Source of the DNA: a virus
Direction: 5' to 3' (one strand)
Virus record (IMG/VR): IMGVR_UViG_3300023079_000003
Length of the DNA stretch: 64,000 nucleotides
Within the stretch, counting starts at the first letter, position 1. Each line of letters starts with the position of its first letter. Below are positions 1 to 64,000 of this stretch, piece by piece. The translations under genes were made by a program, and so were the position numbers. The notes below the pieces were generated by a model. The model was given only the letters and a program-made list of their open reading frames with translations. It did not search any database and was not told the origin of the DNA.

Positions 1-1
1 G

Positions 2-631
2 CAGCTCCTCGGCGCCGCCCTCATGTGGACCGGCGGGCGCACCCGCGAAGACATCACCGGCCGCGACGAACTGGCAGTCTGGGATGCCGCCGCCGAATAC
101 CGGGCCGCCTACGGCGAACCGCCCCTGCACCACCACGCCGGCGACGTCCTCGGCCAGTGCGTGTACCAGCTCCCCACCGGCGGGACCTGCGGCAGGCTGA
201 TCGAGGCATCCGTCCACTACGAGCCGGCGGTCAGCAACCGGCGCACGGTCACGGTCAACCTGGGCAAGCCGGTCCCGCACTCCGCAACCGTCAGGCTCAT
301 CGCCGCCGCAGAGGACTGGCAGCGCACCGCCTACGACCCGGGCATCCCGCAGATGGGCATGGACGCCGTTCTCGAACGGCTCGACCAGGCTGTCACCGCC
401 TACCGGGAGGCGAACGGCCAGCCCCCCCTCAGCGCCGGCGTCCGGTACGGGGAGTCGGCAGTGCCCAAGCTCGGCGGGCCGAGACGCCACGCGGCCGCAT
501 GGCGTCTGCTCACCCGGGCGCGATCCTGGGCCGACGACTACGGCACCCCCGAGGAACTCCCGACCCTGCCCGCACGTGCCCTGTGGGATGCCGTGCAGGA
601 TCACCGCGCCGAGACCCGGGGCAAGCCGTGA
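2..631 (+). CDS. Hypothetical protein, probably 5'-truncated by the window edge
   Basis: Frame is open from the window start (QLLGAALMWT...); stop overlaps the next GTG (GTGA). Confidence 0.7.
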   Translation, partial: QLLGAALMWTGGRTREDITGRDELAVWDAAAEYRAAYGEPPLHHHAGDVLGQCVYQLPTGGTCGRLIEASVHYEPAVSNRRTVTVNLGKPVPHSATVRLIAAAEDWQRTAYDPGIPQMGMDAVLERLDQAVTAYREANGQPPLSAGVRYGESAVPKLGGPRRHAAAWRLLTRARSWADDYGTPEELPTLPARALWDAVQDHRAETRGKP

Positions 632-834
632 GCGACGCCCTGGTCTGGCACCGGGTGAAGGGCGGCTACGACTCCAACGGCCCGTACACGATCCGCCGGC
701 GGGAGGGCTGCTCCCGCACCACCGGCTTCGAGCTGCTGTACGAGGGCGGCGTCCCGCTCTGCCCCACCCACCGCACCCTCACCGCCGCTCAGCACTGCGC
801 TGACGCCCTGAACGAGAAGAGGCTCAACCGATGA
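628..834 (+). CDS. Hypothetical protein (VSDALVWHRVKGG...)
   Basis: C-terminal part of ORF 25..834; GTGA/ATGA coupling at both ends. Confidence 0.65.
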   Translation: MSDALVWHRVKGGYDSNGPYTIRRREGCSRTTGFELLYEGGVPLCPTHRTLTAAQHCADALNEKRLNR

Positions 835-1241
835 TCGACCCCAGAGATACCCAGCCCCGCACCAACACCAAATCCCGCGACCTGCGGATCTTCGACGGCG
901 AGCTGGACGGCTACATCATCACCCTGCCGAACGTCATGCTGCAGGGCGACGTCACCATCACCCACGTCGCCCGACCCGGCGGCGAGCAGTACTGGCGGGC
1001 CACCCAGCCGTACGGCAACGACCTCCCCCACCAGGCGGGCGAGTGGGTCGGCACCGGCGACAGCCAGAACGAGGCGATCATCAACCTCCTCCACGTCCGG
1101 ACCGGCGGCGCCGACCCCGGCCCGGTCATCCGCGCCGCCCGCGCCGTTGCCAAGACCGCCCCCCAGGACGACACCCTCACCGGCCCCAACCGGGTGCTCC
1201 TCGACGCTTTCACTACCTACGAGGCCGGCAGTGCCTTCTAA
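831..1241 (+). CDS. Hypothetical protein
   Basis: ATGA overlap, high GC3 in this frame. Confidence 0.7.
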   Translation: MIDPRDTQPRTNTKSRDLRIFDGELDGYIITLPNVMLQGDVTITHVARPGGEQYWRATQPYGNDLPHQAGEWVGTGDSQNEAIINLLHVRTGGADPGPVIRAARAVAKTAPQDDTLTGPNRVLLDAFTTYEAGSAF

Positions 1242-1524
1242 CCAGGTCATCCACACCACCGACACAGAGGTCTGCGCGCAGCTCCAAGACTGGGCCGACA
1301 CCTACCCCGACTTCACCCCCGAGCAGGCCGCCGCAGACCCCGAGCTGGCCACCGTCGACCGCGTCCGCACCCTGCTCGCCGGCAGACGAGTCGACCCCCT
1401 CCGCGACAAGCTCATCACCGCCGCCCTGACGTACGCGTGGAAGGGCGACGACTCCGTCAAATACCACAACGACCTCATCGACGCCGCAACCGCCTACGAA
1501 GCCAGCAGGAGGACCCGCACATGA
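1231..1524 (+). CDS. Hypothetical protein
   Basis: GTG at 1231 within ORF 1147..1524; coupled to the next ATG. Confidence 0.6.
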   Translation: MPSNQVIHTTDTEVCAQLQDWADTYPDFTPEQAAADPELATVDRVRTLLAGRRVDPLRDKLITAALTYAWKGDDSVKYHNDLIDAATAYEASRRTRT

Positions 1525-1841
1525 CCACACCCGACCTCAAGCTTGTTGCCCAGTTCGTCATGTCCAAGTGCCGGGAGAACAACGCCGGCGGCACCGAGCA
1601 ATCCCAGGTGTACGCCCTGGGCGAGGAGACCGGCGAGTTCGTCGGCGCGATGCGCCGGTGGCGTGGTATGGCCCGCCGGACCGGCACCGAGCAGGACGCC
1701 CAGGCCGAGCTGGCGGACGTCATCCTCTCCGCCTACGGCATGGCCGACGTGATGGGCTGGGACATCGACCGCATCCTCAACGCCAAGATCGAGAAGATCC
1801 TGACCCGAGGCTGGAAGACCGAGGAGCAGCCCGATGCCTGA
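1521..1841 (+). CDS. MazG-like nucleotide pyrophosphohydrolase
   Basis: LGEETGEF...AELADV acidic motif of the all-alpha NTP-PPase family. Confidence 0.75.
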   Translation: MTTPDLKLVAQFVMSKCRENNAGGTEQSQVYALGEETGEFVGAMRRWRGMARRTGTEQDAQAELADVILSAYGMADVMGWDIDRILNAKIEKILTRGWKTEEQPDA

Positions 1842-2046
1842 GCCCATCGAGATCCCCCCGTACGAGCAGGTCGGCATCGACGCCGACGGCCGTCAGGTCA
1901 TCGTCTACCACGACGGCGACGAGGAGTCTCACGTCCGCTTCGACCGCGACGAGATCAACGGCGGCACCTGGGTCCGGTTCGGTCCGACCTCCGGTGACTG
2001 GCAGCTCAAACTCCCCGAGGCGGTGCCCAGTGCCCCGCAGCCTTGA
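1834..2046 (+). CDS. Hypothetical protein
   Basis: Coupled ORF preceded by GAGGAG. Confidence 0.65.
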   Translation: MPEPIEIPPYEQVGIDADGRQVIVYHDGDEESHVRFDRDEINGGTWVRFGPTSGDWQLKLPEAVPSAPQP

Positions 2047-2281
2047 GGTACAGGAGACCGCCCGGCAGCGCATCCGTGACTCTGCCCCCGCCGCCGACGT
2101 CGACCTGTTCCTCGACATGCTCGGGCTCACCCCCGCCAAGCCGGTCGACGCGTCGAAGTGCCCGCACTGCGGGCACAAGCTCAACCTCGACATGCGCCCC
2201 TGCCGGCGCGCCCACTGCCTCCGCGACCGGGGGATCACACCCACACGCGACAAGCAGCGGCCGCAGGAGGTCGACGCCTGA
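2030..2281 (+). CDS. Small Cys/His (Zn-finger-like) protein
   Basis: VDLFLDMLGL followed by CPHC...C...HC. Confidence 0.6.
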   Translation: MPRSLEVQETARQRIRDSAPAADVDLFLDMLGLTPAKPVDASKCPHCGHKLNLDMRPCRRAHCLRDRGITPTRDKQRPQEVDA

Positions 2282-2898
2282 TGGCCATCCCCGACCTGGA
2301 CTTCAAACACCACGCCTCACCGGACGGCTGGTACGGCACCGCCGTCTACGACAAAAACTGGGCCTACCGGTACATGGTCTCGTACGTGTCCCGCGCAGCC
2401 GGCGAGACCATGACGTGGATCATGCTCAACCCGTCGACCGGCAGCCACGACCGCATGGACCCCACCCTCCGCCGCTGCTGGGGCTACGCCCGCGACTGGG
2501 GGTACATCGGCATGTCCGTCATCAACCTGTACGCCCTCCGCGCCACCAACCCCCAGGATCTCCGCCACCACCACGACCCGATCGGCCCGGACAACGACGA
2601 GGTCATCGACAAGCACCTGAACCTGCAGCTCCGAGCCCACGGCAAGGACCACCTCGTGGTCTGCGGGTGGGGCGGCAGCACACCCCGACGGACGGACCGG
2701 CCGCGCGAGGTCTGGGACCGGCTCACCGCCGCCGGTCACGCCCTGACGTCGCTGGGCACCACGGCGAGCGGCCAGCCGGTGCACCCCCTGTACCTGCGCC
2801 GGTCGCTGACCCCGAAGCAGCCGGAGTACCCGCCGCGCACCCACAAGACCACGCTGATGCTGGAGCAGACCTCCCGCAAACTGGGCCGGATGGTCTGA
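2281..2898 (+). CDS. DUF1643 family protein
   Basis: IMLNPST...DPTLRRC.GYARDWG...INLYALRAT.P...CGWG...HPLY signature. Confidence 0.85.
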   Translation: MAIPDLDFKHHASPDGWYGTAVYDKNWAYRYMVSYVSRAAGETMTWIMLNPSTGSHDRMDPTLRRCWGYARDWGYIGMSVINLYALRATNPQDLRHHHDPIGPDNDEVIDKHLNLQLRAHGKDHLVVCGWGGSTPRRTDRPREVWDRLTAAGHALTSLGTTASGQPVHPLYLRRSLTPKQPEYPPRTHKTTLMLEQTSRKLGRMV

Positions 2899-2911
2899 CC
2901 CCGGGGCTGAC

Positions 2912-2948
2912 AAGGGGCCGTACCTGCTCGACTGGGGTGCGGCCCTTT
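2912..2948 (+). terminator. Probable intrinsic terminator
   Basis: AAGGGGCCGTACC...GGTGCGGCCCTTT hairpin directly after the DUF1643 stop. Confidence 0.55.
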
Positions 2949-2981
2949 CGCCTTCCCGAATTTCATCGGATACGCTAAACT
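2947..2981 (+). promoter_or_regulatory. Possible housekeeping-sigma promoter
   Basis: AT-rich patch with TACGCT/TAAACT (TANNNT) hexamers upstream of 3017; -35 is weak. Confidence 0.35.
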
Positions 2982-3016
2982 GATGATATCGCGCCACCTC
3001 CCCAGAGAGGAGCCAC

Positions 3017-3259
3017 ATGCTCCGCGCAGTCTGGCACCACCTCACCGGCACCGTCCGAGGACGCGTCCAGCTCATCCTCCTCGGCACCGCCGGGATCATC
3101 CTGTGGGCCGCAGGAGTCGCCGCCGGGTCCGGCTGGATGCCCGCATCCGGCATCCTCGCCGCCGGCATCCTCGGCTCCGTCCTCGCCACCTCATCCCTGC
3201 CCCTCGGCCAATGGGTCGAGCGCGCATCGATCACCCGGGAGGTCTCCCGCCATGGGTGA
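3017..3259 (+). CDS. Small membrane protein (2 TM)
   Basis: GAGGAG RBS; two hydrophobic stretches. Confidence 0.75.
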   Translation: MLRAVWHHLTGTVRGRVQLILLGTAGIILWAAGVAAGSGWMPASGILAAGILGSVLATSSLPLGQWVERASITREVSRHG

Positions 3260-3533
3260 CGACAACCAGCCCCCCGCCCAGCCCACCGGACTCCTCGGCC
3301 CCTCCATGGCCGCAGCAGGAGTCGCCCTCCTGATGATCGTCGCCGCCGTCACCACCCACCTCGCGCCCATGATCGCCGCCGTGGTGCTCGCCCTGGCAGC
3401 CGTGCTCACCGCGATCCGCGTCGAGACCCTGGCCCAGGACCGGTGGGAGGCCGCCCGATACGCCCCTCACCGCGCCGAGATCGCCGCCGTCGAGGCCGAG
3501 ATCGCCCGCATCCTGGACGGCGACCGTGGCTAA
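3252..3533 (+). CDS. Small membrane protein (2 TM)
   Basis: Hydrophobic hairpin followed by a charged helix. Confidence 0.7.
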   Translation: MGDDNQPPAQPTGLLGPSMAAAGVALLMIVAAVTTHLAPMIAAVVLALAAVLTAIRVETLAQDRWEAARYAPHRAEIAAVEAEIARILDGDRG

Positions 3534-3807
3534 CCGGACAACGATCACCCCCCGCGAAGCAGCGGCGCTCGACCGGCTGCTAGACGCGTACGTCGGCAAC
3601 GAAGAAGCCGACGCCGGCATGGACGACCTCCGGACCCTGCAGCGCAAAGTCCAGCAGCTCGACCAGGACCACACCGCCTACGGGGTCTTCACCGTCCGGG
3701 AGGGCAGCGCATCCCCTCACACCCACAAGTCCCCGGGCGCGTGCTGGGCCGACCCGGACTGCCCGATCTACAGCACCCACCCCGGACGGAGTCAGACCCG
3801 TGACTAA
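3526..3807 (+). CDS. Hypothetical protein
   Basis: Coupled ORF. Confidence 0.65.
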   Translation: MANRTTITPREAAALDRLLDAYVGNEEADAGMDDLRTLQRKVQQLDQDHTAYGVFTVREGSASPHTHKSPGACWADPDCPIYSTHPGRSQTRD

Positions 3808-4045
3808 CCCGCGCCTCACCCCCGCCCAGGTCGAGCTGCTGCGCGACATCGCCACCCACCCGCAGATGTTCGTCCGCACCTACGGCCGGTACGGCAGAAC
3901 CGCCGGCGCGCTCATCCGGCACCACCTCGCCCGGGTGATCTCCGCAAGCCAGTCCGACATCGAGATCGTGATCACCGCGCTGGGCCGGGACGAGGCGACC
4001 CGGCGCGACCTGACCCCCAAGCAGCCGAGCGAGGCAGCCCAGTGA
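3800..4045 (+). CDS. Hypothetical protein (possible winged helix)
   Basis: LTPAQVELLRDI N-terminus; coupled ORF. Confidence 0.65.
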   Translation: MTNPRLTPAQVELLRDIATHPQMFVRTYGRYGRTAGALIRHHLARVISASQSDIEIVITALGRDEATRRDLTPKQPSEAAQ

Positions 4046-4248
4046 ACCGCCGGGACGCGCTGCTCGAAGCCCACGGTGTGGCCGCCGCCGTCATCCGGCA
4101 GTACGTCCGCGACGCCGACGACTGGATCGGGGACGACAAGGAGGAGGACGAGAAGATCCGCACCGCGCTGGGCGAGCTGGCCGACCGTCACGACGCGGCA
4201 GCACACCGCATGTCCAACCCGCCGAGTCCGGGGGTAGACCGTGGCTGA
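4042..4248 (+). CDS. Hypothetical protein
   Basis: GTGA overlap. Confidence 0.65.
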   Translation: MNRRDALLEAHGVAAAVIRQYVRDADDWIGDDKEEDEKIRTALGELADRHDAAAHRMSNPPSPGVDRG

Positions 4249-4568
4249 GGTCGACTGGAGTGCGTACGGGAAATGCCCAGAGGTCCGGTGCCAGGCCGTG
4301 ACCGACAAGGCATGTCGAGACCTGCGAACGGGCCGCACCTCAGACGCCTGTCCCATGCCCTGGAAAGCCAGGCGGCGGCCCCACCACAGTCGGCCCCTAC
4401 TGGCAGGCACGGCTACCTCGGACGCTCCGGGCGCCGAGACTTGCTGGTCATGTTCCAACGGGCTCGGTGACCGGCCGCACTGGCACCCGAGCATCGTCGC
4501 TGCGCAGGCAGCCGCAGCCGAGGCGCGGACGACTAACGCGCCAAATCCGGCGGTGGACCGTGGCTGAG
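4210..4568 (+). repeat. Imperfect 40-bp direct repeat at two consecutive gene junctions (4210-4249 and 4529-4568)
   Basis: 32/40 identical by manual alignment; both copies end GACCGTGGCTGAG. Confidence 0.7.
4241..4567 (+). CDS. Cys/His-rich hypothetical protein
   Basis: CPEVRC...C..., CWSC; flanked by a 40-bp imperfect direct repeat. Confidence 0.6.
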   Translation: MAEVDWSAYGKCPEVRCQAVTDKACRDLRTGRTSDACPMPWKARRRPHHSRPLLAGTATSDAPGAETCWSCSNGLGDRPHWHPSIVAAQAAAAEARTTNAPNPAVDRG

Positions 4569-4763
4569 CACATCAACTGCCCGCATGATCCGGAAGGTGC
4601 GGACGGCAACCCGTTTGCCGCGATGATCTGCTCGCCGGCGGGCTCCGGTCCGGAGATTTCGAGCCACCCGGACTGTGAATGCCCCGGCGGGCCGCACCGC
4701 CGATTCGTCGACCGGACGGGGGCCTGCCCGCTGCACGGGACGACTACCGGTTCAACACCGTGA
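4560..4763 (+). CDS. Cys-rich hypothetical protein
   Basis: GTG start inside the repeat; six Cys. Confidence 0.55.
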   Translation: MAEHINCPHDPEGADGNPFAAMICSPAGSGPEISSHPDCECPGGPHRRFVDRTGACPLHGTTTGSTP

Positions 4764-5092
4764 CCTACCCCGACGCGTACCTCTCCTGCTCGGTCTGCCA
4801 GAACCAGGCAGGAGAGTGGTGCTTCGACTTCGAGGGCTACGTGATGACCGAGGACGGCCTGGTCAACGTGTCCGAACGGCGCCCCACCCCACACAACAAC
4901 CGGAAGATCAGCAAGCGCGCGGACGGCATCGCCGTCCCCCGCCCGAAGCGGGCACCCGCCGGCGCAAACGCCCCCGACCCCCTCGCCCCCAAGGCCAAGC
5001 ACACCCCGTCCGTCCGAGCCCGCCGAGCAGCCGCCCAGCAGGCCACGATCAACGCCTGGTCCGAACTCGCCAAGAAGAGGAACCGATCATGA
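4760..5092 (+). CDS. Zn-finger-like hypothetical protein
   Basis: CSVC...C...H; basic C-terminus. Confidence 0.65.
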   Translation: MTYPDAYLSCSVCQNQAGEWCFDFEGYVMTEDGLVNVSERRPTPHNNRKISKRADGIAVPRPKRAPAGANAPDPLAPKAKHTPSVRARRAAAQQATINAWSELAKKRNRS

Positions 5093-5265
5093 TCTTCACC
5101 CGGCGTGAACTCCTCGCCCTCATCCCCCTCTGCCTGGCCATCGGCGCGCTCTGGGGGATTGCCGGCTACTACCTCGGTATCCACTGGCTCCCCCTGTCCA
5201 TCAGCTCCGCACTCGCCTGCGCCGTGTTCCTCACCGCCTACGCCTACAACCGGGAGCGCGGGTGA
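5089..5265 (+). CDS. Small membrane protein
   Basis: GAGGA RBS; two TM segments. Confidence 0.7.
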   Translation: MIFTRRELLALIPLCLAIGALWGIAGYYLGIHWLPLSISSALACAVFLTAYAYNRERG

Positions 5266-5465
5266 CCTCAGACCAGATCATCAACCGGCTCGGCACCCGC
5301 CGCCGCGAGCTGGGCCTCACCTACGAGCAGGTGGGCGCACGAGCCGGCATGCCCCTGCAGCAGGTGTGGGCTGTCCTGAACCGGAAGAATCAGCCCGGCC
5401 TGCCCGTCCTGATCCGCCTCGCCACCGCCCTGGACCTCCGCGTCGAGATCGGAGACCGACCGTGA
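5262..5465 (+). CDS. XRE/Cro-CI-type helix-turn-helix protein
   Basis: RRRELGLTYEQVGARAGM...V..V.NRKNQPGL..LIRLA.AL pattern. Confidence 0.85.
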   Translation: MTSDQIINRLGTRRRELGLTYEQVGARAGMPLQQVWAVLNRKNQPGLPVLIRLATALDLRVEIGDRP

Positions 5466-6226
5466 CCGACACCCTGACCCTGCTCCCCGAGGGCACCACC
5501 CCGATCGACGGGTCGCACCTGTTCAACACCCCCTGCACGACCGGATGCGGGTCCACGGTCGTCGCCGCCCTCGGCCAGCTCACCACCGCACTGTGCTCCC
5601 CCTGCCGCGTCGACCAGCTCGGCCCCGTCACCCTCCCCCCACCCAACCGGTGTATCTGCGGGTCCGAGAACACCCACCCCTACCCCGCCGGCGCGCGCTG
5701 CGACGACTGCGCCAAGCAGCTCATCCGCAAGGACTGGTACGGGTTCGCCATCCCCCGCGACTGGACGCAGTACGATCCCTCCCGGCTCGCCAACGCCCCG
5801 GTCTGGACCGGTGTGCGCTTCGCCGGAGAGCCCCCACCGGTGTCCGACTTCAACGCCGGATGCCTCGTCCGAACCTGCCACGCCACCTGGCCGCTCAACA
5901 GCTTGGAGGACGCACTCCTCTCCATCCACGCCCACGAGCTGGTCATGCACCGCGAAAACGCCTGGATGGTCGGCGGGGTGGGCGGGTCCAACACCCGGAT
6001 CTGCGACCCCTGCGGCGGCGCCTCACCCGGCGGGTGGGCACTCGTCGAGGGCGAGCGGGTCGAACTCCCCCCGAAGGGCAGCCCGTTCGGCATCACCTTC
6101 AAATCAGCCCGGCACGACCTGTGCCTCAACGGCCACAGTCGCGGCCGGGGCCAGACCTACGAGTGCGACTGCAAGCACCGCACGCCAGACCAGCAGCAAC
6201 CACACCTCAAGGGGAAGAAACAGTGA
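5462..6226 (+). CDS. Multi-Cys (multiple Zn ribbon) hypothetical protein
   Basis: Several CxxC pairs along about 254 aa. Confidence 0.7.
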   Translation: MTDTLTLLPEGTTPIDGSHLFNTPCTTGCGSTVVAALGQLTTALCSPCRVDQLGPVTLPPPNRCICGSENTHPYPAGARCDDCAKQLIRKDWYGFAIPRDWTQYDPSRLANAPVWTGVRFAGEPPPVSDFNAGCLVRTCHATWPLNSLEDALLSIHAHELVMHRENAWMVGGVGGSNTRICDPCGGASPGGWALVEGERVELPPKGSPFGITFKSARHDLCLNGHSRGRGQTYECDCKHRTPDQQQPHLKGKKQ

Positions 6227-6480
6227 CCGAGCCCGCCCGCAAACCCCGCACCCCCCGACCTCCCTCACGGCTGCTCATCCTCGGCCTGATCCTCGTGGCC
6301 GTCTCCATCCCCCAGCGGATCCTCTCCGACAACACCCCCACCACCGTGGTCGCCCTCGCGGTGGCGGTCATCGGCTGCGTCACCATCGCCCGGTACATCC
6401 ACGACACGGTCACCTGGGTGACCGAGCGGTGGGCGCTCGTCCCGACCAGCGAACCTGAGGTGAACCGTGCCGACCACTGA
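6223..6480 (+). CDS. Membrane protein (2 TM)
   Basis: Hydrophobic segments; GTGA overlap. Confidence 0.7.
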   Translation: MTEPARKPRTPRPPSRLLILGLILVAVSIPQRILSDNTPTTVVALAVAVIGCVTIARYIHDTVTWVTERWALVPTSEPEVNRADH

Positions 6481-6781
6481 GCCCGCCGGCGAGGAGTACC
6501 CCATCGGCACCACCATGTGGATCGAGCAGTTCGTCCGCACCACCGCACCCTCCGGTCGGATCCATGACGGCCCGATCAAACGCATCCGCCCCGCCGCGCA
6601 CGTCAACCTGACAGAGGTCATGCGCGCGTTCGCGGAGACCGTCGCCCGGCCCGCCAACCCCGAGCACGCGCGGACCGTCTTCCAGCGGGAGGTGACAGTC
6701 ACCGCCGGCGCGTGGGCGGAGACCGGCATCAAACCCCCGACCACCCGAAGCCGCATGTCCGACCCGGAGAGCCAGGGGTGA
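6467..6781 (+). CDS. Hypothetical protein
   Basis: GAGG RBS; coupled ORF. Confidence 0.65.
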   Translation: MPTTEPAGEEYPIGTTMWIEQFVRTTAPSGRIHDGPIKRIRPAAHVNLTEVMRAFAETVARPANPEHARTVFQREVTVTAGAWAETGIKPPTTRSRMSDPESQG

Positions 6782-7002
6782 TCAACCCGCTCCCACCGCG
6801 CTGCGCCTTCAACGGGGTGCACGCGGTACTCGACCCGGCCCGCACTCGCTACGCCGCCTACAGGGGCTCCTGCGAGTGCGGTGCCTGGTGGACCTCCACG
6901 AACAAAGACCTCGTCTGGCACTACCTGGGCGAGCACATCATCCCGACCCTGATCAGGGAGCTGAACGATGCCCAACACCGCCGCCGCCCTCACCTTCGAT
7001 AA
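6778..7002 (+). CDS. Zn-finger-like hypothetical protein
   Basis: CECG-W...H...H motif. Confidence 0.6.
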   Translation: MINPLPPRCAFNGVHAVLDPARTRYAAYRGSCECGAWWTSTNKDLVWHYLGEHIIPTLIRELNDAQHRRRPHLR

Positions 7003-7255
7003 GAACGTCTACTCCCCCGGCGACACGATCACCGCGACCCTGACCATCACGACCGAGGACCCGGCACCGCGCGCCGTCGGCGTCTCCGGCGAGGGCCGCA
7101 TGTCCGACGGGCAGACCTTCACCTTCGCCGGCTCGCTGGTCATCGACGGCCGCGCCGCCGAGCTGCTCAACACCACCATCAACGAGACCGGCGGCCTGGA
7201 CTGGTCCGTCCAGTCGAGCAACCCCCGGCAGGTCGTCTGGACCGCGACCGCATGA
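6968..7255 (+). CDS. Small beta-sandwich (Ig-like) protein
   Basis: LTFDKNVYSPGDTITATLTI pattern; alternating beta-strand residues. Confidence 0.65.
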   Translation: MPNTAAALTFDKNVYSPGDTITATLTITTEDPAPRAVGVSGEGRMSDGQTFTFAGSLVIDGRAAELLNTTINETGGLDWSVQSSNPRQVVWTATA

Positions 7256-8421
7256 GCATCTACCGGCCGTTCTCCGCAGCCTGGCAGCTCACCAACGGGG
7301 AGCACGGGGAAACCCCCGGCACGGCCAGCACCACCGACCGGGTGCGCGGCGGCTTCTACGTGGCCAGCAACGGCGACCCCAGGTCGGTCACCGGGGAGGC
7401 CCCGCTGCGCGCCATCACCCAGTACCACGCCCTCCACGAACCGGGAACCTCACAGTTCCCCGGCTGGCAGGACACCTGGCGGATGCCCCTCTACCGGCAG
7501 GGGGTCGACCTCACCCTCGTCACCGAGCTGAAGTCCTTCGCCGCCGGCAGCGCCCAGGTCGGCGCCCAGTCGTTCGCCGTCGAGGGCCGCAACTACACGG
7601 TCCCCGCCATGGAAGGCCGCGTGCAGCTCGGATCGAACACCTCGACCACCGGCCCGTGGGCGTACTCCTACGAGCAGGTCTACACCGGGAAGATCGACGG
7701 CCTGCTGCACCGGCTCCTCGCCGCCCTCCGCGCCAAACCGGTCGAGCACGAGATCATCGTGCAGTTCGCGTCCGAGCGCGACACCGACAACCAGTTCGGC
7801 ACCATGAAGCTCGACACCGCCGGAGGACCGGCCATCCGCCGGAGCTGGGCCGAGTCCGATACCCTCGCCCTCAGCGCCTACACGTACGCGATCCGGTGGC
7901 TGCGCGACCCACCCGCCGGCATCCCACCACTCGCCCCCGGGGTGAAGTTCACCCTGGGCTGGGCCGGGCACGACTGGTCCGGGCAGGCTGCGTTCCTGCG
8001 CTCCCACCCGGCGAGCCTGGCCGAGTACATCGACTACGTGCACTGGAACGTCTATCACCACAACACCAGCCGCGCCTCGACCGACCCGGCCACGGCCGCC
8101 CGAGCCCGCCTCGAGGAGACCCTGGCCTTCTACCGGGCGGCACCGCTGGCCATCCGCCGCAAGCCGATCACCGTGTCGGAGTGGGGCGCGCATCCGACCA
8201 TCGCCCCCGGCCAGGCTGACTACATCGCCGCCATGCCCGCAGCCATCAACGCGGTGAACCGCGACCAGCACCAGCGCGGTGAGGGCCAGTACGCCGGGCA
8301 GTTCAACTACTTCCACTCGAACGGCAACTGGGGGGTGTTCGACCCCCCGGCCGCCGGCAGGGCGGCGATCACCACCGCCTACCAGACCGGCCCGTTCACC
8401 CGCCCGAGAGGACGAGCCTGA
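7252..8421 (+). CDS. Glycoside hydrolase, clan GH-A (GH26-like) TIM barrel
   Basis: IIVQFASE (putative acid/base Glu), YIDYVHWNVY, KPITVSEWG (putative nucleophile Glu). Confidence 0.65.
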   Translation: MSIYRPFSAAWQLTNGEHGETPGTASTTDRVRGGFYVASNGDPRSVTGEAPLRAITQYHALHEPGTSQFPGWQDTWRMPLYRQGVDLTLVTELKSFAAGSAQVGAQSFAVEGRNYTVPAMEGRVQLGSNTSTTGPWAYSYEQVYTGKIDGLLHRLLAALRAKPVEHEIIVQFASERDTDNQFGTMKLDTAGGPAIRRSWAESDTLALSAYTYAIRWLRDPPAGIPPLAPGVKFTLGWAGHDWSGQAAFLRSHPASLAEYIDYVHWNVYHHNTSRASTDPATAARARLEETLAFYRAAPLAIRRKPITVSEWGAHPTIAPGQADYIAAMPAAINAVNRDQHQRGEGQYAGQFNYFHSNGNWGVFDPPAAGRAAITTAYQTGPFTRPRGRA

Positions 8422-8960
8422 TGGAGAGCACACCGGGACCTCAGTGGTCGCGGCAGGTCGACGACCACATCCGGCAGATGCAGGACGACGCGGCCCGCGC
8501 GGAGAACCAGCACCGGCAGGTGATCCTCGACCGTGTCAAGTTCGGCATGACGAAGGTCATCACCGAGACGGCCATGTCCGGTGTCCGCGCCTCCGTATCG
8601 GCCGAGCGCGGTTACGGCTACTACGAGCAGCTCGGCGCCAACACCATGATCAAACTCCGGGTCGACATGCTCGCCCAGCAGCACCCACCCCAGACCATCC
8701 GCAACACCGTCCTCGTCCCCCGCCTCGCCACCCCGTGGCAGCACTTCCGCGCCCGACACTGGGACAAATGGTGGATGATGTGGGCGCGGAAACGCCCCCT
8801 CACCTACATCGACGAACCAGTCCCGGTCACGGTCGAGGTCCGCTCGCAGACCCTCTACCCGCACCACCGTCTCGCCCTCGACGACCAGCTCGGTGCCGGC
8901 GCGCTCCGCTTCGACGTCGGCCCCGCCTGGTCGACCTGGACCAACCAGGAGAGCCGGTGA
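8421..8960 (+). CDS. Hypothetical protein
   Basis: TGATG coupling; high GC3. Confidence 0.7.
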   Translation: MESTPGPQWSRQVDDHIRQMQDDAARAENQHRQVILDRVKFGMTKVITETAMSGVRASVSAERGYGYYEQLGANTMIKLRVDMLAQQHPPQTIRNTVLVPRLATPWQHFRARHWDKWWMMWARKRPLTYIDEPVPVTVEVRSQTLYPHHRLALDDQLGAGALRFDVGPAWSTWTNQESR

Positions 8961-9058
8961 GATCGGCAATCCTCTGGGTGTCCGCCCTGGCCATCACCGC
9001 CGGGATCGTCCTGCTGGCCATCGGCCTCACCCGCCTCTACATCGAGAGGACGACCTGA
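8957..9058 (+). CDS. Single-TM microprotein (33 aa)
   Basis: GGAG RBS; VRSAILWVSALAITAGIVLLAIGL. Confidence 0.6.
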   Translation: MRSAILWVSALAITAGIVLLAIGLTRLYIERTT

Positions 9059-9285
9059 TGCACCACCGCCGCTGGTCCGAGCGCGTAGACCGCGTGGGCT
9101 TCGCCGTCGGCTGGACCCTGGTCGTCATCGGCGGCCCCGCCGGCATCCTGCTCCTCCTCGATGCCATCGAGAACCAGCAGATCCCCCTGATCGTCGCCCT
9201 GTTCGCCGGCATCGGAGCGGGCATCCTCGGCGCCCTCCCCGGTTCCGTCGTCATCCTCCTTTGGATGCGCTGGAGAGACCTATGA
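9058..9285 (+). CDS. Membrane protein (2 TM)
   Basis: GAGG RBS; hydrophobic segments. Confidence 0.7.
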   Translation: MHHRRWSERVDRVGFAVGWTLVVIGGPAGILLLLDAIENQQIPLIVALFAGIGAGILGALPGSVVILLWMRWRDL

Positions 9286-9521
9286 TGTGCCGCTCCTGCC
9301 GCGTCGCCGGAAACCTCCTCGGGGTCTGGACCGAGCTGACCCCGAAGCGACTCCGCACCATCGCCGTAGCCCACGAGCACTGCGACTACCCGATCTCCTG
9401 CACCTGCCAGCACCGGCCCCCCGACCCCGGGGTGTCCGAGCGGCAGCAGGCCCTCCTCGACGGGCACCTGGCCCGCCGGGGCGAACTACCGACCCGCCCA
9501 ACGAAAGGCACCACACCGTGA
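9282..9521 (+). CDS. Zn-binding hypothetical protein
   Basis: CRSC...H..C...CTCQH. Confidence 0.65.
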   Translation: MMCRSCRVAGNLLGVWTELTPKRLRTIAVAHEHCDYPISCTCQHRPPDPGVSERQQALLDGHLARRGELPTRPTKGTTP

Positions 9522-10075
9522 AGATCGTCCGACACGACACCGTCCCCCTCTCCGAGCTGGAGGACGCCTGGAAGATGTACGAGAGCACGTTCTCCGAGAT
9601 CAACGGCCTGGCCGTGCAGCGGCACCTCTTCTACCAGCCGGAGTTCGTCGAGGTCTGCCTTGACCCGCGTGTCCAGAAATGGATCGCCTACGACGACCAG
9701 GGGCTCATCCTCGGCATGTCCCTGATCACGAACCAGCTCGACTCGTGGTCGCTGATCAGCCCCGTCTATTTCGAACGCCGCTACCCGGACCGGTTCCACC
9801 GGGGCGCGATCTGGTACATCGGGTTTGTCGGCGTCGACCGCACCCGCAAGGGCTCCCTGCACGTCTTCTCCGCCCTCATCAGCGGCATGTACCCGCAGGT
9901 CCGCGACTCCGCCGGCATGGCCGTCATGGACTTCTGCGCCTACAACGCCGACGTCCGCCGCCTACCCGAGGTCACCCGGGCGCTCCTCACCAAGTTCAAC
10001 CCTCGCACCCGCCACTACGTGCTCGACGCCCAGAGCTTCCACGGCTACACCTTCGACGGAGAGGCGACCGCCTGA
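9518..10075 (+). CDS. GNAT-like fold protein (putative acyltransferase)
   Basis: WIAYDDQG.ILGMSLI...AIWYIGFVGVD.TRKG, resembling GNAT motif A. Confidence 0.5.
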   Translation: MKIVRHDTVPLSELEDAWKMYESTFSEINGLAVQRHLFYQPEFVEVCLDPRVQKWIAYDDQGLILGMSLITNQLDSWSLISPVYFERRYPDRFHRGAIWYIGFVGVDRTRKGSLHVFSALISGMYPQVRDSAGMAVMDFCAYNADVRRLPEVTRALLTKFNPRTRHYVLDAQSFHGYTFDGEATA

Positions 10076-10491
10076 TGCCCATCCACCGCGACCGCCACAC
10101 CCTCCGCCCCGACGCCGACGGCGACCCCGGAGACGTCATGGCCGGGTTCGGCGTGGCCCTGGTCATGGACCTCCACGGCTGCGACCCCGACCTGATTGCC
10201 GACGGCGAGTACATCACCACCTGGGTCAGACAGTTGGTCCAGCGCATCGACATGGTCCCGTACGGAGACCCGATCCTCGCCCACTTCGGCCACGCCAACC
10301 CGACCACCTCCGGGTACACCGTCGTGCAGCTCATCGAGACCTCGTCGATCGTCGCGCACTTCTCCGAAGGCCGGCACTCCGTGCACATCGACGTCTTCTC
10401 CTGCAAGCCGTACGACACGTACGACGCCCTCACCTTCACCGAGGCCACCTTTAAAGCCCAGGCGACCACATACTCAGTCATCCACCGGTAG
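10075..10491 (+). CDS. speD: S-adenosylmethionine decarboxylase-family proenzyme (pyruvoyl-dependent)
   Basis: MDLHGCD...GYTVVQLIETSSIVAHF...HIDVFSCKPYD; cleavage Ser, His and Cys conserved. Confidence 0.85.
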   Translation: MPIHRDRHTLRPDADGDPGDVMAGFGVALVMDLHGCDPDLIADGEYITTWVRQLVQRIDMVPYGDPILAHFGHANPTTSGYTVVQLIETSSIVAHFSEGRHSVHIDVFSCKPYDTYDALTFTEATFKAQATTYSVIHR

Positions 10492-10532
10492 GCCGCTGGC
10501 CTGGGACGCGGGAGCATGTCAAGATCGGCCCT

Positions 10533-11252
10533 GTGCCACATCGCCCAAACCCCCGATCTGGCAGACACCCGCGTCCCAAGGCCCGGCAGCAAACCGCCGA
10601 GCAGCAAACCGCCCTCGACCTGTCCGACGCCGTCGAGGACTGCATGGCCGCCCTCCCCCGCGTACGGCAGCTCCTCCCCGAGCCGGACGGCTCCGGCCCG
10701 CAGACCGGCACGATCGGCCGACACGCCCCCGAGAGCAGCGAGCCCTGGCAAGGCGCCGCAGCAGCCGTCTACTGGACCATTCACTTCGGCGCCCGCCGGC
10801 TCGAGGACGTCCTCCGCGCCGACGTCGGACTCCCCCCGGTCCACCCCGAGCGCGGCGGGTCCGAGGCCAACACGATCAGCGCCCTCGTCCAAATCTCCCG
10901 GCACGGGTCGACCTGCACCGTCGGCACCCTGAAGATCGCCATCCGCCGGGTCACGAACTGGGTGCGGGCGATCAACCGGCTGGACGACCACGACCAGGCG
11001 GAGGACTGGCGCCCCCTGCCCCGCGTTGCCGGCACCCTTCCCCCGGACTGCCCGTTCTGCCAGCTCCTCACCTTGAAGATGAACACCCGGCGTGAAGTCG
11101 TCCGCTGCTTCAACCCGACCTGCAAGGACACCGAGGGCAACCCACCCGTGGCGCGCATGGAGCGCGGCCGCATGTCCGGCATGGCGCAGCTTGTCTTTCG
11201 TGACGGTCGTGAGGTTGACTATCGGGAACTGGCGGAAAATCCCGAGGAGTAA
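10533..11252 (+). CDS. Hypothetical protein with C-terminal Zn ribbon (possible transcriptional regulator); start uncertain
   Basis: CPFC...RCFNPTC; an alternative ATG at 10644 follows GAGGA. Confidence 0.65.
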   Translation: MPHRPNPRSGRHPRPKARQQTAEQQTALDLSDAVEDCMAALPRVRQLLPEPDGSGPQTGTIGRHAPESSEPWQGAAAAVYWTIHFGARRLEDVLRADVGLPPVHPERGGSEANTISALVQISRHGSTCTVGTLKIAIRRVTNWVRAINRLDDHDQAEDWRPLPRVAGTLPPDCPFCQLLTLKMNTRREVVRCFNPTCKDTEGNPPVARMERGRMSGMAQLVFRDGREVDYRELAENPEE

Positions 11253-11257
11253 CCAGC

Positions 11258-12034
11258 GTGACCTACGAAGACCCGCACCCCAGCAAGTCCGGCCACACCC
11301 AGACCCCCGAGCAGATCGCGGAGGAGATCGCCGGGCACGAGCAGGCCATCCACTCCCTCGACCCGCAGCTCTCCGGCGATCCCGCCGTCGATGCCACCGT
11401 GGAACGCATCACCGGCGTCCCCGCCCCTGGCCCGGTCGAGGGGGTCCGCACCCAGGCCGCCCTCACGAACGACGACCAGGTGCGCATCGCCCCCGGGCAG
11501 GAGGAGCAGGCAGCACAGGCCGGGTACTGGATCCCGAACGAGGGGTTCGTCCCGGCCGGTAGCCCCCGCGCCAAGCAGCTCCGCGACCTCGCCATCTACG
11601 GCGGCCCGCCCGCCGGCGACCACACCGACCGCGACCCGGAGATCGACCTCGACCTCGTCGACGCTGAGGACTTCGACACCACCGGCCTCCGGCACGGCCC
11701 CACCGCCGACCAGGTAGTCGCCCTCCGCGCCGGCACCGCCCTCGACCCGATCTGGCACACCACCAAGCCGACCATGGGCGAGATCCGCGACGCCGACCAG
11801 GTCCCCCTGCCCTTCGAGGTCGACGCCGGGGAGTTCATCCGCGCCGGCGCGCACCTGTTCAACGCCATCTACTGGCTCCCCCAGCCGGAGCTGCAGGAGT
11901 TCTTCCGGAGCATGCCCGAGTCGGTGAAGCGCGCCTACGCCCGCGCGCAGGGCGCGTTCCTTCCCGATGACGTCCGCCCCCAGCCCGACGACGAGGACGT
12001 GTACGCCGACGACCAGACCACCAACCCGACCTGA
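11258..12034 (+). CDS. Acidic hypothetical protein
   Basis: GAGGAG RBS; D/E/P-rich. Confidence 0.75.
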   Translation: MTYEDPHPSKSGHTQTPEQIAEEIAGHEQAIHSLDPQLSGDPAVDATVERITGVPAPGPVEGVRTQAALTNDDQVRIAPGQEEQAAQAGYWIPNEGFVPAGSPRAKQLRDLAIYGGPPAGDHTDRDPEIDLDLVDAEDFDTTGLRHGPTADQVVALRAGTALDPIWHTTKPTMGEIRDADQVPLPFEVDAGEFIRAGAHLFNAIYWLPQPELQEFFRSMPESVKRAYARAQGAFLPDDVRPQPDDEDVYADDQTTNPT

Positions 12035-12037
12035 CCC

Positions 12038-12589
12038 ATGAACCGCATGCCCCTCCCCGCGCCCACCGACCCGCCTGAAGAGGTGGGCCGGTGGCGCCTG
12101 GCCGTGGCCGACGAGGACACCCCGCAGCACACCTGGTACCTCGCCCCGGTCGGCGCCCCCCTGCCGCCGATGGTGCTCACCACCGACAGGGAGTTCGACG
12201 AGGACTGGGGGCCGCTGTGGGGGAAGTGGTCGGCCCCGATGGAGGGCAAGGTCGACATCTGGATGCAGGCGTTGGTCGGGGACTGCGCGGTCACCGTTGC
12301 TGAACTCCTCGCCCCCCACCGTGCGGCTCACCCGTCCGACACCCAGGTGGTCCTCACCATCCACCCGCCCTACTACGCCCCCCGGGTCGGCCCCACCCCC
12401 ACCAACCCCCTGCACGTCGTCCGCTTCCGGCTGGGCATCCAGTCCGCGCACAACGACTGGCGGATCATCACCTCCCAGGCATACGTCAGCCTGGCCGACC
12501 TCAAAGCCGCCATCGTCCTCGAGCACGACAACACCAGCGGCGACCTCTACACCCTCATCTACGCCGCCCCACCCCCGGAGCCCCGATGA
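12038..12589 (+). CDS. Hypothetical protein
   Basis: Coupled ORF. Confidence 0.7.
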   Translation: MNRMPLPAPTDPPEEVGRWRLAVADEDTPQHTWYLAPVGAPLPPMVLTTDREFDEDWGPLWGKWSAPMEGKVDIWMQALVGDCAVTVAELLAPHRAAHPSDTQVVLTIHPPYYAPRVGPTPTNPLHVVRFRLGIQSAHNDWRIITSQAYVSLADLKAAIVLEHDNTSGDLYTLIYAAPPPEPR

Positions 12590-13065
12590 CTTACCGCGTC
12601 CGCATCGAGTCCGACCCCACCCGTGACGGTATCCGCGTCTGGCTGGTCGAGGTGCTGAACCTCGACGGCATGCCCATCCGATCGGTAATCGACCCCTCCA
12701 CCGGAGACCACACCGACCTCCCCCCGGCAGGCCAGGCCGCCACCTGGACCGACCTGCCCAGCATCAGCCTCGACGACACCGCCGGTATGGTCCTGCTCGA
12801 CGAGCTGGCCCGGCACTACGCCAAGGCCACCGACAGCGGAGTGACCCGCGACCTTCTCGACCGGGAGCGCGCACGGGTCGACACCCTGATCGGCACGCTC
12901 ACCCGCACCTTGGAGCAGGCCATGTCCCCGCCGGTCACGGTCGACTACCACGCCGGCGAGCAGCCCCCGACGGTCACCCCGCGCACCTGGCCCCGCTACG
13001 TCTTCCCCGACACCAGCGAGGACGGTCGGGGAATGGGGGAGTGGTCCGGGCGGGCCGGTGGATAG
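12586..13065 (+). CDS. Hypothetical protein
   Basis: ATGA overlap. Confidence 0.7.
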   Translation: MTYRVRIESDPTRDGIRVWLVEVLNLDGMPIRSVIDPSTGDHTDLPPAGQAATWTDLPSISLDDTAGMVLLDELARHYAKATDSGVTRDLLDRERARVDTLIGTLTRTLEQAMSPPVTVDYHAGEQPPTVTPRTWPRYVFPDTSEDGRGMGEWSGRAGG

Positions 13066-13366
13066 CACCGACCTGGCCGACCGGCTGATGCGGAAGCTGT
13101 GGCACCGGCGCACCCAACTCGCCTACGAACTGAACGTGCAGTGCAACTACGCGTTCATCGGCCGGGAGATTGAGATGCTGCTCAGGGTCCACGCCCCCCG
13201 CCCGGCCGACCAGCCCCCGTGGGAGACCGGCAGGCTCCCTCCTCTGATGGGCATCGACCTCGTCCCGTCCGACAGCCTCCGCCACGACGAGTGGCAGCTC
13301 CGCGACCAGTCCGGCACGGTCCGGGCCTTCGGCACCCTCACCGACATCCGCGAGGAAACCTCATGA
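13058..13366 (+). CDS. Hypothetical protein
   Basis: Coupled ORF. Confidence 0.65.
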   Translation: MDSTDLADRLMRKLWHRRTQLAYELNVQCNYAFIGREIEMLLRVHAPRPADQPPWETGRLPPLMGIDLVPSDSLRHDEWQLRDQSGTVRAFGTLTDIREETS

Positions 13367-14325
13367 AATTCTTCAACCGGACACCCGAGCCCGACCCGGA
13401 CGACCAGGTGTCCGTGACCATCACCCCGCCCGACGCCGACGGCAAACGCCGCTTCACCCTCACACCCCCGCAGGAGACCCCCGTGCCCGACCAGCAGACC
13501 CCCGACGACGCCTTCGACGGTGGCAGCGCCCTCACCGAGGATCAGTACGCCGCCCGTAAGGCGTGGCAGATGGACCCAGCCGCCCTCGCGGACGAAACCC
13601 CCACAGCCCAGCAGGCCGCCGTGAACGACCCCACCGTCCAGCGGTTCGTCAACGCCCCCGGCGAGGTCCGCCGGCGCATCCGCGACCTGGAAGCAGCCGA
13701 CCTCGCCCCGTCCGAGCACGAGCACGAGCAAGGCCCGGCCATCACCGGCACCCAGCTCACCATCACCCCAGAGGACATCTGCCCCAACTGCGGGCAGCGG
13801 ATGCCCTCCGACGCCGCCCTCCTGCAGGCCGGTGTCGACCTCCTCACCGGCGCGCAGGTTACCGACCAGCTCACCGTCCGCTTCTACGAGATCGTGTTCG
13901 AGCTGGCCCCCGAAGCCCGCGCCCTCTTCGACGACCCCGACGCCGGGAAGTCCTGGCAAGAGCTGGTCGACGTCAACGCCCCGACCGACTCCTGGGGGCG
14001 CAACCAGAGGGACAAGATCGTCTCCTCGATCGCCCTCCTGGCCAAGCACTACGGCGACACCGAGGAAACCAGCGACGACCCCGACTTCCTCGACCGCGCC
14101 CTCGTCTCCATGGGCCGCGCCCACTCCCGGTTCAACCTCACGGTCGAGCACTACGGCATCGTCGGCACCGCCCTGCTCCGCGCACTGCAGGAGTTCGCCG
14201 GCGACGCCTGGACCCCCGCCATGGAGGCCGCCTGGACCCGCGCCTACAAGTACATGGCCGGGACGATGCTGCGCGGCGAGGCAACCCCGAACCGGGGGCA
14301 GACGGGACGCCGGCGGCGGGTATGA
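13363..14325 (+). CDS. Globin-domain protein (acidic N-terminal region, CxxC, then a 3/3 bacterial haemoglobin domain)
   Basis: RFYEIVFELAPEARALF (B10 Tyr, CD1 Phe), NQRDKI (E7 Gln), MGRAHSRFNLTVEHYGIVGTALL (F8 His), WTPAMEAAWTRAY. Confidence 0.9.
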   Translation: MKFFNRTPEPDPDDQVSVTITPPDADGKRRFTLTPPQETPVPDQQTPDDAFDGGSALTEDQYAARKAWQMDPAALADETPTAQQAAVNDPTVQRFVNAPGEVRRRIRDLEAADLAPSEHEHEQGPAITGTQLTITPEDICPNCGQRMPSDAALLQAGVDLLTGAQVTDQLTVRFYEIVFELAPEARALFDDPDAGKSWQELVDVNAPTDSWGRNQRDKIVSSIALLAKHYGDTEETSDDPDFLDRALVSMGRAHSRFNLTVEHYGIVGTALLRALQEFAGDAWTPAMEAAWTRAYKYMAGTMLRGEATPNRGQTGRRRRV

Positions 14326-14738
14326 CCCTCTCGATGATCACCGTCCCGGCCGCAGACCTGCCCGAGCGCTGCCCGCGCGTCGACCAGGCGGCGGCCGAGA
14401 CTGCCGCCCTCTGGGGTGGGGACATGGAGCAGCACCACTACCAGGGTGTGTGGGTGGACGACACTAACGGCGAGCGCCGGCACATCTACGCCCAGTACAC
14501 GAGGGTGACCGACCTGGCCGCACTCCACGGCACCTACACCCCCGTGCGCTGTGGCCATCCCCTGGTTTGGTGGGACGGCGAGTACGACTCGAACTGCATC
14601 CTCCCGACCGGGCACCGCCCCGCCGGCGTGCACTACGACAACCGCTACTGGTACGACGACCACCACACCGCCATCGAGGACCCGTTCATACCCCCGGATC
14701 TCCTCGCCCTCACCGACTACGTCCGGGAGCCCGCATGA
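14322..14738 (+). CDS. Cys/His hypothetical protein
   Basis: RCGH...C.LP.GH..VHY motif. Confidence 0.7.
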   Translation: MTLSMITVPAADLPERCPRVDQAAAETAALWGGDMEQHHYQGVWVDDTNGERRHIYAQYTRVTDLAALHGTYTPVRCGHPLVWWDGEYDSNCILPTGHRPAGVHYDNRYWYDDHHTAIEDPFIPPDLLALTDYVREPA

Positions 14739-15055
14739 TCCAGCAGTTACGGGCGATGCTGCGCCGGCAGCCCGAACCACCCACCCACGACCTCACCCGC
14801 GACGACTACGCGTTTACCCCCCGCAACGGGGGCATGACGGGGTTCGTCGCCTGCTGGTCTGCCGGGTGGCTGGGCAAAACCAAACCCAACCCGGGCGACT
14901 ACCTCATCCTCCGGAACGGTAACCGCAGCTCCCGCTACCAAGTTCGGTCCGTCGACCGCTGCCTCAACGTCGACCCGTCAACCATGTGGACGGCACAGAT
15001 CGAGTTTGCGCCCCGGCTCACCGCCGCCCACCCCGCCGATGAGAGGTGCACGTGA
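14735..15055 (+). CDS. Hypothetical protein
   Basis: GGGAG RBS; ATGA overlap. Confidence 0.7.
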   Translation: MIQQLRAMLRRQPEPPTHDLTRDDYAFTPRNGGMTGFVACWSAGWLGKTKPNPGDYLILRNGNRSSRYQVRSVDRCLNVDPSTMWTAQIEFAPRLTAAHPADERCT

Positions 15056-15261
15056 ACCACTCCACCGCCATGTACCAAACCGCGCTGGCCCACCTCGCCC
15101 GCGCCTCCGGGATCATGGACGGCCTGGCCGAAGCTGCCGACCAGAGCGGTGGTGTCCTCGACTCGCACCGAATCTCCGGGATGCTGCAGCAAGCCGCCAT
15201 CCACGCCCAGATCGGAGCCGGGTACGCCCAGCTCGCTTCCGCACCACCACCAGAGGGGTGA
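15052..15261 (+). CDS. Hypothetical protein
   Basis: Coupled ORF, predicted helical. Confidence 0.6.
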   Translation: MNHSTAMYQTALAHLARASGIMDGLAEAADQSGGVLDSHRISGMLQQAAIHAQIGAGYAQLASAPPPEG

Positions 15262-15674
15262 CAATAACCGCCATGGCCAGAGGCACCGACTGCGCGATCC
15301 ACTCGCACCGCACCCCAGTCCCCCAGGAACGACACCACCTCCAGCCCGTGAGCAGGCGCGGCGAGACCACCGACGACAACCTCGCCCTCGTCTGCGCCAA
15401 CGCCCACGGAAACATCCACTACCTCCTCGACGCGATCGAGAAGGCAGCCGTCGGCCTCATGGCCCGGGTCAAGGAAGGCGACAAGCGCCCGACCTACACC
15501 GACGCGTTCCTCGCCGTCCCCCAGGCCGTGGTCAACACCTACTCGGACGGGGAGCGGAAGCTGGCCCGCGCCGGCTGGCGCCGCTACGGTGCCGACTTCA
15601 TGAAGGGCAAGCTCGCCCGCGAGTGGACCGAGACGACCACCATGGGCATCCTCCGCACGGAGCTGGACGACTGA
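15258..15674 (+). CDS. HNH endonuclease-like protein
   Basis: ERHHLQPVSRRGETTDDNLALVCANAHGNIH. Confidence 0.75.
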   Translation: MTITAMARGTDCAIHSHRTPVPQERHHLQPVSRRGETTDDNLALVCANAHGNIHYLLDAIEKAAVGLMARVKEGDKRPTYTDAFLAVPQAVVNTYSDGERKLARAGWRRYGADFMKGKLAREWTETTTMGILRTELDD

Positions 15675-16039
15675 TGGGCGAGCGTCTGGCCTTCTCCGGG
15701 GTGTACCGACGGTGCCCGACCTGCGGCGCGCCGATCACCATCCCTGCCCCGGAGGGCTGGACGTACGACCTGATCAAGGAAGGCCCGATGACCGGGCCGG
15801 TCCTGTCGTTCGTCACCCCGCACCTCGGCGGGTGCACGTTCGCGGCCACGACCGGCCCGATCTTCGACGGCGACGGCAGGATCGTCGGCCACGCCGTGAA
15901 CGTCCCCTCCGAGTACCTGCAAGACCAGCACCTCGACTTCGCCCCAGCCCCCGGCGAGCCCGACCCCTTCGACTTCTCACCGGGCGGCAAGCTGTACTTC
16001 GCCCCGCCCGGAACCACCGAGTGGAGGCGACTCGCATGA
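15674..16039 (+). CDS. Hypothetical protein with CPTC motif
   Basis: TGATG coupling. Confidence 0.65.
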   Translation: MGERLAFSGVYRRCPTCGAPITIPAPEGWTYDLIKEGPMTGPVLSFVTPHLGGCTFAATTGPIFDGDGRIVGHAVNVPSEYLQDQHLDFAPAPGEPDPFDFSPGGKLYFAPPGTTEWRRLA

Positions 16040-16263
16040 GCCACACCAACCCGTCCGGCACCCTCACCACCATCCGCCCCAGCGTCCACGAGATCATCAA
16101 CCGGACGCTCACCACCATCGCCCTGGTCGTGGGCATCCTCGTCGGCGGTGTCATCCTCTGGTCCGCCATCGCCCTGCACGCCGCCGTGGAGGGCATCGGC
16201 GACAGCCTCCAGCCCAGTAACCCCTCCGTGAACGAGGAGTGCCCGGGTGACTTCGACTGCTGA
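16036..16263 (+). CDS. Single-TM membrane protein
   Basis: GGAGG RBS; IALVVGILVGGVILWSAIAL. Confidence 0.7.
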   Translation: MSHTNPSGTLTTIRPSVHEIINRTLTTIALVVGILVGGVILWSAIALHAAVEGIGDSLQPSNPSVNEECPGDFDC

Positions 16264-16627
16264 CCCCCACACCCCATGGCCGCCACACGGCTGGCGGGTC
16301 GTCATGCGCGCCGCCCGCCGCAACGCCCGCCGGCAAGGTGTCCGGCAGCGGGTGTTCTCCGGCCGCGACAACGACGGCCGCCGCTTCTGGACGTTCGAGG
16401 AGGTGCCCGGTGCCCCGGCGGAATCAGCGTGGTCACGCCGGCACCCCCTGTGCATCTGCCCTGAGCTGACCTTCACGCAGATGCTCTCCGGCCCGAAGCC
16501 CGACATCGACGCCTGCCGCGCGCAGTCCGGCGGGCTCACCCACAAGATCCTCACCCCCGACGAGGCCCGCACCAGCCTGGCCTCCCTCATCAAGCCGCCC
16601 GGACAGGAGAGACCGCCGGATGGCTGA
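16247..16627 (+). CDS. Hypothetical protein; start uncertain
   Basis: Fills the gap between coupled genes; HPLCICPE motif. Confidence 0.55.
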   Translation: MTSTADPHTPWPPHGWRVVMRAARRNARRQGVRQRVFSGRDNDGRRFWTFEEVPGAPAESAWSRRHPLCICPELTFTQMLSGPKPDIDACRAQSGGLTHKILTPDEARTSLASLIKPPGQERPPDG

Positions 16628-16865
16628 CAACAACGCCCTCACCGTCAGGGAAGCCCTCGCAATCCTCGACCCGCCCATTCCGAGGCGCACCCTCGAGCGC
16701 CGGCTGGCCGACCACTGCACACCGCTGCCCGAACGCCGGCACCCGCCCGGCCGTGGCCGACCCGCAGCCGCCTACCTCGTCGAGGACATCTACACCGAGC
16801 ACACCGCATGGGCGAAATCCCAGATCGGGAAACGCCCCGCACGAACCGATGGAGAGACACCGTGA
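16620..16865 (+). CDS. MerR/excisionase-like HTH DNA-binding protein
   Basis: LTVREALAIL...PRRTLERRL...GRGRPAAAY. Confidence 0.6.
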   Translation: MADNNALTVREALAILDPPIPRRTLERRLADHCTPLPERRHPPGRGRPAAAYLVEDIYTEHTAWAKSQIGKRPARTDGETP

Positions 16866-17158
16866 AGAACCACCTGCCCCGCGAACTCGTCACCGTCGTC
16901 CGCCCGGGCGGACACCCGACCGTCACCCGGGTCCGCCGCACGGCCACCTTCCGCCTGGTCGGGGAGCCCGCCACCCGGGCCTGCCCCCACACGATCACCA
17001 CCTGGGACGAGATCACCGACCCCGTGCAGGGCGAGCACCACCGCGAGCGCACCTACCTCCGCCGCACCCTCACCCCGTGCGAGCGGACCGACGGGCACTA
17101 CCGCGACCTCGAGCACCCGGAGAACGCCGCTCACCGGGCAGGGAGCATCACGTGGTGA
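16862..17158 (+). CDS. Hypothetical protein
   Basis: GGAG RBS; GTGA overlap. Confidence 0.65.
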   Translation: MKNHLPRELVTVVRPGGHPTVTRVRRTATFRLVGEPATRACPHTITTWDEITDPVQGEHHRERTYLRRTLTPCERTDGHYRDLEHPENAAHRAGSITW

Positions 17159-17268
17159 AGGCCGGTTGGATGCGCGCCCTCACCGACCGGATGGTTGGCT
17201 GGTACTGGGCGTGGAAGTGGCGCCGCTGGTCCTCGCTGGGCCACCGCCGCGACGACCCACCGGCTTGA
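17152..17268 (+). CDS. Trp/Arg-rich microprotein
   Basis: GGGAG RBS; coupled to the previous gene. Confidence 0.45.
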   Translation: MVKAGWMRALTDRMVGWYWAWKWRRWSSLGHRRDDPPA

Positions 17269-17293
17269 TCAGCAAGCTAGCTGGCGCTATTGT
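17265..17293 (+). promoter_or_regulatory. Housekeeping-sigma promoter heading the biosynthetic operon
   Basis: TTGATC-N17-TATTGT upstream of the GGGAGG RBS and GTG at 17332. Confidence 0.65.
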
Positions 17294-17331
17294 CGCCCCA
17301 ACAGGAGTGTGTCCACAGCCGGGAGGCAACA

Positions 17332-18210
17332 GTGCCCGAAGACCGCCGCCTCGACTACATGCCCCTCACCGAGGTCGCGCGGGCACACCGCAACCCGAAG
17401 AAGCATGACTCCGTCGGCATCGCCCGCAGCATGGACGAGTTCGGAGTTGTCGAGATCCCCGCCCTGGACGAACGCACCGGGCGCCTCGTCGCCGGCCACG
17501 GCCGACTCGACGTGTGGTTGGCGGCGGCGGCCAAGCAGCAGCAGCCGCCCTCCGGGGTGAAGGTCGGACCGGACGGCGTCTGGCTGGTCCCCGTCCTGCG
17601 CGGCTGGGCATCAAAGGACGACGCGCACGCTGAGGCGTACCTCGTCGGCTCGAACCAGCTCACCATCAACGGCGGGTGGGACGATCCCGGCCTGGCCAAG
17701 CTCCTCGACGACCTGGCCGCAGAGGACAACAGCCTCCTCCGGGTCACCGGCTTCGACGACGACCAGCTCGACAAGCTCCTCTCGTCGACCGACACCCTGG
17801 GCGACCCCGCCGGCGGGTTCCTCAAGGACATGGCCTCCCAGCCGTTCGGCCAGACCGTCGAGCAGCAGCCCCCACCCCAGGGGCCACCGGACTACGACTG
17901 GCCCCCGCCACCGCAGACCTACACCCCCGGCGAGCCCGGCGGCGGCGGCGACGAGGAAGGCCCGGTCGGACCGCAGCTCCCCCCGGAGTTCCCGCCCACC
18001 GCGTACGGCCCCGCCGGCACTGCCGCCCAGTACGCCCCGGTCTCCTGGGTTCTCCACGCCGATGCGCGCACCCGGCTCCGCGCGGTCCTCCGCCACCTGC
18101 AGAAGACCCGCGAACTGGCCACCTCCGCCGAAGCCGTCAACGCCCTGGTCGACGACTACATCACCGCGCACAACATCACCATCGAGCAGGCAGAGGAACA
18201 GCCCGCATGA
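17332..18210 (+). CDS. ParB/Srx N-terminal domain protein
   Basis: NPKKHD..GIARS..EFG...DERTGRLVAGHGRL; N.LT..GGWD...L; TGFDDDQL; Pro/Gln linker. Confidence 0.85.
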   Translation: MPEDRRLDYMPLTEVARAHRNPKKHDSVGIARSMDEFGVVEIPALDERTGRLVAGHGRLDVWLAAAAKQQQPPSGVKVGPDGVWLVPVLRGWASKDDAHAEAYLVGSNQLTINGGWDDPGLAKLLDDLAAEDNSLLRVTGFDDDQLDKLLSSTDTLGDPAGGFLKDMASQPFGQTVEQQPPPQGPPDYDWPPPPQTYTPGEPGGGGDEEGPVGPQLPPEFPPTAYGPAGTAAQYAPVSWVLHADARTRLRAVLRHLQKTRELATSAEAVNALVDDYITAHNITIEQAEEQPA

Positions 18211-18686
18211 CCGGCATCCAGATCGTGAACGTCACCCAAACGGCCAGCACCGGCATCCTTGAGGCGCACCTCGGATGGAAGGACGTCCACGGCGCCCCCG
18301 CCGTCGGAATCCCCATGCAGTCGAACGGGCAGCTCGGCGCCGACCTCCTCCACGTCCGCGCCGGCGAGCAGTTCCCCGTGCACACCCACCCCGGGGATCA
18401 CCTGCTCTACTGCGTAGGCGGCCAGGGCACGATCACCGTCGACCAGGTCGTCTACCAGATCCGCCCCGGCGACCTCTACATGGTCGACGGCGCCGTGCCC
18501 CACGCGGTCGGCGCGATCACCGACCACACCATCCTTGCCATCGGCTCCCCCCACAAGCCGGTCGATTCCCCGGAGCGGATGACCTGGTGCGACTGGGAGG
18601 GCAACCCGGTCGAGAAACCGGTCGGCGTCGCCGGCGGCGCGGTACTCCACGATTACGTGTCCCCCGTCCTCCGCCGCATCAAATGA
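18207..18686 (+). CDS. Cupin domain protein
   Basis: FPVHTHPGDHLLYCVGGQG...PGDLYMVDGAVPHAV. Confidence 0.85.
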   Translation: MTGIQIVNVTQTASTGILEAHLGWKDVHGAPAVGIPMQSNGQLGADLLHVRAGEQFPVHTHPGDHLLYCVGGQGTITVDQVVYQIRPGDLYMVDGAVPHAVGAITDHTILAIGSPHKPVDSPERMTWCDWEGNPVEKPVGVAGGAVLHDYVSPVLRRIK

Positions 18687-19837
18687 GCCTTGACCTCACC
18701 GGCCGCCGCTGGCCTGAGGCACCGCGCTCCTCCGAGCGCCTGGCCGTCGCCGAAGCCCTCCAATCCCAGGTGTGGACCGGCGGGCAGTTCACCGAGCTGG
18801 TCGAGCAGCAGATGACAGAGCTGACCGGCGCCCGACACTGCGTGACCTTCAACTCCTGCACCTCCGCACTCCACGCCGTCCTTGCCTCCGACCAGTACGC
18901 GTCGACGACCGGGCGCATCTACACCACCCCCCTGACGTTCGTCGGCACGGTCACCGGCGCCGGGCACCTCGGCTACGACATCGAGTACCGCGACGTCCAC
19001 CCGGACACCCTGAACCTGAACCTGCCACCGGCTAACCCCCTGCCGGTCTACAACGGCCGGATTCTCGCCGTCGACCTTCACGGGGTGCCCCATAGCATCG
19101 ACCGGGATCAGGTCATCACCGACGCGTGCCAGTCGCTCGGCACCACGATCGGCGGCAAGCACCTCGGCGCGCACGGTACGCACTGCTGGTCGTTCTCCTC
19201 GGCCAAGCTCATCGCCGCCCCCGACGGCGGGGCAGTCACCACGAACAATGCCGCCCTCGCCGCCCTGCTCCGCCGGCAACGCGACTACGGGGTACGGACC
19301 CAGACCGTCCCCGGCCGGTCGAACGGCATGATGATGCACCGCGCCGACGGGCACAACTGGCGGCCGTCCGAGCTGACCATGGCCCTCGTTGCCGCCCGAC
19401 TGGAGATCCTCCAATGGGACCGCGACTCCACGGACGGCAACCTCTCCGCCCGCGCGTACCGGGTCGGCACCCGCCTCCACGAGGCCATCGACCTGGCCGG
19501 ACTGTGGAGGCAGCAGACCCGGCCGAACACCCGGGTTGCCTGGCACAAAATCCGGATCGGCCCCCCGAACTGGCAGGAACACTCCGGTGTCCACGCCGCC
19601 AACGAGCTGGGTCACCGCCTCGAGGCCGCTGGTATCCCCGTCCACCGGTGGGGTGCCATCCCCCTTCACCGGCACCCCGCCTACTTCAAGCCGACCTCGT
19701 TCCCGGTCGCGGAAGCCGCCGCCCGGTCGACGTTCTGCCTCGGCACCGAGGACTGCCCCCCGCTCACCTGGACCCCCGAAGAGGTCGAACAGGTGTGCGA
19801 CACCATCATCAAGATCGGGAAGACGGTCAGCGTATGA
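18683..19837 (+). CDS. DegT/DnrJ/EryC1/StrS-family PLP aminotransferase
   Basis: FNSCTSALH, TPLTFVGT, DACQSLG, WSFSSAKLI (PLP lysine), DGGAVTTN. Confidence 0.9.
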   Translation: MSLDLTGRRWPEAPRSSERLAVAEALQSQVWTGGQFTELVEQQMTELTGARHCVTFNSCTSALHAVLASDQYASTTGRIYTTPLTFVGTVTGAGHLGYDIEYRDVHPDTLNLNLPPANPLPVYNGRILAVDLHGVPHSIDRDQVITDACQSLGTTIGGKHLGAHGTHCWSFSSAKLIAAPDGGAVTTNNAALAALLRRQRDYGVRTQTVPGRSNGMMMHRADGHNWRPSELTMALVAARLEILQWDRDSTDGNLSARAYRVGTRLHEAIDLAGLWRQQTRPNTRVAWHKIRIGPPNWQEHSGVHAANELGHRLEAAGIPVHRWGAIPLHRHPAYFKPTSFPVAEAAARSTFCLGTEDCPPLTWTPEEVEQVCDTIIKIGKTVSV

Positions 19838-20973
19838 ACCCGCAGGTCAAGGTCGGCATCATCGGCGTCGGGAACTGCGCGCGCGCCCTCCTCGAAGGCA
19901 CCGCCTACTACCGGGCGCGCGAGTCCGGCACCCAGTTCACCGGCCGCGAGCGCATTGCCGGGCTCATGCACACCATGGTCGGACCGTACGGTCCCGGCGC
20001 GATCGAGCCCGTAGCCGCCTGGGACGTCGACACCGAGAAGGTCGGGAAAGACCTGTGGACCGCGATCCGCTCCGGGCAGAACCTCGACGTCGGCATCCGC
20101 CTCGACCGAGGTGAGGAGCCGGTCGGCGCGGACGTTGAAGTCCAGCGAGCCCCCACCCTCGACGGCACCGGCGCACGCTACCTCGACAAGATCACCCTCG
20201 CGGAGGACTGGCCGAACATCGACGGCCGCGAGGTCGAGCAGCAGATCCGCGACTCCGGCGTGCAGGTGCTCCTGAACTACCTGCCCGTCGGCTCTCAGAC
20301 CGCCACCGAGTGGTGGGCCGAGCGCGCCCTCAACACCGGCTGCGCGTTCGTGAACAACATCCCGGTATTCATCGCCCGGAACCCGACCTGGCGGCAGCGG
20401 TTCCGCGACGCCGGCCTCGCCCTCGTCGGAGACGACATCAAGTCACAGCTCGGCGCCACCTACCTCCACCGCGCCCTCGTGAAGGCGTTCTCGGACCGGG
20501 GCATCACCCTCGACCGCACCTTCCAGCTCAACGTCGGCGGCAACATGGACTTCTACAACATGCTGGAGCGCAGCCGGTTGGTGACGAAGAAGGAGTCCAA
20601 GACCGGCGCCGTCACCGACGCCTACGCCGGCAAGCTCGCCCCCGACAACGTGCACATCGGCCCCTCCGACTACGTGCCGTGGCTGGGCGACACCAAGATC
20701 GCCATCGTCAAGTGCGAAGGCCGGGGGTTCGGCGGGGCGCCGATCGAGGTCGACATGACGATCAAGGTGCCCGACTCCCCGAACAGCGCCGGGGTGGTCA
20801 TCGACGCGGCCCGGCTCGCCCGGTACGCCACCGACCGCAACGACGTGCACGTTGACCGGTGGGTGTCAGCCTGGCTGTTCAAGGCGCCCCCGGCCGACGT
20901 CGCGCAGGAGTCCGACCTGCTGGCCATGCAGCGCCTCGACGACTGGCTGCACGGCGAGGCCGGACTTCGATAG
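19834..20973 (+). CDS. ino1: Inositol-3-phosphate synthase (myo-inositol-1-phosphate synthase)
   Basis: IIGVGNCA, NYLPVGS, GDDIKSQLGAT, QLNVGGNMDF, SKTGAV, DSPNSAG..ID. Confidence 0.95.
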   Translation: MNPQVKVGIIGVGNCARALLEGTAYYRARESGTQFTGRERIAGLMHTMVGPYGPGAIEPVAAWDVDTEKVGKDLWTAIRSGQNLDVGIRLDRGEEPVGADVEVQRAPTLDGTGARYLDKITLAEDWPNIDGREVEQQIRDSGVQVLLNYLPVGSQTATEWWAERALNTGCAFVNNIPVFIARNPTWRQRFRDAGLALVGDDIKSQLGATYLHRALVKAFSDRGITLDRTFQLNVGGNMDFYNMLERSRLVTKKESKTGAVTDAYAGKLAPDNVHIGPSDYVPWLGDTKIAIVKCEGRGFGGAPIEVDMTIKVPDSPNSAGVVIDAARLARYATDRNDVHVDRWVSAWLFKAPPADVAQESDLLAMQRLDDWLHGEAGLR

Positions 20974-21695
20974 TGCCGATCACCCCGTACCTGATCTCCC
21001 TCCCGCGCAGGCAGGACCGGCGGGACGAGTGGGCCACGGCCTGGGACGGGTACGGATTCAACCCACCCCGGGTGATCGACGGCGTTGACGGCTCAGCCCT
21101 CCCGGCGGACCGGGTCGACTCGCACATGAGGACGGCCCTCGCCGCCGGGCACAAGATCAAGCACCGGCGCCACTTCGCCGGCACCCTGGGCTGCCTCCTC
21201 GCCCACCGCGCTGCCTGGCAGACCTGGCTCATGGACAGATCCCCGGGCGGGTATCTCCTGCTCATGGAGGACGACGCCTCCCCCACCCCCGGGCTCACCC
21301 CCGCCCGGTGGCTGCTCGACCTGCAGCAAGCTGTCCGGCAGCTCCCGCCCGGCTGGCTGATGCTGAACCTCGGGGCCAAGGTCCGCAACCAGCCCCGTGA
21401 GGTGCCCGGCGCCCCGAGCCTGGCCTACTCCGGCCGCGACACCCAATGCCTCCACGCCATCCTCTACACGGTCGATGGGGTCATGGCCATGCTCAAGGCC
21501 ACCGCCGACCAGGAGCAGCCCCTCGACTTCGCGTGGCGTCCCGTCCTCGCCGGCGGCAACTGCTACTCGACCCGCCGGTGGCTGGCCATCCAGCGCTGGT
21601 CGTACTCGGACATCTCCCACTTCACCCGGTCGCCGCACCTCGATCACCGGCAGCGCATCGCCCGGTTCCACCAGCCGGAGGTGATCCACCGGTGA
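20973..21695 (+). CDS. Glycosyltransferase family 25-like
   Basis: YLISLPRRQDRR...IDGVDG...GCLLAHRAAW...LLMEDDA...HAILYT. Confidence 0.8.
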   Translation: MPITPYLISLPRRQDRRDEWATAWDGYGFNPPRVIDGVDGSALPADRVDSHMRTALAAGHKIKHRRHFAGTLGCLLAHRAAWQTWLMDRSPGGYLLLMEDDASPTPGLTPARWLLDLQQAVRQLPPGWLMLNLGAKVRNQPREVPGAPSLAYSGRDTQCLHAILYTVDGVMAMLKATADQEQPLDFAWRPVLAGGNCYSTRRWLAIQRWSYSDISHFTRSPHLDHRQRIARFHQPEVIHR

Positions 21696-22483
21696 CCGCC
21701 GACCTGGACGTCATCAACACCTGGACCAACCCCAACCCGGGGCTGCGCCGGCGCACCTACGAGCAGGTGCCGCGCCGGGGCGGCAGGTGGCGGCCGACCT
21801 GGACGGTCGACGGAGTCACGATCAACCGGCCCGGCTGGGACTACGACCGCAACCAGTTCACCGGCGTCCGGAACAACGGCACCGCCTGGACCGCCGACTT
21901 CACCCCCGGGCTGCTCTACACGATCGCCTCCCAGGTGCGCGGCTGGTGCTGGCCCCGCCAGGGCGGCACCCTGTACGAGCTGGCCCAAGCCTCGACCGGG
22001 CAGGTCGTCGAGATCGGCTCCTGCTTCGGCCTCTCCGCCGTGTGGACCGGCTGGGGCATCCGCACCTCGTCCGACCCCGACCGGCGCCTTCATTGCGTCG
22101 ACACCTGGCACAGCCTCGACGTCAGGGGTGACGGCTCCCCCGCCGGGAAGTCCTCCCAGCCGGAGTTCATCCAAAACATGACCTACACCGGCCTCGCCTA
22201 CCACACCTGCCTCCACCAGATGCTCTCCGAACAGGCCGCTGCGACCTGGGACGAGGGACCTGTCGGCATGATCTACATCGACGGCTGGCACACCTACGCC
22301 ATGGCAAAAGCCGACCACCTGTCCTGGCTCCCCCACCTCACCCCCGGCGCGGTAGTCGCCTTCGACGACTGCTCCCCCGCCTGGCCCGGGGTGCTCCGCT
22401 ACCAGCGCGAGCTGGCCGGGCGCGGAGACCACGAGCTGATCGGCCGGGCCGACTCGATGCTCACCTGGAGGTACCGGCCGTGA
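21692..22483 (+). CDS. Class I SAM-dependent methyltransferase (Methyltransf_24-like)
   Basis: VVEIGSCFGLS, HCVDTW, MIYIDGWHTY, LTPGAVVAFDD. Confidence 0.85.
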   Translation: MTADLDVINTWTNPNPGLRRRTYEQVPRRGGRWRPTWTVDGVTINRPGWDYDRNQFTGVRNNGTAWTADFTPGLLYTIASQVRGWCWPRQGGTLYELAQASTGQVVEIGSCFGLSAVWTGWGIRTSSDPDRRLHCVDTWHSLDVRGDGSPAGKSSQPEFIQNMTYTGLAYHTCLHQMLSEQAAATWDEGPVGMIYIDGWHTYAMAKADHLSWLPHLTPGAVVAFDDCSPAWPGVLRYQRELAGRGDHELIGRADSMLTWRYRP

Positions 22484-23310
22484 GAACCGCCCTGAAGGCC
22501 AAGAGCGCCTACCGCAACGAGGACGTCGCCCGGGTGTTCGCCACCATCCGCGACTTCATCAGCGAGGACGAGGCCAACGCCGCCGTCGACCAGGCAGTCC
22601 GCGAGGTCCACCAGACCGTCGGCCTCCGCAACCTCGACCGGGTCGCCTACGGCTGGTCCGGCGGCAAGGACTCCATCGCCCTGCAGGTCGTCATGGAAGC
22701 CGCCGGCGTACAACGGGCCATCCTCGGCACCATCCCCCACCTCGAGTTCAAGGCGTACCTCGACTGGGTCGAGGCGAACCAGCCGGACGGCCTCTACCAC
22801 CACATGAACATGGCACTCGACGTCGATTGGCTGGCCCGGCCCGGAAACGACCGGTACCTGTTCCCCAAGACCTCCCGGCTCGGCTACTTCTGGACCACCG
22901 CCGGCACCCGCGCCGCGCAGAAGGCATACCAGCGGCAGTACGACCCGCCGTTCCAGATTTACGGGCGCCGCTGGGCCGACGGCAACCAGATCGGACCGGA
23001 CGGGTTCTCCGTCTCCGCCGCCACCGGCATCCGCTCCTACAGCCCGCTGAGGGCCTGGTCCCACGAGACCGTCCTCGGCGTAATCCACTACTTCAACCGG
23101 CCTCTCCCTCCCGTGTACGGGTGGCCTCACGGGTGGACCGCCGGCACCGGCACCTGGTGCGGTCGCCGTGTCGGCACCGACGACGAGGCATGGGCCGAGA
23201 CCTGGACCATCGAGTCCGACCGGGTGCGCGAGGCAGCCGACGCCGGAGTGACCGGCGCCGCCGAGTGGATGCAGAGGAACGGCCATGGCCGGACAGAACA
23301 AAAGACCTGA
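22480..23310 (+). CDS. PP-loop / PAPS reductase-family protein
   Basis: YGWSGGKDS, YGRRWAD, SPLRAWSHETV..YF..PLPPVY. Confidence 0.85.
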   Translation: MRTALKAKSAYRNEDVARVFATIRDFISEDEANAAVDQAVREVHQTVGLRNLDRVAYGWSGGKDSIALQVVMEAAGVQRAILGTIPHLEFKAYLDWVEANQPDGLYHHMNMALDVDWLARPGNDRYLFPKTSRLGYFWTTAGTRAAQKAYQRQYDPPFQIYGRRWADGNQIGPDGFSVSAATGIRSYSPLRAWSHETVLGVIHYFNRPLPPVYGWPHGWTAGTGTWCGRRVGTDDEAWAETWTIESDRVREAADAGVTGAAEWMQRNGHGRTEQKT

Positions 23311-24658
23311 GACCTACACCCGGACCGGCCGGGGCGGCGCCGCGCACGTCCTCCCCCGAGTGCAGCTCGACACCGACGTCATGACCCTGGCCAAGGAGCG
23401 CATCGCCATCGCCGCCGAGATCCACGACAACATCCTCGTGGCGTTCTCCGGCGGCAAGGACTCCACCGTCACCCTGCAGCTCACCCTCGCCGTTCTCCAC
23501 GAGAACCCCGAGCTGGGTGCCAAGCACCTGCCGCTGCGGGTCGTGTTCGGGGACGAGGAGTGCATCCCGAAGGAGACCGAGGAGTACGTCCGCCGGGTGT
23601 CGCAGCGGCCGGACGTCCGCCTTGAGTGGTACTGCCTGCCGTTGAAGATGCGCAACGCCTGCTCCCGCAAGCACCCCGAGTGGTGGACGTGGGCGCCCGA
23701 GTCCGAGGAGCTGTGGGCCAGGCCCCTGCCCCCGGAGGCGATCACCCACCTCGACGGCTTCACGAACTGGCCACCCGAAGCCCGCCTGTCGTGGCCGCAG
23801 ACCAACGAACTCCTCGCACCCCCGCACCTCGGGAACGTGTGCATCCTGATGGGCATCCGCGCGCAGGAGTCCCTGACCCGGCTCCGCGCCGTGTCCATCG
23901 CCGGCAAGCGCGAATACAACTGGCTGGTCAAGCAGGGCGGTGGCAACGAAATCCTCAACGGCTCCTCAGGCGGGAACGTGTGGAAGGCGTACCCGATCTA
24001 CGACTGGCTGACCGAGGACGTGTGGACGGCCCCGAAGCGGTTCGGCTGGGACTACAACCACGCCTACGACCTGCTCGCCATGGCCGGGGTCAACCCCGCG
24101 AAGCAGCGATGCTCGCCGGCGTTCGGGGAGGAGCCGATCGGCGGCCTCCACGTCTTCGCCCAAGCCTTCCCTGAGGTGTGGGAGAAGATGGTCTACCGGG
24201 TGCCCGGTGTCGGCTCCGCCTACCGGTACGCCCTCACCGAGCTGTACGGGCACGGCTCCCGCCCGGAGCGCCCGGACGACATGACCTGGCACGACTTCAT
24301 CCTGCACTTCGTGGCCAAGCACCCGGACGGCATGAGGCAGAAGCTCGCCGCCCGGCTGACCGACATCATCCGCCGGCACTACCGGGTCACGTCGAACCCG
24401 ATGCTGGTCAAGGCCCCCCACCCCGACAGCGGCCTCTCCTGGGACTGGCTCCTCATGGTCGCCATGCGCGGGGACACCAAGCAGAGGAAGCAGCCGACGA
24501 ACCGGATCACCCGGGAGCCCGTCGAGTTGAAACGCATGTGGCACCGGTACGCGAAGGAGCTGGACGACACGATCAAGGCAGGCCAGTTCGATATCCTGTC
24601 CTATCCTCGTCACGCCCCCCGCGACCCCTACGCCCTGATCCCTGAGGAGTTCCGGTGA
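23285..24658 (+). CDS. IbrA/YbdN-like PAPS reductase-family protein (DUF3440-type)
   Basis: VAFSGGKDS, WYCLP..MRNACS..WW.W, MGIRAQES..R, YPIYDW.TEDVW, DYN.AYD. Confidence 0.85.
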   Translation: MAGQNKRPETYTRTGRGGAAHVLPRVQLDTDVMTLAKERIAIAAEIHDNILVAFSGGKDSTVTLQLTLAVLHENPELGAKHLPLRVVFGDEECIPKETEEYVRRVSQRPDVRLEWYCLPLKMRNACSRKHPEWWTWAPESEELWARPLPPEAITHLDGFTNWPPEARLSWPQTNELLAPPHLGNVCILMGIRAQESLTRLRAVSIAGKREYNWLVKQGGGNEILNGSSGGNVWKAYPIYDWLTEDVWTAPKRFGWDYNHAYDLLAMAGVNPAKQRCSPAFGEEPIGGLHVFAQAFPEVWEKMVYRVPGVGSAYRYALTELYGHGSRPERPDDMTWHDFILHFVAKHPDGMRQKLAARLTDIIRRHYRVTSNPMLVKAPHPDSGLSWDWLLMVAMRGDTKQRKQPTNRITREPVELKRMWHRYAKELDDTIKAGQFDILSYPRHAPRDPYALIPEEFR

Positions 24659-24960
24659 CCCTTACCGAAGACCCGTCCGACCCGCGACTCACCCACGGAC
24701 CCGACGACGGACCCGCCGCGCAGGCCCCGGTCTACCTGGTCCTGTCGGAGGAGGAGCGAGCCCAGGGTTTCATCCGCCCGGTCCGGCGAACCTACGTGCA
24801 CACGGTCTGTGGTGCGGTCACGACGATGGCCCCGGCGATCGCAGAGACGTACGCGCGCAACCCCGGCTTCTACGGGGCCACCTACTGCACCGGGTGCAGC
24901 CAGCACCTCCCCGTTGGCGAGTTCACCTGGGACGGCGACGGCAGCGTGGTCGGATCATGA
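24655..24960 (+). CDS. Small Zn-finger protein
   Basis: H.VCG..T.M...AETYARNP.FYGATYCTGC..H. Confidence 0.75.
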   Translation: MTLTEDPSDPRLTHGPDDGPAAQAPVYLVLSEEERAQGFIRPVRRTYVHTVCGAVTTMAPAIAETYARNPGFYGATYCTGCSQHLPVGEFTWDGDGSVVGS

Positions 24961-25574
24961 CCGATACCGATCGCCCCGTATCCACCCCTCACCGGGAAGT
25001 CATGACCGATTTTGGTCAGCTCGACCCGGGCGGGTCGGCCCTCTCCCTGGTCGCCCAGCCCGTCAGCAGCATCCAGTGGGTGCCGGCCTCGGCGCTGTCC
25101 GCGAACGACTGGAACCCCAACAAGCAGGCTCCGCCCGAGTTCAGACTGCTGAAGCAGTCCCTGCTCGAGGACGGCTGGACACAGCCGATCGTGGTCCGCG
25201 CCCACGACGACGGCGCCCGCCTGGAGATCGTCGACGGATTCCACCGGTGGACCCTCGCCTCCAAGGACAAGCAGGTCGGCGCGCTCACCACCGTCGACGG
25301 GCAGGTGCTCGTCCCCGTCGTCACCCTGCACGAGACCTCCGACCAGGAGGCCCGCGCCTCGACGATCCGCCACAACCGGGCGCGCGGCACCCACCTCGTG
25401 CTCCGCATGGCCGATATCGTGGCCGCCCTCGTGAAGGCCGGCATGACGACCGAGCAGGTGCAAAAGCAGCTCGGCATGGACGAGGAAGAGGTCGAGCGGC
25501 TCCTCGACCGGGGCAACATGCTCAACCGTGGATCCCGCACCGACGGCAGCTTCGGCACCGGCTGGACAGTCTGA
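24957..25574 (+). CDS. IbrB/YbdM-like ParB domain protein
   Basis: ANDWNPN..APPE..LL..SLLEDGWTQPIV, IVDGFHRW, ASTIRHNRARGTH. Confidence 0.85.
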   Translation: MTDTDRPVSTPHREVMTDFGQLDPGGSALSLVAQPVSSIQWVPASALSANDWNPNKQAPPEFRLLKQSLLEDGWTQPIVVRAHDDGARLEIVDGFHRWTLASKDKQVGALTTVDGQVLVPVVTLHETSDQEARASTIRHNRARGTHLVLRMADIVAALVKAGMTTEQVQKQLGMDEEEVERLLDRGNMLNRGSRTDGSFGTGWTV

Positions 25575-27019
25575 TGACGTACTCCACCAAGGGCCTCTAC
25601 ATCAACGGCGAGTGGGACCAGACCGGCTACGGCAAGGGGATCTACTCGCCCATTGACGGCCGCCTGATCGGCACCGCCTGGTTTGGGCAGATCACCCACC
25701 TCGCCGCCGCCTCCGCAGCCGCCCGCAACGCCCTCGACGGCGAATGGTCCCGGTGGACCGCAGAGGACCGGGCCGCCGCGCTGCGCCGGCTCGCAGACGG
25801 ATTCCACGACCGGCAGCAGGATCTCGGCGCGATGATCCTCGCGGAGGTCGGATCCCCGGTCGACTTCGCGTACGGGCCGCAGATCGACCACCCGCTCCGC
25901 ATCATCAACTACTACGCGTCCGTGGCCGAGAAGTACCGGTTCTCGGAGTCGCGGGTCAACGGGGGCGGGGACGCGCCGGGCACGATCGTCCGCAGGCTCC
26001 CGGTCGGCGCGGTCGGAATCATCACCCCGTGGAACATGCCCCTCAAAACGATCATGATGAAGATGGCGCCCGCGCTCGCCGCCGGGTGCACGGTCGTGAT
26101 CAAACCGGCCGAGGAAACCCCCTTCAACGCCATGGTGCTGGCCGAGCTGGTCGACGCCGCCGGATTCCCGCCCGGCGTGGTCAACGTCGTCCCGGCCGTA
26201 CGCGAGGACGCCGCCTACCTGCCGACCTCGACCTACCTCGACAAGATCGCCTTCACCGGGTCAACCGCCGTCGGCAAGTGGATCGCCCAGCAGTGCGGCG
26301 CCGGCATCCGCCGCTACTCCCTCGAACTGGGCGGCAAGTCCCCGACCGTGCTCCTCCCCGACGCCGACCTCGACGCCTGGGAGGCGTCCGTCCCCTCAGC
26401 CTCCCTGCTCAACAACGGGCAGATTTGCTCGAACCAGACACGCATCCTGTACCCCCGGAAGCTGCAGACCGAGGTCATCCGCCGGCTCGAACGGGTCCTC
26501 GACCGGCAGCGGGTCGGAGACCCCTCCCTCCCGGGCACCACGATGGGGCCGCTCATCACCACCGCCGCAGTCGACCGCTACCACGACGCCCTCAGGGGCG
26601 CTCAGCTCGCCGGCGGCACCGTACGGTACGCGGAGGACGCGGTTGACCCGCGACGCCCCTCAGGGGGCAACTGGGTCACCCCCGCCCTGGTCTCCGGCGT
26701 CGGCCGCGAAGCCCTCATCGCCCGCAAAGAGGTGTTCGGGCCGGTCCTCGTCGCCATGCCGTACGACAACGAGCCGCACGCGGTCGAGCTGGCCAACGAC
26801 TCGCCGTACGGTCTCCACGCCGGCGTCTGGTCCCACCGGAAGTCCGCCGCCCTGGCCGTGGCCAACCGGCTGCGGGTCGGGCAGATCCAGATCAACGGTG
26901 CGGACATGCCGCTGCACACCCCCCTGGGCGGGTTCAAGGAGTCCGGCTGGGGCCGCGAGCTGGGACCTGAGGGCATGACCGGCTACCTCGAAACCAGTGC
27001 GACGGTGGCCTCATGGTGA
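25574..27019 (+). CDS. NAD(P)+-dependent aldehyde dehydrogenase
   Basis: ITPWNMP, KPAEETP, FTGSTAVG, ELGGKSP, NGQICS, EVFGPV, GGFKESGWGRE. Confidence 0.95.
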   Translation: MTYSTKGLYINGEWDQTGYGKGIYSPIDGRLIGTAWFGQITHLAAASAAARNALDGEWSRWTAEDRAAALRRLADGFHDRQQDLGAMILAEVGSPVDFAYGPQIDHPLRIINYYASVAEKYRFSESRVNGGGDAPGTIVRRLPVGAVGIITPWNMPLKTIMMKMAPALAAGCTVVIKPAEETPFNAMVLAELVDAAGFPPGVVNVVPAVREDAAYLPTSTYLDKIAFTGSTAVGKWIAQQCGAGIRRYSLELGGKSPTVLLPDADLDAWEASVPSASLLNNGQICSNQTRILYPRKLQTEVIRRLERVLDRQRVGDPSLPGTTMGPLITTAAVDRYHDALRGAQLAGGTVRYAEDAVDPRRPSGGNWVTPALVSGVGREALIARKEVFGPVLVAMPYDNEPHAVELANDSPYGLHAGVWSHRKSAALAVANRLRVGQIQINGADMPLHTPLGGFKESGWGRELGPEGMTGYLETSATVASW

Positions 27020-27501
27020 TGCGCAACGACATGGCGTTCCGGGCCGAGGTCGCCAAGCGCCGGGCCGAGGCCATCAAGCTCCGGCTGGCCGGGGCCACCT
27101 ACCAGCAGATCGCAGACTCCGAGCTGTACCCGGAGGGCACCCACAGGTCGCAAGCGTTCGTCGACATCAAACGCGCCCTGCAGGAGCACCAGGCTGAACT
27201 GCACGCCGACGTCGAGCTGCTGCGCACCGAGGACCTGCTCCGGCTCGACCGGCTGAACCTCGCCATGTGGCAGCGCGCGATCGGCGGCGACGTCCGCGCG
27301 GCAACGCTTTGCTTGAAGATCATCGAGCAGCGGAGCAAGCTCACGGGTACCGAGGCGCCCCAGCGCCACGCCTGGGAGAGCGAGTCCGATATTGACCGCG
27401 CCATACGAGACCTTCGAGAGCAGCTCGGCGAACCGGGACGACAAGGTCCGCCTGCTATCGAAACTGGAGGAGTTGCAGAGGCTTCGCCGACTGGCGACTG
27501 A
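27013..27501 (+). CDS. terS: Terminase small subunit (HTH type)
   Basis: RRAEAIKLRLAGATYQQIA...RLDRL..AMW..A..GD..A....IEQRSKL.G; lies directly upstream of TerL. Confidence 0.7.
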   Translation: MVMRNDMAFRAEVAKRRAEAIKLRLAGATYQQIADSELYPEGTHRSQAFVDIKRALQEHQAELHADVELLRTEDLLRLDRLNLAMWQRAIGGDVRAATLCLKIIEQRSKLTGTEAPQRHAWESESDIDRAIRDLREQLGEPGRQGPPAIETGGVAEASPTGD

Positions 27502-29038
27502 ACAGGCCCGCGCACGCTTCCTTGAGGTCAACCCCACCCCCGGGGTGTTCGCCCGGCGGATGCAACGCAACGTCAAGCAGACGCCGGCGCTTGACGCGAT
27601 CGACCGCGAGCTGGTCCGCCTCTCCCGCGTCCCGCTTGACCGTGGGCGGCTCATGGTGTTCGTCCCGCCACAGGAGGGCAAGTCCACCCGGGTCTCCTGC
27701 TGGTACCCGCTGTGGCGGCTCGCCCAGGACCCGACCCTCCGCATCGCCATCGTGTCCTACAACCAGGACAAGGCCCGCCGGTGGGGGCGCTGGCTCCGGG
27801 CCGCGATCCGAGGCTTCCCCGAGCTGGGCCTGACCCTGAAGAACGACAGCCGCGCATCTGACCACTTCGAGCTGACCTCCGGCGGGTCCGTCCTGTGCGT
27901 CGGTGTCGGCGGCGGCATCACCGGCGAACCGGTCGATGAGATGATCATCGACGACCCGGTGCGCGGCCGGGCCGAGGCAGAGTCCCCCCGCTACCGGGAA
28001 GCGGCCTGGGAGTGGTGGGAGTCGAACGGGGCCACCCGGTTGTCCTCCCGGGGCCGGGTGGTCCTCATGCTCACCCGCTGGCACGCGGACGACCTCGCCG
28101 GCAGGCTCATCAAGAACGAGCCCATGGAGTGGCACGTCCTGCGCATCCCCGCCATCCGGCACCCCGAACTGCCGGTCATCCGAGGGCACGACGGCGCCTC
28201 CGTCTACGACCCCAACGGTGAACTGATCTCCGTCCAGAACCGCAGGCCCGGCTACTACAAGGAGCTGAAGGCCAAACGGTCCGGGTACGTGTGGCGGTCG
28301 GTCTACGACCAGGACCCCGTGGCCGCAGAGGGCAACCTGTTCAAGCGCGACGACTTCCGGTTCTGGCAGCCGCTCCCGCGTGACCCGGCCCGGGTCGACG
28401 CCCTCTCCGGTGCGCGCATCCAGCTCCCCGACATCGGCGTCAACATCTACCTCGCGGACTACTGGCGGTTCATCACCGTCGACCTGGCCGCGTCGAAGAA
28501 GACCAGCGCCGACTTCACCGTCTGCTCCGTGTGGATGATCTTCGACGGGCACCTGATCCTCCTCGACCGCGTCCGAGGCCGGATCGAGGAGGCCGCGCAC
28601 TGGGACATGCTGCGCCCCCTCGTCGCTAAGTGGGCCGCCCCTGACGTGTTCGTCGAGCGAGGGTTCATCGGCACCACCCTCGTCATCGACGCCACGAAGC
28701 ACAACATCCGCATCCAGCCGGTCGACCCCGACACGGACAAGGTCACCCGGGCGCTGCCGGCGACCTACCGCACCGCCTCGCACACCTGCTGGTTCCCCGC
28801 CCAGGTCGACTGGCTGGACGAGTGGCTGGACGAACTGGCCGAGTTCCCCCAGGGCGCCCACGATGACCAGGTCGACACGTTCGCGTACGCGGCCCGCATC
28901 GCCTCCGCGCACTGGCTCCCCCCGGAGTCCCCCAAGCGCGAGACCGAGCAGACCGCAACGGCGGCCTCCGACCTGGCGTTCCAAGCCTCGACCGGGCAGT
29001 CCGGCGGGGTCGACTTCTTCAAGAACTGGCCTGTCTAG
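27392..29038 (+). CDS. terL: Terminase large subunit
   Basis: PPQEGKS Walker A, IIDDPVRG Walker B, TRWHADDLAG, VDLA...DFT, FPQGAHDDQVD. Confidence 0.95.
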   Translation: MTAPYETFESSSANRDDKVRLLSKLEELQRLRRLATEQARARFLEVNPTPGVFARRMQRNVKQTPALDAIDRELVRLSRVPLDRGRLMVFVPPQEGKSTRVSCWYPLWRLAQDPTLRIAIVSYNQDKARRWGRWLRAAIRGFPELGLTLKNDSRASDHFELTSGGSVLCVGVGGGITGEPVDEMIIDDPVRGRAEAESPRYREAAWEWWESNGATRLSSRGRVVLMLTRWHADDLAGRLIKNEPMEWHVLRIPAIRHPELPVIRGHDGASVYDPNGELISVQNRRPGYYKELKAKRSGYVWRSVYDQDPVAAEGNLFKRDDFRFWQPLPRDPARVDALSGARIQLPDIGVNIYLADYWRFITVDLAASKKTSADFTVCSVWMIFDGHLILLDRVRGRIEEAAHWDMLRPLVAKWAAPDVFVERGFIGTTLVIDATKHNIRIQPVDPDTDKVTRALPATYRTASHTCWFPAQVDWLDEWLDELAEFPQGAHDDQVDTFAYAARIASAHWLPPESPKRETEQTATAASDLAFQASTGQSGGVDFFKNWPV

Positions 29039-29047
29039 GAGGCACCC

Positions 29048-29212
29048 GTGTCCGCTCTCGCCGCCGTCATCTTCTTCGCCCTGGCCCTGATCCTCGACGT
29101 CCTCGACCAGTCCGGCGACCTGGTGTCGACCTTCACCCTGGCCGGGCTGCTCTGCATCGCCCTGCACCTCACCGGATTCATCACCGCCGGACCGTGGACC
29201 CGCCGGCAGTGA
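29048..29212 (+). CDS. Small 2-TM membrane protein (54 aa, not in the ORF track)
   Basis: VSALAAVIFFALALILDVLDQSGDLVSTFTLAGLLCIALHL...; AGGAGG RBS. Confidence 0.7.
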   Translation: MSALAAVIFFALALILDVLDQSGDLVSTFTLAGLLCIALHLTGFITAGPWTRRQ

Positions 29213-29958
29213 CCTACCCCCGGCCGTACCGGCTCCTCGGGTCGAACAGCGAACTCGCCGGGGAGCGCATCCTGAACTGGTCGCTCCCCGCCTGGGCCGG
29301 GCGGCTCAAGGACGGCCGCACCTACAACACCTGCCCGCAGGCCGGCGTCTGCCACCTCGCCTGCTACGCCCTGTCCGGCACCTACCGGTTCTCCAACGTC
29401 CGAGCCCGGCACGAGGCCAACCTGGCGTACGTCCTCGACGACCTCCCCCGCTGGCACGACCACATGTGCTGGGAGCTGTCCCGCCGCAAGCGCACCTTCA
29501 CCTGGGTTCGCATCCACGACTCCGGCGACTTCTTCTCGGACGACTACACCAACGCCTGGCTGTCGATCATCCGGAACACCCCCGAGATGGCCTTCTACGC
29601 CTACACCAAAGAGGTCGACCGGTTCCGGCGTCTCGTCGAGCCCGACCCGCCCGGGAACTTCCTCTGGGCGTACTCCTGGGGCGGTAAGCAGGATCGTCAG
29701 CTTGATGACCAGCGCGACCGGGTAGCGGACGTCTTCCCCGACATGGCGTCCATGCAGGCCGCCGGCTACTCCGACCAGTCCGAGTCCGACGTCCTCGCCG
29801 TCACCGGCCCGAGGCAGGTGGGCATCCACGTGAACAACATCCCCCACCTGAAGAAGAAGCAGGGGCCGCGATCATTCCGGGCGTGGCAGCGGGAGGCAGA
29901 CGCCAAGCACGATCAGCGCGGCCAGCGGGCCAACGGCACCAGCATCGACCGGAGCTGA
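29209..29958 (+). CDS. GP88-family protein
   Basis: WSLPA...TCPQAGVCHLACYA...WVRIHDSGDFF...FYAYTK. Confidence 0.75.
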   Translation: MTYPRPYRLLGSNSELAGERILNWSLPAWAGRLKDGRTYNTCPQAGVCHLACYALSGTYRFSNVRARHEANLAYVLDDLPRWHDHMCWELSRRKRTFTWVRIHDSGDFFSDDYTNAWLSIIRNTPEMAFYAYTKEVDRFRRLVEPDPPGNFLWAYSWGGKQDRQLDDQRDRVADVFPDMASMQAAGYSDQSESDVLAVTGPRQVGIHVNNIPHLKKKQGPRSFRAWQREADAKHDQRGQRANGTSIDRS

Positions 29959-30251
29959 TCGGTCATCGCCTGCTGCGCCCGGGCGGCCGTGGTCAGCACC
30001 GCATCGGACACCAGGGCAACCCCCGGGAACACGAGCTGGGCGTGCTCCGGGTGGTCCTCGAACCAGTGCTGGACCATCGGGATCTCCCACGCCACACGGG
30101 TCATCTTCAGCGTGTAGGTGCCGTTTGTGCCCCAGGTCGTGGTCATCTGCGCGGGCGGCTCGATCACGTTGAACGGGCACCACGGGCAGTCATGCTGATG
30201 AGACGGCCCGAAGGCAGTCGTCGAGTCATCGGTGCGGGTCAGGTCAGACAT
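29913..30251 (-). CDS. Hypothetical protein (reverse island)
   Basis: GGAG RBS; CPWC; overlaps the GP88 3' end. Confidence 0.6.
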   Translation of the reverse strand: MSDLTRTDDSTTAFGPSHQHDCPWCPFNVIEPPAQMTTTWGTNGTYTLKMTRVAWEIPMVQHWFEDHPEHAQLVFPGVALVSDAVLTTAARAQQAMTDQLRSMLVPLARWPR

Positions 30252-30465
30252 TGAGGCTCCAGACGAAACCGGCGAGCGAGAGCAGCCCGGCCGTGGCGAA
30301 GACCCCGCCGACGGCGAGCAGGATGTGCCGGCGCGGATACCGGGTCGACCGGTCGGCCGCGAGCAGCCCGACAGCGGCGAGACCGGCAAGGAGCGCGTAC
30401 GTGGGCAGCACGTACAGGTAGAACTCGATCGGCGCCCCGGACGGGTCGGTCCACGGCTCACTCAT
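30244..30465 (-). CDS. Membrane protein (2 TM)
   Basis: Hydrophobic hairpin; coupled. Confidence 0.7.
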   Translation of the reverse strand: MSEPWTDPSGAPIEFYLYVLPTYALLAGLAAVGLLAADRSTRYPRRHILLAVGGVFATAGLLSLAGFVWSLNV

Positions 30466-30667
30466 CGAGCAGCACCGTGACGAAGCAGTGCCCGGTGAAC
30501 GGGTCGATGATCGAGTCAAGGCAGGTGCCGATCACCTGGTTCTCGTGGTCGACCGTCACCCACCCGCCGCAACCGGCGCAGGTCTCCACCGCCGGCACGA
30601 TGTTCAGCTCAACCTCAGTCACCGGGCAGGTGGGCGTGGCCGTGCACTTCACCAGGTACTTAGCCAT
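30458..30667 (-). CDS. Small Cys-rich protein
   Basis: C...TC...CAGCG...C...HC. Confidence 0.65.
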   Translation of the reverse strand: MAKYLVKCTATPTCPVTEVELNIVPAVETCAGCGGWVTVDHENQVIGTCLDSIIDPFTGHCFVTVLLDE

Positions 30668-30700
30668 CGTTCCGGGCCAGCTCCGGGTGGGGCGGCGCGC

Positions 30701-30832
30701 TCATTCGGCACCTCGGTGGCGGATGCTCCGAGTGTCGTGACGGGTCACCCAGCAGGCGGCCGCCCAACCGATCCCACCGGCCAGCACGACGCCCAACACG
30801 GTCAGCAGCAGGGCCGAAGCCGCAGGGCTCAT
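30701..30832 (-). CDS. Single-TM microprotein (43 aa, not in the ORF track)
   Basis: MSPAASALLLTVLGVVLAGGIGWAAACW...; ATGA overlap with the upstream gene. Confidence 0.55.
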   Translation of the reverse strand: MSPAASALLLTVLGVVLAGGIGWAAACWVTRHDTRSIRHRGAE

Positions 30833-31038
30833 CGGACCAACCCCGGGTAACCCTCGACCACGATCTCCTCAAGCTCGGTGAGCATCCGTTCCTTCTCCTC
30901 CCGGGTAGGGATGAAGACGTGCGGGTGCACGGTCGACCGCTGCACGTCGTCGAAGGTCAGCCCGCAGTTGTCGGGCAGCCCGGCCGTGTCCTTCAGGAAC
31001 TCGTCCATGCCGTTCGCGGTGCGGATCACGACTTCCAA
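30829..31038 (-). CDS. Hypothetical protein
   Basis: GGAGG at the start; coupled. Confidence 0.65.
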   Translation of the reverse strand: MEVVIRTANGMDEFLKDTAGLPDNCGLTFDDVQRSTVHPHVFIPTREEKERMLTELEEIVVEGYPGLVR

Positions 31039-31457
31039 CCCTCCGGTGGGACTTCGACCAGGTCCGGTTCACCCACCCTGGCCAGGTAGCCGGCGGCGAT
31101 GAACTCGATCATCGCGTCGAGGCTCTTGAACTGGTTTCGGGCGAGCATCCCCTCTGCCCCCTTATCTTCCCACCACCTGGCGCAATTAGCACGTGCGATC
31201 TCACGCGCGCGCTCCTCGGTGATGTCGACAAAGACCCTGCTCCCGGCCGGTGGCCGGTAGTCCGGCCGTGGCACATCGGCCGTCCAGTTCACATGCGTCG
31301 CCGCCTTCCCGCTACGCAGCGTGATCACAAACGGTGTCACCCCGTCACGCGAGTTCCACACCTGCTCCTCTTCCGTGCCGTCATCCGACCGGTACGTCAT
31401 CACGCAATACCGCTCCCGGTGCAAATACCCGGGCTGACCTGCAAGTTCATCGCTCAT
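31026..31457 (-). CDS. Hypothetical protein
   Basis: GGTGG RBS; first gene of the reverse island. Confidence 0.7.
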   Translation of the reverse strand: MSDELAGQPGYLHRERYCVMTYRSDDGTEEEQVWNSRDGVTPFVITLRSGKAATHVNWTADVPRPDYRPPAGSRVFVDITEERAREIARANCARWWEDKGAEGMLARNQFKSLDAMIEFIAAGYLARVGEPDLVEVPPEGWKS

Positions 31458-31486
31458 CCCACCACCGTAAAGGAGGACACCCCACC

Positions 31487-32812
31487 GTGGCATTTGCCGA
31501 AGCACCTCGCGTTGCCGCCGGTTACGTGTCCGAGGACTACCTCTATGGCGCGACCACCCAAGACCTCATGGAGTCCGTGCCGGCACTGGCCTGGCCTGAC
31601 TCCGTCCGCACCTACAACGCGATGCGCTTCGACCCGCAGATCCAGGGCGTCCTCTCCGCCTACTCCCTGCCCCTGCAGTCCGCCGACTACCTGCTCAACC
31701 CGAAGGGCTGCCGAGACGAGGTCGTCGAGCTGTGCGCCGGCGCGTACGGGATGCAGATCCTCGGGGACAACGACGGCCCTGGCCCATTCGTCCGGCGCGG
31801 CGTCCAGTGGGCCGACCACCTCCGCCTCGCCCTGCTCATGCTCCCGTTCGGCCACATGCCGTTCGCCTTCTCAGGTGACATCGAGGGCACCCCCCGCCGC
31901 TACCGGCTCAAGGTGCTGTCCGAGCGGATGCCCCAGACGATCACGAAGATCGAGGTCACACGGCAGGGCGAACTGTCCGACGTCTGGCAGTTCGGGGAGA
32001 AAGACCCGATGAAGGCCAACGCCCTGCTCTGGTACGTCCACAACCGGGAGGGCGCGAACTGGGTCGGCCAGTCGATGCTGCGCTCCGCATACGCCCCCTG
32101 GCTGATCAAGCACGAGATGTGGCGGGTCCTGGCCACCAGCTCCCGCCGGTTCGGCATGGGCATCCCCGCCGTCGAGGCACCCCCCGGCGGCACCGACGCG
32201 CAGGTCCAAGAAGCAGCCCGGCTTGCGGCCGCCATGCGGGTCGGAGACACCGCCGGCATGGGCCTGCCCTCCGGGTTCATCGCCAAGATCGTCGGCATGA
32301 CCGGGTCGGTGCCCGACACCCTGGCCTTCGTCCGCTACCTCGACCAGCAGATCGCCCAGTCCGTCCTCGCGTCCGTCCTCACCCTCGACGCCACCCCGAA
32401 CGGGTCGCGCGCACTCGGGGACACCCTCGTCGGCCTGCTGAAGATGTCCTGGCTGGCCACCGCGAGGGAGATCATCTACCCCGCGAACAACCTCCTGGCC
32501 AAGCTGGTCGACTGGAACTTCGGGGAGAACGAGCCGGTCCCCTCCATCCAGGTGACCAACCTCAACCGGCCCGAGATCACCGCCGAAGCCGTCAAGGCCC
32601 TCATGGACGCCGGCGCGGTCAAGTACGACCCGAACCTCGAGGCCGCCATCCGGGAGAACTACCAGCTCCCCGAGCGCGACGAGACGTACGTCCCCCCGGC
32701 GCCGCCGCAGATCGGCCCCGCCCCCACAGACCCGCCGGAGGGCGAGCCCGCCGGCGTCGGCAAGACCACCACCACAACGACCGCCCCCGCCACCGAACCC
32801 GCAGGCGCCTGA
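31487..32812 (+). CDS. Portal protein (Mu gp29/DUF935-like)
   Basis: AAGGAGG RBS; MRFDPQIQGVL, G.S.LR.AY.PWLIK, RFGMGIP, GSRALG; position after TerL. Confidence 0.85.
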   Translation: MAFAEAPRVAAGYVSEDYLYGATTQDLMESVPALAWPDSVRTYNAMRFDPQIQGVLSAYSLPLQSADYLLNPKGCRDEVVELCAGAYGMQILGDNDGPGPFVRRGVQWADHLRLALLMLPFGHMPFAFSGDIEGTPRRYRLKVLSERMPQTITKIEVTRQGELSDVWQFGEKDPMKANALLWYVHNREGANWVGQSMLRSAYAPWLIKHEMWRVLATSSRRFGMGIPAVEAPPGGTDAQVQEAARLAAAMRVGDTAGMGLPSGFIAKIVGMTGSVPDTLAFVRYLDQQIAQSVLASVLTLDATPNGSRALGDTLVGLLKMSWLATAREIIYPANNLLAKLVDWNFGENEPVPSIQVTNLNRPEITAEAVKALMDAGAVKYDPNLEAAIRENYQLPERDETYVPPAPPQIGPAPTDPPEGEPAGVGKTTTTTTAPATEPAGA

Positions 32813-32823
32813 AAGGACCAGCC

Positions 32824-34194
32824 ATGCCCCCAGTCAACGAGCAGCCGACACCCCGCCGGCGGGTACGACTCCTCGCCAACATGGAGGAGGAGTTCATCGA
32901 GCCCGGTGTGCGCACCGAGGACGAGACCGCCTCCGTCGCCAAGATTTACTTCTACGACGAGGTCGGCGGCTGGGGCGTCTGGCCGGACGAGTTCCAGCGG
33001 CAGCTCTCCCGCATCACCGCACCGGTCATCGAGCTGCACATCCACTCGCCCGGCGGTGACGCCTTCGACGGCATCGCCATCTACAACATGCTCCGGCAGC
33101 ACGACGCCAAGGTGAACGTCGTGGTCGACGGTCTCGCCGCGTCCGCAGCGTCCGTCATCGCCATGGCCGGTGACCGCATCCAGATGTCCAAGGGCTCCCA
33201 GCTCATGGTCCACGACGCCTGGGGCATGTCCGTCGGCCCGGCCGACGAGATGGAGAAGATGGCCGGTGAGCTGAACCGGATGTCGGACCAGATCGCCGGG
33301 ATCTACCAGGCCCGCGCCGGCGGCACCGTCAAGGGCTGGCGCAAGGCCATGACCGAGGAGTCCTGGTACTCGGACAAGGAAGCGGTCGAGGCAGGGCTGG
33401 CCACGCACGTCGAGCCGAAGCAGACCGCCGCGAAGAACCGGTGGGCCACCGGCGAAATCTTCGCCTACGCAGGCCGGGAAGAGGCGGGCGAGCCCGACTT
33501 CCCCGGCGGCCGGAAGAAGCCCACCCCCGTATCTCCTGCTGCCGCCGCGCAGCAGATGGCCGCCGCCGCCAAGGCGCGCAGAGCGGCACTCGAAACCCCC
33601 GACGCCAACCAGGCGACCGGGTCCACCACCAATCCAGAGGAGGCGCCGACCATGCCGGTTGACGTCGCAAAGCTCCGGGAAGCGTTGGGCCTGGCGCCCG
33701 AGGCTGCCACCGACGCGGCTGTGGAGACGTTCGGTAACGCTCTCTCCGCAGCCCTGAGCGGCGGGGCCACCGCTCCCGCCACCACCACGCCGGCGGCGGC
33801 CACCGCCCCGGCCAACACCACGCAGACCGACCTCGTGCCCCCGCCGCAGGTCAACGCCGCCGGGCGCGAGTCCGGTGCGGTCCTGCTCGACCCCGACACC
33901 CTCCGCAAGCTGCAGGAGTCCGCGCAGAAGGGCGAAACCGCCTGGGCGCAGATGAAGCGCAACGAGCGGGACGGGGTCATCCTCGCCGCGATCAACGCCG
34001 GGAAGTTCCCCCCGGAGCGCGAGGAGTACTGGAAGCAGCTCTGGGACCGCGACCCGGACGGCACCCGGGCCAGCATCGAGCAGCTCGCGTCCAACGTCAT
34101 CCCCGTGCTGTCCGCCGGCTACCTCGGTGACGACAGCGCCCACCGCTCGCGCGACGCGCAGGCGTACGCGGGCCTGTACGGCGAGGAGGGCTAA
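32824..34194 (+). CDS. ClpP-type head maturation protease fused to a scaffolding domain
   Basis: HIHSPGGDAFDGIAIYN, GLAASAASVIAMAG, MVHD, EESWYS..EAVEAGLA; C-terminal AINAGKFPP. Confidence 0.9.
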   Translation: MPPVNEQPTPRRRVRLLANMEEEFIEPGVRTEDETASVAKIYFYDEVGGWGVWPDEFQRQLSRITAPVIELHIHSPGGDAFDGIAIYNMLRQHDAKVNVVVDGLAASAASVIAMAGDRIQMSKGSQLMVHDAWGMSVGPADEMEKMAGELNRMSDQIAGIYQARAGGTVKGWRKAMTEESWYSDKEAVEAGLATHVEPKQTAAKNRWATGEIFAYAGREEAGEPDFPGGRKKPTPVSPAAAAQQMAAAAKARRAALETPDANQATGSTTNPEEAPTMPVDVAKLREALGLAPEAATDAAVETFGNALSAALSGGATAPATTTPAAATAPANTTQTDLVPPPQVNAAGRESGAVLLDPDTLRKLQESAQKGETAWAQMKRNERDGVILAAINAGKFPPEREEYWKQLWDRDPDGTRASIEQLASNVIPVLSAGYLGDDSAHRSRDAQAYAGLYGEEG

Positions 34195-34199
34195 GCCTG

Positions 34200-34580
34200 A
34201 TGCCCGACTACACGCCAGTCCACACCGGCGGGGCCATCCCGTTCACCTCTCAGGCGTCGGTCGACGTGATCGGTGGCCGACTGGTCGCCGTCACCGGCGC
34301 CAACACGGTCGGCCCCGCCGGCGCAGCCTCCGCGATCGTGCTCGGCGTGGCCGCGCACGACGCCCTGGCCAACACCAAGGTCGCAGTGTGGCCGATCCGG
34401 AACGTCACCCACCAGATCACCTCGACCGGCACGATCGCCGCCGCTGACGGCATCGTCTCTGGCGCGGCCGGTGTCGCAGCGACCGCCGTGGTCGCCACCG
34501 CCGCCGCTGCCGGCACCCTCCTCGGCATTGCCGAGACCGGGGCGACCGGCGGTAACGAAGTTCGGTTCCTGGGCCGCTAG
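34200..34580 (+). CDS. Capsid decoration (cement) protein 1, DUF2190-like
   Basis: MPDYTP...TSQAS..V.GGRLV.VTG..TV...LGVA.HD; located just before the MCP. Confidence 0.7.
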   Translation: MPDYTPVHTGGAIPFTSQASVDVIGGRLVAVTGANTVGPAGAASAIVLGVAAHDALANTKVAVWPIRNVTHQITSTGTIAAADGIVSGAAGVAATAVVATAAAAGTLLGIAETGATGGNEVRFLGR

Positions 34581-34583
34581 CTC

Positions 34584-35039
34584 ATGACCGACTACACCCC
34601 CATCGCCCTGCCCGGCCAGACCTGGACGTTCCAGGCGTCGACCGCCATCGCCGGCGGCGACATGGTCGAGATCACGGGCAACAACGCGGTGGGCAAAGTC
34701 GCCACTCTCGCCTCACGGGCCTTCATCGGCGTCGCCAACAACGACACGGCGATCGGAGCCAAGGTGACCGTCACCCTGGCCCACGCCATCCACGAGTCGA
34801 TCGCGGACGGGACGGTGGCGGCGGGCGACCAGCTCACCACCACCAACACCGCCAACCGCCAGGTGAAGTCACTCGGCGCCGCAGCGCTGAACGTCGACGT
34901 CACCGGCACCCCCTCCGAAGCCACCATCGAGGCATTCAACCCGGCCATCAACACGGCCGTGAACCAGGCACGAGCCATCATCGGCATCGCCCTCACCGGG
35001 GCTGCCGACAACGCGTTGGTCCGCTGGGCTCAGCGGTAA
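34584..35039 (+). CDS. Capsid decoration (cement) protein 2, paralogue of protein 1
   Basis: MTDYTP...TFQAS.AI.GGDMV.ITG...V...IGVA.ND. Confidence 0.7.
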   Translation: MTDYTPIALPGQTWTFQASTAIAGGDMVEITGNNAVGKVATLASRAFIGVANNDTAIGAKVTVTLAHAIHESIADGTVAAGDQLTTTNTANRQVKSLGAAALNVDVTGTPSEATIEAFNPAINTAVNQARAIIGIALTGAADNALVRWAQR

Positions 35040-35062
35040 GCCGACGGGAATAGGGGAAAGGT

Positions 35063-35995
35063 ATGCCGCACATTTACCCGCCGGCTGCACCCACCATCAC
35101 CGGCGACGTCATCACCATCAGCAGGTTCCTCAACAGCCCCGCCGCCGTCGCGCGGCGCCTGCGGACCCTCGCTGAGAACCGCTTCATCGCGGACGCACTC
35201 CTCACCGGCCGCTACGAGGTCGCCGGCGGGTCGCTGCTCTACGAGCAGACCGAGTCGATGTTCACGAACCGGCCGCCGGAGATCGTCGGCCCCGGTGCCG
35301 AATACCCGCGCTCGGCGGCAACGCCCGGCACGGCCGCGATGGCGTCGGTCAGCAAGTGGGGCCAGGACGTCCCGGTGACGGACGAGCACATCGGCCGCTA
35401 CGGTCGGCGCGCGGTCGACGTCGCCATGCTCAAGATCGTCAACTACCTGGTCAAGCAGGTCGACACGATCTCCCTGGCGGCGATCAACGCCGCGATCACC
35501 AACACCGCAGGCGCGACCGGCGGCGGCGGCTGGTCCGGTGCCAGCGCGGACCCGCTGCTCGACCTCATGCTCGCGCAGGCCGCGATCATCGGCCAGGACC
35601 AGGGTTACGACCCGGACACCGTCGTGATGTCCGACGTGGCGTACGCGCGCCTCGTCTCCAACCAGAAGATCATCGCGGGTCTGACCCGTGAGAACGACAA
35701 CAGCATCACCCGCACCGGTGACGTTCTCGTCATCGCGGGTCTGCGCATCCTGCCGACCAACAACCTGCCGGGCGGTGCAGCGACGAGCGTCTTCGTCGTC
35801 GACTCCACCATGCTCGGCGGCATCGGCTACGAGCGCATCCCGTCGCCCGAGTACCAGGGCGACCCGGCGAACGGCGTGGAGTCGTGGTCGCGCCGCGACC
35901 CGTCCGCGAACGACCAGTGGATCGTGCGAGGCCGGCGTCCCATGGTGCCGGTCGTGCAGGAGCCCGGCGCAGGCTACAAGATCACCGGCGTCTAG
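35063..35995 (+). CDS. Major capsid protein (HK97 fold)
   Basis: 310 aa; size and position; KWG.D..VTDE...R, PDTVVM, LRILPTNNLP. Confidence 0.85.
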   Translation: MPHIYPPAAPTITGDVITISRFLNSPAAVARRLRTLAENRFIADALLTGRYEVAGGSLLYEQTESMFTNRPPEIVGPGAEYPRSAATPGTAAMASVSKWGQDVPVTDEHIGRYGRRAVDVAMLKIVNYLVKQVDTISLAAINAAITNTAGATGGGGWSGASADPLLDLMLAQAAIIGQDQGYDPDTVVMSDVAYARLVSNQKIIAGLTRENDNSITRTGDVLVIAGLRILPTNNLPGGAATSVFVVDSTMLGGIGYERIPSPEYQGDPANGVESWSRRDPSANDQWIVRGRRPMVPVVQEPGAGYKITGV

Positions 35996-36008
35996 ATCCG
36001 CATCCCCT

Positions 36009-36038
36009 CCGGGCCGCCCGCACAGCCGGGCGGCCCGG
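36009..36038 (+). terminator. 12-bp GC stem-loop after the MCP (U-less terminator or attenuator)
   Basis: CCGGGCCGCCCG-cacagc-CGGGCGGCCCGG. Confidence 0.6.
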
Positions 36039-36078
36039 CCAGATCGCGGCTACGGGCCGCAGAAGGTGAGACACCCCC

Positions 36079-36633
36079 ATGGCACTGCGCATCGTCTGGG
36101 ACAAGGCCAACGTCGATGTCAAGGTCGGCGTAACGAAGGACGGCCTGCCCGTCTACGAGGGGAAGCTCCTCTCCCGCAACGAGGAGGTCCCCGAGGCGCC
36201 GAACGTCTCCGAGTTCCAGCGGTTCATCCTCGTCTCGATCGGCGCCGCGAAGGAGGACGGCCTGGCCTCCAAGCTGGTCGCCGCCGCAGAGGCCCGCGAG
36301 CAGGAGGTGGCCCCGGCCGTCGTCCTGACCCCGGAGCAGCCGCCCTCCCCGGCCGCGCCGGCTGGTGGTCTGGGCGACTTCACCGGAGGTGCCGAGCAGA
36401 CCTCGGGCACCGTCCAGGGCCAGACCAGCCCGGAGAACACCACCCCGCCCGCACCCGAGGCCGGGGCCGAACTCCCCGAGCGGCCGGAAGACCGGGCCAA
36501 CAAGCCGGTCTGGGAGGACTACGCCGTGGCGCTCGGCTTCGACCGCGCGCTCGCGGAGTCCGAGACCAAGGCCAAGCTGATCAAGGACGCCGACCTGCGG
36601 CGCGCCGAGCTTGAGGAGACCCGGAAGGCATGA
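36079..36633 (+). CDS. Hypothetical head-region protein with a C-terminal short helical motif
   Basis: NKPVWEDYAVALG...AESETKAKLI. Confidence 0.75.
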   Translation: MALRIVWDKANVDVKVGVTKDGLPVYEGKLLSRNEEVPEAPNVSEFQRFILVSIGAAKEDGLASKLVAAAEAREQEVAPAVVLTPEQPPSPAAPAGGLGDFTGGAEQTSGTVQGQTSPENTTPPAPEAGAELPERPEDRANKPVWEDYAVALGFDRALAESETKAKLIKDADLRRAELEETRKA

Positions 36634-36869
36634 GCGACCGCCCGGAAGACGGGCCTTCGTTCGCGGAGAAGGTCCGCTCCATCGGCTACCTGTCGACGGG
36701 GCGGACCCGAGCCGTGATCTCCGAGGGCCGCAGCCACCCCGAGACCGGGGCGGCGTGGAAAAAGATCACCACCGAGGCCGGGTCGACCACCGAGCACAAC
36801 ACCCGCGATGACCGGGTGGACGCGACCGTGACCCCCGAGTCCGTCACGATCATCCGCAGGGAGGAGTAG
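36630..36869 (+). CDS. Hypothetical protein
   Basis: ATGA overlap. Confidence 0.65.
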   Translation: MSDRPEDGPSFAEKVRSIGYLSTGRTRAVISEGRSHPETGAAWKKITTEAGSTTEHNTRDDRVDATVTPESVTIIRREE

Positions 36870-36871
36870 CC

Positions 36872-37264
36872 GTGGCCAAGCCCAAGACCTACCGGGACGC
36901 CGTCGAGCAGGCGAACGCCCTGGTTGCCGAGGCGCGCCTGGCCGACCCCGAGGAGCACTTCCCGTACAAGCTGGACGAGGCAACGGCCTGGCTCGAGGCC
37001 GGCGCACCCGCCGGTCCGGGCGCGCCCGGGCAGCTCGACGGCACGGACGACACCTCCCGCACCCCGGCGGACTACACGTCGCAGCAGATCATCGACGCCT
37101 CCGCCGACTACGTCGAAGCTCAGGCCGCCTACCTCACCCACCCCAACGACGACACCCGGGGCGACTACGAGTCGGCCCGCGACCGCCTGCAGGCGGCCCG
37201 GCTCGACCACCGGCAGCACCGCACCGGCGGGTTCGTCATCGGCGCAGCAGCACGGAGGGTCTGA
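36872..37264 (+). CDS. Hypothetical protein
   Basis: GGAGGAG RBS. Confidence 0.7.
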   Translation: MAKPKTYRDAVEQANALVAEARLADPEEHFPYKLDEATAWLEAGAPAGPGAPGQLDGTDDTSRTPADYTSQQIIDASADYVEAQAAYLTHPNDDTRGDYESARDRLQAARLDHRQHRTGGFVIGAAARRV

Positions 37265-37266
37265 CC

Positions 37267-37734
37267 ATGGCCGTTACCGTCTCGGGCCTGTACGTGGCCA
37301 ACATGATCGACGTCCTCGACGCCACCCAGCTCGCCATCGACCTCAGCCTCACCTCGCACAAGCTGTCCCTGCTGTCGAACTCGGCCACCCCGAACTTCGA
37401 CACCGACGTCACGTGGAACAGCACCAACGAGGTGTTCGGTACCGGCTGGGCCACCGGCGGTGTCGCTTTGTCCGCCGCAGCCGCAGGCGGCACCTCGGCC
37501 GTCCCGACCCTGACGATCTCCCCGACCGGCACGGCCATGTACGACATGAACGACGTGGCCGTGGCATCGACCACCCTCACCAACGCCCGCGCGGTCCGGC
37601 TCTACGCGGACGCACTCGCCGGCGACAACCTCATCGTGCTGGTCAACTTCGGGGCAGACTTCTCGACCAGCAACGGCACGTTCGGCATCCAGTGGGCCGC
37701 CGCCGGTGTCTTCACGATCGACCTGACCCCCTGA
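37267..37734 (+). CDS. Putative virion structural protein (fibre base or adaptor)
   Basis: beta-rich; TNEV.GTG..TGG..L...NFG.D..TSNGTF.I.W; located in the head module. Confidence 0.6.
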   Translation: MAVTVSGLYVANMIDVLDATQLAIDLSLTSHKLSLLSNSATPNFDTDVTWNSTNEVFGTGWATGGVALSAAAAGGTSAVPTLTISPTGTAMYDMNDVAVASTTLTNARAVRLYADALAGDNLIVLVNFGADFSTSNGTFGIQWAAAGVFTIDLTP

Positions 37735-37735
37735 C

Positions 37736-38212
37736 ATGGGCCTCCCCCTGTACGACGCCTCCGTGCGCACCTCGCAGGTCACCTCCGGGCAGGTGCTCTG
37801 CGCACTGCTCGGCCCTACCGGCGCGGTCGGGACCGCACGCGCCATCCGTATCCGGCAGGTCATCATCAGCAACACCACGGCGACAGGGTTCGGGGTAGGG
37901 CTGGGCCTGGCCGGTGGTGCCGGCGCAACCCCCGGCGGAGGCGCCGGTTCACCACCCGGCGTTCGCAGAGGATCCTCCGCGATCGACACCCCCTCCGTGG
38001 CGGCGAACCTCTACACCACCTACGCCACCCAGCCCACCGTCCCCTCGATCTACGCCTTCCGGCTGTGGGTTCCCGGGTCGTCGATGGTCGTGCTGCCGTT
38101 CGCGGACGGTGACGAGCTGGTGGTCCCACCGGCGGCCACCCCGCTGCCCTTCTGCATCTGGAACACCGGCACCGGGCAGATTGCCGACGTGTCGCTCACC
38201 TGGGAGGAGTAG
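37736..38212 (+). CDS. Putative virion structural protein
   Basis: Gly/Ala/Thr beta-rich; lies between structural genes. Confidence 0.55.
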   Translation: MGLPLYDASVRTSQVTSGQVLCALLGPTGAVGTARAIRIRQVIISNTTATGFGVGLGLAGGAGATPGGGAGSPPGVRRGSSAIDTPSVAANLYTTYATQPTVPSIYAFRLWVPGSSMVVLPFADGDELVVPPAATPLPFCIWNTGTGQIADVSLTWEE

Positions 38213-38215
38213 CCC

Positions 38216-40759
38216 ATGGGGGTGGTCGGTCCCGGAGGTGGAACCACCTACGTCGGACCCATCGTCGGACCAGGCGCCCGGCCGCAGGCCATCCCCGTCC
38301 TCTACACGCAGGCCGCCGCCGACGCCACGATCGCCCCGGCCGCAGTCGCCGCCACCACCAGCATCCCCGTCGCCGGCGGCACCTTCTGGCAGCAGACATT
38401 CGACCAGGGCACCAACGGCGCCACGATCACCACCGGCAACTCCGACGGTGCCGGCACCACCCCGGACTCGAACCCGTTCACGTTCGTGTCGATCGCCGCG
38501 ACCGGCACGGCCACCTACTCGACCACCGCCTTCCGGGGGGCCATGGCCGGGCGGTTCTCCTCCGGCGGCACCGCCGGTCTGGTCTACGGGGAGCGGCTGC
38601 TCGGTACGAACTCCGCGCAGCCGTTGTACGTGCGCCTCCGCTTCCAGATGCCCGTCCTGCCCGGCGACTCGACCGGCATCCGCCCCATGGTCATCACCGA
38701 CGGGGTCGGCGCGTTCCAGCTCGACATCCGCCTGAACAACGCGGGCAAGGCCGCCCTCTACACCGGCACCGGCTCCCTGGTCGCACTGTCGACCACCACC
38801 TACGCGGCAGGTGACTGGGTCGACGTCGGCGCCTCGCTGAAGACGATCTCCGCTTCCGTGGGCGTGTCCGAGCTGGTGCTGTTCAACGCCGGCGGCAGCA
38901 TCATCGAGACCATCACCTCCGGGTCGATCGACACCATCCGGGGCGGCGGCGCGCAGAAGCTGCAGGTCGGCATGATCCGCTCCGGGATCACCTCGTTCGC
39001 CGTGCTGATCGACGACGTGGCCATCAGCACCGCCGGGTACCCGCAGTGGCCGACCTCGACCGGGACGACCGCGCTCCCGGCCAGCGTCACCACGACCGCC
39101 GCGATCACAGCCCCCGCCTTGTGGTCCGACAGCAGCCCGACACCGGCCGCCGTCCCGGCCGTGAGCACCGTCAGCGCCCCCCTGCTCCTCTCCGATACGT
39201 CGGTAACCCCGGGCGTGGTCCCGGCCGTGACGGCGATCCCAGCCGCCGGCGCGCAGGTCTCCCGCACCAGCACCCCCGCCGTGGTGTTGGCCGTGACCGT
39301 CGTGCCCGCACCGACTGTGAGGCTCGGCGTCCTCCCGGCACCGGCCGTGGTCACTGCGGTGACCGGGGTGGGCGCGACCACGAGAACCGCAACCGTCCAG
39401 TTGACCGCGACCGCCGTGCCCGCCGTGACCTCGGTGCCGGCACCCGCGACGCAGACGGGCAGCACCCTCGCCCCGCCGACCGTCGCAGCAGCAACCGTGC
39501 TGCCGGGCGCGACACCGGCCGGGAGCACCACGGCTGGGGGGAACACGGTGGTAGCTGCCGTTACCGTCCCCTCGCACGCGGTAGGCGCCGGTGCCGGCGC
39601 GGCCCCCACGACCGTGGCCGCCGTGACCACGGTCCCCGCCACCGCACTGGCATCCGCCGCCGCAACGATCCCCGGCACCGTGGCCGCTGCCACCGCGATC
39701 CCCACTCCGACCGTGGCGACGTCGGCCGCCGGCACAGCAGCACCGCCGACGGTCACAGCCACCTCGAGCATTCCGGCCCCGGCCCTGTCGACCGGGCTCA
39801 CCGCCGCCCCGGCCGTGGTTGCTGCAGCAACCACAGTGCCCGCACCCACGGTCCGGCTGGCTGTCCTCCCCGCACCCGCGCAGGTCGCCGCCGTGACCGC
39901 AATCCCCGCACCAGGTCTCCGTACGGGGTCCACCGTCCTGCCCGGCACGGTCACCGCGCTGACCACCGTCGGCTCCCCGCAGGCAGGGGCGGGCAACGCC
40001 GCCCAGCCCCCACCGGTCACCGCGACCGCAACTGTGGGCGCGCCGGCGCTGACGACCTCGACGATCAGCAGCCCCGCCACCGTCACAGGTGCCGCCGCGA
40101 TCACCGCCCCCGCTCTCACCGCAGCAGCCCTCCCCACACCTGCACCAGTGGCCGGGACGGCGAGCATCCCCGGCGCGGAGATCCAGCGGACGGCCCTGGC
40201 CACCCCCGGTGTGGTCGCCGCAACCTCGGGCATCCCGGCGCCGGTCGTGGGGTCGGAGAACCGCGCGCTCCCCGGCACGGTCGCCGCGACCTCGGGCATC
40301 CCGGCCGCGACCATCCGGCTGTCCTCCGCCGTCACCCCGGCCACGGTCGGTGCGCTCGCCCAGATCGCCGCCGTGCAGGCCCTCACCTCGGTCCGGCTCG
40401 CCCCCAGCACGGTGACCGCCACCTCCACGATCGGCGGGGCCGCGTCCGGGCGGGTCGGCATCCTGCCCCTCGCCGTGACCGCGACGACCACGATCGGCGG
40501 GGCCGTACGCATCGGCATCGCCGTCCCCGCGAGCACCGTCACCGCCTGGGCGGCCATCCCCGAGCCCAAGCACACGGTCGGGCAGGTAGTCACCGCCACC
40601 GGCACCTACGAGCTGGGGGGCCTACCGCAGCCGCACAGCCTGGCCACCACCGCCCAGACCAGGATCTTGACCAACACGCCGGCGACGGCGACCGTCACCA
40701 GCAGCAGCCCGGCACCGGTGGCGGTGACCGGGGAGTCCCCGCCCGGAAGGGTCACCTGA
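38216..40759 (+). CDS. Putative virion fibre: N-terminal LamG/jelly-roll-like domain plus about 23 22-aa Ala/Thr/Val/Pro repeats
   Basis: YVRLRF...W.DV...IDDVAIS domain, then xxPxxVxAxTxIPAP repeats. Confidence 0.7.
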   Translation: MGVVGPGGGTTYVGPIVGPGARPQAIPVLYTQAAADATIAPAAVAATTSIPVAGGTFWQQTFDQGTNGATITTGNSDGAGTTPDSNPFTFVSIAATGTATYSTTAFRGAMAGRFSSGGTAGLVYGERLLGTNSAQPLYVRLRFQMPVLPGDSTGIRPMVITDGVGAFQLDIRLNNAGKAALYTGTGSLVALSTTTYAAGDWVDVGASLKTISASVGVSELVLFNAGGSIIETITSGSIDTIRGGGAQKLQVGMIRSGITSFAVLIDDVAISTAGYPQWPTSTGTTALPASVTTTAAITAPALWSDSSPTPAAVPAVSTVSAPLLLSDTSVTPGVVPAVTAIPAAGAQVSRTSTPAVVLAVTVVPAPTVRLGVLPAPAVVTAVTGVGATTRTATVQLTATAVPAVTSVPAPATQTGSTLAPPTVAAATVLPGATPAGSTTAGGNTVVAAVTVPSHAVGAGAGAAPTTVAAVTTVPATALASAAATIPGTVAAATAIPTPTVATSAAGTAAPPTVTATSSIPAPALSTGLTAAPAVVAAATTVPAPTVRLAVLPAPAQVAAVTAIPAPGLRTGSTVLPGTVTALTTVGSPQAGAGNAAQPPPVTATATVGAPALTTSTISSPATVTGAAAITAPALTAAALPTPAPVAGTASIPGAEIQRTALATPGVVAATSGIPAPVVGSENRALPGTVAATSGIPAATIRLSSAVTPATVGALAQIAAVQALTSVRLAPSTVTATSTIGGAASGRVGILPLAVTATTTIGGAVRIGIAVPASTVTAWAAIPEPKHTVGQVVTATGTYELGGLPQPHSLATTAQTRILTNTPATATVTSSSPAPVAVTGESPPGRVT
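39067..40570 (+). repeat. Degenerate 66-bp (22-aa) coding repeat array, about 23 units
   Basis: e.g. TPAAVPAVSTVSAP / TPGVVPAVTAIPAA / APAVVAAATTVPAP / LPGTVAATSGIPAA. Confidence 0.75.
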
Positions 40760-41517
40760 TGTCCCAGACCGTCTACACCGTCGGCAACCCGATCACCTCC
40801 CGCATCAAGCTCGGCGTCACCCCCGACGTGTCGACGATCGTCACGCTGCAGGTGCTCCGCCCCGACGGCACTGCCATCGCAACCCCGGCGATCTCCGCCT
40901 GGTCCGGTGACGGCGGCGACGAGAAAGCCGCCCAGTGGTACGCCACCAACGACGGCCAGTCCGGCGGCCTCGTCGACCTGGCCGACGGCGACTGGGTTGC
41001 CATCTGGTCCGTGACCGGGACCGGGGCGGTGGTGGCCGCGAAGGTCTTCAACGTCGTGCCCCTGCCCGCCGCCGGCGCACGCCCCGAGTGGTTGCCGTTC
41101 CTCTCCCAGGTGGCCGGGCACGTCCCGTGGCTGACCGTCGACCAGGTGACCGTGGGCTCCGACCTGTACCTCAACACCTTCAACGGCAACACCCAACCAA
41201 CCGACGAGACCGCGCAGCAGCACATCGACCAGGCGGCCACCCCGGTCGTCGCCATCATCACCTCACTGCCCGCCCGGCTGATCCCGTTCGCCCGGGCGGT
41301 GGTCGCACTCCGCGCGGCAGCATCCATTGCCCGCGCCTTCCCGAACCGGTTCGACAACGCACTCGCCATCGCCGCAGCCCTCGACAAGCAGGCCACCTCC
41401 GACTACAAGATCCTCACCGAGCAGCTCGAGGACGAGGGGGTCGTGCCCGGCGAGGCCGGCAAGCCCTGGTGGTCGTTCCCCACCCCGGTCGCCTACCCGG
41501 GCGACCACAACCTGTGA
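40759..41517 (+). CDS. Head-to-tail adaptor with N-terminal Ig-like domain
   Basis: C-terminal helical AQQHIDQAA...ARAVVALRAAASI; position. Confidence 0.6.
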   Translation: MSQTVYTVGNPITSRIKLGVTPDVSTIVTLQVLRPDGTAIATPAISAWSGDGGDEKAAQWYATNDGQSGGLVDLADGDWVAIWSVTGTGAVVAAKVFNVVPLPAAGARPEWLPFLSQVAGHVPWLTVDQVTVGSDLYLNTFNGNTQPTDETAQQHIDQAATPVVAIITSLPARLIPFARAVVALRAAASIARAFPNRFDNALAIAAALDKQATSDYKILTEQLEDEGVVPGEAGKPWWSFPTPVAYPGDHNL

Positions 41518-41530
41518 AGGAGTAACACCC

Positions 41531-41857
41531 ATGGCCGACTACCCGGCGCAGGGCACGCGAGGCTCGCAGTCCCCGACCGCGCTCACCCGGCGCACCGGCT
41601 CCGCCGCCTCCGACCGAGTCCCCGCCGCCTCGCGGGTCGTCTTCAACAACACCGGTGCCGGCGCGCACGTCATCACCCTCACCAACACCGGCACCTACAA
41701 GGGCCGCACGGTCGGCAACGTCACGATCAACGTGGCCGCCGGCGCGGGCGCCGAATACACCATCGACCCGGACCTCGACGGTGACGGCGACGGGTACGTG
41801 GCCGTCGCCATCGACGGCACCGCCACCGAGGTCACCTACTTCGTCCTGGGAGCCTGA
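41531..41857 (+). CDS. Small beta-rich virion protein
   Basis: AAGGAG RBS; VVFNNTG...ITL...VAAG. Confidence 0.6.
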   Translation: MADYPAQGTRGSQSPTALTRRTGSAASDRVPAASRVVFNNTGAGAHVITLTNTGTYKGRTVGNVTINVAAGAGAEYTIDPDLDGDGDGYVAVAIDGTATEVTYFVLGA

Positions 41858-41859
41858 TC

Positions 41860-42381
41860 ATGGTCTACGAACCCCGCGACTACACCGCCCTCGTCGTCAT
41901 CACCCACAACGCGGCGGCCGTGGCCTTCCCCGGCGACGGCGTCACCCGCTACCAGGTCGAGGGCCTGGGGCTCAAGGTCGGCGTGCAGGTCAAGCCCGAG
42001 CGGACCGGGCTGGTCGACCTGCCGGACAAGGGCGACACCCGCGACGCCTGGTACAACTACGCGGTCAACCAGCCGGAGGTGGACGTCGCCTCCCTCGACG
42101 ACATGACCCGCGCGCAGCTCATCGCGGCGTTCTCCGGTGAGGAGCCCGCCGAGGAGGTCGTCCTCACCCCGCCGGCGCACAACGCGAAGAAGGCGGACTG
42201 GGTCGCCTACGCCATCCGCCGGGAGCCCGCGCTCACCGAGGAGGACGCCAACAAGCTGACCCGCGAGGAGCTGATCGCCCGGTACGACACTGGCGGCACG
42301 CTCGACCAGGAGGAGTCGCAGGGCCTTCAGCGGGTGCCGGTCGTCGACCCCGACGCCGACGGTCAGCCGAAGCAGAAGTAG
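41860..42381 (+). CDS. Hypothetical protein with two copies of a short helical motif
   Basis: RDAWYNYAV...DDMTRAQLIA and KADWVAYAI...NKLTREELIA. Confidence 0.7.
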   Translation: MVYEPRDYTALVVITHNAAAVAFPGDGVTRYQVEGLGLKVGVQVKPERTGLVDLPDKGDTRDAWYNYAVNQPEVDVASLDDMTRAQLIAAFSGEEPAEEVVLTPPAHNAKKADWVAYAIRREPALTEEDANKLTREELIARYDTGGTLDQEESQGLQRVPVVDPDADGQPKQK

Positions 42382-42387
42382 CCGGTC

Positions 42388-42807
42388 GTGGTCCGCTTCG
42401 TCTGGGACCGGGGGTGGGAGGGCACCCTCAAGCGCGAGGGCAAGTCGCGCGTGGCCGCTGCCGCCGGCATGGGCCGGGAGGAGATGAAGCGCAACATGCC
42501 CGTCTCCGAGGACGGCTCCGGCGGTCGACCGCCCGGGTATGCCCGCGCCAGCGTCGAGGTCATCGAGGGCGGGTCCGGGCCGGGCTACTACTTCGACGCC
42601 GGCGCGACCGCGCGGACCGAGGACGGCTTCCCCTACCCCGCCGTGCTCGAGTTCGGGTCGGCCCCTCACGTCATCACGTCGAAGGGCGACTACCCGCTGC
42701 GGGACAAGCACGGCAACGTGTTCGGCAAGACCGTCAACCACCCGGGCACGCCGGAGTACGCCTGGTGCCGGCGGGCCATCGCGGAGATTGAGGGGCGGGA
42801 GCTGTGA
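42388..42807 (+). CDS. HK97 gp10-like tail completion protein
   Basis: YPAVLEFGS.PH.I...V.HPGT. Confidence 0.75.
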   Translation: MVRFVWDRGWEGTLKREGKSRVAAAAGMGREEMKRNMPVSEDGSGGRPPGYARASVEVIEGGSGPGYYFDAGATARTEDGFPYPAVLEFGSAPHVITSKGDYPLRDKHGNVFGKTVNHPGTPEYAWCRRAIAEIEGREL

Positions 42808-43241
42808 CCTCGGTTGCCGACGCGGAGGCCGTTGCCTGCGAGTGGATCAACAGCCGGTCGGGGACGCTGGTCGGCCCGACCCACCCGCTGGCCAAGGGCG
42901 CGCTCCTGAACCGCATGGAGGGCCACCCGCCCGCACCGTACGCGTACGTGTCCGCGCCCACCCCGGCGACGAGGGCGTTCGGCGTGGAGTCGCCGGCGAT
43001 GCGCGCCCCCGTGTCGTTCCAGGTCTACGCCGCGTCGAAGCAAGGGGCGTGTGACGGGGCCATGGCCCTGGTCGAGGAGATGATCACGGAGCTTGACGGG
43101 GTGGCGAAACTGATCACCCTGCCGCGCGGCGAGCAGGTGTGGATCCTGGTCGCGGACGAGATCGAGGGGCCTTCGTGGCAGCCCGACCTCAGGTCCCCCC
43201 GGTACGTCGTCACGGCCGACCTGTACCTGCAGCCGGAGTGA
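42804..43241 (+). CDS. Tail terminator
   Basis: DAEAVACEWI...VSFQVYA...RYVVTADL; lies before the major tail gene. Confidence 0.65.
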   Translation: MTSVADAEAVACEWINSRSGTLVGPTHPLAKGALLNRMEGHPPAPYAYVSAPTPATRAFGVESPAMRAPVSFQVYAASKQGACDGAMALVEEMITELDGVAKLITLPRGEQVWILVADEIEGPSWQPDLRSPRYVVTADLYLQPE

Positions 43242-43270
43242 CCGCCGCCCGCTGATCACTTTGTGACACG

Positions 43271-43352
43271 TGGTGGGCCGGGGCGGGAGTTGAACCCGCA
43301 CTCACCCCTGACTGTGGGGTCCTCTGCCCGAGAGATGCCCAGCCCGCGACCC
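43271..43352 (-). tRNA. Atypical tRNA-like gene (anticodon-loop centre AGU, Thr-like); possibly degenerate
   Basis: GCGGG-TTCAACT-CCCGC T-arm; encoded 3' ACCA; ACCCC/GGGGT stem with 7-nt loop; 8-bp acceptor with a bulge; non-canonical D-arm. Confidence 0.6.
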
Positions 43353-43490
43353 ACCGGTGTTGCTCAGTGGGGGCTCCACGCCACTCAGGCAGATTCCTTG
43401 CGGACCCCGTGATCCTGGCGCGCTTCGCTGATCTTTATACGCCACACCTGTGACGTCTTAGGTGCACAACCCGCGATCACCCCCCGGGAT

Positions 43491-43506
43491 TGTGACTCAC
43501 CTCACG
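43491..43506. promoter_or_regulatory. CRP/GlxR-like operator
   Basis: TGTGA-N6-TCACG, one mismatch to TGTGA-N6-TCACA, in the 390-bp intergenic region. Confidence 0.3.
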
Positions 43507-43632
43507 AAAAAAGAGTGTCGGTCGACCTCACGCAGAACCCTCCCCAGCACTCACAGATTCCCGCACCGGCAAGAGCCGGAGGCGGGCCTCCCCAACCCCA
43601 AGGAGCCAAGGGCTCCGGAGAGGAACGCGGCC

Positions 43633-44211
43633 ATGCCCGCAGCAGTTGTCCCCAAGAACGCACTCTCGCTCGGCGCCGGTTACCTGTACTGGGCGGCGAT
43701 CGGAGTATCCGAGCCCGGCTGGACCGTCACCGGCTCCGTCTTCACCGACGCGTGGACCGGCTGGTCCCTGCTCGGCATCACCCGAGAAGGCCACGAGCTG
43801 ACCTACGAGATCAACACCGACACCATCGAAGCGGCCGAGTACCTCGACCCGCTCATGTACGTCACCACCGGGCGTAACGGCGGCATGTCATTCGACATGA
43901 TGCAGGTCCACGCCCAGAACTTCCGCCGGGCCATCAACGCCGGCACCCCGTCGACCACCGGCTCGGGCACCACGCTGCGCACCACCGTCCGCCCACCGGC
44001 GGCTGGTGCTGAGCTGCGCTGCCAGCTCGGCTGGGAGTCTCAGGCCAACGACGAGCGCCTGATCGCCATGCAGTGCTTCCAGTCCGGCACGATCTCCGTC
44101 CAGCGCCGCAAGGGCGCCGACAACGCGTCCATCCCGGTCGAGTACCGGTTCGAGATCGACGCCAACGGCGACCCCTTCCGCTACGAGACCGCAGGGACGC
44201 TCCGTGGCTGA
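43633..44211 (+). CDS. Major tail (tube) protein
   Basis: LSLGAG.LY.A.IG...W..LG.T.EG....Y, DPL; position. Confidence 0.85.
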   Translation: MPAAVVPKNALSLGAGYLYWAAIGVSEPGWTVTGSVFTDAWTGWSLLGITREGHELTYEINTDTIEAAEYLDPLMYVTTGRNGGMSFDMMQVHAQNFRRAINAGTPSTTGSGTTLRTTVRPPAAGAELRCQLGWESQANDERLIAMQCFQSGTISVQRRKGADNASIPVEYRFEIDANGDPFRYETAGTLRG

Positions 44212-44950
44212 GGCGATGAACGGCACCATCCTCAACGCGCAGGGCAGACCGTTCGGCCCGCCCCCCGGTGGGTGGCCTGCCGCACCCGCCACCGCGACCG
44301 CGCCGGCACAGCTCTCGTTCACCTCGCAGCCGCCGGTCAACGCCGCCTCGATGCACACCATCCAGCAGACGGAGGAGGGCGTCGCCCAGGACGACCCGGC
44401 CGCCGACCCGAACATGGTGCTGTTCAAGGTGCGCGGCTCCAACGACCCCGGCCGCTACTTCCGGATGTCCGACCGCATCGGCCTCATGCCGCTGCTGCGG
44501 TTCGCGCACTCGGCCCGAGGCGGCGTCGACTCGACAGACCCGAAAGCCCTCATCGCCCTGTACGACATGATCGCGGACTGCATCGACCAGAACCGGCCGC
44601 AGCGGCTCGCCATCAACCCCGAGACGGGGCAGGGCTACCTCGACCCGAACACCGGCCAACCGGCGATGGAGGATGCCGGCCCGTCCCAGTGGGACGACTT
44701 CCAGGACTACGCCACAGCCGAGAAGGCTGACGACGAAGACCTCATGGAAATGGTCGGGACGGTGATCGAGAAGATCTCGGCGCGCTCAAAAGCGCAGCGT
44801 GGCAGCTCGCCGGGTGGGCAGGCGCCCACCTCGACGAACTCGAAGGACGTCTCACCCTCGCAGGCCACCGCGCCGGCGACGGGTGGCCGGGTGCCCGAGG
44901 GCATGGAAGGGCTGGTCTCGGTCAGCTCTCTGGTCCAAGGTCAGCCCTAG
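44204..44950 (+). CDS. Tail assembly chaperone (G)
   Basis: Lies between the tube and TMP genes; L.RFA...YD.I..CI...W.DFQ..A. Confidence 0.75.
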   Translation: MAEAMNGTILNAQGRPFGPPPGGWPAAPATATAPAQLSFTSQPPVNAASMHTIQQTEEGVAQDDPAADPNMVLFKVRGSNDPGRYFRMSDRIGLMPLLRFAHSARGGVDSTDPKALIALYDMIADCIDQNRPQRLAINPETGQGYLDPNTGQPAMEDAGPSQWDDFQDYATAEKADDEDLMEMVGTVIEKISARSKAQRGSSPGGQAPTSTNSKDVSPSQATAPATGGRVPEGMEGLVSVSSLVQGQP

Positions 44951-45162
44951 ACGAGCTGCCACTCCGGGTCATCCTCAACGTCGTCTACGCGCTCCTCGTC
45001 GATGGGCTCGACGCCAAGGAGCGTGAGCAGTTCGACGCTGACCTCGCCGCTGGCGTGGAAGGCGGCTGGGCGCAGGTCTCGCAGACCGCGCTCACGCGAC
45101 TGGATCACATAGCCGACGTGCAGGAGGGCATCGAACCGACAGCCCGGGTCGAGGAGACCTAA
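44788..45162 (+). CDS. -1 frame extension of the tail assembly chaperone (GT)
   Basis: Open -1 frame WQLAGWAGAHLDELEGRL...LDELPLRVILNVVYALL... ends at the TMP start (TAATG); no start codon of its own. Confidence 0.65.
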   Translation, partial: KSAAWQLAGWAGAHLDELEGRLTLAGHRAGDGWPGARGHGRAGLGQLSGPRSALDELPLRVILNVVYALLVDGLDAKEREQFDADLAAGVEGGWAQVSQTALTRLDHIADVQEGIEPTARVEET

Positions 45163-48100
45163 TGGCCGCATTGATGACCGTCTTTGCCCGCTTCCGGCCC
45201 GACACCACGGGGTTCAAGCAGGAGGCAGAGGCAAAACTCCGCGCGATGAATCTGGACGCCGCCTCCGGCCTGCTCGGTAAGCGGGCCGGCGCGGTGGCAT
45301 CCAAGGCGTTTGGCGACTCGTTCGGTGACGGCGTGGGGAAGGCTGCCGAGGACGGATTCGCCAAGGACGGCAAGAGCACCGCCGCCGCCGAGAAATCCGG
45401 CAAGCGGTCCAGCGACGCCTTCGGCAAGGGCTTCGCCGACAGAGGCGGCACGTTCGCCCGGGTCATCGCCACCATGGTCGCCAAGACCACGGTGTTCGGT
45501 GCCGGCATCGCCACCGCCACCACGCCCGTCCTCAACTTCACAGCAGCTCTGCTCCCGGCGACGGGAGCCCTCCTCGCCGTGCCCGCAGCCCTTGCCGCTG
45601 CGAGCGCGGCGGCTTTCACGTTCAAGGCCGCGACCGACGGCGTCGGCAAGGCCATCAGCAAGGGCCTCGGGCCGGGCGGTGACGCCTATGAGAAGGCCCT
45701 CGACCTGCTGACGCCGGCGCAGCGGAAGTTCACCGAGGAGGTCGTCAGCCTGGGCGACGCCCTCACCGAGATGAACGACCGTGCGGCGCAGCCGTTCTTC
45801 GAGAAGCTGATCGGGCAGGTGCGCCCGCTCGCGGACATCTACCTGCCGCTGCTGGGCGACAAGATGGCCAAGCTGGCACCCGAGATATCGCAGATCGGGC
45901 TGGAGTTCATCAACGTCGCCAAGCAGGGCGCAACGGTCAACACCGTGGCCTCCGTGTTCGACAAGACCTCCGCCTCCGTCAAGGCCGTGTCCGCAGTGAC
46001 CGGCCCGGCCACAATCGCCCTGCGGGACCTCCTCGACGCCACCATCAACCGGTCGGCCAGTGTGTCCGCCGGCTTCCAGACCATGGCCCTACGCGCCGCC
46101 GCCTACGTGTCCGAGGCGTCCAAGTCCGGCGCGGTCAACGACGCCATCGACTCCGGCATCACCGTCCTCAAGGATCTCGGAGCGATCCTGCGCGACGTCG
46201 GGTTCATCTTCGGCACCGTGTTCAACGCCGCCACCGCCGGGTCGAACACCCTGCTCGGCAACCTCCGCAGCCTGGTCAACCAGACCGCGAACTTCTTCTC
46301 CCAAGCCTCGACCGGGCAGGCGCTCACCGAGGTCTTCTCGACCCTGAACACCCTGGGCGCCGCCTTCCGCACCAGCCTCGGTGCGGTCCTCCCGGCCATC
46401 GCCACGTCACTGCAGGAGGTGGCACCGTCGCTGCGCGAGCTGGCGCCGGTGGCCGCGCAGCTCGTGGTCGCGCTCGCCCCGCTGCTGCCGTACTTCGTCC
46501 AGCTCACCAACATCGTCATCCAGGCGCTCATCCCCGGCCTGGCCGCCCTCGTCGGCTGGCTGTCCCGCAACGAAGAGGTGGCCAAGGTCATCGCCACCGT
46601 GCTCGGCGGCCTGGTCCTCTCGATGAAGGCGCACGCCGCAGCGACCGCAGTGTCCGCGACCGCCACCCGGAGCTGGGCCGCCGCAACGGCCGTGGCCGCC
46701 ACCGCCAACAAGGTGTGGAACTCGACCTTCGTCACCCGCATCCGGGTGTGGGCGATCGACACCGCCGCACAGATCAAGAACCTCGCCGCGACCTCCGCGA
46801 GCACCGTGGCCATCGGCGCGCAGCGCATCGCCATGGTCGCCTCGACCGTGGCCACCCGCATCGCTGCGATCTCGACCACCGCCTTCGGGGTCGCACTCCG
46901 CTTCGCCATGGGACCGATCGGTCTCATCATCACGGCCGTCGCCCTGCTGGCCGCCGGCATCGTCTACCTCTACAAGAACAACGAGACGTTCCGGAAGATC
47001 GTCGACAAGGTCTGGGCGGCCATCAAGGTCGCGGTCAAGGCCACCGCCGACTTCATCACCGGCACGGTCTGGCCCGCGCTCAAGGCCGCCTGGTCGGGGA
47101 TCGCCGCCGGCGCAATGTGGCTCTACAACAACGCGATCAAGCCCGCCTGGTCCGGGATCCAAACCGCTGTCGGAGTCGCCGTCGGCCTGGTCAAGGGCTA
47201 CATCAGCATCGTCTCGGCCGTCTTCCGCACCGTGGCGGCCGTGGCGACCTGGCTCTACCAGAACATCTTCTCGCCGGTCTTCAAGGCAATCGCCAAGGTG
47301 ATCGAGATCTGGTGGTTCGCGGTCCGGATCGTCTTCACGGCCTTCAAGAATGTCGGCGTGTTCCTGATCCAGAACACGATCAGAGGGGCGCAGAAGGTCT
47401 TCCAGGTGGTGTTCGGGGCGATCGTCGCATACATCCAGGGGTGGTGGGCTGGGGTCAAGTTCGTGTTCGGCCTGTTCACCCAGTACGTGGTCGGCCCGTG
47501 GGTGCGGACCGTACGAGCGATCGGCACGTTCTTCGCCAACGTCTTCACTGGCATCGCCAACTTCGTGTCCGGCTGGTGGCGGCGCATCCGCGACTACTTC
47601 ATCAACCTCAAGAACTTCTGGACGACCGTCTTCTATCTCGCCGCCAACGCCCTCCGCGACAAGATCAACAACATCGTCGAGGCCGTCCGCGCCCGAGTCG
47701 CCGGCTGGGTCGAGAAGATCCGGGGCTACTTCAACGTCGTGGCCAACATCTGGCGCGGCCTGGCCTCGATCTTCACCGACGCCTACAACGCCAAGATCAA
47801 GCCCCTGTTCGACAGGTTCCTCGGCTTCATCAACAAGGACGTCGTCGGCGGATTCCGCACCGGAGTCAAGGCCATCGGCAAGGCATGGGAGGGCGTCCGC
47901 GACGCAGCCAAGAAGCCGGTCGCCTTCGTGGTCAACTCCGTGATCAACCCCTTCATCGGCGGGCTCAACGCCGCCGCGAAGTTCGTCGGCCTCAAAGATC
48001 AGCTCCCCAAGATCGCCGGATTCGCCGGCGGCGGGCGCATCCCCGGCCCCGACAGCCTGACCGGCGACAACCGGCTCGCTCGTATCAAGGGCACCGGCAA

Positions 48101-49151
48101 GGAGATCGCCGTAGCGACCGGCGAGTTCATCAACAACGTCCGGTCGACCCGCGCCAATCGGGGCCTGCTCGAGGTCATCAACCGCAAGCGCGGGAAGGTC
48201 TCGCGCAACGACGTCGACCCGTACCTCGACGGCTACGCCGACGGCGGCTCGGTCGGAGACAAGATCACCGGCTTCTTCGGCAAGGTCATCAAGGGCGCCA
48301 AGGGCCTCGGCAACTTCGTCACCAACCCCGGCGAGGGCCTGAAGAAGATCGCAGAGGCAGCCCTCTCCAAGATCCCCGGTGCGGACTCCGGCCTCGGCAA
48401 GACCGTCGCCGGCGCAGCCCGCAAGACGATCGGCGGGATCGGAGACTGGCTCAAGGACAAGGTCACTGGCGGGTTCGGGCTCACCGGCGGCAACGGCTCC
48501 TCGTTCGGCAAATGGCCGTCCAGCCCCGGCGCGCAGCGCGGCGACTCCGGGGTCTGGCGCCGGGTGGTCCAGCTCATCCGCTCGACCGGCCCCATGTCCG
48601 GCGCGTTCGGCAACGGCTACCGACCCGGCGACCCGAAGTGGCACGGGTCCGGCCGGGCGGTCGACTGGATGGGCTTCAACCAGGACCGGCTCGCCACCTA
48701 CCTCGCCCGGCTCAAGCCCCTTGAGCTGATCCACCGGACCAACCAGCGCGACTACGCCTACACGAGGGGCCGCAACCGAGGCAGCTTCAACAACGCCCTG
48801 ATGCAGGCCCACCGCAACCACATCCACATCGCGTTCAAGCTGGGCGGCCTGGTCGACAAGCTCTCCGGGATGATGGCCGGATTCCGCAACGGCGGGCCGG
48901 TCAAGCTCATGGACCAGGGCGGCCGGTGGCCGTCCGGCACCGTCCGCGCCAACCAGTCCGGCTACGACGAGCACGTGCTGACCGGCGGCCCCGGTGGGGA
49001 CATGGCGCAGATGATCGCCCTGCTGGCCGCGATCCTCGACGCGCTCGGCGGGATGGGCGATGACGTGGCCGCAGCGCTCTCGACCAACGCGCGACGCGGC
49101 CTGCAGAAGGCCCGGAGCCTCGGCACCGGACAGGTGGTCAACCCGACATGA
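45162..49151 (+). CDS. Tape measure protein with a C-terminal M15-like peptidase domain
   Basis: 1329 aa, Ala/Gly-rich with aromatic-periodic repeats; DPKWHGSGRAVD...HRNHIHIA. Confidence 0.92.
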   Translation: MAALMTVFARFRPDTTGFKQEAEAKLRAMNLDAASGLLGKRAGAVASKAFGDSFGDGVGKAAEDGFAKDGKSTAAAEKSGKRSSDAFGKGFADRGGTFARVIATMVAKTTVFGAGIATATTPVLNFTAALLPATGALLAVPAALAAASAAAFTFKAATDGVGKAISKGLGPGGDAYEKALDLLTPAQRKFTEEVVSLGDALTEMNDRAAQPFFEKLIGQVRPLADIYLPLLGDKMAKLAPEISQIGLEFINVAKQGATVNTVASVFDKTSASVKAVSAVTGPATIALRDLLDATINRSASVSAGFQTMALRAAAYVSEASKSGAVNDAIDSGITVLKDLGAILRDVGFIFGTVFNAATAGSNTLLGNLRSLVNQTANFFSQASTGQALTEVFSTLNTLGAAFRTSLGAVLPAIATSLQEVAPSLRELAPVAAQLVVALAPLLPYFVQLTNIVIQALIPGLAALVGWLSRNEEVAKVIATVLGGLVLSMKAHAAATAVSATATRSWAAATAVAATANKVWNSTFVTRIRVWAIDTAAQIKNLAATSASTVAIGAQRIAMVASTVATRIAAISTTAFGVALRFAMGPIGLIITAVALLAAGIVYLYKNNETFRKIVDKVWAAIKVAVKATADFITGTVWPALKAAWSGIAAGAMWLYNNAIKPAWSGIQTAVGVAVGLVKGYISIVSAVFRTVAAVATWLYQNIFSPVFKAIAKVIEIWWFAVRIVFTAFKNVGVFLIQNTIRGAQKVFQVVFGAIVAYIQGWWAGVKFVFGLFTQYVVGPWVRTVRAIGTFFANVFTGIANFVSGWWRRIRDYFINLKNFWTTVFYLAANALRDKINNIVEAVRARVAGWVEKIRGYFNVVANIWRGLASIFTDAYNAKIKPLFDRFLGFINKDVVGGFRTGVKAIGKAWEGVRDAAKKPVAFVVNSVINPFIGGLNAAAKFVGLKDQLPKIAGFAGGGRIPGPDSLTGDNRLARIKGTGKEIAVATGEFINNVRSTRANRGLLEVINRKRGKVSRNDVDPYLDGYADGGSVGDKITGFFGKVIKGAKGLGNFVTNPGEGLKKIAEAALSKIPGADSGLGKTVAGAARKTIGGIGDWLKDKVTGGFGLTGGNGSSFGKWPSSPGAQRGDSGVWRRVVQLIRSTGPMSGAFGNGYRPGDPKWHGSGRAVDWMGFNQDRLATYLARLKPLELIHRTNQRDYAYTRGRNRGSFNNALMQAHRNHIHIAFKLGGLVDKLSGMMAGFRNGGPVKLMDQGGRWPSGTVRANQSGYDEHVLTGGPGGDMAQMIALLAAILDALGGMGDDVAAALSTNARRGLQKARSLGTGQVVNPT

Positions 49152-49525
49152 CCGTCCTCATCCTCAACAAGCTCTACATCAACCGCGTCGACACGGGGGA
49201 GCTGATCTCCGGGGCGTCCGGGCGGGGGCGCACCCAGGCGTTCGGCTCCCCCGCCTACGAGAATCGGTCCTACGCCAACGGGCGGCAGCGGACGGTGAGC
49301 GCGGTCGGGGAGACCGGGCACATCCCCTACACCCTCATCCGCATGGACCTGGCCACCTGCCTGAAGCTGCGCCTCTGGAAGAAGATCACCGTCCAGGTGC
49401 GCGACCACCGAGGTCAGAAGTGGTTCGGCACGTTCGGGGCGGTCGACATCAGCGAGTACATGCCCGCCGACCTGTACGCCGCGTCCTTCACCCTCGACCT
49501 CGTGACCTTCACGGAAGGTGTCTGA
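49148..49525 (+). CDS. Minor tail protein (distal tail-like)
   Basis: Directly after the TMP; beta-rich. Confidence 0.65.
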   Translation: MTVLILNKLYINRVDTGELISGASGRGRTQAFGSPAYENRSYANGRQRTVSAVGETGHIPYTLIRMDLATCLKLRLWKKITVQVRDHRGQKWFGTFGAVDISEYMPADLYAASFTLDLVTFTEGV

Positions 49526-50661
49526 TGCAGCCCGTGGTCGACGGCCCCAGGGTCGGCGTGGTCACCTCAGCCCAGGTGGTCGACCTCCTGCAGAAGTCGG
49601 CCTCGACCACCATCGGCGCCGGGCTCGAACTGGTCGACCTCGCCGGCAACGTCCTCGAAGATCTCTCCGGAGATCTGGCCGGGGGCGGGATCACCCGCAA
49701 CAGCTACGCCGACCTGCACGCCTCCGCGCACTTCGACCTGTCCCGGCAGCTCGCCTGGGGCGCCGACCTCGTCCGCCCGTACGTGACCGTCGCGGACAAC
49801 GCCAGCACCGCCCGGTTCAACCTGGGCGTCTACCACCTCTCGACCCCGAACCGGCCGCGAGGCTCGGACATCACCACCTACTCGGTCGACGGCTACGACC
49901 TGCTCCTCCGCCTGAACCAGCCGGTCGGGGACGCCTTCTCTGTCGCGGCCGGCACCTCCTACCTCACCGCCATCAAGGGCATCCTCGCCCAGCTCGGCTA
50001 CGTCCTCGTGATCGTCGACCCGGCCGCCGCCGACAAGGTGCTCCCCACCCCGAGAGCCTGGGTCTTCGACGACCAGGTCACCTGGCTGCGGATCGTGAAC
50101 GAGCTGCTGGCCTCGATCGGGTACGCCGGCATCTGGTCAGACTGGAACGGCTACCTGCGCTGCCACCCGTACGTGCTCCCCCAGGACCGGGCCATCGAGT
50201 GGACCTACACCGATGACGTGGCATCGACGATGCTCGCCGCCGGCGGCGAGATCATCGAGGACTACTTCACCGCCCCCAACCGGTGGGTGGTGTTCCGATC
50301 CAACGTCGCTGACGACGTCGCCCCCGTCGAGGGCGCCGGGATCTACACGTACGTGAACGAGACGATCGGGAAGACCTCGGTGGCCGAGCGCGGCGGCCTG
50401 GTCATCACCAAGGTCATCGGGGTCGACGCCGCCGACCAGCCGTCCCTCATCGCGGCCGCGAACCAGATCATCCAGCAGGACACCTCGATCCCGGAGGTGT
50501 GGAACATCAGCACCGCCCTCAACCCGTTGCACTGGCACTTCGATCGCATCTACGTGAAGGACGCGTACGGGATCGTCGATGCGCAGGTCACGAGCTGGTC
50601 CTACAAGTTCGCGCCCGATATCAGTGACATGGAGCAGGAGTGGCGGGTGATCGCCCGGTGA
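49525..50661 (+). CDS. Minor tail protein (hub/Tal-like)
   Basis: V.GYD.L.RL, WL..VNELLASIGY..IW.D.NG; position. Confidence 0.7.
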   Translation: MQPVVDGPRVGVVTSAQVVDLLQKSASTTIGAGLELVDLAGNVLEDLSGDLAGGGITRNSYADLHASAHFDLSRQLAWGADLVRPYVTVADNASTARFNLGVYHLSTPNRPRGSDITTYSVDGYDLLLRLNQPVGDAFSVAAGTSYLTAIKGILAQLGYVLVIVDPAAADKVLPTPRAWVFDDQVTWLRIVNELLASIGYAGIWSDWNGYLRCHPYVLPQDRAIEWTYTDDVASTMLAAGGEIIEDYFTAPNRWVVFRSNVADDVAPVEGAGIYTYVNETIGKTSVAERGGLVITKVIGVDAADQPSLIAAANQIIQQDTSIPEVWNISTALNPLHWHFDRIYVKDAYGIVDAQVTSWSYKFAPDISDMEQEWRVIAR

Positions 50662-51356
50662 GCTACGACGACGAGTTGATCCGGATCATCGACGAGCGCA
50701 TGTCGCTCTACAAGATGAAGACGGTCAGCCAGGGCACCTGCATCACCCGCGACACCGAAGGTCCCGGTGCGACCGTCACCTTCGACGGCGCCACCTCGCC
50801 CGTCTCGGTCAAGGTCATGGGCGACTGCTTCTGCCAGCCCGACGATCGGGTGGTGGCCGGGAAGTACGGGTCGGACTGGCTGATCATCGGCTCGTTCTCC
50901 TCGACCGCTTTCGGGGAAGCGAACCGGGCACTGGACAACCTGTCCGTGGCTACCGGCGCGCTGACCTCGAGCACGTTCGTCGACCTCACCGAGTTCGGCA
51001 CCGTGCAGTTCGACAAGACGTTCGACAACACGTTCGTCCGCATGGGCCTTCAAGCCCAGGCGTTCGTGACAGGTGCGACAGCCAAGCCGTTCTGGGCGCT
51101 GCGGTTCACCCCGATCGCCGGCGGGATCGGCTACACCCCCGCCGACATCCCGTTCGGCGGCATCAACATCAACCAGCTCTCGACGCACACCAGCTACACC
51201 ACCTTCCGCCGGGTCACCAACATCCCCGCCGGGTCGTACACCGTGAGCATGAGGTGGAGGAGGGTGTCGGGCTCCGGGTCGGTCTTTGCCGACACCAACG
51301 ACTCGTACGCCGTCGAGCTGGACGAGAACGTCCGCGCATCCGTCCCGATCCTGTAG
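50658..51356 (+). CDS. Minor tail protein (OB-fold spike-like N-terminus)
   Basis: ATVTFDG...QPDDRVV...W.IIGS. Confidence 0.6.
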   Translation: MSYDDELIRIIDERMSLYKMKTVSQGTCITRDTEGPGATVTFDGATSPVSVKVMGDCFCQPDDRVVAGKYGSDWLIIGSFSSTAFGEANRALDNLSVATGALTSSTFVDLTEFGTVQFDKTFDNTFVRMGLQAQAFVTGATAKPFWALRFTPIAGGIGYTPADIPFGGININQLSTHTSYTTFRRVTNIPAGSYTVSMRWRRVSGSGSVFADTNDSYAVELDENVRASVPIL

Positions 51357-51365
51357 GGGGAGGCC

Positions 51366-53972
51366 ATGGCCACCGTCACCACGACCACCATCACTGACTC
51401 GATCGCCGTCCCCGGGAATGCGCCGATCGTCCGCTCGTACCTGGCCGGGTCGCTCGACTACCTGTTCGTTGCGGTGCGCACCGCGACCGACACCCTGACC
51501 ATCTACCGGTCGACGAACTCCGGCAGCTCGTGGTCCTCCTACTCGACCTACACGCACACGGGCCTGGCCGAGTGGTCCTCCCTGTTCATCGACTTCAACG
51601 GGTTCATGAATCTCGCCTACCGGGTGAGCACGACCGGCGGCGGCGGCACCGACACGATCTGGTACGTCCGGATGCGGGTGTCGAACGGGTCGTGGTCGAG
51701 CCCGTTGCAGACCTCGGGCAGCGACTCGAACGGCGGCACCGCCGGCGCGACCTGGCAGGGAGTCGACATCGCGTGCGTCCGCAACCCGAACGGGTCGATG
51801 GCCATCGCCGTCGCCGGGGCGCGCACCCAGGGCACCACCCGGTACGGGGTGACCGTCATGGGCGTGTCGGTCACCGAGGACGGAAGCATCTACCTCAACA
51901 ACAACATCGTGTCGACCAACCGATCGTTCTGGATCTCCGGCACCGCGCCCGGCCGGTCCGGGGTGTCGATCGACATCGAGCACACCGGGAACGGCTTCTC
52001 GGGGTCGACCCCGAACCTGTGGCTGACCTGGGGGCGCAACACCACCCGCATGGTCAAGATGACGTGGAAGGGCTCGGCTCAGGGATGGCAGGGGCCTTCG
52101 TCGGACATCACCCTGCGGGCGACCAACCCGACCTCGCTGGACGCGGTCGCCGGCAGGTGGGACGGCGCCCGGTGGATGGTCCCGATCCCCTCGCCCGACG
52201 ACACCACCAGGCTGCGCATCTACCAGCGGAACCAGGCGAACACCGCAACCATCACGATCGACACCCCCGTGCACCCGCAGGGCACGATCCGCCGGTTCGC
52301 CCTGTCGTACGACTTCGTCACCCGCAACCTCAGGGCGTTCGCGGTCGGCACCAGCACCGACGTCCTCTACTACGTCGACTACGTGCGGCAGACCGCGAGC
52401 TGGACATCCTGGCTGACCGTCGTCGCCTCCGCCGTGTCCAGCTCCGGGCAGGAGTGGGGGGTGCGCCGGGGCGGCTCCTCGGACAACGCCCGGATCGACA
52501 TCATCACGAACTCCGGCGCCTCCTCCCCGTTCACGGTCACCCACACCGCGCAGACCGTGTCGACAGCCCCGGCCATCGCCCGGTTCGACTACTCGGCCGT
52601 GCCGTACCTGAACGGCGGTGCCGCCGACGTCGCCGCCACCCTCACCCTGAACTGGATCTTCTCGGACCAGGACCCGGGGCAGACTCAGGGCTCCTACGCG
52701 ATCAGCCGGCAGATCGGTGTCGGCGCACTCGCCTACTGGAACGCGACCTCGAGCACGTGGGTTGCCAGCGAGGTGCAGAACTCCTCGACGACGCCGTCCG
52801 TGACCTTCGCATCGGCGTGGGCGTCCGGGACTGACGACCCGTACACGTTCCGGGTGAAGGTGTGGGACTCGACGGGGCTGACCTCCGCCGGCTACTCCGA
52901 CGCCCTGCAGCTCACCCCATCGGTCAAGGTCAACCCGACGATCGTGACCCCCGTGGCCGCGTCGACGATCACCTCCGACACGGTGACCATGACGTGGACG
53001 GTGTCGGAGGAGACCGCGATCCGGGTGACCCTGTTCGACACCACCAACGGGGTGTTCCTCCACGACTCCGGGAAGATCAACTACACGGGGACGTCGTACA
53101 CCGTGCCGGTGCGGGTCTCGACCGGCACGGCCTGCAACCTCAGCCTGTGGACCTACAACAACGAAGGGTTGGCCAGCACCCAGCAGACCAGGGCCTTCAA
53201 CGTGGCCTACGCGGTCCCGCCAGCGGTTACCTCGACGTTCGTCCCCTCGACCACCCTGGGAACCATCACCGTCACCCCCGTCGTCCTCGCGCCGGTGGGC
53301 GCGCAGCCGGCGATCGTCGACCAGGACTTGTGGCGCCGCGAGGCCACCACCCCCGTGCTCAACCCGAACCCGTCGATGGACGGGAACATCACCGGGTGGG
53401 CGTACGGCGGTGGAGGAACCCCCGGCACCCTGTCGTACTCGACCACCCAGGCCCACGACGGCCCCGGGTCGGTCCGCTACGTGCCCAACGCCGCCGGGTC
53501 CGCGCTGCCGCAGGTCGAGCAGGCCACCTACATCGACATCGTGCCTGGCCAGCTCTACTACGCGTCGGCGTGGATGCGACCCGACACGGTCAACAAACCC
53601 CTCGTCCTATTGATCAACTACTACACGGCTGGGCTGGCGTTCATCTCCTCGATCACCTACGTCATGAGCAACATCGTCGCCGGCGGGTGGCACTTCCTGG
53701 AGTTCTACGCCGACCCCGGAGCAGTGCCCACGGCCACGAAGCTGCGGGTCGCCGTCGGGGAGTCCTCGACCCCGGCCGCCGTCGACGCCTTCTACGCCGA
53801 CGAGATCAAGATCGAGGTCTACAACCCTGACCTCGGCGTCAGGCTGAAGCAGGACTCCGCGCCCGGAGCCTCCTACCCCGACTGGGGGCCACGGCACGGC
53901 GTCGAGCACGAGTACCGCTGGATCACCACGGGTGCGAACGGGACCACCGGCATCGGCCCGTGGACAAGCTGA
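51366..53972 (+). CDS. Large tail fibre/receptor-binding protein with a C-terminal CBM-like domain
   Basis: Ser/Thr beta-rich; LNPNPS.DGNITGW...YYASAWMR...W.FLE...FYAD. Confidence 0.7.
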   Translation: MATVTTTTITDSIAVPGNAPIVRSYLAGSLDYLFVAVRTATDTLTIYRSTNSGSSWSSYSTYTHTGLAEWSSLFIDFNGFMNLAYRVSTTGGGGTDTIWYVRMRVSNGSWSSPLQTSGSDSNGGTAGATWQGVDIACVRNPNGSMAIAVAGARTQGTTRYGVTVMGVSVTEDGSIYLNNNIVSTNRSFWISGTAPGRSGVSIDIEHTGNGFSGSTPNLWLTWGRNTTRMVKMTWKGSAQGWQGPSSDITLRATNPTSLDAVAGRWDGARWMVPIPSPDDTTRLRIYQRNQANTATITIDTPVHPQGTIRRFALSYDFVTRNLRAFAVGTSTDVLYYVDYVRQTASWTSWLTVVASAVSSSGQEWGVRRGGSSDNARIDIITNSGASSPFTVTHTAQTVSTAPAIARFDYSAVPYLNGGAADVAATLTLNWIFSDQDPGQTQGSYAISRQIGVGALAYWNATSSTWVASEVQNSSTTPSVTFASAWASGTDDPYTFRVKVWDSTGLTSAGYSDALQLTPSVKVNPTIVTPVAASTITSDTVTMTWTVSEETAIRVTLFDTTNGVFLHDSGKINYTGTSYTVPVRVSTGTACNLSLWTYNNEGLASTQQTRAFNVAYAVPPAVTSTFVPSTTLGTITVTPVVLAPVGAQPAIVDQDLWRREATTPVLNPNPSMDGNITGWAYGGGGTPGTLSYSTTQAHDGPGSVRYVPNAAGSALPQVEQATYIDIVPGQLYYASAWMRPDTVNKPLVLLINYYTAGLAFISSITYVMSNIVAGGWHFLEFYADPGAVPTATKLRVAVGESSTPAAVDAFYADEIKIEVYNPDLGVRLKQDSAPGASYPDWGPRHGVEHEYRWITTGANGTTGIGPWTS

Positions 53973-53982
53973 GAGGAACACC

Positions 53983-54411
53983 ATGCCCACCGACCTCGGA
54001 GCACACACCTGGCTTCAGCTCATCGGCGTCCAGGGGGAAACCCCGGAGAACCTCATGGTCTACGCCGGCAGGCTCATCGGCCTCACCGAGCAGCAGGTCG
54101 CCGTCTTCCCCACCGACCACTTCGACATCCTGATCATCGACGGCCAGCAGGTGCCCGGCTACTACACCTCCCCGGGCGGCAACGAGCACTTCTGGTTCAT
54201 GCAGCCGTTCCCCGACCCGAACCAGCAGGCCGTCGACATCATCCCCGGCCAGCAGGGCTGGGCCGACCCGAACGCCAAGCAGGTCTACTACAACATCGGC
54301 TCCGCCCTGCTCGGCCTGGGCGTGCCCGGTGCGAACGTCCGCGCCGGCCTCAAGCAGCTCTACGACGCCGCCGTCCAGAACCACGTCACCCAGCAGCAGG
54401 GCGGATCATGA
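53983..54411 (+). CDS. Hypothetical protein
   Basis: GAGGA RBS; lies before the lysin. Confidence 0.7.
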   Translation: MPTDLGAHTWLQLIGVQGETPENLMVYAGRLIGLTEQQVAVFPTDHFDILIIDGQQVPGYYTSPGGNEHFWFMQPFPDPNQQAVDIIPGQQGWADPNAKQVYYNIGSALLGLGVPGANVRAGLKQLYDAAVQNHVTQQQGGS

Positions 54412-56192
54412 CCGTAACGCTCGGGGACTACGCCCAGTGGCAGGAGACTCTGACGCCGGCGGATTTCGTGCGCGCCGGTCTCGACGGCATCAACTTCAAG
54501 ACCTCCCACGGGCTCGGTCAGAAGAGTGTGCACCCGAAGATCGTGCAGCGGATCGCCGAGGCCCGAGCGCTGCGAATGCCGATCGCCTCGTTCCACTACC
54601 TGACCGCTGAGGGGTCCGGCCGCGCGCAGGCCGAGTACGCGTATTCGCGCCTGGTCGCCCTCGGCCTGCAGCACAACACCGTGCACCAGGTCGACTGCGA
54701 GGCGGACGCCACCTACGCGATCCTCACCGAGTACGTCACCACCATGCGCAAATTGCTCGGTCGCCCCGTCGTGATCTATTCGGCAGACTGGTGGTGGATC
54801 CCACGAGGATGGGCCGGGAGCACGCTCAGCCCGTACGTGTGGTCCGCGCCCAACACCGGGTACACCACTGGGTACCCGGGAGACACGTCGCCGCTGTGGG
54901 CCTGTGGATGGGGCGGATGGCCGACCATGGCCATCCTGCAGTACGAGGTCGGCCCTCTCCGCTACCCGGGAGGTAGCACCAGCGGCGACCTCAAGGTGAG
55001 CAAGTCTGCGATCCGCGACCTCGCGGTGTGGGCTGCTCTGGCAGGAGGACAGATGACACAGCCCGTGTGCGACGTCGGAGACCTCGAGCAGTTCTCCGGC
55101 GCGACCGTGGCCGACCCGTGGCTGAGCCCGCAGGGCTGGCCGGTGACGACAACCCTGAAGGAGTGGCGGCCCGAGCTGCCACCGGGAATGCCCCGGGCGG
55201 TGGCAGCGCGCGCGGCGTGGCTGGTGGTGCCGGCGCTCAACGCCCTGCTCGCGGAGCTGAACGACGTCGCCCCCGACCGCGACAAGTCCTCGGACGGGTC
55301 AATCGGGGACACCAGCCACTCGGCCCGCCCCTCCGGGCACAACCCCGACGAGACCGGCAGCCCCGAGGACACCGACTCCGACAGCATCAACGAGGTCAGG
55401 GCCAGGGACTTCGACAAGGACCTGAACCGGCCCGGCCTGTCGATGGAGATGGTGGCCCAGTACCTCGTGGCCGAGTGCCGCGCGGGCCGGATCACATGGA
55501 TCAAGTACCTGATCTTCAACAAGCGCATCTGGCGCGCCGCCACGGGCTGGGTCACCCAGGTCTACACCGGGTCCAACCCGCACGACCACCACATGCACGT
55601 GTCCTGCAAGTCGGACACGACCAGCGAGAACACCACACGGAAGGTTGGCCTGGCCAGCCTCCTCGAGGAGGACGAGTTCATGGCATTCATCGAGAACCGC
55701 AGCCAGTTCCAGACGGAGCTGACGGCCTGGGCGGAGACCGGCGCCGGTCGCAACGCCCTCGCCGTCGCCGTGCTGGCCCACGACCCCGGGAAGAACGCCG
55801 ACGGGTCGATCAAGCCGGGCGGGGTGGCCAACCCTGGCGACGACGCGGCCACCAACCCGACAATCGGTCCCGGCTGGGCGCTGAACCGGGCGGCCGTGTC
55901 CGCGATCCTCGCCTACCAGATCCGCGACCGGGCCGACGCCGCGAACCGGGCACTTGCCAGCCTGGCCACCACCGTCGGGCAGGTGCTCGCCAAGGTCACC
56001 CAGGACGACGGCGACCGGGCCGCGATCGAGCAGGAGATCGCAGAGGTGCAGACCGCCCTTGCCGGCACACCGCAGGCGACGGTAGACGCGCTCGGTGCCT
56101 CGGATGCCAGCCCGGAGGAGAAGGCGGCCCTGCTGCGCGCCGCCCTCGGTGCGGACGCGGTCGAAGTCGGCCAGCTTCTGGCGGCGGGCTGA
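54408..56192 (+). CDS. Endolysin: GH25 muramidase plus M15-like peptidase plus C-terminal domain
   Basis: GINFKTSHG, SFHYL, VDCE, VIYS, LQY; DGSIGD.SH..RPSGHNPD, RARDFD, YTGSNPHDHHMHVS. Confidence 0.85.
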   Translation: MTVTLGDYAQWQETLTPADFVRAGLDGINFKTSHGLGQKSVHPKIVQRIAEARALRMPIASFHYLTAEGSGRAQAEYAYSRLVALGLQHNTVHQVDCEADATYAILTEYVTTMRKLLGRPVVIYSADWWWIPRGWAGSTLSPYVWSAPNTGYTTGYPGDTSPLWACGWGGWPTMAILQYEVGPLRYPGGSTSGDLKVSKSAIRDLAVWAALAGGQMTQPVCDVGDLEQFSGATVADPWLSPQGWPVTTTLKEWRPELPPGMPRAVAARAAWLVVPALNALLAELNDVAPDRDKSSDGSIGDTSHSARPSGHNPDETGSPEDTDSDSINEVRARDFDKDLNRPGLSMEMVAQYLVAECRAGRITWIKYLIFNKRIWRAATGWVTQVYTGSNPHDHHMHVSCKSDTTSENTTRKVGLASLLEEDEFMAFIENRSQFQTELTAWAETGAGRNALAVAVLAHDPGKNADGSIKPGGVANPGDDAATNPTIGPGWALNRAAVSAILAYQIRDRADAANRALASLATTVGQVLAKVTQDDGDRAAIEQEIAEVQTALAGTPQATVDALGASDASPEEKAALLRAALGADAVEVGQLLAAG

Positions 56193-56196
56193 GATC

Positions 56197-56640
56197 ATGC
56201 CGCTGCGGAGGACGTACCGCGCGCTCAGGCACCAGGTCGGCTACCGGGGGACAGTCCTGCTGGCGTTCGGATTCCTTGACCTCGGCTACGGGTACGGGCT
56301 GCTGTACCCGGACCGGGCCACGTCGCGCGGTCCGTCCTTCGCCTACTACGACAGCGTGCTGTCCAGCAACATCTGGGGGCTGCTCTGGCTCATCGCCGGC
56401 GTCGTCCTGATCTGGCACGCGTTCCGGCGGGACGACAAGGTCGGCTACGTGGTGGCGATCGTCGTGAAGGTGTGGTGGTCGTCCTTCAACCTGATCGGCT
56501 GGTGGACGTGGCCGGGCATGGAGCGAGGATGGGTCACGGGTGTGATCTTCGCGGTGTTCGGGGTGTTCGTGTTCAGTGAGGCGTCTCGCCCGGAGCCGCA
56601 CCCTCATGTGACGGAGCTGGACGACGAGGAGATCGAATGA
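56197..56640 (+). CDS. 4-TM membrane protein (lysis cassette)
   Basis: Four hydrophobic segments. Confidence 0.75.
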   Translation: MPLRRTYRALRHQVGYRGTVLLAFGFLDLGYGYGLLYPDRATSRGPSFAYYDSVLSSNIWGLLWLIAGVVLIWHAFRRDDKVGYVVAIVVKVWWSSFNLIGWWTWPGMERGWVTGVIFAVFGVFVFSEASRPEPHPHVTELDDEEIE

Positions 56641-57008
56641 GGTTGGAGACCCGGGACTTCTTGTCGATCCTGGCGCTGCTCGCGTCGGTCGTGCTGGGCG
56701 TCATCACCGCGCGCAACGGCCGCCGTGGTGTCGAGACCGGGCAGGAGAACCTGAAGCTGCAGAAGCTCAAGCACACCGAGGACCGGGTCACCGAGCTGGA
56801 AGGTAAGGTCGCCAAGGCCAACGGCACGATCGAGTCGTTACAGCGCAAACTGCGGGTGACGACAGAGCTGGCCGACCAGGCAACCGCCGAGTGGACCGCC
56901 CTATCGATCTTCATACACCGGCCCGGGATGACCCTCGACCGGGTGAAGGATTATGTCGGCCCGCCCACCGCCGAGCCGGCGACCGGTGGGGGAAGGCCGA
57001 GCAAGTGA
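56637..57008 (+). CDS. N-terminal TM plus coiled-coil protein
   Basis: FLSILALLASVVLGVI followed by a heptad region. Confidence 0.7.
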   Translation: MRLETRDFLSILALLASVVLGVITARNGRRGVETGQENLKLQKLKHTEDRVTELEGKVAKANGTIESLQRKLRVTTELADQATAEWTALSIFIHRPGMTLDRVKDYVGPPTAEPATGGGRPSK

Positions 57009-57601
57009 CCGACCCGCCCGGTTGGACGACGGCGACTCTCCACGCCCACATGGCGGAGATCATCCAACTGTTCCGGCAGCAGATCGACCGGCAGTGGGCG
57101 GATGAACGCCGGGCCGTTGACATTGCGCTCCGAGCCCACGACGAGGCGCTGAGGGTCGCCGCGCTCACCTCCGAGAAGGCGATCACCGCCGCCCTCGCCG
57201 CGCAGAAGGAAGCCGTCGGGATCGCCCAGGCTTTCGCGGACCAGCGGGCCGCGTCGATGAACGAGTGGCGCAAGTCCCTCGATGACGTCCTTACCAAGGC
57301 CATGCCCCGGCAGGAGGCGGAGGCCGCGATCCAGCGGGCCACCGAACGCATCCAGGAGTTGGTGCTGAACCAGCAGCACATGGTGTCCCGGCAGGAGTTG
57401 GACATGGCCCGGACCCGGGACGCCGAACGCATCACCGAGCAGAGCGCCAGGATCACGGAGCTGACCACGCGGCTGACCAAGGTCGAGTCCTTGGCCGCCG
57501 GCGCGGACAAGAACAGGGCGGCGATCTTCGCTGCGCTCGGCATCGCCACCAGCCTCATCGTCGCCGTGATCGTGGTGCTCAACTTCATCACCCGGGCGTA
57601 G
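57005..57601 (+). CDS. Coiled-coil protein with a C-terminal TM anchor
   Basis: Long helix, then AAIFAALGIATSLIVAVIVVLNFI. Confidence 0.7.
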   Translation: MTDPPGWTTATLHAHMAEIIQLFRQQIDRQWADERRAVDIALRAHDEALRVAALTSEKAITAALAAQKEAVGIAQAFADQRAASMNEWRKSLDDVLTKAMPRQEAEAAIQRATERIQELVLNQQHMVSRQELDMARTRDAERITEQSARITELTTRLTKVESLAAGADKNRAAIFAALGIATSLIVAVIVVLNFITRA

Positions 57602-57619
57602 CCCGCAAGGAGGACGACC

Positions 57620-58192
57620 ATGACCTCATCCGACCAGCCCACCCCCGGCTTTGACTCCGAGCTGGCGATCCGAGCCGTCTCGGCCACGACCTGGGCGCTC
57701 ACCGCACCGCTGGTGTGGACGGGCAACCAGGGCGACACGTTCACCGTGCCGGCAGGGTTCGTGACCGACTTCGCCACCTCGCCGCGCATCCTTCACTGGC
57801 GGGTGCTGCCGTACGGGCCGTACACCCGGGCGGCCGTCCTGCACGACTGGCTGCTCGTGTCGCTGGCCAAGTGGCAGGACGCCAAGGACTCCGGCGCGGT
57901 CATGGACTGGGACCCGCCGGCGAACTCCCGCGACACCGACGGCATCTTCCGGGTGGCGATGCGACACCTCGGCACCCCGTGGGCCACGCGGTGGACCATG
58001 TGGGCTGCGGTCCGGCTCGCCGCTCTGACCAACCACCGCCGGGCGTACGGGCGGCAGTTCGCCCGAGACCTGCCCCGGGTGGCCGGGATCTGCCTCATCG
58101 CCATCCCGATCAACATCCTCGGCGTGGTCGGCGTTGGCCTGTCCCTGCTCCTCGGGGCGCCGTTCGGTCTGATCAAGCCGCGTCGACACTGA
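57620..58192 (+). CDS. DUF1353 domain protein with a C-terminal TM
   Basis: VPAGFVTDFATSPR, AAVLHDWL, D.IFR.AM, WAAVR. Confidence 0.8.
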   Translation: MTSSDQPTPGFDSELAIRAVSATTWALTAPLVWTGNQGDTFTVPAGFVTDFATSPRILHWRVLPYGPYTRAAVLHDWLLVSLAKWQDAKDSGAVMDWDPPANSRDTDGIFRVAMRHLGTPWATRWTMWAAVRLAALTNHRRAYGRQFARDLPRVAGICLIAIPINILGVVGVGLSLLLGAPFGLIKPRRH

Positions 58193-58237
58193 TCGATCTA
58201 CTATCAGCCTGACCCGCACGAACCCCTGGGAGGGGAC

Positions 58238-58549
58238 ATGACCACACCCACGCCGCAGCCCGAGAAGACCTCGGTCGGCAACACCGGCGCCTCACTGCTC
58301 CGCACCTACGTCATGCTCGGCGTCGGCTACTTCCTGACCTGGCTGGCCCGCCGCAACAACATCGTCCTCGACGAGCAGTCGTCGCAGGCCCTGGTGCTCG
58401 GCATCAGCGGTCTGATCACCGCCGCCTACTACACGGTGGTGCGGCTACTCGAATCGAAGTCGAAGGTGTTCGGTTGGTTCCTCGGCCTGGCCACCTCCCC
58501 GAAGTACGCGCCGACGGACGCACCCGCGCAGACCCCGGCCGCTCCCTGA
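58238..58549 (+). CDS. Holin (actinophage type)
   Basis: SLLRTYV..GVG.FLTWL...AAYY..VR.LE...GWFLG....P.Y; GGAGG RBS. Confidence 0.75.
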   Translation: MTTPTPQPEKTSVGNTGASLLRTYVMLGVGYFLTWLARRNNIVLDEQSSQALVLGISGLITAAYYTVVRLLESKSKVFGWFLGLATSPKYAPTDAPAQTPAAP

Positions 58550-58629
58550 TCTACCGCCACCTCTGGTACGCTGCGGTTGCAGACCAGGGCCGTCCGTCCC
58601 CCTGCAGCGCCGGCGCAGGCGCACCCCCC

Positions 58630-58670
58630 GGCCTCGTCCTCGGCCCCCGCGCATCCCCGAGGACGAGGCC
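58630..58670 (+). terminator. 14-bp perfect stem-loop ending the late operon
   Basis: GGCCTCGTCCTCGG...CCGAGGACGAGGCC. Confidence 0.55.
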
Positions 58671-58770
58671 GCATAATCTACAAAAAAACACACCGCAGGT
58701 AGACCGTGAGCCCCCGGGCCGCATCCAGAAATGGAGCGGTACCCGGGGGCTCTCGCACGTGGCGGAAAAT

Positions 58771-58785
58771 TGGTAGGGTTCATGC
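58771..58785 (+). promoter_or_regulatory. Extended -10 promoter giving a probably leaderless mRNA
   Basis: TGG-TAGGGT followed by 6 nt, then ATG at 58786; no Shine-Dalgarno sequence. Confidence 0.5.
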
Positions 58786-59223
58786 ATGACCTTCTATCGA
58801 CGAGCAGCCGTTGCGGCTGCCGCCCTCGCCCTGACCGGTGTCTCGCTGTTCTCCGCCCCGCAGCAGGCTTCCGCCGGCGTCCCGCCCACTCCCGAAGGCC
58901 CCTCGGCCAAGCAGGTCCAGGACGCGGGCCGTGCCAAGCCCGCCAACTGCCCGGCCAGCTCCCTGTGCATGTACAACGACGCGAACTACTACGGCGGCCA
59001 GGACAACCGCCTCGCCCGCGCCAACGGCACCTGTGACGGCGTGGCGTACAACGACCAGATCAGCTCGATCTGGAACGGCTCGGGCAAGAGCGTCCGGTTC
59101 TACAACGACGCCGGCTGCACGGGGCAGGCGTACTCGCTGCCCAACGGCAGCGGGTCGGCGTACCTGACGATCACCCACCCCACTCAGTCGGACGAGATCA
59201 CCTCGTTCAAGTGGGGCGCCTGA
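58786..59223 (+). CDS. Secreted peptidase inhibitor family I36 (beta/gamma-crystallin-like) protein
   Basis: Signal peptide ending AQQASA; CPASSLCMYNDANY.G, NDQISSIWN.SG..VRFY.D.GCTG. Confidence 0.8.
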   Translation: MTFYRRAAVAAAALALTGVSLFSAPQQASAGVPPTPEGPSAKQVQDAGRAKPANCPASSLCMYNDANYYGGQDNRLARANGTCDGVAYNDQISSIWNGSGKSVRFYNDAGCTGQAYSLPNGSGSAYLTITHPTQSDEITSFKWGA

Positions 59224-59240
59224 CCTTCCCCCTTCCCCGC

Positions 59241-59279
59241 AGCGTCCCCGGCCTTTTCCCAGGCCGGGGGCGCTTTTTT
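59241..59279 (+). terminator. Intrinsic terminator
   Basis: AGCG-CCCCGGCC...GGCCGGGG-CGCT followed by TTTTT. Confidence 0.8.
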
Positions 59280-59291
59280 GTGCCCGGACCA

Positions 59292-59338
59292 CTTGACCCC
59301 CGTTGGTCGCGCGTGCGAGAATAAACAGGTAAGCAAGA
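59292..59338 (+). promoter_or_regulatory. Conserved phage promoter, copy 1
   Basis: TTGACC-N18-GAGAAT with TGn; downstream ACAGGTAAGC. Confidence 0.65.
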
Positions 59339-59370
59339 CACCGGGAACCACAACCCAGAAGGAGAAAGTC

Positions 59371-59928
59371 ATGGCCACCACCACGAAGCCCCGCCTCAGC
59401 TACCGGGGCCAGGCGTTCGCCGCCGCCGACACCCACAACGTCACCCTCGCGGTCGACGACACCCAACCGGGCCTCACCGGCACGGCCACCGCCCCGGCGG
59501 GCTTCGTGTTCACGGCCAGCAGCACCCACACGATCTCCTTCGCCTACGACGGCAAGCGCGAGGCCGCCTGGCCGAAGCTGGCCAAGCTCATGAAGGCCGG
59601 GACCTCCCCGTGCACCTGCACAGCCTGCACGCTGGCCCTCGCCGTGGCCGACCCCGCCCCGGCCGGTCTGGTCTCCGCGACCGGCATCCTCACCGGCCTG
59701 GCCGACGCCGTCATCGGCACCCTCACCGCCCGGCAGCAGACCGGGTACAAGCGCACCAGCCGCCCCTACGGCCCGTACCTGGCGGCCGACGTCCGCGCCG
59801 ACTACCACAAGGGCTGGGCGCTCGCCGGTGCCAAGCAGTCCATCCCCGCCGACGCCTCGACCGCCCTGCAGGCCGGGTTCTGGGACCGCAAGGCCAGCGC
59901 CGCCCCGTGGTCCTCCCTGGCCGCCTGA
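59371..59928 (+). CDS. Hypothetical protein
   Basis: AAGGAG RBS; CTCTAC motif. Confidence 0.75.
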   Translation: MATTTKPRLSYRGQAFAAADTHNVTLAVDDTQPGLTGTATAPAGFVFTASSTHTISFAYDGKREAAWPKLAKLMKAGTSPCTCTACTLALAVADPAPAGLVSATGILTGLADAVIGTLTARQQTGYKRTSRPYGPYLAADVRADYHKGWALAGAKQSIPADASTALQAGFWDRKASAAPWSSLAA

Positions 59929-59941
59929 CCTCTTTCGGTGG

Positions 59942-59972
59942 AGCCCCGGCGCTGCGATAGGCCGGGGCTTTC
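59942..59972 (+). terminator. Intrinsic terminator
   Basis: AGCCCCGGC...GCCGGGGCT-TTCT. Confidence 0.7.
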
Positions 59973-59983
59973 TCCTGGGAACC

Positions 59984-60029
59984 CTTGACCCCGGTGGTCT
60001 CGCGTGCGAGACTAGACAGGTAAGCGAGA
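59984..60029 (+). promoter_or_regulatory. Conserved phage promoter, copy 2
   Basis: TTGACC-N17-GAGACT with TGn; downstream ACAGGTAAGC. Confidence 0.65.
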
Positions 60030-60050
60030 GACGACAGAAAGAAGAGACCG

Positions 60051-60287
60051 ATGATCCTCTCCGCCACCGCCCGCATCATTTCCTTCGGCCGCCGGATCGG
60101 CGGGCAGATCCCCGTCACCGACCCGAACGGCCAGTTGATCGGCAAGGTCGACCTGGTCCGTGGGTTCGCCCACTACCACGGCATCGGCGCCCACGCCGGA
60201 TTCACCGCCGTCATCCGCGACGGACTCCCCGGCCTCGAAAAGGCCCTGGCCGACGGCGTCCAGAACGGCCGCGACGACCGGAACTGA
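60051..60287 (+). CDS. Hypothetical protein
   Basis: Downstream of promoter copy 2. Confidence 0.7.
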   Translation: MILSATARIISFGRRIGGQIPVTDPNGQLIGKVDLVRGFAHYHGIGAHAGFTAVIRDGLPGLEKALADGVQNGRDDRN

Positions 60288-60328
60288 AACCCCCCGCCCT
60301 TGCACCACCTCTCCCCGAGGAGCACCCG

Positions 60329-60631
60329 ATGATCGACACCCGCACCCTGCCCGAGCCCCGGATGAACTGGTCCCCGGTCGTCTCCCGTGGCCCGATCTGC
60401 GGCTACTGCAAGGCCCGCCACCTGAACGTCACCGCGATCCGCGACTGCTACGACGCCGGCCTGCGCTACGAGTCCGACCTCGAGCAGATCGCCGCCGAGC
60501 ACGCCGCAGAGCTGGCCGCCGAGCGCTGGCACGAGGACCGTGGCTGGGACGCGGCCCGCGCCGACGAGGCGATCGAGGCCGCGCGCGGAGTCATCCCGTT
60601 CCACGAGGCGTACGCCGCAGCCCTCGCCTGA
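60329..60631 (+). CDS. Zn-finger-like hypothetical protein
   Basis: GAGGAG RBS; CGYC...H...C. Confidence 0.7.
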   Translation: MIDTRTLPEPRMNWSPVVSRGPICGYCKARHLNVTAIRDCYDAGLRYESDLEQIAAEHAAELAAERWHEDRGWDAARADEAIEAARGVIPFHEAYAAALA

Positions 60632-60678
60632 TAGGGTCGGGTTCGCAGCCCCGCCGAAGTTGATGCCCCCGCAACACA

Positions 60679-60711
60679 GAAGCCCCCGACCCGTGATGGG
60701 TTGGGGGCTTC
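60679..60711. terminator. Bidirectional terminator between convergent units
   Basis: GAAGCCCCCGACCC-gtgat-GGGTTGGGGGCTTC. Confidence 0.7.
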
Positions 60712-60760
60712 GTCGTGCGACCATCGGTGCGTCACCAGGCTGGCGGACCTGATGTCCCGG

Positions 60761-61561
60761 TCAGGATAGAACGCGCCGTGCCATCTGCTCCGGGTAGCCG
60801 GACATCTGCGGGGTCTGCGGGTAGTCCTCCGCCGGCAGCGCCTTGCGGATCGCCGCGAACCAGGTGTTGTACGTGGCCCGGCCACTGAGCCCGGCCAGGG
60901 CGTCGATGGCCACGCGGGTGAACGCCCCGTTGGGCCGGCGGCCGAAGTACGCGTCGTACGAGAACTCGGCATCCCGGCATCCGGCGATCAGCAGCCCGGC
61001 ATTTCTCGACCGGCCGGTGGTCGGGGCCGCCTGGGCTGCCGCCGCCTGCCGCAGGTCCCTGCCGCCCAGGAACACCGACGGCGGGAGGAACCGTGCCCGG
61101 CGGTGGGTCTTCGTCCCCCGGGGGTTCAGCGGGGCCATCAGCCGGGCGACGGTGCCCGAGTGGCACGAGTCGGAGATGAACACCACCCCGGCGTCCGTGG
61201 GGCGGCCGGAGAGGAGGACGAACAGGTCGTCGTCGAGGATCGGCCCGGAGTTCATGATGTCGTGCGGGACCAGCGCCTCGTCCCGGCCGTCGACCTCGTC
61301 GCCGTTGGTGTCGGGCATCCACGTCCCGTGCCCGGAGTAGGTGATGACCACGGTGTCGCCGGCGGTGGCCCCGCCGAGCACCCGCTCGATCTCCGAGGTG
61401 ATGCCCTCGTAGGTGGCGCCGGAGTCGAACAGCCGGAACGTGATCGCCCCCCGGGCGGCGAGCTGGTCGGACCAGTCCTGGGCGTCATTCACGCAGCCGT
61501 GGAGGTCGGAGTCGGTGCCGGGGTAGTCGTTGATGCCGATGTGCAGTGAGCGGAGTGTCAC
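60761..61561 (-). CDS. Caspase-family (peptidase C14, metacaspase-like) protease
   Basis: LHIGINDY...LHGCVNDA, YSGHG, DEAL.P.D, ISDSCHSGT; His-Cys dyad intact. Confidence 0.92.
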   Translation of the reverse strand: MTLRSLHIGINDYPGTDSDLHGCVNDAQDWSDQLAARGAITFRLFDSGATYEGITSEIERVLGGATAGDTVVITYSGHGTWMPDTNGDEVDGRDEALVPHDIMNSGPILDDDLFVLLSGRPTDAGVVFISDSCHSGTVARLMAPLNPRGTKTHRRARFLPPSVFLGGRDLRQAAAAQAAPTTGRSRNAGLLIAGCRDAEFSYDAYFGRRPNGAFTRVAIDALAGLSGRATYNTWFAAIRKALPAEDYPQTPQMSGYPEQMARRVLS

Positions 61562-61572
61562 GGGTTTCCTTA

Positions 61573-62073
61573 CTAGTCGGGGCAGTTCCCGCAGTGCTGC
61601 GGGAGAACGCCGGGGCACACCGTGGCGATCTTGCCGGCGGTGGCGATGAGGGACGCGCCCGCGAGGAGGGCGGCGATGCCGAGCGCGGGAACGAGCAGGG
61701 CGTTGGCGACGGCACCGCCGGTGGCGTACCCGGCCACGGCGGACGCGCCGAACAGGATGCCGGCGGCGCCGACCCACCGGGTGGCGTGCCTGGCCCAGAC
61801 CGGCCAGTACGCCCACCCGCCGGGGATCTTCGTGGGGGACAGGACGACCAGCTCGATCGAGGCGACGTAACCGCGCGCGCCGCGCAGCTCCGTCCGCAGC
61901 GGGCCGCGCCGGAGCAGGGTGCCCGCCGCGACGTGCTCGGCCAGCCGGTTACGGACGAACGCCGGCGACCCGCTCACCTTGTCGAGGGTGATCTGCCGCA
62001 GGGTGCCGTCCCACAGCTCGACGTGCTTGCCGATCATGTCGTCCTGCACGCGGGCGAGTTCGAGGGTGCTCAT
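61573..62073 (-). CDS. Membrane protein (2 C-terminal TM plus a Cys-rich tail)
   Basis: AAAGGA RBS; CPGVLPQHCGNC. Confidence 0.7.
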   Translation of the reverse strand: MSTLELARVQDDMIGKHVELWDGTLRQITLDKVSGSPAFVRNRLAEHVAAGTLLRRGPLRTELRGARGYVASIELVVLSPTKIPGGWAYWPVWARHATRWVGAAGILFGASAVAGYATGGAVANALLVPALGIAALLAGASLIATAGKIATVCPGVLPQHCGNCPD

Positions 62074-62300
62074 CGGTGGTCCTTTCGGGTGGGGAGGAAA
62101 CTGCCGAAGGTGCTCCGCAGGGCGAACGTCGCCCCGGCGGCGAAGACTCCGGCGCCGAGCAGGCCCATCGGGTAGGAGGAGAGGAGCATTCCTCCCAGCC
62201 CGGCGGTGGCGATGCCCATGAAGTCGACGGTGTTCAGGTCCCGGTGGTAGCAGACCAGGACGCCGAGCCCGATCCCGGTCAGGAAGATCACCGTCGCCAT
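62070..62300 (-). CDS. Small membrane protein
   Basis: Hydrophobic; ATGA overlap. Confidence 0.65.
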   Translation of the reverse strand: MATVIFLTGIGLGVLVCYHRDLNTVDFMGIATAGLGGMLLSSYPMGLLGAGVFAAGATFALRSTFGSFLPTRKDHR

Positions 62301-62530
62301 TCGGACCCCTGCAGCTCCCACGGGTCGCCGGCGGCGGTGTCGCCGTCCCAGCCCCGGATGGTCAGCCCGTCCAGCTCGAACAGGTTCATCGACCGGGATT
62401 CGGCGTAGTCGACGAGGAGCTGCGCGAGCTGGTCCTCGACCGGGGCGGCCGGGAGTGCGGGTGGGGCGGAGCCCTGCTCGAGGACAACACCACCCGGGGC
62501 GAAAATCTCGTATACGAGAGGAGAGGTCAT
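62288..62530 (-). CDS. Hypothetical protein (leaderless)
   Basis: ATG lies 6 nt after the -10 hexamer. Confidence 0.65.
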   Translation of the reverse strand: MTSPLVYEIFAPGGVVLEQGSAPPALPAAPVEDQLAQLLVDYAESRSMNLFELDGLTIRGWDGDTAAGDPWELQGSEWRR

Positions 62531-62565
62531 CTGCCTATGATAGGCGCGAGGTGGCGGAAAGTCAC
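62531..62565 (-). promoter_or_regulatory. Leftward promoter of the metacaspase operon
   Basis: GTGACT-N17-TATCAT-N6-ATG. Confidence 0.65.
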
Positions 62566-62782
62566 TGCGTGTGCTACGGCCCCTGCTGGTGCGGGCCGGT
62601 CCCGGACGGCGCCCCGTGAGGCTTGTGCTTCAACCGGCCGAGCCACCATCCGCGACGGGCGAGGTGCACGGCCAGAGGCGCCCCAAGCCGGTCGTACGGG
62701 CGGCACCCGGACACGTGCAAGATCCGGCGAAACAGGACCCTCTCCATGGGCAGGAGGATAGGCCACCCCACCCGTCCGTAGG

Positions 62783-63796
62783 GTGATCTTCATGGCACAG
62801 ACTCGACTCGACCTGGTCCGATCAGAGCAGGAGCACCGCTACCGGTGGCGTGGAGCCCACCGACCCGAGCCGCTGTTGCAGGGAACGGGCCAGCGCGCGG
62901 CGATGCTCGTCATCGTCACCGGCCTCCTGGCCACGCCGACCGTGTTCACGGTCCAGCTCACCGCCCGGCACAACCAGGAGGTCCGCGAGGACTCCCTGTC
63001 CGGGCTACGCCTTCCACAGCGACCTGAGGTGACCCTGCCGCCGATCGTGCCCTCCCCGACGATCCCGGTCCAGCCGGCACCCCCGGTCCGTCCGGCCATC
63101 CCACCGGACACACGGGCGGACACCCGGGAGGACAACCCGCCTGTCAGAAAACGTAAAGCCCCAGCTCAACCCCACCGCTTTACACCACCTGACAGGGACA
63201 CCCGGCAGGTCATCCGACCTGCCGTTCGGCAGGCCACCGAACCCCTCCGAACAGCACCGAACCTTGCCCGTCGGACAGTTGCGGACACCGTCGGACAGGT
63301 CGAGGAGATCCTCGGGCCGATCCGCCGGCAGGCCGCCCGCGTCCTCCCCGAACTCCCAGACCTGGGAGAAGCCGGGAGCAGCCTGGGAGCAAACCACCGG
63401 CGGGAGGAGGTGCCGTGCCGTCCGCGCTCGCACCGGGCCGGGCAGCACAGAAAAAGTGCCCACCCCCACGAGGGGGATGGGCACCACCGGAACCGCCGGT
63501 CAGATACCGCCGTGCACCGTCGCGTAGTACAGGAGCCACCCGCCGCCGGCGATCAGCACGGCCATCAGCAGGGCGAGAAGGCCGAGGGTGCGAAGGTTCG
63601 ACATGAGGGTCGACACCCACGACGTCATCGCGGCGTAGTGGTGCCGGGCACGCTCGACCGCGTACATGGCCTTGATCATCTGCCGGTTGAACGCCCACGA
63701 CGAAACGAACCCGACCACCACACCAACAGCGATCATCCACAGGTCTCGGGTCGTCATGACTCGACCTCCCGGTCCGGGAAGATCCGCAGCTCGTAA
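62783..63796 (+). CDS. Possible single-TM Pro-rich protein; the 3' third overlaps a convergent gene and is doubtful
   Basis: MLVIVTGLLATPTVFTV TM followed by a Pro-rich tract; GC3 bias only in the 5' part. Confidence 0.4.
   Translation: MIFMAQTRLDLVRSEQEHRYRWRGAHRPEPLLQGTGQRAAMLVIVTGLLATPTVFTVQLTARHNQEVREDSLSGLRLPQRPEVTLPPIVPSPTIPVQPAPPVRPAIPPDTRADTREDNPPVRKRKAPAQPHRFTPPDRDTRQVIRPAVRQATEPLRTAPNLARRTVADTVGQVEEILGPIRRQAARVLPELPDLGEAGSSLGANHRREEVPCRPRSHRAGQHRKSAHPHEGDGHHRNRRSDTAVHRRVVQEPPAAGDQHGHQQGEKAEGAKVRHEGRHPRRHRGVVVPGTLDRVHGLDHLPVERPRRNEPDHHTNSDHPQVSGRHDSTSRSGKIRSS
63451..63484 (-). terminator. Intrinsic terminator of the leftward genes
   Basis: GTGCCCA-TCCCCC...GGGGG-TGGGCAC followed by TTTTT on the minus strand. 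Confidence 0.7.
63500..63757 (-). CDS. Membrane protein (2 TM)
   Basis: GGAGG RBS; two hydrophobic segments. Confidence 0.75.
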   Translation of the reverse strand: MTTRDLWMIAVGVVVGFVSSWAFNRQMIKAMYAVERARHHYAAMTSWVSTLMSNLRTLGLLALLMAVLIAGGGWLLYYATVHGGI

Positions 63797-63996
63797 TCGC
63801 CGAGCAGTGCCGGGCGGACGTTCAGCTCAGCCCACGTCCACAACCAGGAGCGCACCCGGTACGCCTGCCCGTGCACCCACACCTCAGCCCAACCATCCCG
63901 AAGCCGGAACGGCCCGGACCCGCCCACCCCATCAGGGAGGGGCCGGGCCAGCCGGCGCACCGCCAACCGGTCGACCACCGACCAGCCGGGCCGCAC
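63754..63996 (-). CDS. Hypothetical protein; may extend past the window
   Basis: Coupled to the downstream gene (ATGA). Confidence 0.55.
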   Translation of the reverse strand: MRPGWSVVDRLAVRRLARPLPDGVGGSGPFRLRDGWAEVWVHGQAYRVRSWLWTWAELNVRPALLGDYELRIFPDREVES

Positions 63997-64000
63997 GGCA

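What the first reader, a model, noticed from the sequence alone, without database searches (positions are those of the whole stretch)
18683..20973. Ino1 plus DegT aminotransferase: a phage aminocyclitol (inosamine) route
Seen: the two genes overlap (ATGA). Known: streptidine biosynthesis goes glucose-6-P, myo-inositol-P (Ino1), scyllo-inosose, then inosamine via DegT-family StsC-type aminotransferases. Inference: the phage could make an inosamine. No inositol phosphatase or dehydrogenase is in the window, so these steps would come from the host, or the aminotransferase could act on the enzyme-bound inosose-phosphate. An alternative is feeding host phosphatidylinositol or mycothiol pools.
Basis: partly seen in the sequence, partly recalled or inferred. 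Interest (0 to 1): 0.75.

Follow-up and report, generated by a model that had tools for sequence, protein, structure and literature searches.

The report
Phage aminotransferase plus inositol-synthase cassette
A high-GC tailed phage carries a tightly coupled pair of genes, a PLP aminotransferase and a divergent inositol-phosphate synthase, that travels as one unit through phages and actinomycete antibiotic-type gene clusters; it most likely makes an amino-cyclitol building block, which in phages probably feeds an unsolved DNA-marking enzyme set beside the packaging genes.

Summary
Two ORFs fill 18683-20973 exactly and overlap by ATGA. The order is DegT aminotransferase (18683-19837), then the Ino1-like gene (19834-20973).

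The window is a phage: terminase, Mu-type portal, ClpP-type protease, capsid and GH25 lysin are all present.

The pair is a co-inherited cassette. It was adjacent in the same order in all 22 related loci, in three settings:
- Nine phage or prophage loci, always followed by a cysteine-free PP-loop ATPase, IbrA (PAPS_reduct/DUF3440) and IbrB (ParB), upstream of the terminase.
- Two kinds of Thermomonosporaceae biosynthetic clusters.

The Ino1-like protein keeps every conserved MIPS motif. It is nevertheless a separate paralogue: 48-49% identical to the housekeeping Ino1 of the same genomes, and 361 bits against a 638-bit equivalog cut-off. A simple boost of host inositol, phosphatidylinositol or mycothiol pools is therefore unlikely.

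No inositol dehydrogenase accompanies the cassette in any setting. An IMPase/HisN-like phosphatase accompanies it in one cluster type only.

I favour a two-enzyme route to an inosamine-type phosphate, but this is an inference. Sequence and fold could not say whether the aminotransferase is StsC-like or NDP-sugar-like.

No literature on this cassette was found. An earlier first-stage note of this scan on the same stretch proposed a DNA or virion hypermodification operon.

The parts
18683..19837 (+). DegT/DnrJ/EryC1/StrS-family PLP aminotransferase (P0001, 384 aa)
   Evidence: PF01041 E 2.7e-41 over residues 17-375. Lys175, Asp147, Gln150 and Ser170 are invariant in 25 relatives. AlphaFold model pLDDT 91.7. 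The fold matches DegT-family structures at TM about 0.8.
19834..20973 (+). Divergent myo-inositol-phosphate-synthase paralogue (P0002, 379 aa)
   Evidence: PF01658 E 1.2e-31. TIGR03450 gives 361 bits, below the 638 cut-off. M. tuberculosis Ino1 (1GR0) gives 327 bits; Ari2 (6K96) gives 164 bits. All motifs shared with canonical MIPS are kept, with 26 clade-specific changes.
19834..19837 (+). ATGA stop/start overlap between the two genes
17332..18210 (+). ParB-like protein, first gene of the coupled run
   Evidence: PHROG 620/498/723, ParB-like, E about 1e-21
18207..18686 (+). Cupin_2 protein. Accessory: present in the window, L006 and L015 only.
   Evidence: PF07883 E 5.6e-13. Best solved relative is 9UG7, 104 bits, function unknown to me. 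Distribution.
20973..21695 (+). GT25-like glycosyltransferase. Accessory: window and L046 only.
   Evidence: PF01755 E 1.7e-5; PHROG 2835
21692..22483 (+). Methyltransf_24 methyltransferase. Accessory: window and L006 only.
   Evidence: PF13578 E 2.4e-21
22480..23310 (+). PP-loop ATPase 'PPloop276' (YGWSGGKDS motif, no conserved cysteine). It follows the cassette in all 9 phage-type loci.
   Evidence: PHROG 424 E 1.6e-12. Motif and conservation in 68 relatives. Distribution.
23360..24658 (+). IbrA-like PAPS_reduct + DUF3440 protein
   Evidence: PF01507 and PF11922; PHROG 2302 E 1.5e-79
25002..25574 (+). IbrB-like ParB_N protein
   Evidence: PF02195 E 2.6e-6. Present in all phage-type loci.
25574..27019 (+). 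Aldehyde dehydrogenase. Accessory: window and L006 only.
   Evidence: PF00171 E 4.7e-123. No NCBIfam equivalog reached.
27392..29038 (+). Large terminase, which marks the end of the module
   Evidence: PF03237. 77% identical to the Terminase_6N/6C gene of L006.

Best explanation
The two genes form one self-contained, co-inherited cassette that makes an amine-bearing cyclitol, most likely an inosamine-type phosphate, from glucose-6-phosphate.

The MIPS paralogue would carry out the NAD-dependent oxidation and aldol cyclisation. The DegT enzyme would transaminate a keto-cyclitol. I favour direct use of the 2-inosose-1-phosphate that MIPS normally reduces itself, so that no separate phosphatase or inositol dehydrogenase is needed before amination. 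This step is inferred.

In phages the cassette is a 'feeder' for the genes that always follow it: a cysteine-free PP-loop (adenylating) ATPase, then IbrA (PAPS_reduct/DUF3440) and IbrB (ParB-like). These lie just upstream of the terminase. The amine is probably joined there to an ATP-activated acceptor, plausibly a base in phage DNA or a nucleotide. This step is also inferred.

The same cassette has been recruited into two kinds of Thermomonosporaceae secondary-metabolite clusters. There its product would be acylated, sulfated or carbamoylated.

Shown: gene identities, coupling, co-inheritance, paralogue status, motif conservation and the gene contexts.
Inferred: the substrate, the keto-intermediate hand-over, the product and its fate.
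For: 1. Cassette behaviour. DegT is immediately followed by the Ino1-like gene in 22 of 22 loci from phages, prophages and bacterial chromosomes. The homologue lists of the two proteins share at least 26 contigs. In both trees the biosynthetic-cluster copies form one clade and the phage copies group alike.

2. Distinct paralogue. Four genomes each hold a module copy (66-71% identical to the phage protein) and a housekeeping copy (48-49%). TIGR03450 scores 692 bits for a housekeeping copy, but 361 (phage) and 372 (cluster) for module copies; the cut-off is 638.

3. MIPS chemistry is likely kept. DDIKSQ, NVGGNMDF, KxxSK, GDTK, DSPNSAG, KAPP and the GxGxxG region are invariant in both clades. The Lys of DDIKSQ, which is Ala in the five-membered-ring synthase Ari2, is retained.

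4. The aminotransferase looks competent. Lys175, Asp147 and Gln150 are invariant and the DegT fold is predicted with confidence.

5. No GFO/IDH/MocA dehydrogenase lies in the window or in any phage locus. One lies at the edge of only 3 of 14 cluster loci (Pfam listings).

6. In cluster type A a phosphatase sits beside the cassette in 10 of 12 loci (absent from L016 and L022). It is closer to HisN/IMPase (135 and 113 bits) than to CysQ (82 bits).

7. Feeder logic. Close PPloop276 homologues (50% identity or more) share contigs with the cassette. Distant ones in unrelated phages sit in the same PPloop-ParB-IbrA-terminase block but are preceded by a sodium:solute symporter. In one prophage-like element a distant homologue is followed by a class-II glutamine amidotransferase. 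Locus L046 has both the symporter (45% identical) and the cassette. The PP-loop family has no conserved cysteine in 68 sequences, which fits an N-nucleophile rather than sulfur chemistry.

8. Established knowledge, not tested here. DegT-family enzymes can act on keto-sugar phosphates made by a partner NAD oxidoreductase (NtdA/NtdC in kanosamine synthesis). A partner dehydrogenase can also recycle its NADH on the 2-oxoglutarate made by the aminotransferase (WbpB/WbpE).
Against: No biochemical data exist.

Canonical MIPS holds its NAD tightly and reduces the inosose phosphate itself. Release of the keto intermediate has no precedent known to me.

Actinomycete hosts usually encode IMPases and inositol dehydrogenases, so a classical host-assisted route is not excluded.

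The aminotransferase subtype could not be resolved. Its best NCBIfam and fold matches include NDP-sugar enzymes (PseC 115 bits, ArnB) as well as Fic25, which acts on a non-nucleotide substrate.

The Inositol_P-family gene of cluster A could be a PAP phosphatase that serves the cluster's sulfotransferase.

The 26 clade-specific substitutions, several of them next to catalytic residues, could mean a different sugar phosphate or a different product.

The link to DNA rests only on gene neighbourhood. IbrA/IbrB chemistry is unknown.
Confidence: 0.45

Rival explanations
1. Classical, host-assisted inosamine route. The phage Ino1 makes inositol-3-phosphate. A host IMPase and a host inositol 2-dehydrogenase give scyllo-inosose. 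The phage DegT enzyme then works as an StsC-type inosose aminotransferase.
For: The MIPS motifs are fully canonical. Each of the four actinomycete genomes searched holds a housekeeping Ino1, and the one genome scanned for it holds 15 GFO/IDH/MocA genes. Known inosamine pathways (streptomycin, hygromycin A) carry their own MIPS; this is established knowledge.
Against: None of the three independent settings carries a dedicated inositol dehydrogenase, although cluster A carries a phosphatase. It is unclear why a strongly diverged Ino1 paralogue would be kept if the product were ordinary inositol-3-phosphate. The DegT protein is no closer to the inosose aminotransferases RbmB and 7B0D than to NDP-sugar enzymes.
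Confidence: 0.25
2. The cassette makes a different amine. The MIPS paralogue would use another sugar phosphate or close another ring, as Ari2 does for five-membered cyclitols. The product would then be an aminocyclopentitol or another amino-carbasugar rather than an inosamine.
For: The module clade sits on a long stem away from canonical MIPS. It has 26 fixed differences, several beside catalytic residues: R287T and W289K/I next to Lys288, S230Y, and S262D/Q263A. The MIPS family already holds one enzyme with different chemistry, Ari2 (6K96).
Against: It is much closer to M. tuberculosis Ino1 (327 bits) than to Ari2 (164 bits). It keeps the Lys that Ari2 has lost. Every residue that is invariant in canonical MIPS is kept.
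Confidence: 0.15
3. The two genes do unrelated jobs. Ino1 is an auxiliary metabolic gene that raises host inositol for phosphatidylinositol or mycothiol. DegT makes an NDP-amino-sugar that the neighbouring GT25-like transferase uses to glycosylate virion proteins or DNA.
For: A GT25-like gene and a methyltransferase follow the pair in this window. DegT genes for sugar synthesis are common in phages. Ino1-like genes occur alone in Stenotrophomonas, Caulobacter and Ralstonia phages.
Against: The pair is adjacent in 22 of 22 loci, whereas the GT25-like gene is present in only 2 and the methyltransferase in 2. No NDP-sugar 4,6-dehydratase or nucleotidyltransferase was seen in the operon. The Ino1 is not the housekeeping type. 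The stand-alone phage Ino1-like genes are a different, distant lineage at 31-41% identity.
Confidence: 0.1

Closest known systems
myo-Inositol-3-phosphate synthase (MIPS/Ino1, EC 5.5.1.4), e.g. M. tuberculosis Ino1 (PDB 1GR0)
   Same: Same family and length. 327 bits to 1GR0. The NAD-binding glycine motif and all conserved catalytic motifs are present.
   Different: It is a separate paralogue clade on a long branch. It is 48-49% identical to the housekeeping Ino1 of genomes that hold both. It falls below the TIGR03450 equivalog cut-off (361 against 638 bits). It has 26 fixed clade-specific substitutions. It is always preceded by a dedicated aminotransferase.
Classical inosamine pathways of aminocyclitol antibiotics: streptomycin StsC-type and hygromycin A Hyg18/Hyg25/Hyg17/Hyg8 (from established knowledge)
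   Same: A MIPS together with a DegT-family aminotransferase. One cellular setting also carries an IMPase-family phosphatase.
   Different: No inositol dehydrogenase gene accompanies the cassette in phages or in either cluster type. The aminotransferase cannot be placed with the inosose aminotransferases. The setting here is a phage operon beside the terminase.
Oxidoreductase-aminotransferase pairs that trap an unstable ketone: NtdC/NtdA (3-oxo-glucose-6-phosphate to kanosamine-6-phosphate) and WbpB/WbpE (from established knowledge)
   Same: An NAD enzyme is translationally coupled to a DegT-family aminotransferase. NtdA shows that the family can use sugar phosphates rather than NDP-sugars.
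   Different: The NAD enzyme here belongs to the MIPS family, not GFO/IDH/MocA. NtdA did not appear among solved relatives at E<=1e-10. Any hand-over of the ketone is hypothetical.
IbrA/IbrB (YbdN/YbdM-type) PAPS_reduct-DUF3440 plus ParB modules of phages and prophages
   Same: The window holds a typical IbrA (PHROG 2302, E 1.5e-79) and an IbrB-like ParB_N gene just upstream of the terminase. They come with accessory genes of kinds that earlier notes of this scan reported beside IbrAB (cupin, GT25-like, methyltransferase).
   Different: Here the module is extended by a second, cysteine-free PP-loop ATPase and by a small-molecule biosynthesis cassette (DegT and Ino1-like). No phage record searched in the INPHARED collection has this DegT lineage; the tool may leave out the window's own record or a very near one.
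Ari2, five-membered cyclitol phosphate synthase of aristeromycin biosynthesis (PDB 6K96)
   Same: A MIPS-family enzyme recruited to secondary metabolism.
   Different: Only 164 bits. Ari2 has Ala where P0002 and canonical MIPS have the Lys of DDIKSQ.

Membership tests
myo-Inositol-phosphate synthase family (Pfam PF01658) | Significant match to the family model above the curated cut-off | tested here: met
   PF01658 109.5 bits against cut-off 27; 327 bits to 1GR0
myo-Inositol-phosphate synthase family (Pfam PF01658) | N-terminal NAD-binding glycine motif and the conserved Asp/Lys/Asn motifs shared by canonical enzymes | tested here: met
   GIIGVGNCA, DDIKSQ, NVGGNMDF, KxxSK, GDTK, DSPNSAG and KAPP are invariant in both the module clade (83 sequences) and the canonical clade (61 sequences)
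Housekeeping actinobacterial Ino1 (NCBIfam equivalog TIGR03450, mycothiol_INO1) | Score at or above the equivalog cut-off of 638 bits | tested here: not met
   361 bits for P0002 and 372 bits for the A. graeca cluster copy; a housekeeping copy (L052) scores 692.5 bits
myo-Inositol-phosphate synthase (enzyme activity) | Converts glucose-6-phosphate to inositol-3-phosphate | not testable with these tools
   Needs an enzyme assay
DegT/DnrJ/EryC1/StrS aminotransferases (PF01041) | Full-length family match and type-I PLP fold | tested here: met
   142 bits, profile positions 6-359 of 360. Model pLDDT 91.7. TM about 0.8 to Fic25, ArnB, PseC and others.
DegT/DnrJ/EryC1/StrS aminotransferases (PF01041) | Schiff-base lysine (aminotransferase rather than His-type dehydratase) and the Asp expected to contact the PLP ring | tested here: met
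   Lys175 in SFSSAK, Asp147 and Gln150 are invariant in 25 relatives. Their roles are assigned by family knowledge.
StsC-type glutamine:scyllo-inosose aminotransferases | Closer to characterised inosose aminotransferases than to NDP-sugar aminotransferases | tested here: inconclusive
   All solved relatives are 19-24% identical with TM 0.74-0.81. Fic25 ranks 1, ArnB 6, 7B0D 18 and RbmB 48. The best NCBIfam match is PseC at 115 bits, far below its cut-off. No curated StsC set was available for a tree.
Complete classical inosamine pathway (MIPS + IMPase + inositol 2-dehydrogenase + aminotransferase) | IMPase and inositol dehydrogenase genes present with the pair | tested here: not met
   None in the window or in the 9 phage-type loci. 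An IMPase-family gene occurs only in cluster type A. A GFO/IDH/MocA gene occurs only at the edge of 3 of 14 cluster loci.
Ari2-type five-membered cyclitol phosphate synthase | Closest similarity to Ari2 and its active-site variant | tested here: not met
   164 bits to Ari2 against 327 bits to Ino1. The Lys of DDIKSQ is kept, whereas Ari2 has DDLASH.
IbrA/IbrB module (context of the pair) | PAPS_reduct + DUF3440 protein paired with a ParB_N protein | tested here: met
   Gene 23360-24658 has PF01507 and PF11922 and matches PHROG 2302. Gene 25002-25574 has PF02195. Both are present in all 9 phage-type loci.

The most novel reading that the evidence does not exclude
A MIPS paralogue has evolved to hand its normally enzyme-bound 2-inosose-1-phosphate to a dedicated DegT aminotransferase. 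This would be a two-enzyme shortcut from glucose-6-phosphate to inosamine phosphate. Phages would use that amine, through a cysteine-free PP-loop adenylating enzyme and IbrA/IbrB, to build a so far unknown aminocyclitol hypermodification of their DNA. The same cassette would later have been captured from a prophage by Thermomonosporaceae biosynthetic clusters.
Probability: 0.15. Interest if true: 0.9.

Novelty: new variant of a known kind. Interest (0 to 1): 0.65.

Why it matters
1. Aminocyclitol synthesis has not, to my knowledge, been described in a virus, and the searchable literature held nothing on it. The cassette lacks the dehydrogenase step of every known inosamine route, so it may hide a new two-enzyme chemistry that a simple in vitro assay can test.

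2. IbrA/IbrB modules are very widespread in phages and prophages, and their chemistry is unsolved. Here, and in relatives with a solute symporter or a glutamine amidotransferase at the same position, the module comes with an identifiable supplier of a small molecule. That turns 'what does IbrAB do' into a concrete experiment: look for the amine on phage DNA or nucleotides.

3. The same cassette marks two uncharacterised families of Thermomonosporaceae biosynthetic clusters. One family carries aryl-polyene-type PKS genes and a two-step sulfation set. This points to new N-acyl or sulfated aminocyclitol natural products, and to gene traffic between prophages and biosynthetic clusters.

Tried and rejected
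- Nucleotide search of 17000-23000 against INPHARED phages: no match. tblastn of the DegT protein against the same collection: no match. The tool may leave out the window's own record.
- The window's own assembly is not held. The nearest virus record, G001 (34.9 kb fragment), has no DegT gene.
- Complex prediction of the Ino1-like and DegT proteins, meant to test channelling of the bound ketone: no verdict, score below the mark, controls not run. I do not use it either way.
- Fold search of the DegT model against the PDB gave only family-level matches and could not tell substrate classes apart. The ESM Atlas look-ups likewise returned only generic DegT and PAPS_reduct clusters.
- Literature searches for the PDB codes 8GYH and 9UG7, for Ari2, for MIPS plus aminotransferase in phages, for 7-deazaguanine plus inositol, and for inosamine plus polyene or sulfotransferase found nothing relevant. 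A look into PMC9636800 for the caprazamycin two-step sulfation gave only a reference, so that analogy rests on my own knowledge.
- A search on IbrA, IbrB and DUF3440 gave no biochemical paper.
- Rejected: an Ari2-like function.
- Rejected: a role for the GT25-like gene, methyltransferase, cupin or ALDH as obligatory partners of the pair. Each is present in only 2-3 of the 9 phage-type loci.
- Rejected: a conserved GFO/IDH/MocA partner in the clusters. It appears only at the periphery of 3 loci.
Full report
**Observation**

The window is about 70% G+C, with almost all genes on the + strand. It is a tailed-phage genome. Large terminase, Mu-type portal, ClpP/Mu-like prohead protease, capsid protein and a GH25 lysin were found by Pfam. 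The window's own contig is about 68 kb.

Two ORFs fill 18683-20973 exactly. The upstream one (18683-19837, P0001, 384 aa) is a full-length DegT/DnrJ/EryC1/StrS aminotransferase (PF01041, E 2.7e-41). The downstream one (19834-20973, P0002, 379 aa) is an inositol-phosphate-synthase family protein (PF01658, E 1.2e-31). The order is therefore the reverse of the finding's title.

The stop of the first gene overlaps the start of the second (ATGA). The pair lies inside an 11-gene run, 17332-27019, joined mostly by -4 or -1 overlaps. The genes in order are:
- ParB-like
- cupin
- DegT
- Ino1-like
- GT25-like transferase
- Methyltransf_24
- a PP-loop ATPase of 276 aa
- IbrA-like PAPS_reduct/DUF3440
- a 101-aa ORF
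- IbrB-like ParB_N
- aldehyde dehydrogenase

Small and large terminase follow.

**The pair is a cassette**

The homologue lists of the two proteins name the same genomes and share at least 26 contigs: Actinomadura, Spirillospora, Streptomyces and many metagenomic contigs. I fetched related loci from genomes, IMG/VR and assemblies. All 22 loci that hold a close DegT relative have the Ino1-like gene immediately downstream.

Three settings appear.

1. Phage or prophage, 9 loci. These include a 71.8-kb contig syntenic with the window, prophages of Actinomadura sp. K4S16 and Streptomyces sp. NRRL B-1347 and 111WW2, and IMG/VR contigs. The cassette is always followed, after 0-2 variable genes, by the 276-aa PP-loop protein, IbrA and IbrB, ahead of the terminase. 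The cupin, GT25-like gene, methyltransferase and ALDH each occur in only 2-3 of these loci, so they are accessories.

2. Cluster type A, 12 Thermomonosporaceae loci. An ACP-DegT-Ino1-acyltransferase operon is flanked by:
   - in 10 of the 12 loci, a divergently transcribed Inositol_P-family phosphatase;
   - an aromatic ammonia-lyase/aminomutase-type gene;
   - an AMP ligase;
   - KS/CLF/KS and KR genes;
   - a free-standing condensation domain;
   - a type III PKS, a PAPS sulfotransferase and an arylsulfotransferase.
   From my own knowledge, that last trio recalls the two-step sulfation of caprazamycins.

3. Cluster type B, seen in L012 and L013 and annotated in L013. The genes are ACPs, KAS III, ATP-grasp ligase, PLP decarboxylase, PPTase, DegT-Ino1, arylsulfotransferase, carbamoyltransferase, flavin monooxygenase and CysD/CysN.

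**A dedicated paralogue**

Four genomes each hold a module copy (66-71% identical to P0002) and a second copy at 48-49%. The second copy is the housekeeping Ino1: it scores 692.5 bits on the mycothiol_INO1 equivalog, whose cut-off is 638. The phage copy scores 361 and the cluster copy 372.

In the tree the module clade sits on a long stem away from housekeeping and Chloroflexi-type enzymes. The cluster copies form one clade (97*) inside the phage-borne diversity. The DegT tree agrees: cluster clade 96*, with the Actinomadura prophage as its sister at 98*. With outgroup rooting this suggests that the clusters took the cassette from a prophage-like element. The deeper nodes are below 95, so the direction is suggestive only.

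**What the enzymes look like**

P0002 is closest to M. tuberculosis Ino1 (1GR0, 327 bits) and far from the five-membered-ring synthase Ari2 (6K96, 164 bits). It keeps the Lys of DDIKSQ, which Ari2 has replaced.

I compared 83 module sequences with 61 canonical ones. Every residue that is invariant in canonical MIPS is kept. Twenty-six positions are fixed differently, several of them beside catalytic residues: R287T and W289K/I around Lys288, S230Y, and S262D/Q263A. I read this as conserved core chemistry (NAD-dependent oxidation and aldol ring closure on a hexose phosphate) with altered specificity or product handling.

P0001 has the Schiff-base Lys175, and Asp147 and Gln150 are invariant. Its model is confident (pLDDT 91.7). 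It is only about 22% identical to any solved structure. Foldseek ranks Fic25 (non-nucleotide substrate), ArnB, PseC, WbpE, an archaeal 'glutamine-scyllo-inositol transaminase' entry (7B0D) and RbmB within TM 0.74-0.81. The question of StsC-type against NDP-sugar type therefore stays open.

**The missing steps**

No IMPase or GFO/IDH/MocA gene was found in the window or in any phage-type locus (plus the Pfam listings). A GFO/IDH/MocA gene lies about 9 kb away in only 3 of 14 cluster loci.

Cluster A does carry a phosphatase, in 10 of its 12 loci. It scores higher on HisN and IMPase models (135 and 113 bits) than on CysQ (82 bits), though all are below cut-off. It could still be a PAP phosphatase serving the sulfotransferase.

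So three independent settings keep the cassette, one of them adds a phosphatase, and none adds a dehydrogenase. This pattern is why I favour a route in which the DegT enzyme aminates a ketone made by the MIPS paralogue itself. The natural candidate is 2-inosose-1-phosphate, the intermediate that canonical MIPS reduces. Precedents from established knowledge are NtdC/NtdA and WbpB/WbpE. The host-assisted classical route remains a serious rival.

**Use in the phage**

Close relatives of the 276-aa PP-loop protein (YGWSGGKDS motif) share contigs with the cassette. More distant relatives (33-45% identical) sit in the same PPloop-ParB-IbrA-terminase block of unrelated lower-GC phages (39-53% G+C). 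There they are preceded by a sodium:solute symporter and a 200-aa protein. In one prophage-like element a relative is followed by a class-II glutamine amidotransferase.

Locus L046 has both a symporter of the same lineage (45% identical) and DegT-Ino1. The PP-loop family has no conserved cysteine in 68 sequences. That argues against sulfur transfer and fits adenylation followed by attack of a nitrogen nucleophile, as in other PP-loop amidoligases (family knowledge).

Together this suggests interchangeable 'feeders' (import, ammonia from glutamine, or DegT-Ino1 synthesis) that supply a PP-loop/IbrAB machine. The partnership with ParB-like proteins and the position beside the packaging genes point to DNA or nucleotides as the target. 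This is inference from context only. Earlier notes of this scan also describe IbrAB modules with cupin, GT25-like and methyltransferase accessories and unknown chemistry. A first-stage note on this same stretch proposed a hypermodification operon.

**Comparison and novelty**

Both proteins are members of known families. What is new is the combination:
- an obligate DegT plus MIPS-paralogue cassette;
- the lack of a dehydrogenase partner;
- its presence in phages as part of an extended IbrAB module;
- its presence in two uncharacterised cluster families.

Other phages with Ino1-like genes (Stenotrophomonas Menderavirus, Cr30, RP13) carry a different lineage at 31-41% identity and no DegT. In Stenotrophomonas phage Marzo that gene lies inside a FolE/QueC/DpdA 7-deazaguanine cluster. 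That is another case of a MIPS-like gene beside PP-loop enzymes and a DNA-modifying enzyme.

No paper on such a cassette was found.

**Verdict**

The feature is a new variant of a known kind. It has real interest because two cheap experiments could settle it: a two-enzyme assay, and nucleoside mass spectrometry of virion DNA. The second would also give a handle on IbrA/IbrB.

Noticed in passing
L004/L055/L056 (Actinomadura graeca) and L008-L011, L014, L016-L018, L020-L022: A conserved Thermomonosporaceae biosynthetic cluster. An Inositol_P phosphatase faces an ACP-DegT-Ino1-acyltransferase operon. Also present are an aromatic ammonia-lyase-type gene, an AMP ligase, KS/CLF/KS, KR, a free condensation domain, and a type III PKS, PAPS sulfotransferase and arylsulfotransferase. 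I predict a sulfated N-acyl (aryl-polyene?) aminocyclitol; no product is known to me.
   Followed up: partly
L013 (Spirillospora sp. CA-294931) and L012: A second cluster type around the same cassette: ACPs, KAS III, ATP-grasp ligase, PLP decarboxylase, acyl-CoA dehydrogenase, PPTase, DegT-Ino1, arylsulfotransferase, carbamoyltransferase, flavin monooxygenase and CysD/CysN.
   Followed up: partly
L069 4937-10010, L070 4924-8898, L071 4937-10015, L046 5214-6533: A phage-borne sodium:solute symporter lineage (members 45-65% identical to each other) sits directly upstream of the PPloop276-like/ParB/IbrA block in unrelated phages of 39-53% G+C. It also sits upstream of DegT-Ino1 in L046. Its substrate is unknown; the NCBIfam match is at superfamily level only.
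   Followed up: partly
context of P0273 (JGI 3300047160, no DNA held): A distant PPloop276 homologue is flanked by a ferredoxin-like gene and a class-II glutamine amidotransferase (GATase_6), next to MmeI/Eco57I-type methylase genes. This fits the PP-loop family using a nitrogen nucleophile.
   Followed up: no
L001 6092-11615 (Stenotrophomonas phage Marzo): A distant Ino1-like gene (41% identical) lies inside the phage's 7-deazaguanine cluster: GTP cyclohydrolase, Ino1-like, QueC-like, DpdA-type transglycosylase, second QueC-like. Its role there is unexplained.
   Followed up: no
window 60761-61561 (-): A caspase-domain (Peptidase_C14, E 3.5e-23) protein is encoded on the minus strand near the right end of the phage genome.
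   Followed up: no
window 13363-14325, 10075-10491, 2281-2898: Other unusual phage genes: a globin-domain protein (also present in the syntenic contig L006), an AdoMet-decarboxylase-family protein and a DUF1643 protein.
   Followed up: no
window 18207-18686: The cupin has one strong solved relative, PDB 9UG7 (104 bits, 'Cupin type-2 domain-containing protein'). I could not find that protein's function or paper.
   Followed up: partly
L015 12249-13663: In the Actinomadura sp. K4S16 prophage, two genes with no Pfam match (247 and 224 aa) sit between Ino1 and the PP-loop gene, where the window has the GT25-like and methyltransferase genes.
   Followed up: no

What the first reader, a model, noticed from the sequence alone, without database searches (positions are those of the whole stretch)
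22480..25574. Two PP-loop/PAPS-reductase paralogues beside an IbrAB-like pair and a Zn finger
Seen: two distinct SGGKDS proteins in tandem, then a CxxC/His protein and an IbrB-like ParB. Known: IbrA/IbrB (YbdN/YbdM) form a conserved prophage pair of unclear biochemistry, and PAPS-reductase-family proteins (DndC, SspD) act in DNA phosphorothioation. Inference: this is a two-step adenylation/transfer core acting on the DNA backbone or a base. No cysteine desulfurase is present, which favours amine or sugar transfer over sulfur unless the host supplies it.
Basis: partly seen in the sequence, partly recalled or inferred. Interest (0 to 1): 0.7.

Follow-up and report, generated by a model that had tools for sequence, protein, structure and literature searches.

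The report
Amine-fed IbrA/IbrB phage enzyme cassette
A high-GC soil phage carries, fused to its DNA-packaging operon, the widespread but biochemically unstudied IbrA/IbrB enzyme pair plus a second ATP-activating enzyme that elsewhere is coupled to an ammonia-producing subunit and here to an aminocyclitol pathway, so it probably attaches an amine to phage DNA, though no experiment has tested this.

Summary
SGGKDS occurs exactly twice in the six-frame translation, in two adjacent genes (22480-23310, here "PPA"; 23285-24658, IbrA-like). A Zn-type 101-aa gene and an IbrB-like ParB gene follow.

IbrA and IbrB are real YbdN/YbdM homologues (30% and 41% identity). PPA is a distant paralogue of IbrA and founds a discrete family of about 300 clusters at 50% identity. 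None is in an isolated phage.

Of 92 PPA loci, 88 carry IbrA and IbrB, usually just before the terminase. PPA travels with a second ParB and a variable "supply" set:
- a symporter, often with an outer-membrane protein (67 loci)
- Cupin plus a translationally coupled Ntn glutaminase (9)
- DegT plus an Ino1-like gene (10, including this window and Streptomyces prophages)

Neither PP-loop family has a conserved cysteine. No desulfurase is in the window, and DndC/SspD profiles fail.

The Zn protein is not part of the module. It belongs to a huge separate phage family, and 0 of 81 of its loci carry IbrA or PPA.

Best reading (about 0.45): an ATP-dependent amine-ligating DNA-modification cassette. 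The chemistry and the target are inferred, not shown.

This scan has already noted the general cassette on many other genomes. The aminocyclitol-fed form is the rarer variant.

The parts
17290..18210 (+). ParB-like protein 2 (the second ParB of the cassette; in relatives it sits beside PPA)
   Evidence: phrog_498 9.4e-22 and phrog_620 7e-21. It matches the N-terminal ParB part of the PADLOC MTase_II model at 1.2e-13. The divergent ParB next to PPA in other loci matches it best in 32 cases.
18207..18686 (+). Cupin_2 metalloprotein (HxHxxxH...H motif)
   Evidence: 77% identical to the Cupin_2 gene of L056. ATGA overlaps at both ends. Cupin also accompanies PPA in the glutaminase lineage.
18683..19837 (+). 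DegT/DnrJ/EryC1 PLP aminotransferase
   Evidence: PF01041 8.4e-41. Conserved upstream of PPA in L053-L058, L063 and L064.
19834..20973 (+). myo-inositol-1-phosphate-synthase-like enzyme
   Evidence: PF01658 2.9e-31 and phrog_33138 7.6e-84. Always paired with DegT.
20973..21695 (+). GT25-type glycosyltransferase (seen only in this window among the compared loci)
   Evidence: PF01755 2.5e-5, phrog_2835 4.7e-9. Presence/absence.
21692..22483 (+). Methyltransf_24 methyltransferase
   Evidence: PF13578 4.4e-21. Also present in L056 and L058.
22480..23310 (+). PPA: stand-alone PP-loop ATP pyrophosphatase of the PAPS-reductase-like clade, with no conserved Cys
   Evidence: WSGGKDS motif. 40-sequence alignment A1. 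AF2 pLDDT 96. Structural matches: FAD synthase PAPS domain Z 15.2 (rmsd 2.9, 169 aligned), PAPS/APS reductases Z 14.0-14.5, CysD Z 14.3, GMP synthase Z 13.5. The family has 297 clusters at E<=1e-30.
23285..24658 (+). IbrA/YbdN-like PP-loop enzyme (PAPS_reduct + DUF3440)
   Evidence: Pfam and phrog_2302 8e-80. 30% identity over 344 aa to E. coli YbdN, E 2e-36. AF2 pLDDT 88. Structural matches: FAD synthase PAPS domain Z 17.2 (rmsd 3.3, 174 aligned), CysD Z 16.0.
24655..24960 (+). 101-aa H/C3/H zinc-type protein. An inserted, independent phage gene, not a conserved member of the cassette.
   Evidence: More than 2200 clusters at E<=0.01; the listed best hits are 67-78% identical. Invariant H49, C52, C78, C81 and H84. 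No homologue in 142 IbrA/PPA loci. 0 of 81 of its own loci carry IbrA or PPA.
24957..25574 (+). IbrB/YbdM-like ParB/Srx-fold protein (DGFHR motif)
   Evidence: PF02195 and phrog_2159 5.4e-60. 41% identity to YbdM, E 5e-38. Motif located. Adjacent to IbrA in 51 of 52 loci.
25574..27019 (+). Aldehyde dehydrogenase, coupled at both ends (TGATG to IbrB; 7-nt overlap with TerS)
   Evidence: TIGR04284 2.2e-102. Also present in L001, L056 and L107 after IbrB. Junctions.
27013..27501 (+). Terminase small subunit (position-based call)
   Evidence: Lies directly before TerL. tblastn relatives sit in the same position in L042, L043 and L052. No family hit in NCBIfam.
27392..29038 (+). Terminase large subunit (start codon uncertain)
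   Evidence: phrog_38 2.5e-92, PF03237.

Best explanation
The four genes are the core of a 12-gene, translationally coupled operon (17290-27501) that runs straight into the terminase genes. Its skeleton is two PP-loop/ParB pairs. One pair is IbrA+IbrB, the widespread YbdN/YbdM-type pair. The other is PPA plus a second ParB, an accessory pair that is almost never found without IbrA/IbrB. Both PP-loop enzymes keep a canonical SGGKDS ATP-pyrophosphatase loop and lack any conserved cysteine. They therefore most likely activate an oxygen (a carboxylate, carbonyl or phosphate) by adenylation rather than carry sulfur or reduce PAPS. PPA behaves like the synthetase half of a glutamine amidotransferase. 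In sister phages with the same skeleton (ParB-Cupin-PPA-x-IbrA-IbrB-ALDH) it is translationally coupled to a stand-alone Ntn glutaminase. In this lineage the glutaminase is replaced by DegT, an Ino1-like gene and, in this window, a glycosyltransferase and a methyltransferase. In gut phages it is replaced by an importer. Inference: PPA ligates a nitrogen nucleophile, here an aminocyclitol made by Ino1/DegT, to an adenylated acceptor. The ParB partners bring the chemistry to phage DNA shortly before packaging, giving a modified DNA that evades host restriction. Shown: gene content, homology, folds, motif conservation and co-occurrence. Inferred: the amine ligation, the aminocyclitol donor, DNA as the target and the anti-defence role.
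For: All junctions from ParB2 to TerS overlap by 1-26 nt. IbrA and IbrB are homologous to YbdN and YbdM. IbrA and IbrB are adjacent in 51 of 52 IMG/VR loci. 88 of 92 PPA loci carry both IbrA and IbrB; supply sets are symporter and/or outer-membrane protein 67, glutaminase 9, DegT/Ino1 10. An IbrB orthologue lies beside IbrA in 69 cases, and a second divergent ParB lies beside PPA. The glutaminases begin MCGIFG or (M)CGLF, and in L116 the PPA stop overlaps the glutaminase ATG (TAATG). L001 and L107 read Cupin-PPA-GATase-IbrA-IbrB-ALDH, against Cupin-DegT-Ino1-GT-MT-PPA-IbrA-IbrB-ALDH in the window. PPAs of DegT/Ino1 loci form one clade with 100/100 support on a long stem of 0.83. There is no conserved Cys in A1 or A2 and no IscS-like gene in the window. 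Both models fall in the PAPS-reductase-like clade, with the adenylyltransferases FAD synthase and CysD at or near the top. ParB2 and IbrB match the ParB-like N-terminal part of DNA-methyltransferase families (phrog_498, PADLOC MTase_II). A vibriophage PAPS-domain/Dam fusion, transferred together with one adjacent gene, gave escape from a Dnd system (bioRxiv 10.1101/2021.05.05.442762). TerS follows the module in about 60 of 82 loci.
Against: Nothing here or in the searched literature shows a modified nucleoside, DNA binding or any enzymatic activity for IbrA, IbrB or PPA. [quoted passage not shown] Fold matches tie within about 1-2 Z units among adenylyltransferases, reductases and thiolases, so the reaction type is not resolved. 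The window has no glutaminase, so the amidotransferase logic is carried over from relatives. ALDH, Cupin, DegT and Ino1 normally act on small molecules, so the product could be a free metabolite. No isolated phage carries PPA, so no phenotype exists. On the tree, kin share labels, so the DegT/Ino1 clade may reflect descent only.
Confidence: 0.45

Rival explanations
1. The operon makes a free small molecule, an aminocyclitol-containing amide or nucleotide conjugate. It might serve as an inhibitor, a signal or a cofactor, or decorate a virion protein or glycan. On this reading the PP-loop enzymes are ordinary amide ligases or nucleotidyltransferases, and DNA is never modified.
For: DegT, Ino1-like, GT25, Methyltransf_24, ALDH and Cupin are all small-molecule enzymes. 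IbrA's best structural and profile matches are FAD synthase and CysD, which adenylylate small molecules. Gut relatives carry an importer for a small molecule.
Against: Two ParB-fold proteins are obligate partners in nearly all loci. The same ParB type is fused to DNA methyltransferases. The cassette keeps its place beside the terminase across phages with three different terminase types. GT25 is unique to this window, so it is not core.
Confidence: 0.2
2. [quoted passage not shown] They would switch on the late operon or help the terminase recognise DNA, and the enzyme folds would be sensors.
For: The literature labels them co-activators. The pair sits exactly where late activators lie in many siphoviruses, directly before TerS. 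E. coli ybdNM is a repressed operon without a known enzymatic role.
Against: Catalytic-type residues are invariant across very divergent phages: S55, G57, K58 and D59 of the SGGKDS loop (G56 and S60 are nearly invariant), D90-E91-E92, R192-x-x-E195-S196, D240-W241. A dedicated substrate supply (importer, glutaminase or a biosynthetic pathway) makes no sense for a pure regulator.
Confidence: 0.13
3. A Dnd/Ssp/BREX-4-like phosphorothioation system: IbrA and/or PPA insert sulfur into the DNA backbone, using the host's IscS.
For: Same superfamily as DndC, SspD and BrxP, with the same kind of ParB partner as DndB. Weak DndC hits lie at the PP-loop.
Against: The TIGR03183 score is 26.6 bits against a cut-off of 290.4. 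PADLOC DndC hits are confined to about 25 residues, and no SspD hit appears. Neither family has a conserved Cys, whereas DndC has a characteristic cysteine dyad (paper quoted; alignments). No desulfurase is in the window. The partners are nitrogen-handling enzymes.
Confidence: 0.05
4. RNA rather than DNA is the substrate. The PP-loop enzymes would modify a tRNA base, in the way TilS, TtcA or NcsA do, to protect translation from host anticodon nucleases.
For: NcsA, TtuA and TilS are among the structural matches at Z 11-14. The TilS mechanism, adenylating a base carbonyl that an amine then attacks, fits the amine logic.
Against: There are no tRNA-binding accessory domains. The ParB partners point to DNA. 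These matches do not rank above the adenylyltransferases and reductases.
Confidence: 0.07
5. An auxiliary sulfate-assimilation gene set: the proteins reduce APS or PAPS like CysH.
For: PHROG and Pfam names, and the fold match to CysH and APS reductases at Z about 14.
Against: No conserved cysteine exists to act as the CysH-type catalytic thiol. The full SGGKDS ATP loop is kept, whereas to my knowledge it is degenerate in CysH. The partners are ParB proteins, not sulfur-pathway genes.
Confidence: 0.02

Closest known systems
E. coli IbrA/IbrB (ECOR-9) and K-12 YbdN/YbdM; phage families phrog_2302 + phrog_2159
   Same: Same domain architecture (PAPS_reduct+DUF3440, ParB_N). 30% and 41% identity to YbdN and YbdM. 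Same gene order with overlapping genes.
   Different: Here the pair is embedded in a late operon with a second PP-loop/ParB pair and a biosynthetic supply set. The biochemistry of the reference pair is itself unknown.
DndC/DndB (Dnd), SspD, BrxP (BREX type 4) DNA phosphorothioation
   Same: A PAPS-reductase-superfamily PP-loop enzyme working with a ParB-fold protein on DNA; an SGGKDS-type loop.
   Different: Fails the DndC model by more than 260 bits. No SspD hit. No conserved Cys. No desulfurase, DndD or DndE seen. The partners supply nitrogen, not sulfur.
Glutamine-dependent PP-loop amidotransferases (AsnB, NadE, GuaA; phage Gat-QueC)
   Same: A PP-loop synthetase coupled to a glutaminase. 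In relatives of this phage PPA is translationally coupled to an Ntn (MCGIFG) glutaminase. GMP and NAD synthetases are structural matches at Z 10-13.5.
   Different: The PP-loop domain is of the PAPS-reductase type, not the Asn_synthase, NAD_synthase or QueC type. The glutaminase is a separate roughly 200-aa protein and is absent from this window, where DegT and Ino1 take its place.
Vibriophage PAPS-domain/Dam fusion with anti-Dnd activity (Piel et al., bioRxiv 10.1101/2021.05.05.442762)
   Same: A phage-borne PAPS-reductase-type domain joined to a DNA-modifying function, with genetic evidence for defence evasion.
   Different: That protein is a fusion to a methylase, transferred together with one adjacent gene, without ParB partners or supply genes. 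Its relation to PPA or IbrA was not tested here.
FMN adenylyltransferase / FAD synthase PAPS domain and CysD ATP sulfurylase
   Same: Best structural matches of IbrA (Z 17.2, rmsd 3.3, 174 aligned; Z 16.0) and of PPA (Z 15.2; Z 14.3). CysD is also the best PDB profile match of IbrA, E 2.6e-6. This suggests AMP transfer to a phosphate-like oxygen as one possible reaction.
   Different: 10-19% identity, no flavin or sulfate context, extra DUF3440 helical domain, ParB partner.

Membership tests
IbrA / YbdN | PAPS_reduct (PF01507) followed by DUF3440 (PF11922) | tested here: met
   PF01507 45.2 bits (cut-off 22.5) and PF11922 34.7 bits (cut-off 25).
IbrA / YbdN | Full-length sequence similarity to E. 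coli YbdN | tested here: met
   30% identity over 344 aa, E 2e-36.
IbrA / YbdN | Adjacent ParB-like partner gene (IbrB/YbdM) | tested here: met
   IbrB lies 297 nt downstream, separated only by the inserted Zn gene. The two are adjacent in 51 of 52 related loci. 41% identity to YbdM.
IbrA / YbdN | Activates prophage (eib) gene expression | not testable with these tools
   This is a genetic phenotype. Only the literature label was seen.
IbrB / YbdM (ParB/Srx fold) | ParB_N domain with a DGxHR-type motif | tested here: met
   PF02195 27.3 bits against a cut-off of 26.3. DGFHR at 25233-25247. phrog_2159 5.4e-60.
DndC (DNA phosphorothioation sulfurtransferase) | Reaches the TIGR03183 equivalog score | tested here: not met
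   IbrA scores 26.6 bits against a cut-off of 290.4. PPA has no hit. PADLOC DndC hits cover only about 25 residues.
DndC (DNA phosphorothioation sulfurtransferase) | Conserved cysteines (the DndC-specific dyad / Fe-S ligands) | tested here: not met
   No invariant or nearly invariant Cys in A1 or A2. The best Cys column in IbrA reaches 76%. The dyad is described in the paper quoted.
DndC (DNA phosphorothioation sulfurtransferase) | Linked cysteine desulfurase (DndA/IscS type) | tested here: not met
   tblastn of E. coli IscS against the window gives a best E of 0.55. A host enzyme cannot be excluded.
SspD / BrxP | Match to the PADLOC models | tested here: not met
   No SspD hit at E<=0.01. BrxP gives 12.8 bits over 24 residues.
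CysH-type PAPS/APS reductase | Catalytic C-terminal cysteine | tested here: not met
   No conserved Cys in either family. The window's PPA Cys at residue 227 is Pro in most homologues.
CysH-type PAPS/APS reductase | PAPS-reductase fold | tested here: met
   Z 14.0-14.5 for PPA and 13.3-14.8 for IbrA against CysH and APS reductases. This ties with FAD synthase and CysD.
PP-loop ATP pyrophosphatase (adenine nucleotide alpha-hydrolase superfamily) | SGGxDS loop after the first strand | tested here: met
   SGGKDS is invariant in A1. In A2, S55, G57, K58 and D59 are invariant and S60 is nearly invariant.
Glutamine-dependent PP-loop amidotransferase (two-subunit form) | Partner glutaminase with an N-terminal catalytic Cys | tested here: not met
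   Absent from the window. Present and coupled to PPA in L001, L060, L062, L107, L116, L117 and L135. So this is a 'works like' argument only.

The most novel reading that the evidence does not exclude
IbrA/IbrB plus PPA is a modular phage DNA-hypermodification platform. Its nitrogen donor is exchangeable: ammonia from a glutaminase, imported compounds, or amines made on board. This phage and several Streptomyces prophages would then put an inositol-derived aminocyclitol, possibly methylated or glycosylated, on their DNA. That would be a class of DNA modification, and an enzymology, not yet described.
Probability: 0.3. Interest if true: 0.85.

Novelty: new variant of a known kind. Interest (0 to 1): 0.62.

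Why it matters
IbrA/IbrB-type pairs are among the commonest phage genes with an enzyme fold and no known reaction. They are usually mis-annotated as "PAPS reductase" auxiliary sulfur genes or as "partition" proteins.

Four observations turn "unknown" into a testable chemical hypothesis, ATP-dependent amine ligation aimed at DNA:
- a second PP-loop family travels only with them
- that family is coupled to a glutaminase in one lineage
- it is coupled to an aminocyclitol pathway in another
- neither enzyme keeps a cysteine

If true, this adds a new, widespread class of phage DNA modifications. That would affect restriction and defence evasion, sequencing artefacts in viromes, and enzymatic DNA labelling.

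The Streptomyces sp. NRRL B-1347 prophage (L053) offers a culturable entry point.

Tried and rejected
- **Close relatives.** Megablast of 20000-29100 against 50,697 phage records found no match. The nearest held virus record, G001, is a 35-kb fragment without the region.
- **Solved structures.** PDB sequence searches with the single proteins found nothing. Profile searches gave only weak PP-loop matches.
- **Fusions.** A search for longer, fused forms of PPA found none. This is weak evidence by the tool's own note.
- **Isolated phages.** tblastn of PPA against isolated phages found one unannotated faecal metagenome record only.
- **Zn protein as a cassette member.** Rejected. No homologue at E<0.9 in 142 IbrA/PPA loci. 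No IbrA or PPA in 81 of its own loci. No recurrent neighbour.
- **My first gene calls.** The calls 25744-26646 and 26643-26978 were wrong; the real gene is the ALDH in another frame. The N-terminal 136 aa of ORF 18275-19837 is an out-of-frame artefact; the real gene there is the Cupin.
- **Apparent minus-strand glutaminase hits in L072 and L128** (29-35% identity) were not counted as evidence for coupling.
- **Literature.** Searches for IbrA/IbrB, YbdN/YbdM, DUF3440 and PAPS reductase with ParB or hypermodification found no biochemical study.
- **Tool limits.** The single genome-contig scan gave only one locus (L143), which I did not examine.

Full report
**What is there.** The window is 70% G+C tailed-phage DNA with nearly all genes on the + strand. 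It encodes a terminase, portal, tape measure and related structural genes.

The finding's coordinates hold four real genes:
- PPA, 22480-23310, 276 aa, motif WSGGKDS
- an IbrA-like gene, 23285-24658, 457 aa, motif FSGGKDS
- a 101-aa Cys/His protein, 24655-24960
- an IbrB-like ParB, 24957-25574 (the ORF opens at 24894, but the ATG overlapping the upstream stop is at 24957)

SGGKDS occurs exactly twice in all six frames of the 64 kb, so the tandem is not a chance motif.

**The unit is larger than the finding.** Twelve genes from 17290 to 27501 are joined by ATGA, GTGA, TGATG or TAGTG-type overlaps or by short coding overlaps of up to 26 nt. In order they are:
- ParB-like 2
- Cupin_2, hidden behind a spurious longer ORF
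- DegT aminotransferase
- Ino1-like synthase
- GT25 glycosyltransferase
- Methyltransf_24 methyltransferase
- PPA
- IbrA
- the Zn protein
- IbrB
- aldehyde dehydrogenase
- TerS, followed by TerL

**Identity of the pair.** IbrA has PAPS_reduct + DUF3440 and matches phrog_2302 at 8e-80. IbrB passes the ParB_N cut-off and matches phrog_2159 at 5e-60. Against E. coli K-12, IbrA is 30% identical to YbdN over 344 residues (E 2e-36), and IbrB is 41% identical to YbdM (E 5e-38). In 51 of 52 IMG/VR loci found with IbrA, an IbrB gene follows it. Membership in the IbrA/IbrB family is therefore met on every feature that can be tested in silico.

**The second PP-loop protein.** PPA has no Pfam, NCBIfam or PADLOC hit. 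It does match phrog_424, and its more distant homologues carry PF01507. Profile-profile comparison with IbrA gives 96.9% probability over 210 columns at 14% identity, so the two are old paralogues.

The AF2 model is confident (pLDDT 96). It falls in the PAPS-reductase-like clade without resolving the subfamily:

| Match | Z |
|---|---|
| FAD synthase PAPS domain | 15.2 |
| PAPS/APS reductases | 14.0-14.5 |
| CysD | 14.3 |
| NcsA | 14.0 |
| GMP synthase | 13.5 |

IbrA (pLDDT 88) gives FAD synthase Z 17.2, CysD 16.0 and APS reductase 14.8. CysD is also its best PDB profile match.

A profile search of 1.84 billion representatives finds 297 PPA-family clusters at E<=1e-30. In the listed hits the match spans essentially the whole protein, and most are about 260-270 aa. 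No fused forms were found, and no isolated phage carries PPA.

**Comparative genomics.** IMG/VR holds 259 PPA relatives. I called and clustered the genes of 143 loci and ran a tblastn panel.

- 88 of 92 PPA loci carry both IbrA and IbrB. Three of the four exceptions are cut loci.
- By contrast, only one of the 52 loci retrieved with IbrA (L001) also carries PPA.
- PPA therefore looks like an add-on to the IbrA/IbrB core.
- It comes with a second, divergent ParB placed beside it, while the IbrB orthologue sits beside IbrA in 69 cases. The skeleton is thus two PP-loop/ParB pairs.
- TerS follows in about 60 of 82 loci, across phages with Terminase_3, Terminase_6 and GpA-type large subunits.

**The variable supply genes.** Directly beside PPA lies one of three sets:
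1. **Importer, 67 loci.** A sodium:solute symporter (PF00474, phrog_20720), often with a 200-aa protein bearing a signal peptide that looks like an outer-membrane barrel.
2. **Glutaminase, 9 loci.** A Cupin_2 plus a roughly 200-aa class-II glutaminase. The glutaminase begins MCGIFG or (M)CGLF, and in L116 its ATG overlaps the PPA stop.
3. **Aminocyclitol route, 10 loci.** DegT plus an Ino1-like gene, with or without Cupin, methyltransferase, GT25 and ALDH. This set includes the window and Streptomyces prophages.

The clearest comparison is between two high-GC lineages with the same skeleton. L001 and L107 read Cupin-PPA-glutaminase-IbrA-IbrB-ALDH, with ParB2 first in L107. The window reads ParB2-Cupin-DegT-Ino1-GT25-MT-PPA-IbrA-IbrB-ALDH. 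A glutaminase has in effect been exchanged for an aminotransferase/cyclitol pathway.

On a maximum-likelihood tree of 70 PPA sequences, those from DegT/Ino1 loci form one clade (100/100) on a long stem of 0.83. That fits a change of specificity, although shared descent alone could also give this pattern.

**Sulfur or nitrogen.** Neither family has a conserved cysteine. The window's PPA Cys is Pro in most homologues, and the best Cys column in IbrA reaches 76%. IbrA scores 26.6 bits on the DndC equivalog against a cut-off of 290.4, and there is no SspD hit. IscS finds nothing in the window.

Both proteins keep the full SGGKDS loop, plus an R-x-x-E-S motif in IbrA and an R-x-x-D-G-N motif in PPA. 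This argues against a CysH-like reductase and against DndC-like sulfur chemistry.

**Why DNA is the favoured target (inference).**
- Two ParB-fold partners are obligate.
- ParB2 and IbrB match the ParB-like N-terminal part of phage and defence DNA-methyltransferase families.
- Related superfamily members (DndC, SspD, BrxP) act on DNA.
- A vibriophage PAPS-domain/Dam fusion, transferred with one adjacent gene, conferred escape from Dnd.
- The operon is co-expressed with the packaging genes.

None of this is direct evidence. The library of papers contains no biochemical work on IbrA/IbrB or YbdN/YbdM.

**The Zn protein.** It is real and strikingly conserved: more than 2200 clusters at E<=0.01, the listed best hits 67-78% identical, with invariant H49, C52, C78, C81 and H84. 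The nearest protein-atlas clusters are mostly viral, and one copy lies in a Spirosoma chromosome.

It has no homologue in any of the 142 IbrA/PPA loci. None of 81 loci carrying it has IbrA or PPA, and it has no recurrent neighbour. It is an independent small gene that happens to be inserted between IbrA and IbrB here. The "four-protein complex" idea should drop it.

**Mechanism proposed.**
- Shown: two intact ATP-pyrophosphatase-type enzymes, two ParB partners, one operon with the terminase, and exchangeable nitrogen-supply genes.
- Inferred: PPA adenylates an oxygen of an acceptor. That acceptor may be a carboxylate produced with the help of the Cupin and the ALDH, both of which belong to the shared skeleton. 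PPA then lets a nitrogen nucleophile displace AMP: ammonia in the glutaminase lineage, an Ino1/DegT-derived aminocyclitol here. IbrA/IbrB performs the DNA-directed step.
- Not decidable from sequence: which enzyme acts first, and whether the acceptor is a base, the backbone or a precursor.

**Relation to earlier notes of this scan.** After I had found the symporter association myself, a look-up showed that the scan has recorded this cassette on many other genomes (98 notes in at least 94 genomes). These include importer-fed forms and an arginine-decarboxylase form, and they carry the same tentative reading. Notes on this window flagged the ALDH and the Ino1/DegT pair. The ALDH note corrected my gene call, and I verified it. 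These are unchecked AI notes and do not count as independent support.

**Verdict.** This is a new variant (aminocyclitol-fed, with a second PP-loop/ParB pair) of a known but uncharacterised kind, the IbrA/IbrB cassette. Interest is moderate to high, because the comparative pattern now makes a specific chemistry testable.

Noticed in passing
window 24655-24960: The 101-aa H/C3/H protein belongs to a very large, unusually conserved family: more than 2200 clusters at E<=0.01, with the listed best hits 67-78% identical. The nearest protein-atlas clusters are mostly viral, and one copy lies in a Spirosoma chromosome. It has no Pfam family and no conserved neighbours. Such conservation in a small phage gene is unexplained.
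   Followed up: partly
window 18207-18686: A Cupin_2 gene is masked by a longer out-of-frame ORF (18275-19837), whose Arg/Pro-rich N-terminus is an artefact. A simple longest-ORF caller misses it.
   Followed up: yes
L075:7396-8004 and L101:4689-6173: Gut and low-GC relatives carry a sodium:solute symporter plus a 200-aa protein with a signal peptide that looks like an outer-membrane barrel, directly before PPA. This could be a phage-borne two-membrane uptake route for an unknown compound.
   Followed up: partly
L058:11192-13273: One relative has a 693-aa AMP-binding/methyltransferase fusion inserted between PPA and IbrA, and three small genes between IbrA and IbrB.
   Followed up: no
L133 (16.7 kb): This is the only long locus with PPA but no IbrA or IbrB within 8 kb on either side, an exception to the otherwise near-obligate linkage.
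   Followed up: no
window 29194-29958; L053:5996-6754; L001:25-696: A GP88-family gene (PF17338) lies after TerL in the window, but just upstream of the cassette in the Streptomyces prophage L053 and in L001.
   Followed up: no
window 13219-14325: A phage gene with a Globin domain (PF00042, 6e-10). A homologue also sits upstream of the cassette in L056.
   Followed up: no
L224 (E. coli K-12 633586-636569): In K-12, ybdNM lies tail-to-tail with ybdL, a PLP methionine transaminase. An aminotransferase next to the cellular IbrA/IbrB paralogues may be coincidence, but it echoes the DegT linkage.
   Followed up: no

What the first reader, a model, noticed from the sequence alone, without database searches (positions are those of the whole stretch)
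43271..43352. Antisense, non-canonical tRNA-like gene inside the tail operon
Seen: on the minus strand between the tail terminator and tube genes, an 82-nt element with a perfect T-arm and encoded CCA. It has 13 nt between the T-loop and ACCA (8-bp acceptor with a bulged C plus a 5-bp T stem), an anticodon loop ACAGUCA lacking U33, and an odd D-arm. A TATAAA lies about 80 nt upstream on the same strand. Inference: it may be a decoy or replacement against host anticodon nucleases, a tRNA-like regulatory RNA, or an antisense brake on tail-gene transcription.
Basis: partly seen in the sequence, partly recalled or inferred. Interest (0 to 1): 0.62.

Follow-up and report, generated by a model that had tools for sequence, protein, structure and literature searches.

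The report
Phage tRNA mimic behind structured leader
Between two tail genes, this actinobacterial phage carries a backwards-facing RNA cassette made of an uncatalogued folded RNA followed by a tRNA-shaped RNA that has lost the parts needed to read codons; related phages swap other tRNA-like pieces into the same slot, and what the cassette does is untested.

Summary
The element is real (0 of 300 shuffles) but is 75 nt, not 82: 43271-43345(-). It has an unbulged 8-bp acceptor, perfect T-arm, G18G19 and encoded CCA. All 21 stem pairs are intact, while U8, A14, R15, Y32, U33 and R37 are lost. ARAGORN misses it; Rfam scores stay below cut-off. It is not an att remnant: no identical tRNA end in 301 Micromonosporaceae genomes.

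It ends a leftward cassette: Crp-like site, -10 box, an 83-nt folded leader, then the mimic. The leader occurs in 7 of 14 related tail loci, with compensatory changes in 9 of 24 pairs, and matches nothing in Rfam. Behind it, relatives carry tRNA-Trp, odd Arg-type tRNAs, a YrlA-like permuted domain, or only a hairpin. So the leader is the constant part and the tRNA shape is exchangeable cargo.

Best reading (55%): a maintained, non-decoding tRNA mimic cut off the leader by RNase P, acting as processing handle and possibly decoy for enzymes that read the elbow or CCA end. Rivals: decaying pseudogene (22%), odd decoder (8%), antisense brake (7%). Expression is unshown, and the only homologue of the element itself is a 99% twin.

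The parts
43271..43345 (-). 75-nt tRNA-like RNA: acceptor 43338-43345 / 43275-43282 (8 bp, one G.U); D arm 43321-43335; position 26 at 43320; anticodon-type arm 43305-43319 (4 bp, 7-nt loop, AGU in the middle); variable loop 43300-43304; T arm 43283-43299; A73-CCA 43271-43274
   Evidence: the twin differs only at 43320 (A to C on the RNA strand), the unpaired position 26 in this reading
43346..43428 (-). 83-nt structured leader RNA, diverged member of a motif found in 6 other phage loci; not in Rfam 15
   Evidence: alignment A3; 93.7% of cells paired, 9 of 24 pairs with double changes, 0/500 shuffles; the window copy folds alone into the consensus helices; Rfam negative
43434..43439 (-). candidate -10 box TATAAA
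   Evidence: TA-n-n-n-T or TATAA hexamers at the matching position in L005, L051, L054, L060, L064; below the threshold of the sigma-70 scan
43491..43506 (.). Crp-like palindrome (TGTGA-N6-TCACG), centre about -71.5 from the inferred start
   Evidence: only site with at most 1 mismatch in 64 kb (0.34 expected); also in the L005 and L051 gaps, in none of 6 gaps without the leader; consensus from PMC10187061
42804..43241 (+). tail terminator gene (left boundary)
   Evidence: phrog_123, E 8.4e-07
43633..44211 (+). tail tube gene (right boundary)
   Evidence: homologues carry PF25681 Phage_TTP_17; 59-64% identical to Micromonospora prophage tube proteins

Best explanation
The element is the exchangeable 3' cargo of a moron-like non-coding cassette. 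Shown in sequence: promoter-like signals, a covarying leader, and a cloverleaf with intact stems, elbow and CCA but no decoding features. Inferred: (1) host RNA polymerase, perhaps aided by a Crp-family factor, starts near 43427 and transcribes leftwards; (2) RNase P reads the acceptor/T-arm and RCCA and cuts at 43346/43345, freeing an approximately 82-nt leader RNA with a defined 3' end and a 75-nt tRNA mimic, which is trimmed to CCA; (3) the mimic is not used on the ribosome. Its job is to be tRNA-shaped at the top half: a processing and stabilising handle for the leader RNA and, possibly, a competitive substrate for host enzymes that act on the tRNA elbow or CCA end. What the leader RNA itself binds is not resolved.
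For: T-arm invariants, G18G19 and CCA are kept 13/13; D-core and anticodon-loop invariants only 6/14 (my count; Fisher p 0.002, inflated because the T-arm is how it was found). The D and anticodon stems, not used to find it, are intact; random substitution at 20-43% leaves them intact in 10% to 0.7% of trials. G10-C25 is replaced by U.G; one pair is gained in the acceptor and one lost in the anticodon stem. The leader is in 7 of 14 loci of the tube clade, in two subclades, and the window copy carries its own compensatory changes (columns 11/84 and 15/80). In all four loci with tRNA-type cargo the cloverleaf starts right after the leader; in L060 a terminator-like hairpin follows instead (z -2.69). 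Cargo varies: tRNA-Trp (L005, L054), Arg-type 5-nt-D-loop forms (L054, L064), permuted YrlA-like domain (L005). G.U pairs in the leader favour the minus strand. RNase P cuts tRNA-like RNAs such as M. smegmatis YrlA (PMC4201824).
Against: The element has no homologue except a 99% twin, so its own stems show no covariation and its real ancestor is unknown. The window's leader is the most diverged of the GCCAGG type, and 2 SNPs against the twin fall in the cassette, one at a leader consensus base. The whole precursor's MFE (-86.1) is not the leader-plus-cloverleaf model (-76.2), because a 10-bp leader/D-arm helix competes. The leader alignment has 8 related rows, so the shuffle control overstates significance.
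Confidence: 0.55

Rival explanations
1. A decaying tRNA pseudogene: a normal tRNA was once captured behind the leader, as tRNA-Trp is in relatives, and is now drifting.
For: Canonical tRNA-Trp fills the same slot in L005 and L054. The nearest sequences are ordinary tRNAs of actinobacterial tRNA arrays, Leu(CAA) and Thr(CGU), 80-84% over 44-49 nt. The three nearest tube relatives other than L005 lack the cassette.
Against: Six or more invariant unpaired bases changed with no broken pair among 21; paired gain and loss of whole base pairs; CCA retained.
Confidence: 0.22
2. A working but odd tRNA that reads ACU (anticodon AGU), correctly or as a mistranslator like tRNA-ProT, or replaces a host tRNA cut by an anticodon nuclease.
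For: 7-nt loop with AGU in the middle; tRNA-ProT has AGU and A33 and does translate (PMC10404621); the nearest Thr(CGU) shares the whole T arm.
Against: No C1:G72 (it is G1-C72); no synthetase among 110 ORFs scanned; G2-C71 instead of the C2-G71 that ThrRS uses (own knowledge); 13-bp acceptor branch, 4-bp anticodon stem, C8, U14, A32, C37.
Confidence: 0.08
3. An antisense brake: leftward transcription collides with, or anneals to, the late transcript and tunes tube expression; the RNA shape is secondary.
For: Leftward promoter signals recur in this gap; the plus-strand copy folds well (z -2.05).
Against: The unit overlaps no coding sequence; collision needs no covarying leader or CCA; no significant complement elsewhere in the window beyond 14-15-nt matches; 7 of 14 relatives lack the leader.
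Confidence: 0.07
4. A two-state switch: the D arm of the mimic pairs with the leader's conserved core, so each half holds the other unfolded until RNase P or a ligand separates them.
For: Perfect 10-bp helix 43384-43393 with 43323-43332, part of the precursor MFE; a shorter alternative helix is 80% paired in relatives.
Against: Only p about 0.05 against shuffles; not significant in any of six relatives.
Confidence: 0.06
5. An att remnant: the 3' half is a copy of a host tRNA end.
For: A host-type tRNA with CAU anticodon shares the last 12 nt and most of the acceptor (L089).
Against: No identical 3' half in 301 family genomes; an extra base and two T-loop differences against L089; a complete, pairing 5' half is present; no integrase among scanned ORFs or in G001; the site is mid-operon.
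Confidence: 0.02

Closest known systems
YrlA-type bacterial Y RNAs (Chen et al. 2014, PMC4201824; Rfam RF02553)
   Same: Non-coding RNA with a structured 5' module and a tRNA-like domain that keeps the T arm and D-loop GG; found in actinobacteria and their phages; one member is cut by RNase P and gets CCA. Relatives L005 and L041 carry YrlA-like permuted domains in this very slot (25 bits, cut-off 69).
   Different: The window's domain is not permuted; no GNCGAAN0-1G motif; no Ro60/TROVE gene found nearby; the leader does not match RF02553.
Irregular tRNAs and allo-tRNAs (Mukai et al. 2017, PMC5389517)
   Same: Lengthened acceptor stem, odd anticodons, polycistrons of irregular tRNAs, many inactive in translation and proposed to be regulatory or linked to toxin-antitoxin loci.
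   Different: Those have a 12-bp branch (8/4 or 9/3) and, for allo-tRNAs, a long variable arm; this is 8/5 with a 4-5-nt variable loop.
Bacterial tRNA-Sec (8/5 fold; RF01852)
   Same: 13-bp acceptor branch; best Rfam hit (24.6 bits).
   Different: No UCA at 34-36, no long variable arm, A73, score far below 47.
tRNA-ProT of the tRNA-ProX family (PMC10404621)
   Same: AGU anticodon, non-U at 33, actinobacterial setting.
   Different: No C1:G72, no proSx neighbour, 8-bp acceptor.
mascRNA/menRNA and phage P1 C4 RNA (own knowledge; RF01684 hit 16.9 bits, cut-off 42.5)
   Same: Works-like analogues: a tRNA-shaped element lets RNase P define the end of a neighbouring RNA.
   Different: No sequence homology; no antisense target found for the leader.

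Membership tests
canonical class I tRNA | T arm invariants, G18G19, CCA | tested here: met
canonical class I tRNA | 7/5 acceptor branch, U8, A14, Y32-U33, R37, 5-bp anticodon stem; ARAGORN or RF00005 score | tested here: not met
canonical class I tRNA | aminoacylation and decoding | not testable with these tools
   needs bench work
tRNA-Sec | 8/5 acceptor branch | tested here: met
tRNA-Sec | UCA anticodon, long variable arm, RF01852 at 47 bits | tested here: not met
   24.6 bits; AGU in loop centre; 4-5-nt variable loop
allo-tRNA | 12-bp branch (8/4 or 9/3) and long variable arm | tested here: not met
   definition; structure
YrlA Y RNA | permuted order T arm, closed acceptor, D arm | tested here: not met
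   met only by elements in L005 and L041
YrlA Y RNA | GNCGAAN0-1G near the 5' end | tested here: not met
   window leader has a one-base near miss that is not conserved in relatives
YrlA Y RNA | Ro60/TROVE gene within about 4 kb on the same strand | tested here: not met
   no TROVE in scanned window ORFs or 5 related viral records; flanks are tail genes
tmRNA and tmRNA-derived phage RNAs | G3.U70, tag reading frame, similarity or complementarity to host tmRNA | tested here: not met
   G3-C70; only T-arm matches in sense and nothing above shuffles in antisense against M. costi tmRNA
tRNA-ProX | C1:G72 and adjacent proSx | tested here: not met
attP/att remnant | identity to a host tRNA 3' end, integrase nearby | tested here: not met
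   true host unknown, family sampled only
RNase P-processed tRNA mimic (works-like) | cleavage at the acceptor 5' end | not testable with these tools
   substrate features present; cleavage not shown

The most novel reading that the evidence does not exclude
The leader is the founding member of an undescribed family of phage effector RNAs, switched on by a host Crp-type regulator and matured by interchangeable tRNA-shaped handles, and those handles (8/5 mimic, shrunken Arg forms, permuted domains) double as decoys for defence enzymes that attack the tRNA CCA end or elbow, such as toxSAS or MenT toxins.
Probability: 0.15. Interest if true: 0.78.

Novelty: new variant of a known kind. Interest (0 to 1): 0.5.

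Why it matters
Phage tRNAs are usually explained as codon supplements or nuclease-resistant replacements, which both need decoding. A cassette in which one conserved RNA is followed in turn by a normal tRNA, shrunken tRNAs, a permuted domain, a non-decoding 8/5 mimic or nothing points to a use of tRNA shape other than decoding, and offers a natural swap series to test it. It also adds a structured RNA motif missing from Rfam and shows a class of elements that tRNA finders skip.

Tried and rejected
Isolated-phage records gave no match to the gap or tube. Exact patterns for the leader found nothing real in IMG/VR or GTDB; the Arg-type pattern gave coding false hits. Covariance-model searches found no leader in 151 Micromonosporaceae genomes or in 9 other related viral records (one 19.5-bit chance-level hit). 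Caveat: model R1 had helix 3 set two columns off; I corrected it and in R2, so may be slightly less sensitive. Relaxed ARAGORN gave hundreds of noise hits and is uninformative. Rejected by eye or test: D-armless tRNA-Pro(CGG) reading (needs an A.G mismatch); tRNA-His with G-1 (no GUG); T-box (the GGUGGA loop is missing in L064); tmRNA tag frame (in frame in 2 of 6); tmRNA antisense; resemblance to TPP, SAM and c-di-AMP riboswitches (no Rfam hit). The decay simulation from M. costi Thr is only indicative, since that tRNA is not the ancestor.

Full report
Setting. The window is a 69% GC tailed-phage genome piece with terminase, portal, capsid, tape-measure and lysin genes. Contigs carrying its tube protein reach 68 kb. 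Tube homologues in named genomes are from Micromonospora, Verrucosispora and Actinoplanes prophages at about 60% identity, so an actinobacterial host is likely but not shown. No own assembly is held; the nearest record is a 99% twin, L002/G001.

Observation. The element lies on the minus strand in the 391-nt gap between tail terminator and tube. A T arm followed by 7-8 nt and NCCA occurs once in 64 kb and in none of 300 shuffles. The best 5' end is 43345: eight unbulged acceptor pairs, 75 nt in all. In standard numbering it has C8, A9, a 4-bp D stem opening with U10.G25, a 7-nt D loop with G18G19 and A21, A26, a 4-bp anticodon stem (5 bp if A26 pairs with U), the loop ACAGUCA, a 5-nt variable loop, a perfect T arm, A73 and CCA. 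The twin's single change in the element is at position 26, which fits an unpaired base. ARAGORN is negative and all Rfam hits are below cut-off.

Origin. Against 301 genomes of the family of Micromonospora costi, no tRNA end is identical. The best matches are ordinary tRNAs of tRNA arrays, Leu(CAA) and Thr(CGU), and a host-type CAU tRNA shares the acceptor. The parent cannot be assigned, and the att reading fails. Among viral contigs, 97 stretches have a similar T arm plus 8 nt plus ACCA; several fold as 8/5 tRNA-like RNAs, but only the twin is a homologue. So the 8/5 shape recurs in phages, while this sequence is lineage-specific.

The slot in relatives. I fetched loci around tube homologues. 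In the well-supported 14-locus clade that holds the window, five have a short empty gap (L003, L006, L007, L056, L092), two have other inserts (L066, L093), and seven share a minus-strand motif of 83-130 nt (window, L005, L047, L051, L054, L060, L064). On alignment A3, 93.7% of cells pair, 9 of 24 pairs show changes on both sides, and slid controls fall to 18-43%. The rows are few and related, so I treat this as good but not rigorous support. The window's copy folds alone into the consensus helices and closes at 43346, one base before the mimic. The motif matches no Rfam family and was not found in sampled bacterial genomes or other viral records. A Crp-like palindrome lies further up in the window, L005 and L051, at about -71.5, -80.5 and -62.5 under a fixed start assumption; it could instead serve the tube promoter or a phage regulator.

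Cargo. Directly behind the leader, L005 has tRNA-Trp(CCA) and then a permuted YrlA-like domain. L054 has tRNA-Trp and then a tRNA-like RNA with a 5-nt D loop and a long anticodon stem; L064 has a homologue of that form with ACG. L047, L051 and L060 have no tRNA, and L060 ends in a terminator-like hairpin. A more distant phage, L041, has a permuted domain in the slot without the leader; such domains can also be fused halves of tandem tRNAs, a false positive that Chen et al. warn of. None of the seven clade members without the leader has a tRNA there. The leader is spread over two tube subclades and missing from three of the window's four nearest rows, which fits a mobile or repeatedly lost insert.

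Mechanism. What is kept in the mimic is what RNase P and CCA-end enzymes read (acceptor/T-arm, elbow, RCCA; own knowledge). What is lost is what the ribosome and most synthetases read. All 21 pairs survive despite at least six changes at invariant unpaired sites; the eight pairs not used in finding it survive random change of 20-43% in only 10% to 0.7% of trials. I therefore favour a maintained non-decoding mimic that is co-transcribed with the leader and split from it by RNase P (55%). Transcription, cleavage and lack of charging are all inferred. A decoy role is open: toxSAS and MenT toxins act on the CCA end and inspect the acceptor stem (abstracts), which suits this anatomy better than anticodon nucleases do, but nothing here shows it. 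Decay remains the main rival (22%), since the element has no diverged homologue. Decoding cannot be excluded, because tRNA-ProT translates with AGU and A33, but its C1:G72 is absent here. A 10-bp leader/D-arm helix competes in the precursor and may be chance.

Comparison. It fails defining features of canonical tRNA, tRNA-Sec, allo-tRNA, tRNA-ProX, YrlA and tmRNA (see membership table). It works most like YrlA or mascRNA-type tRNA mimics. Earlier notes of this scan describe similar antisense RNA cassettes in tail blocks of other phages; they are unchecked leads. Their tmRNA-antisense idea, tested here against M. costi tmRNA, gave nothing above shuffles.

Verdict. Real feature, boundary corrected, context much richer than first read. 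New variant of a known kind (phage tRNA mimics), attached to an uncatalogued structured RNA. Interest 0.5, limited by the lack of expression data, homologues of the element and a target for the leader.

Noticed in passing
L047 about 2075-2165(-), L051 about 2105-2190(-), L054 about 2080-2130(-): A second conserved non-coding motif downstream in the cassette (core AGGCCGYAAGC within a helix); no Rfam hit; absent from the window.
   Followed up: partly
L093 2609-3000(-): A different ORF-free gap with a perfect TATAAT box and a long folded RNA; not matched by the leader model.
   Followed up: partly
L064 2016-2088(-), L054 2126-2203(-): Two homologous tRNA-like RNAs with 5-nt D loop, 6-7-bp anticodon stem and Arg anticodons (ACG, GCG); a compensatory T-stem change between them; secondary structure recalls tRNA-Pyl (own knowledge).
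   Followed up: partly
L005 2436-2523(-), L041 2340-2415(-): Permuted YrlA-like domains with no TROVE gene in the L041 record.
   Followed up: partly
L110, L148, L157, L174, L185, L199 and others: Unrelated viral contigs hold tRNA-like RNAs with an 8-bp acceptor, 5-bp T stem and odd middles, many missed by ARAGORN.
   Followed up: no
L073, L075, L084, L085 about 1460-1560: tRNA-Leu(CAA) genes of only 74-75 nt, without the long variable arm, in actinobacterial tRNA arrays.
   Followed up: no
L067: A 14-tRNA array about 50 kb from the tube homologue on the same M. costi contig, probably part of the prophage.
   Followed up: no
L047 1541-2020(-), L060 1595-2035(+): Small secreted-looking genes in the same slot that resemble peptidase-inhibitor I36 proteins by eye; one window ORF hits PF03995 (member not reported).
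   Followed up: no
window 13219-14325, 18275-26646, 60761-61816: Globin, DegT aminotransferase, inositol-phosphate synthase, methyltransferase, PAPS-reductase-like and caspase-domain genes; already noted by other readers of this window.
   Followed up: no
window 57444-57458: A 15-nt exact match to the leader (E 0.01) inside a coding region, on the plus strand; probably chance.
   Followed up: no
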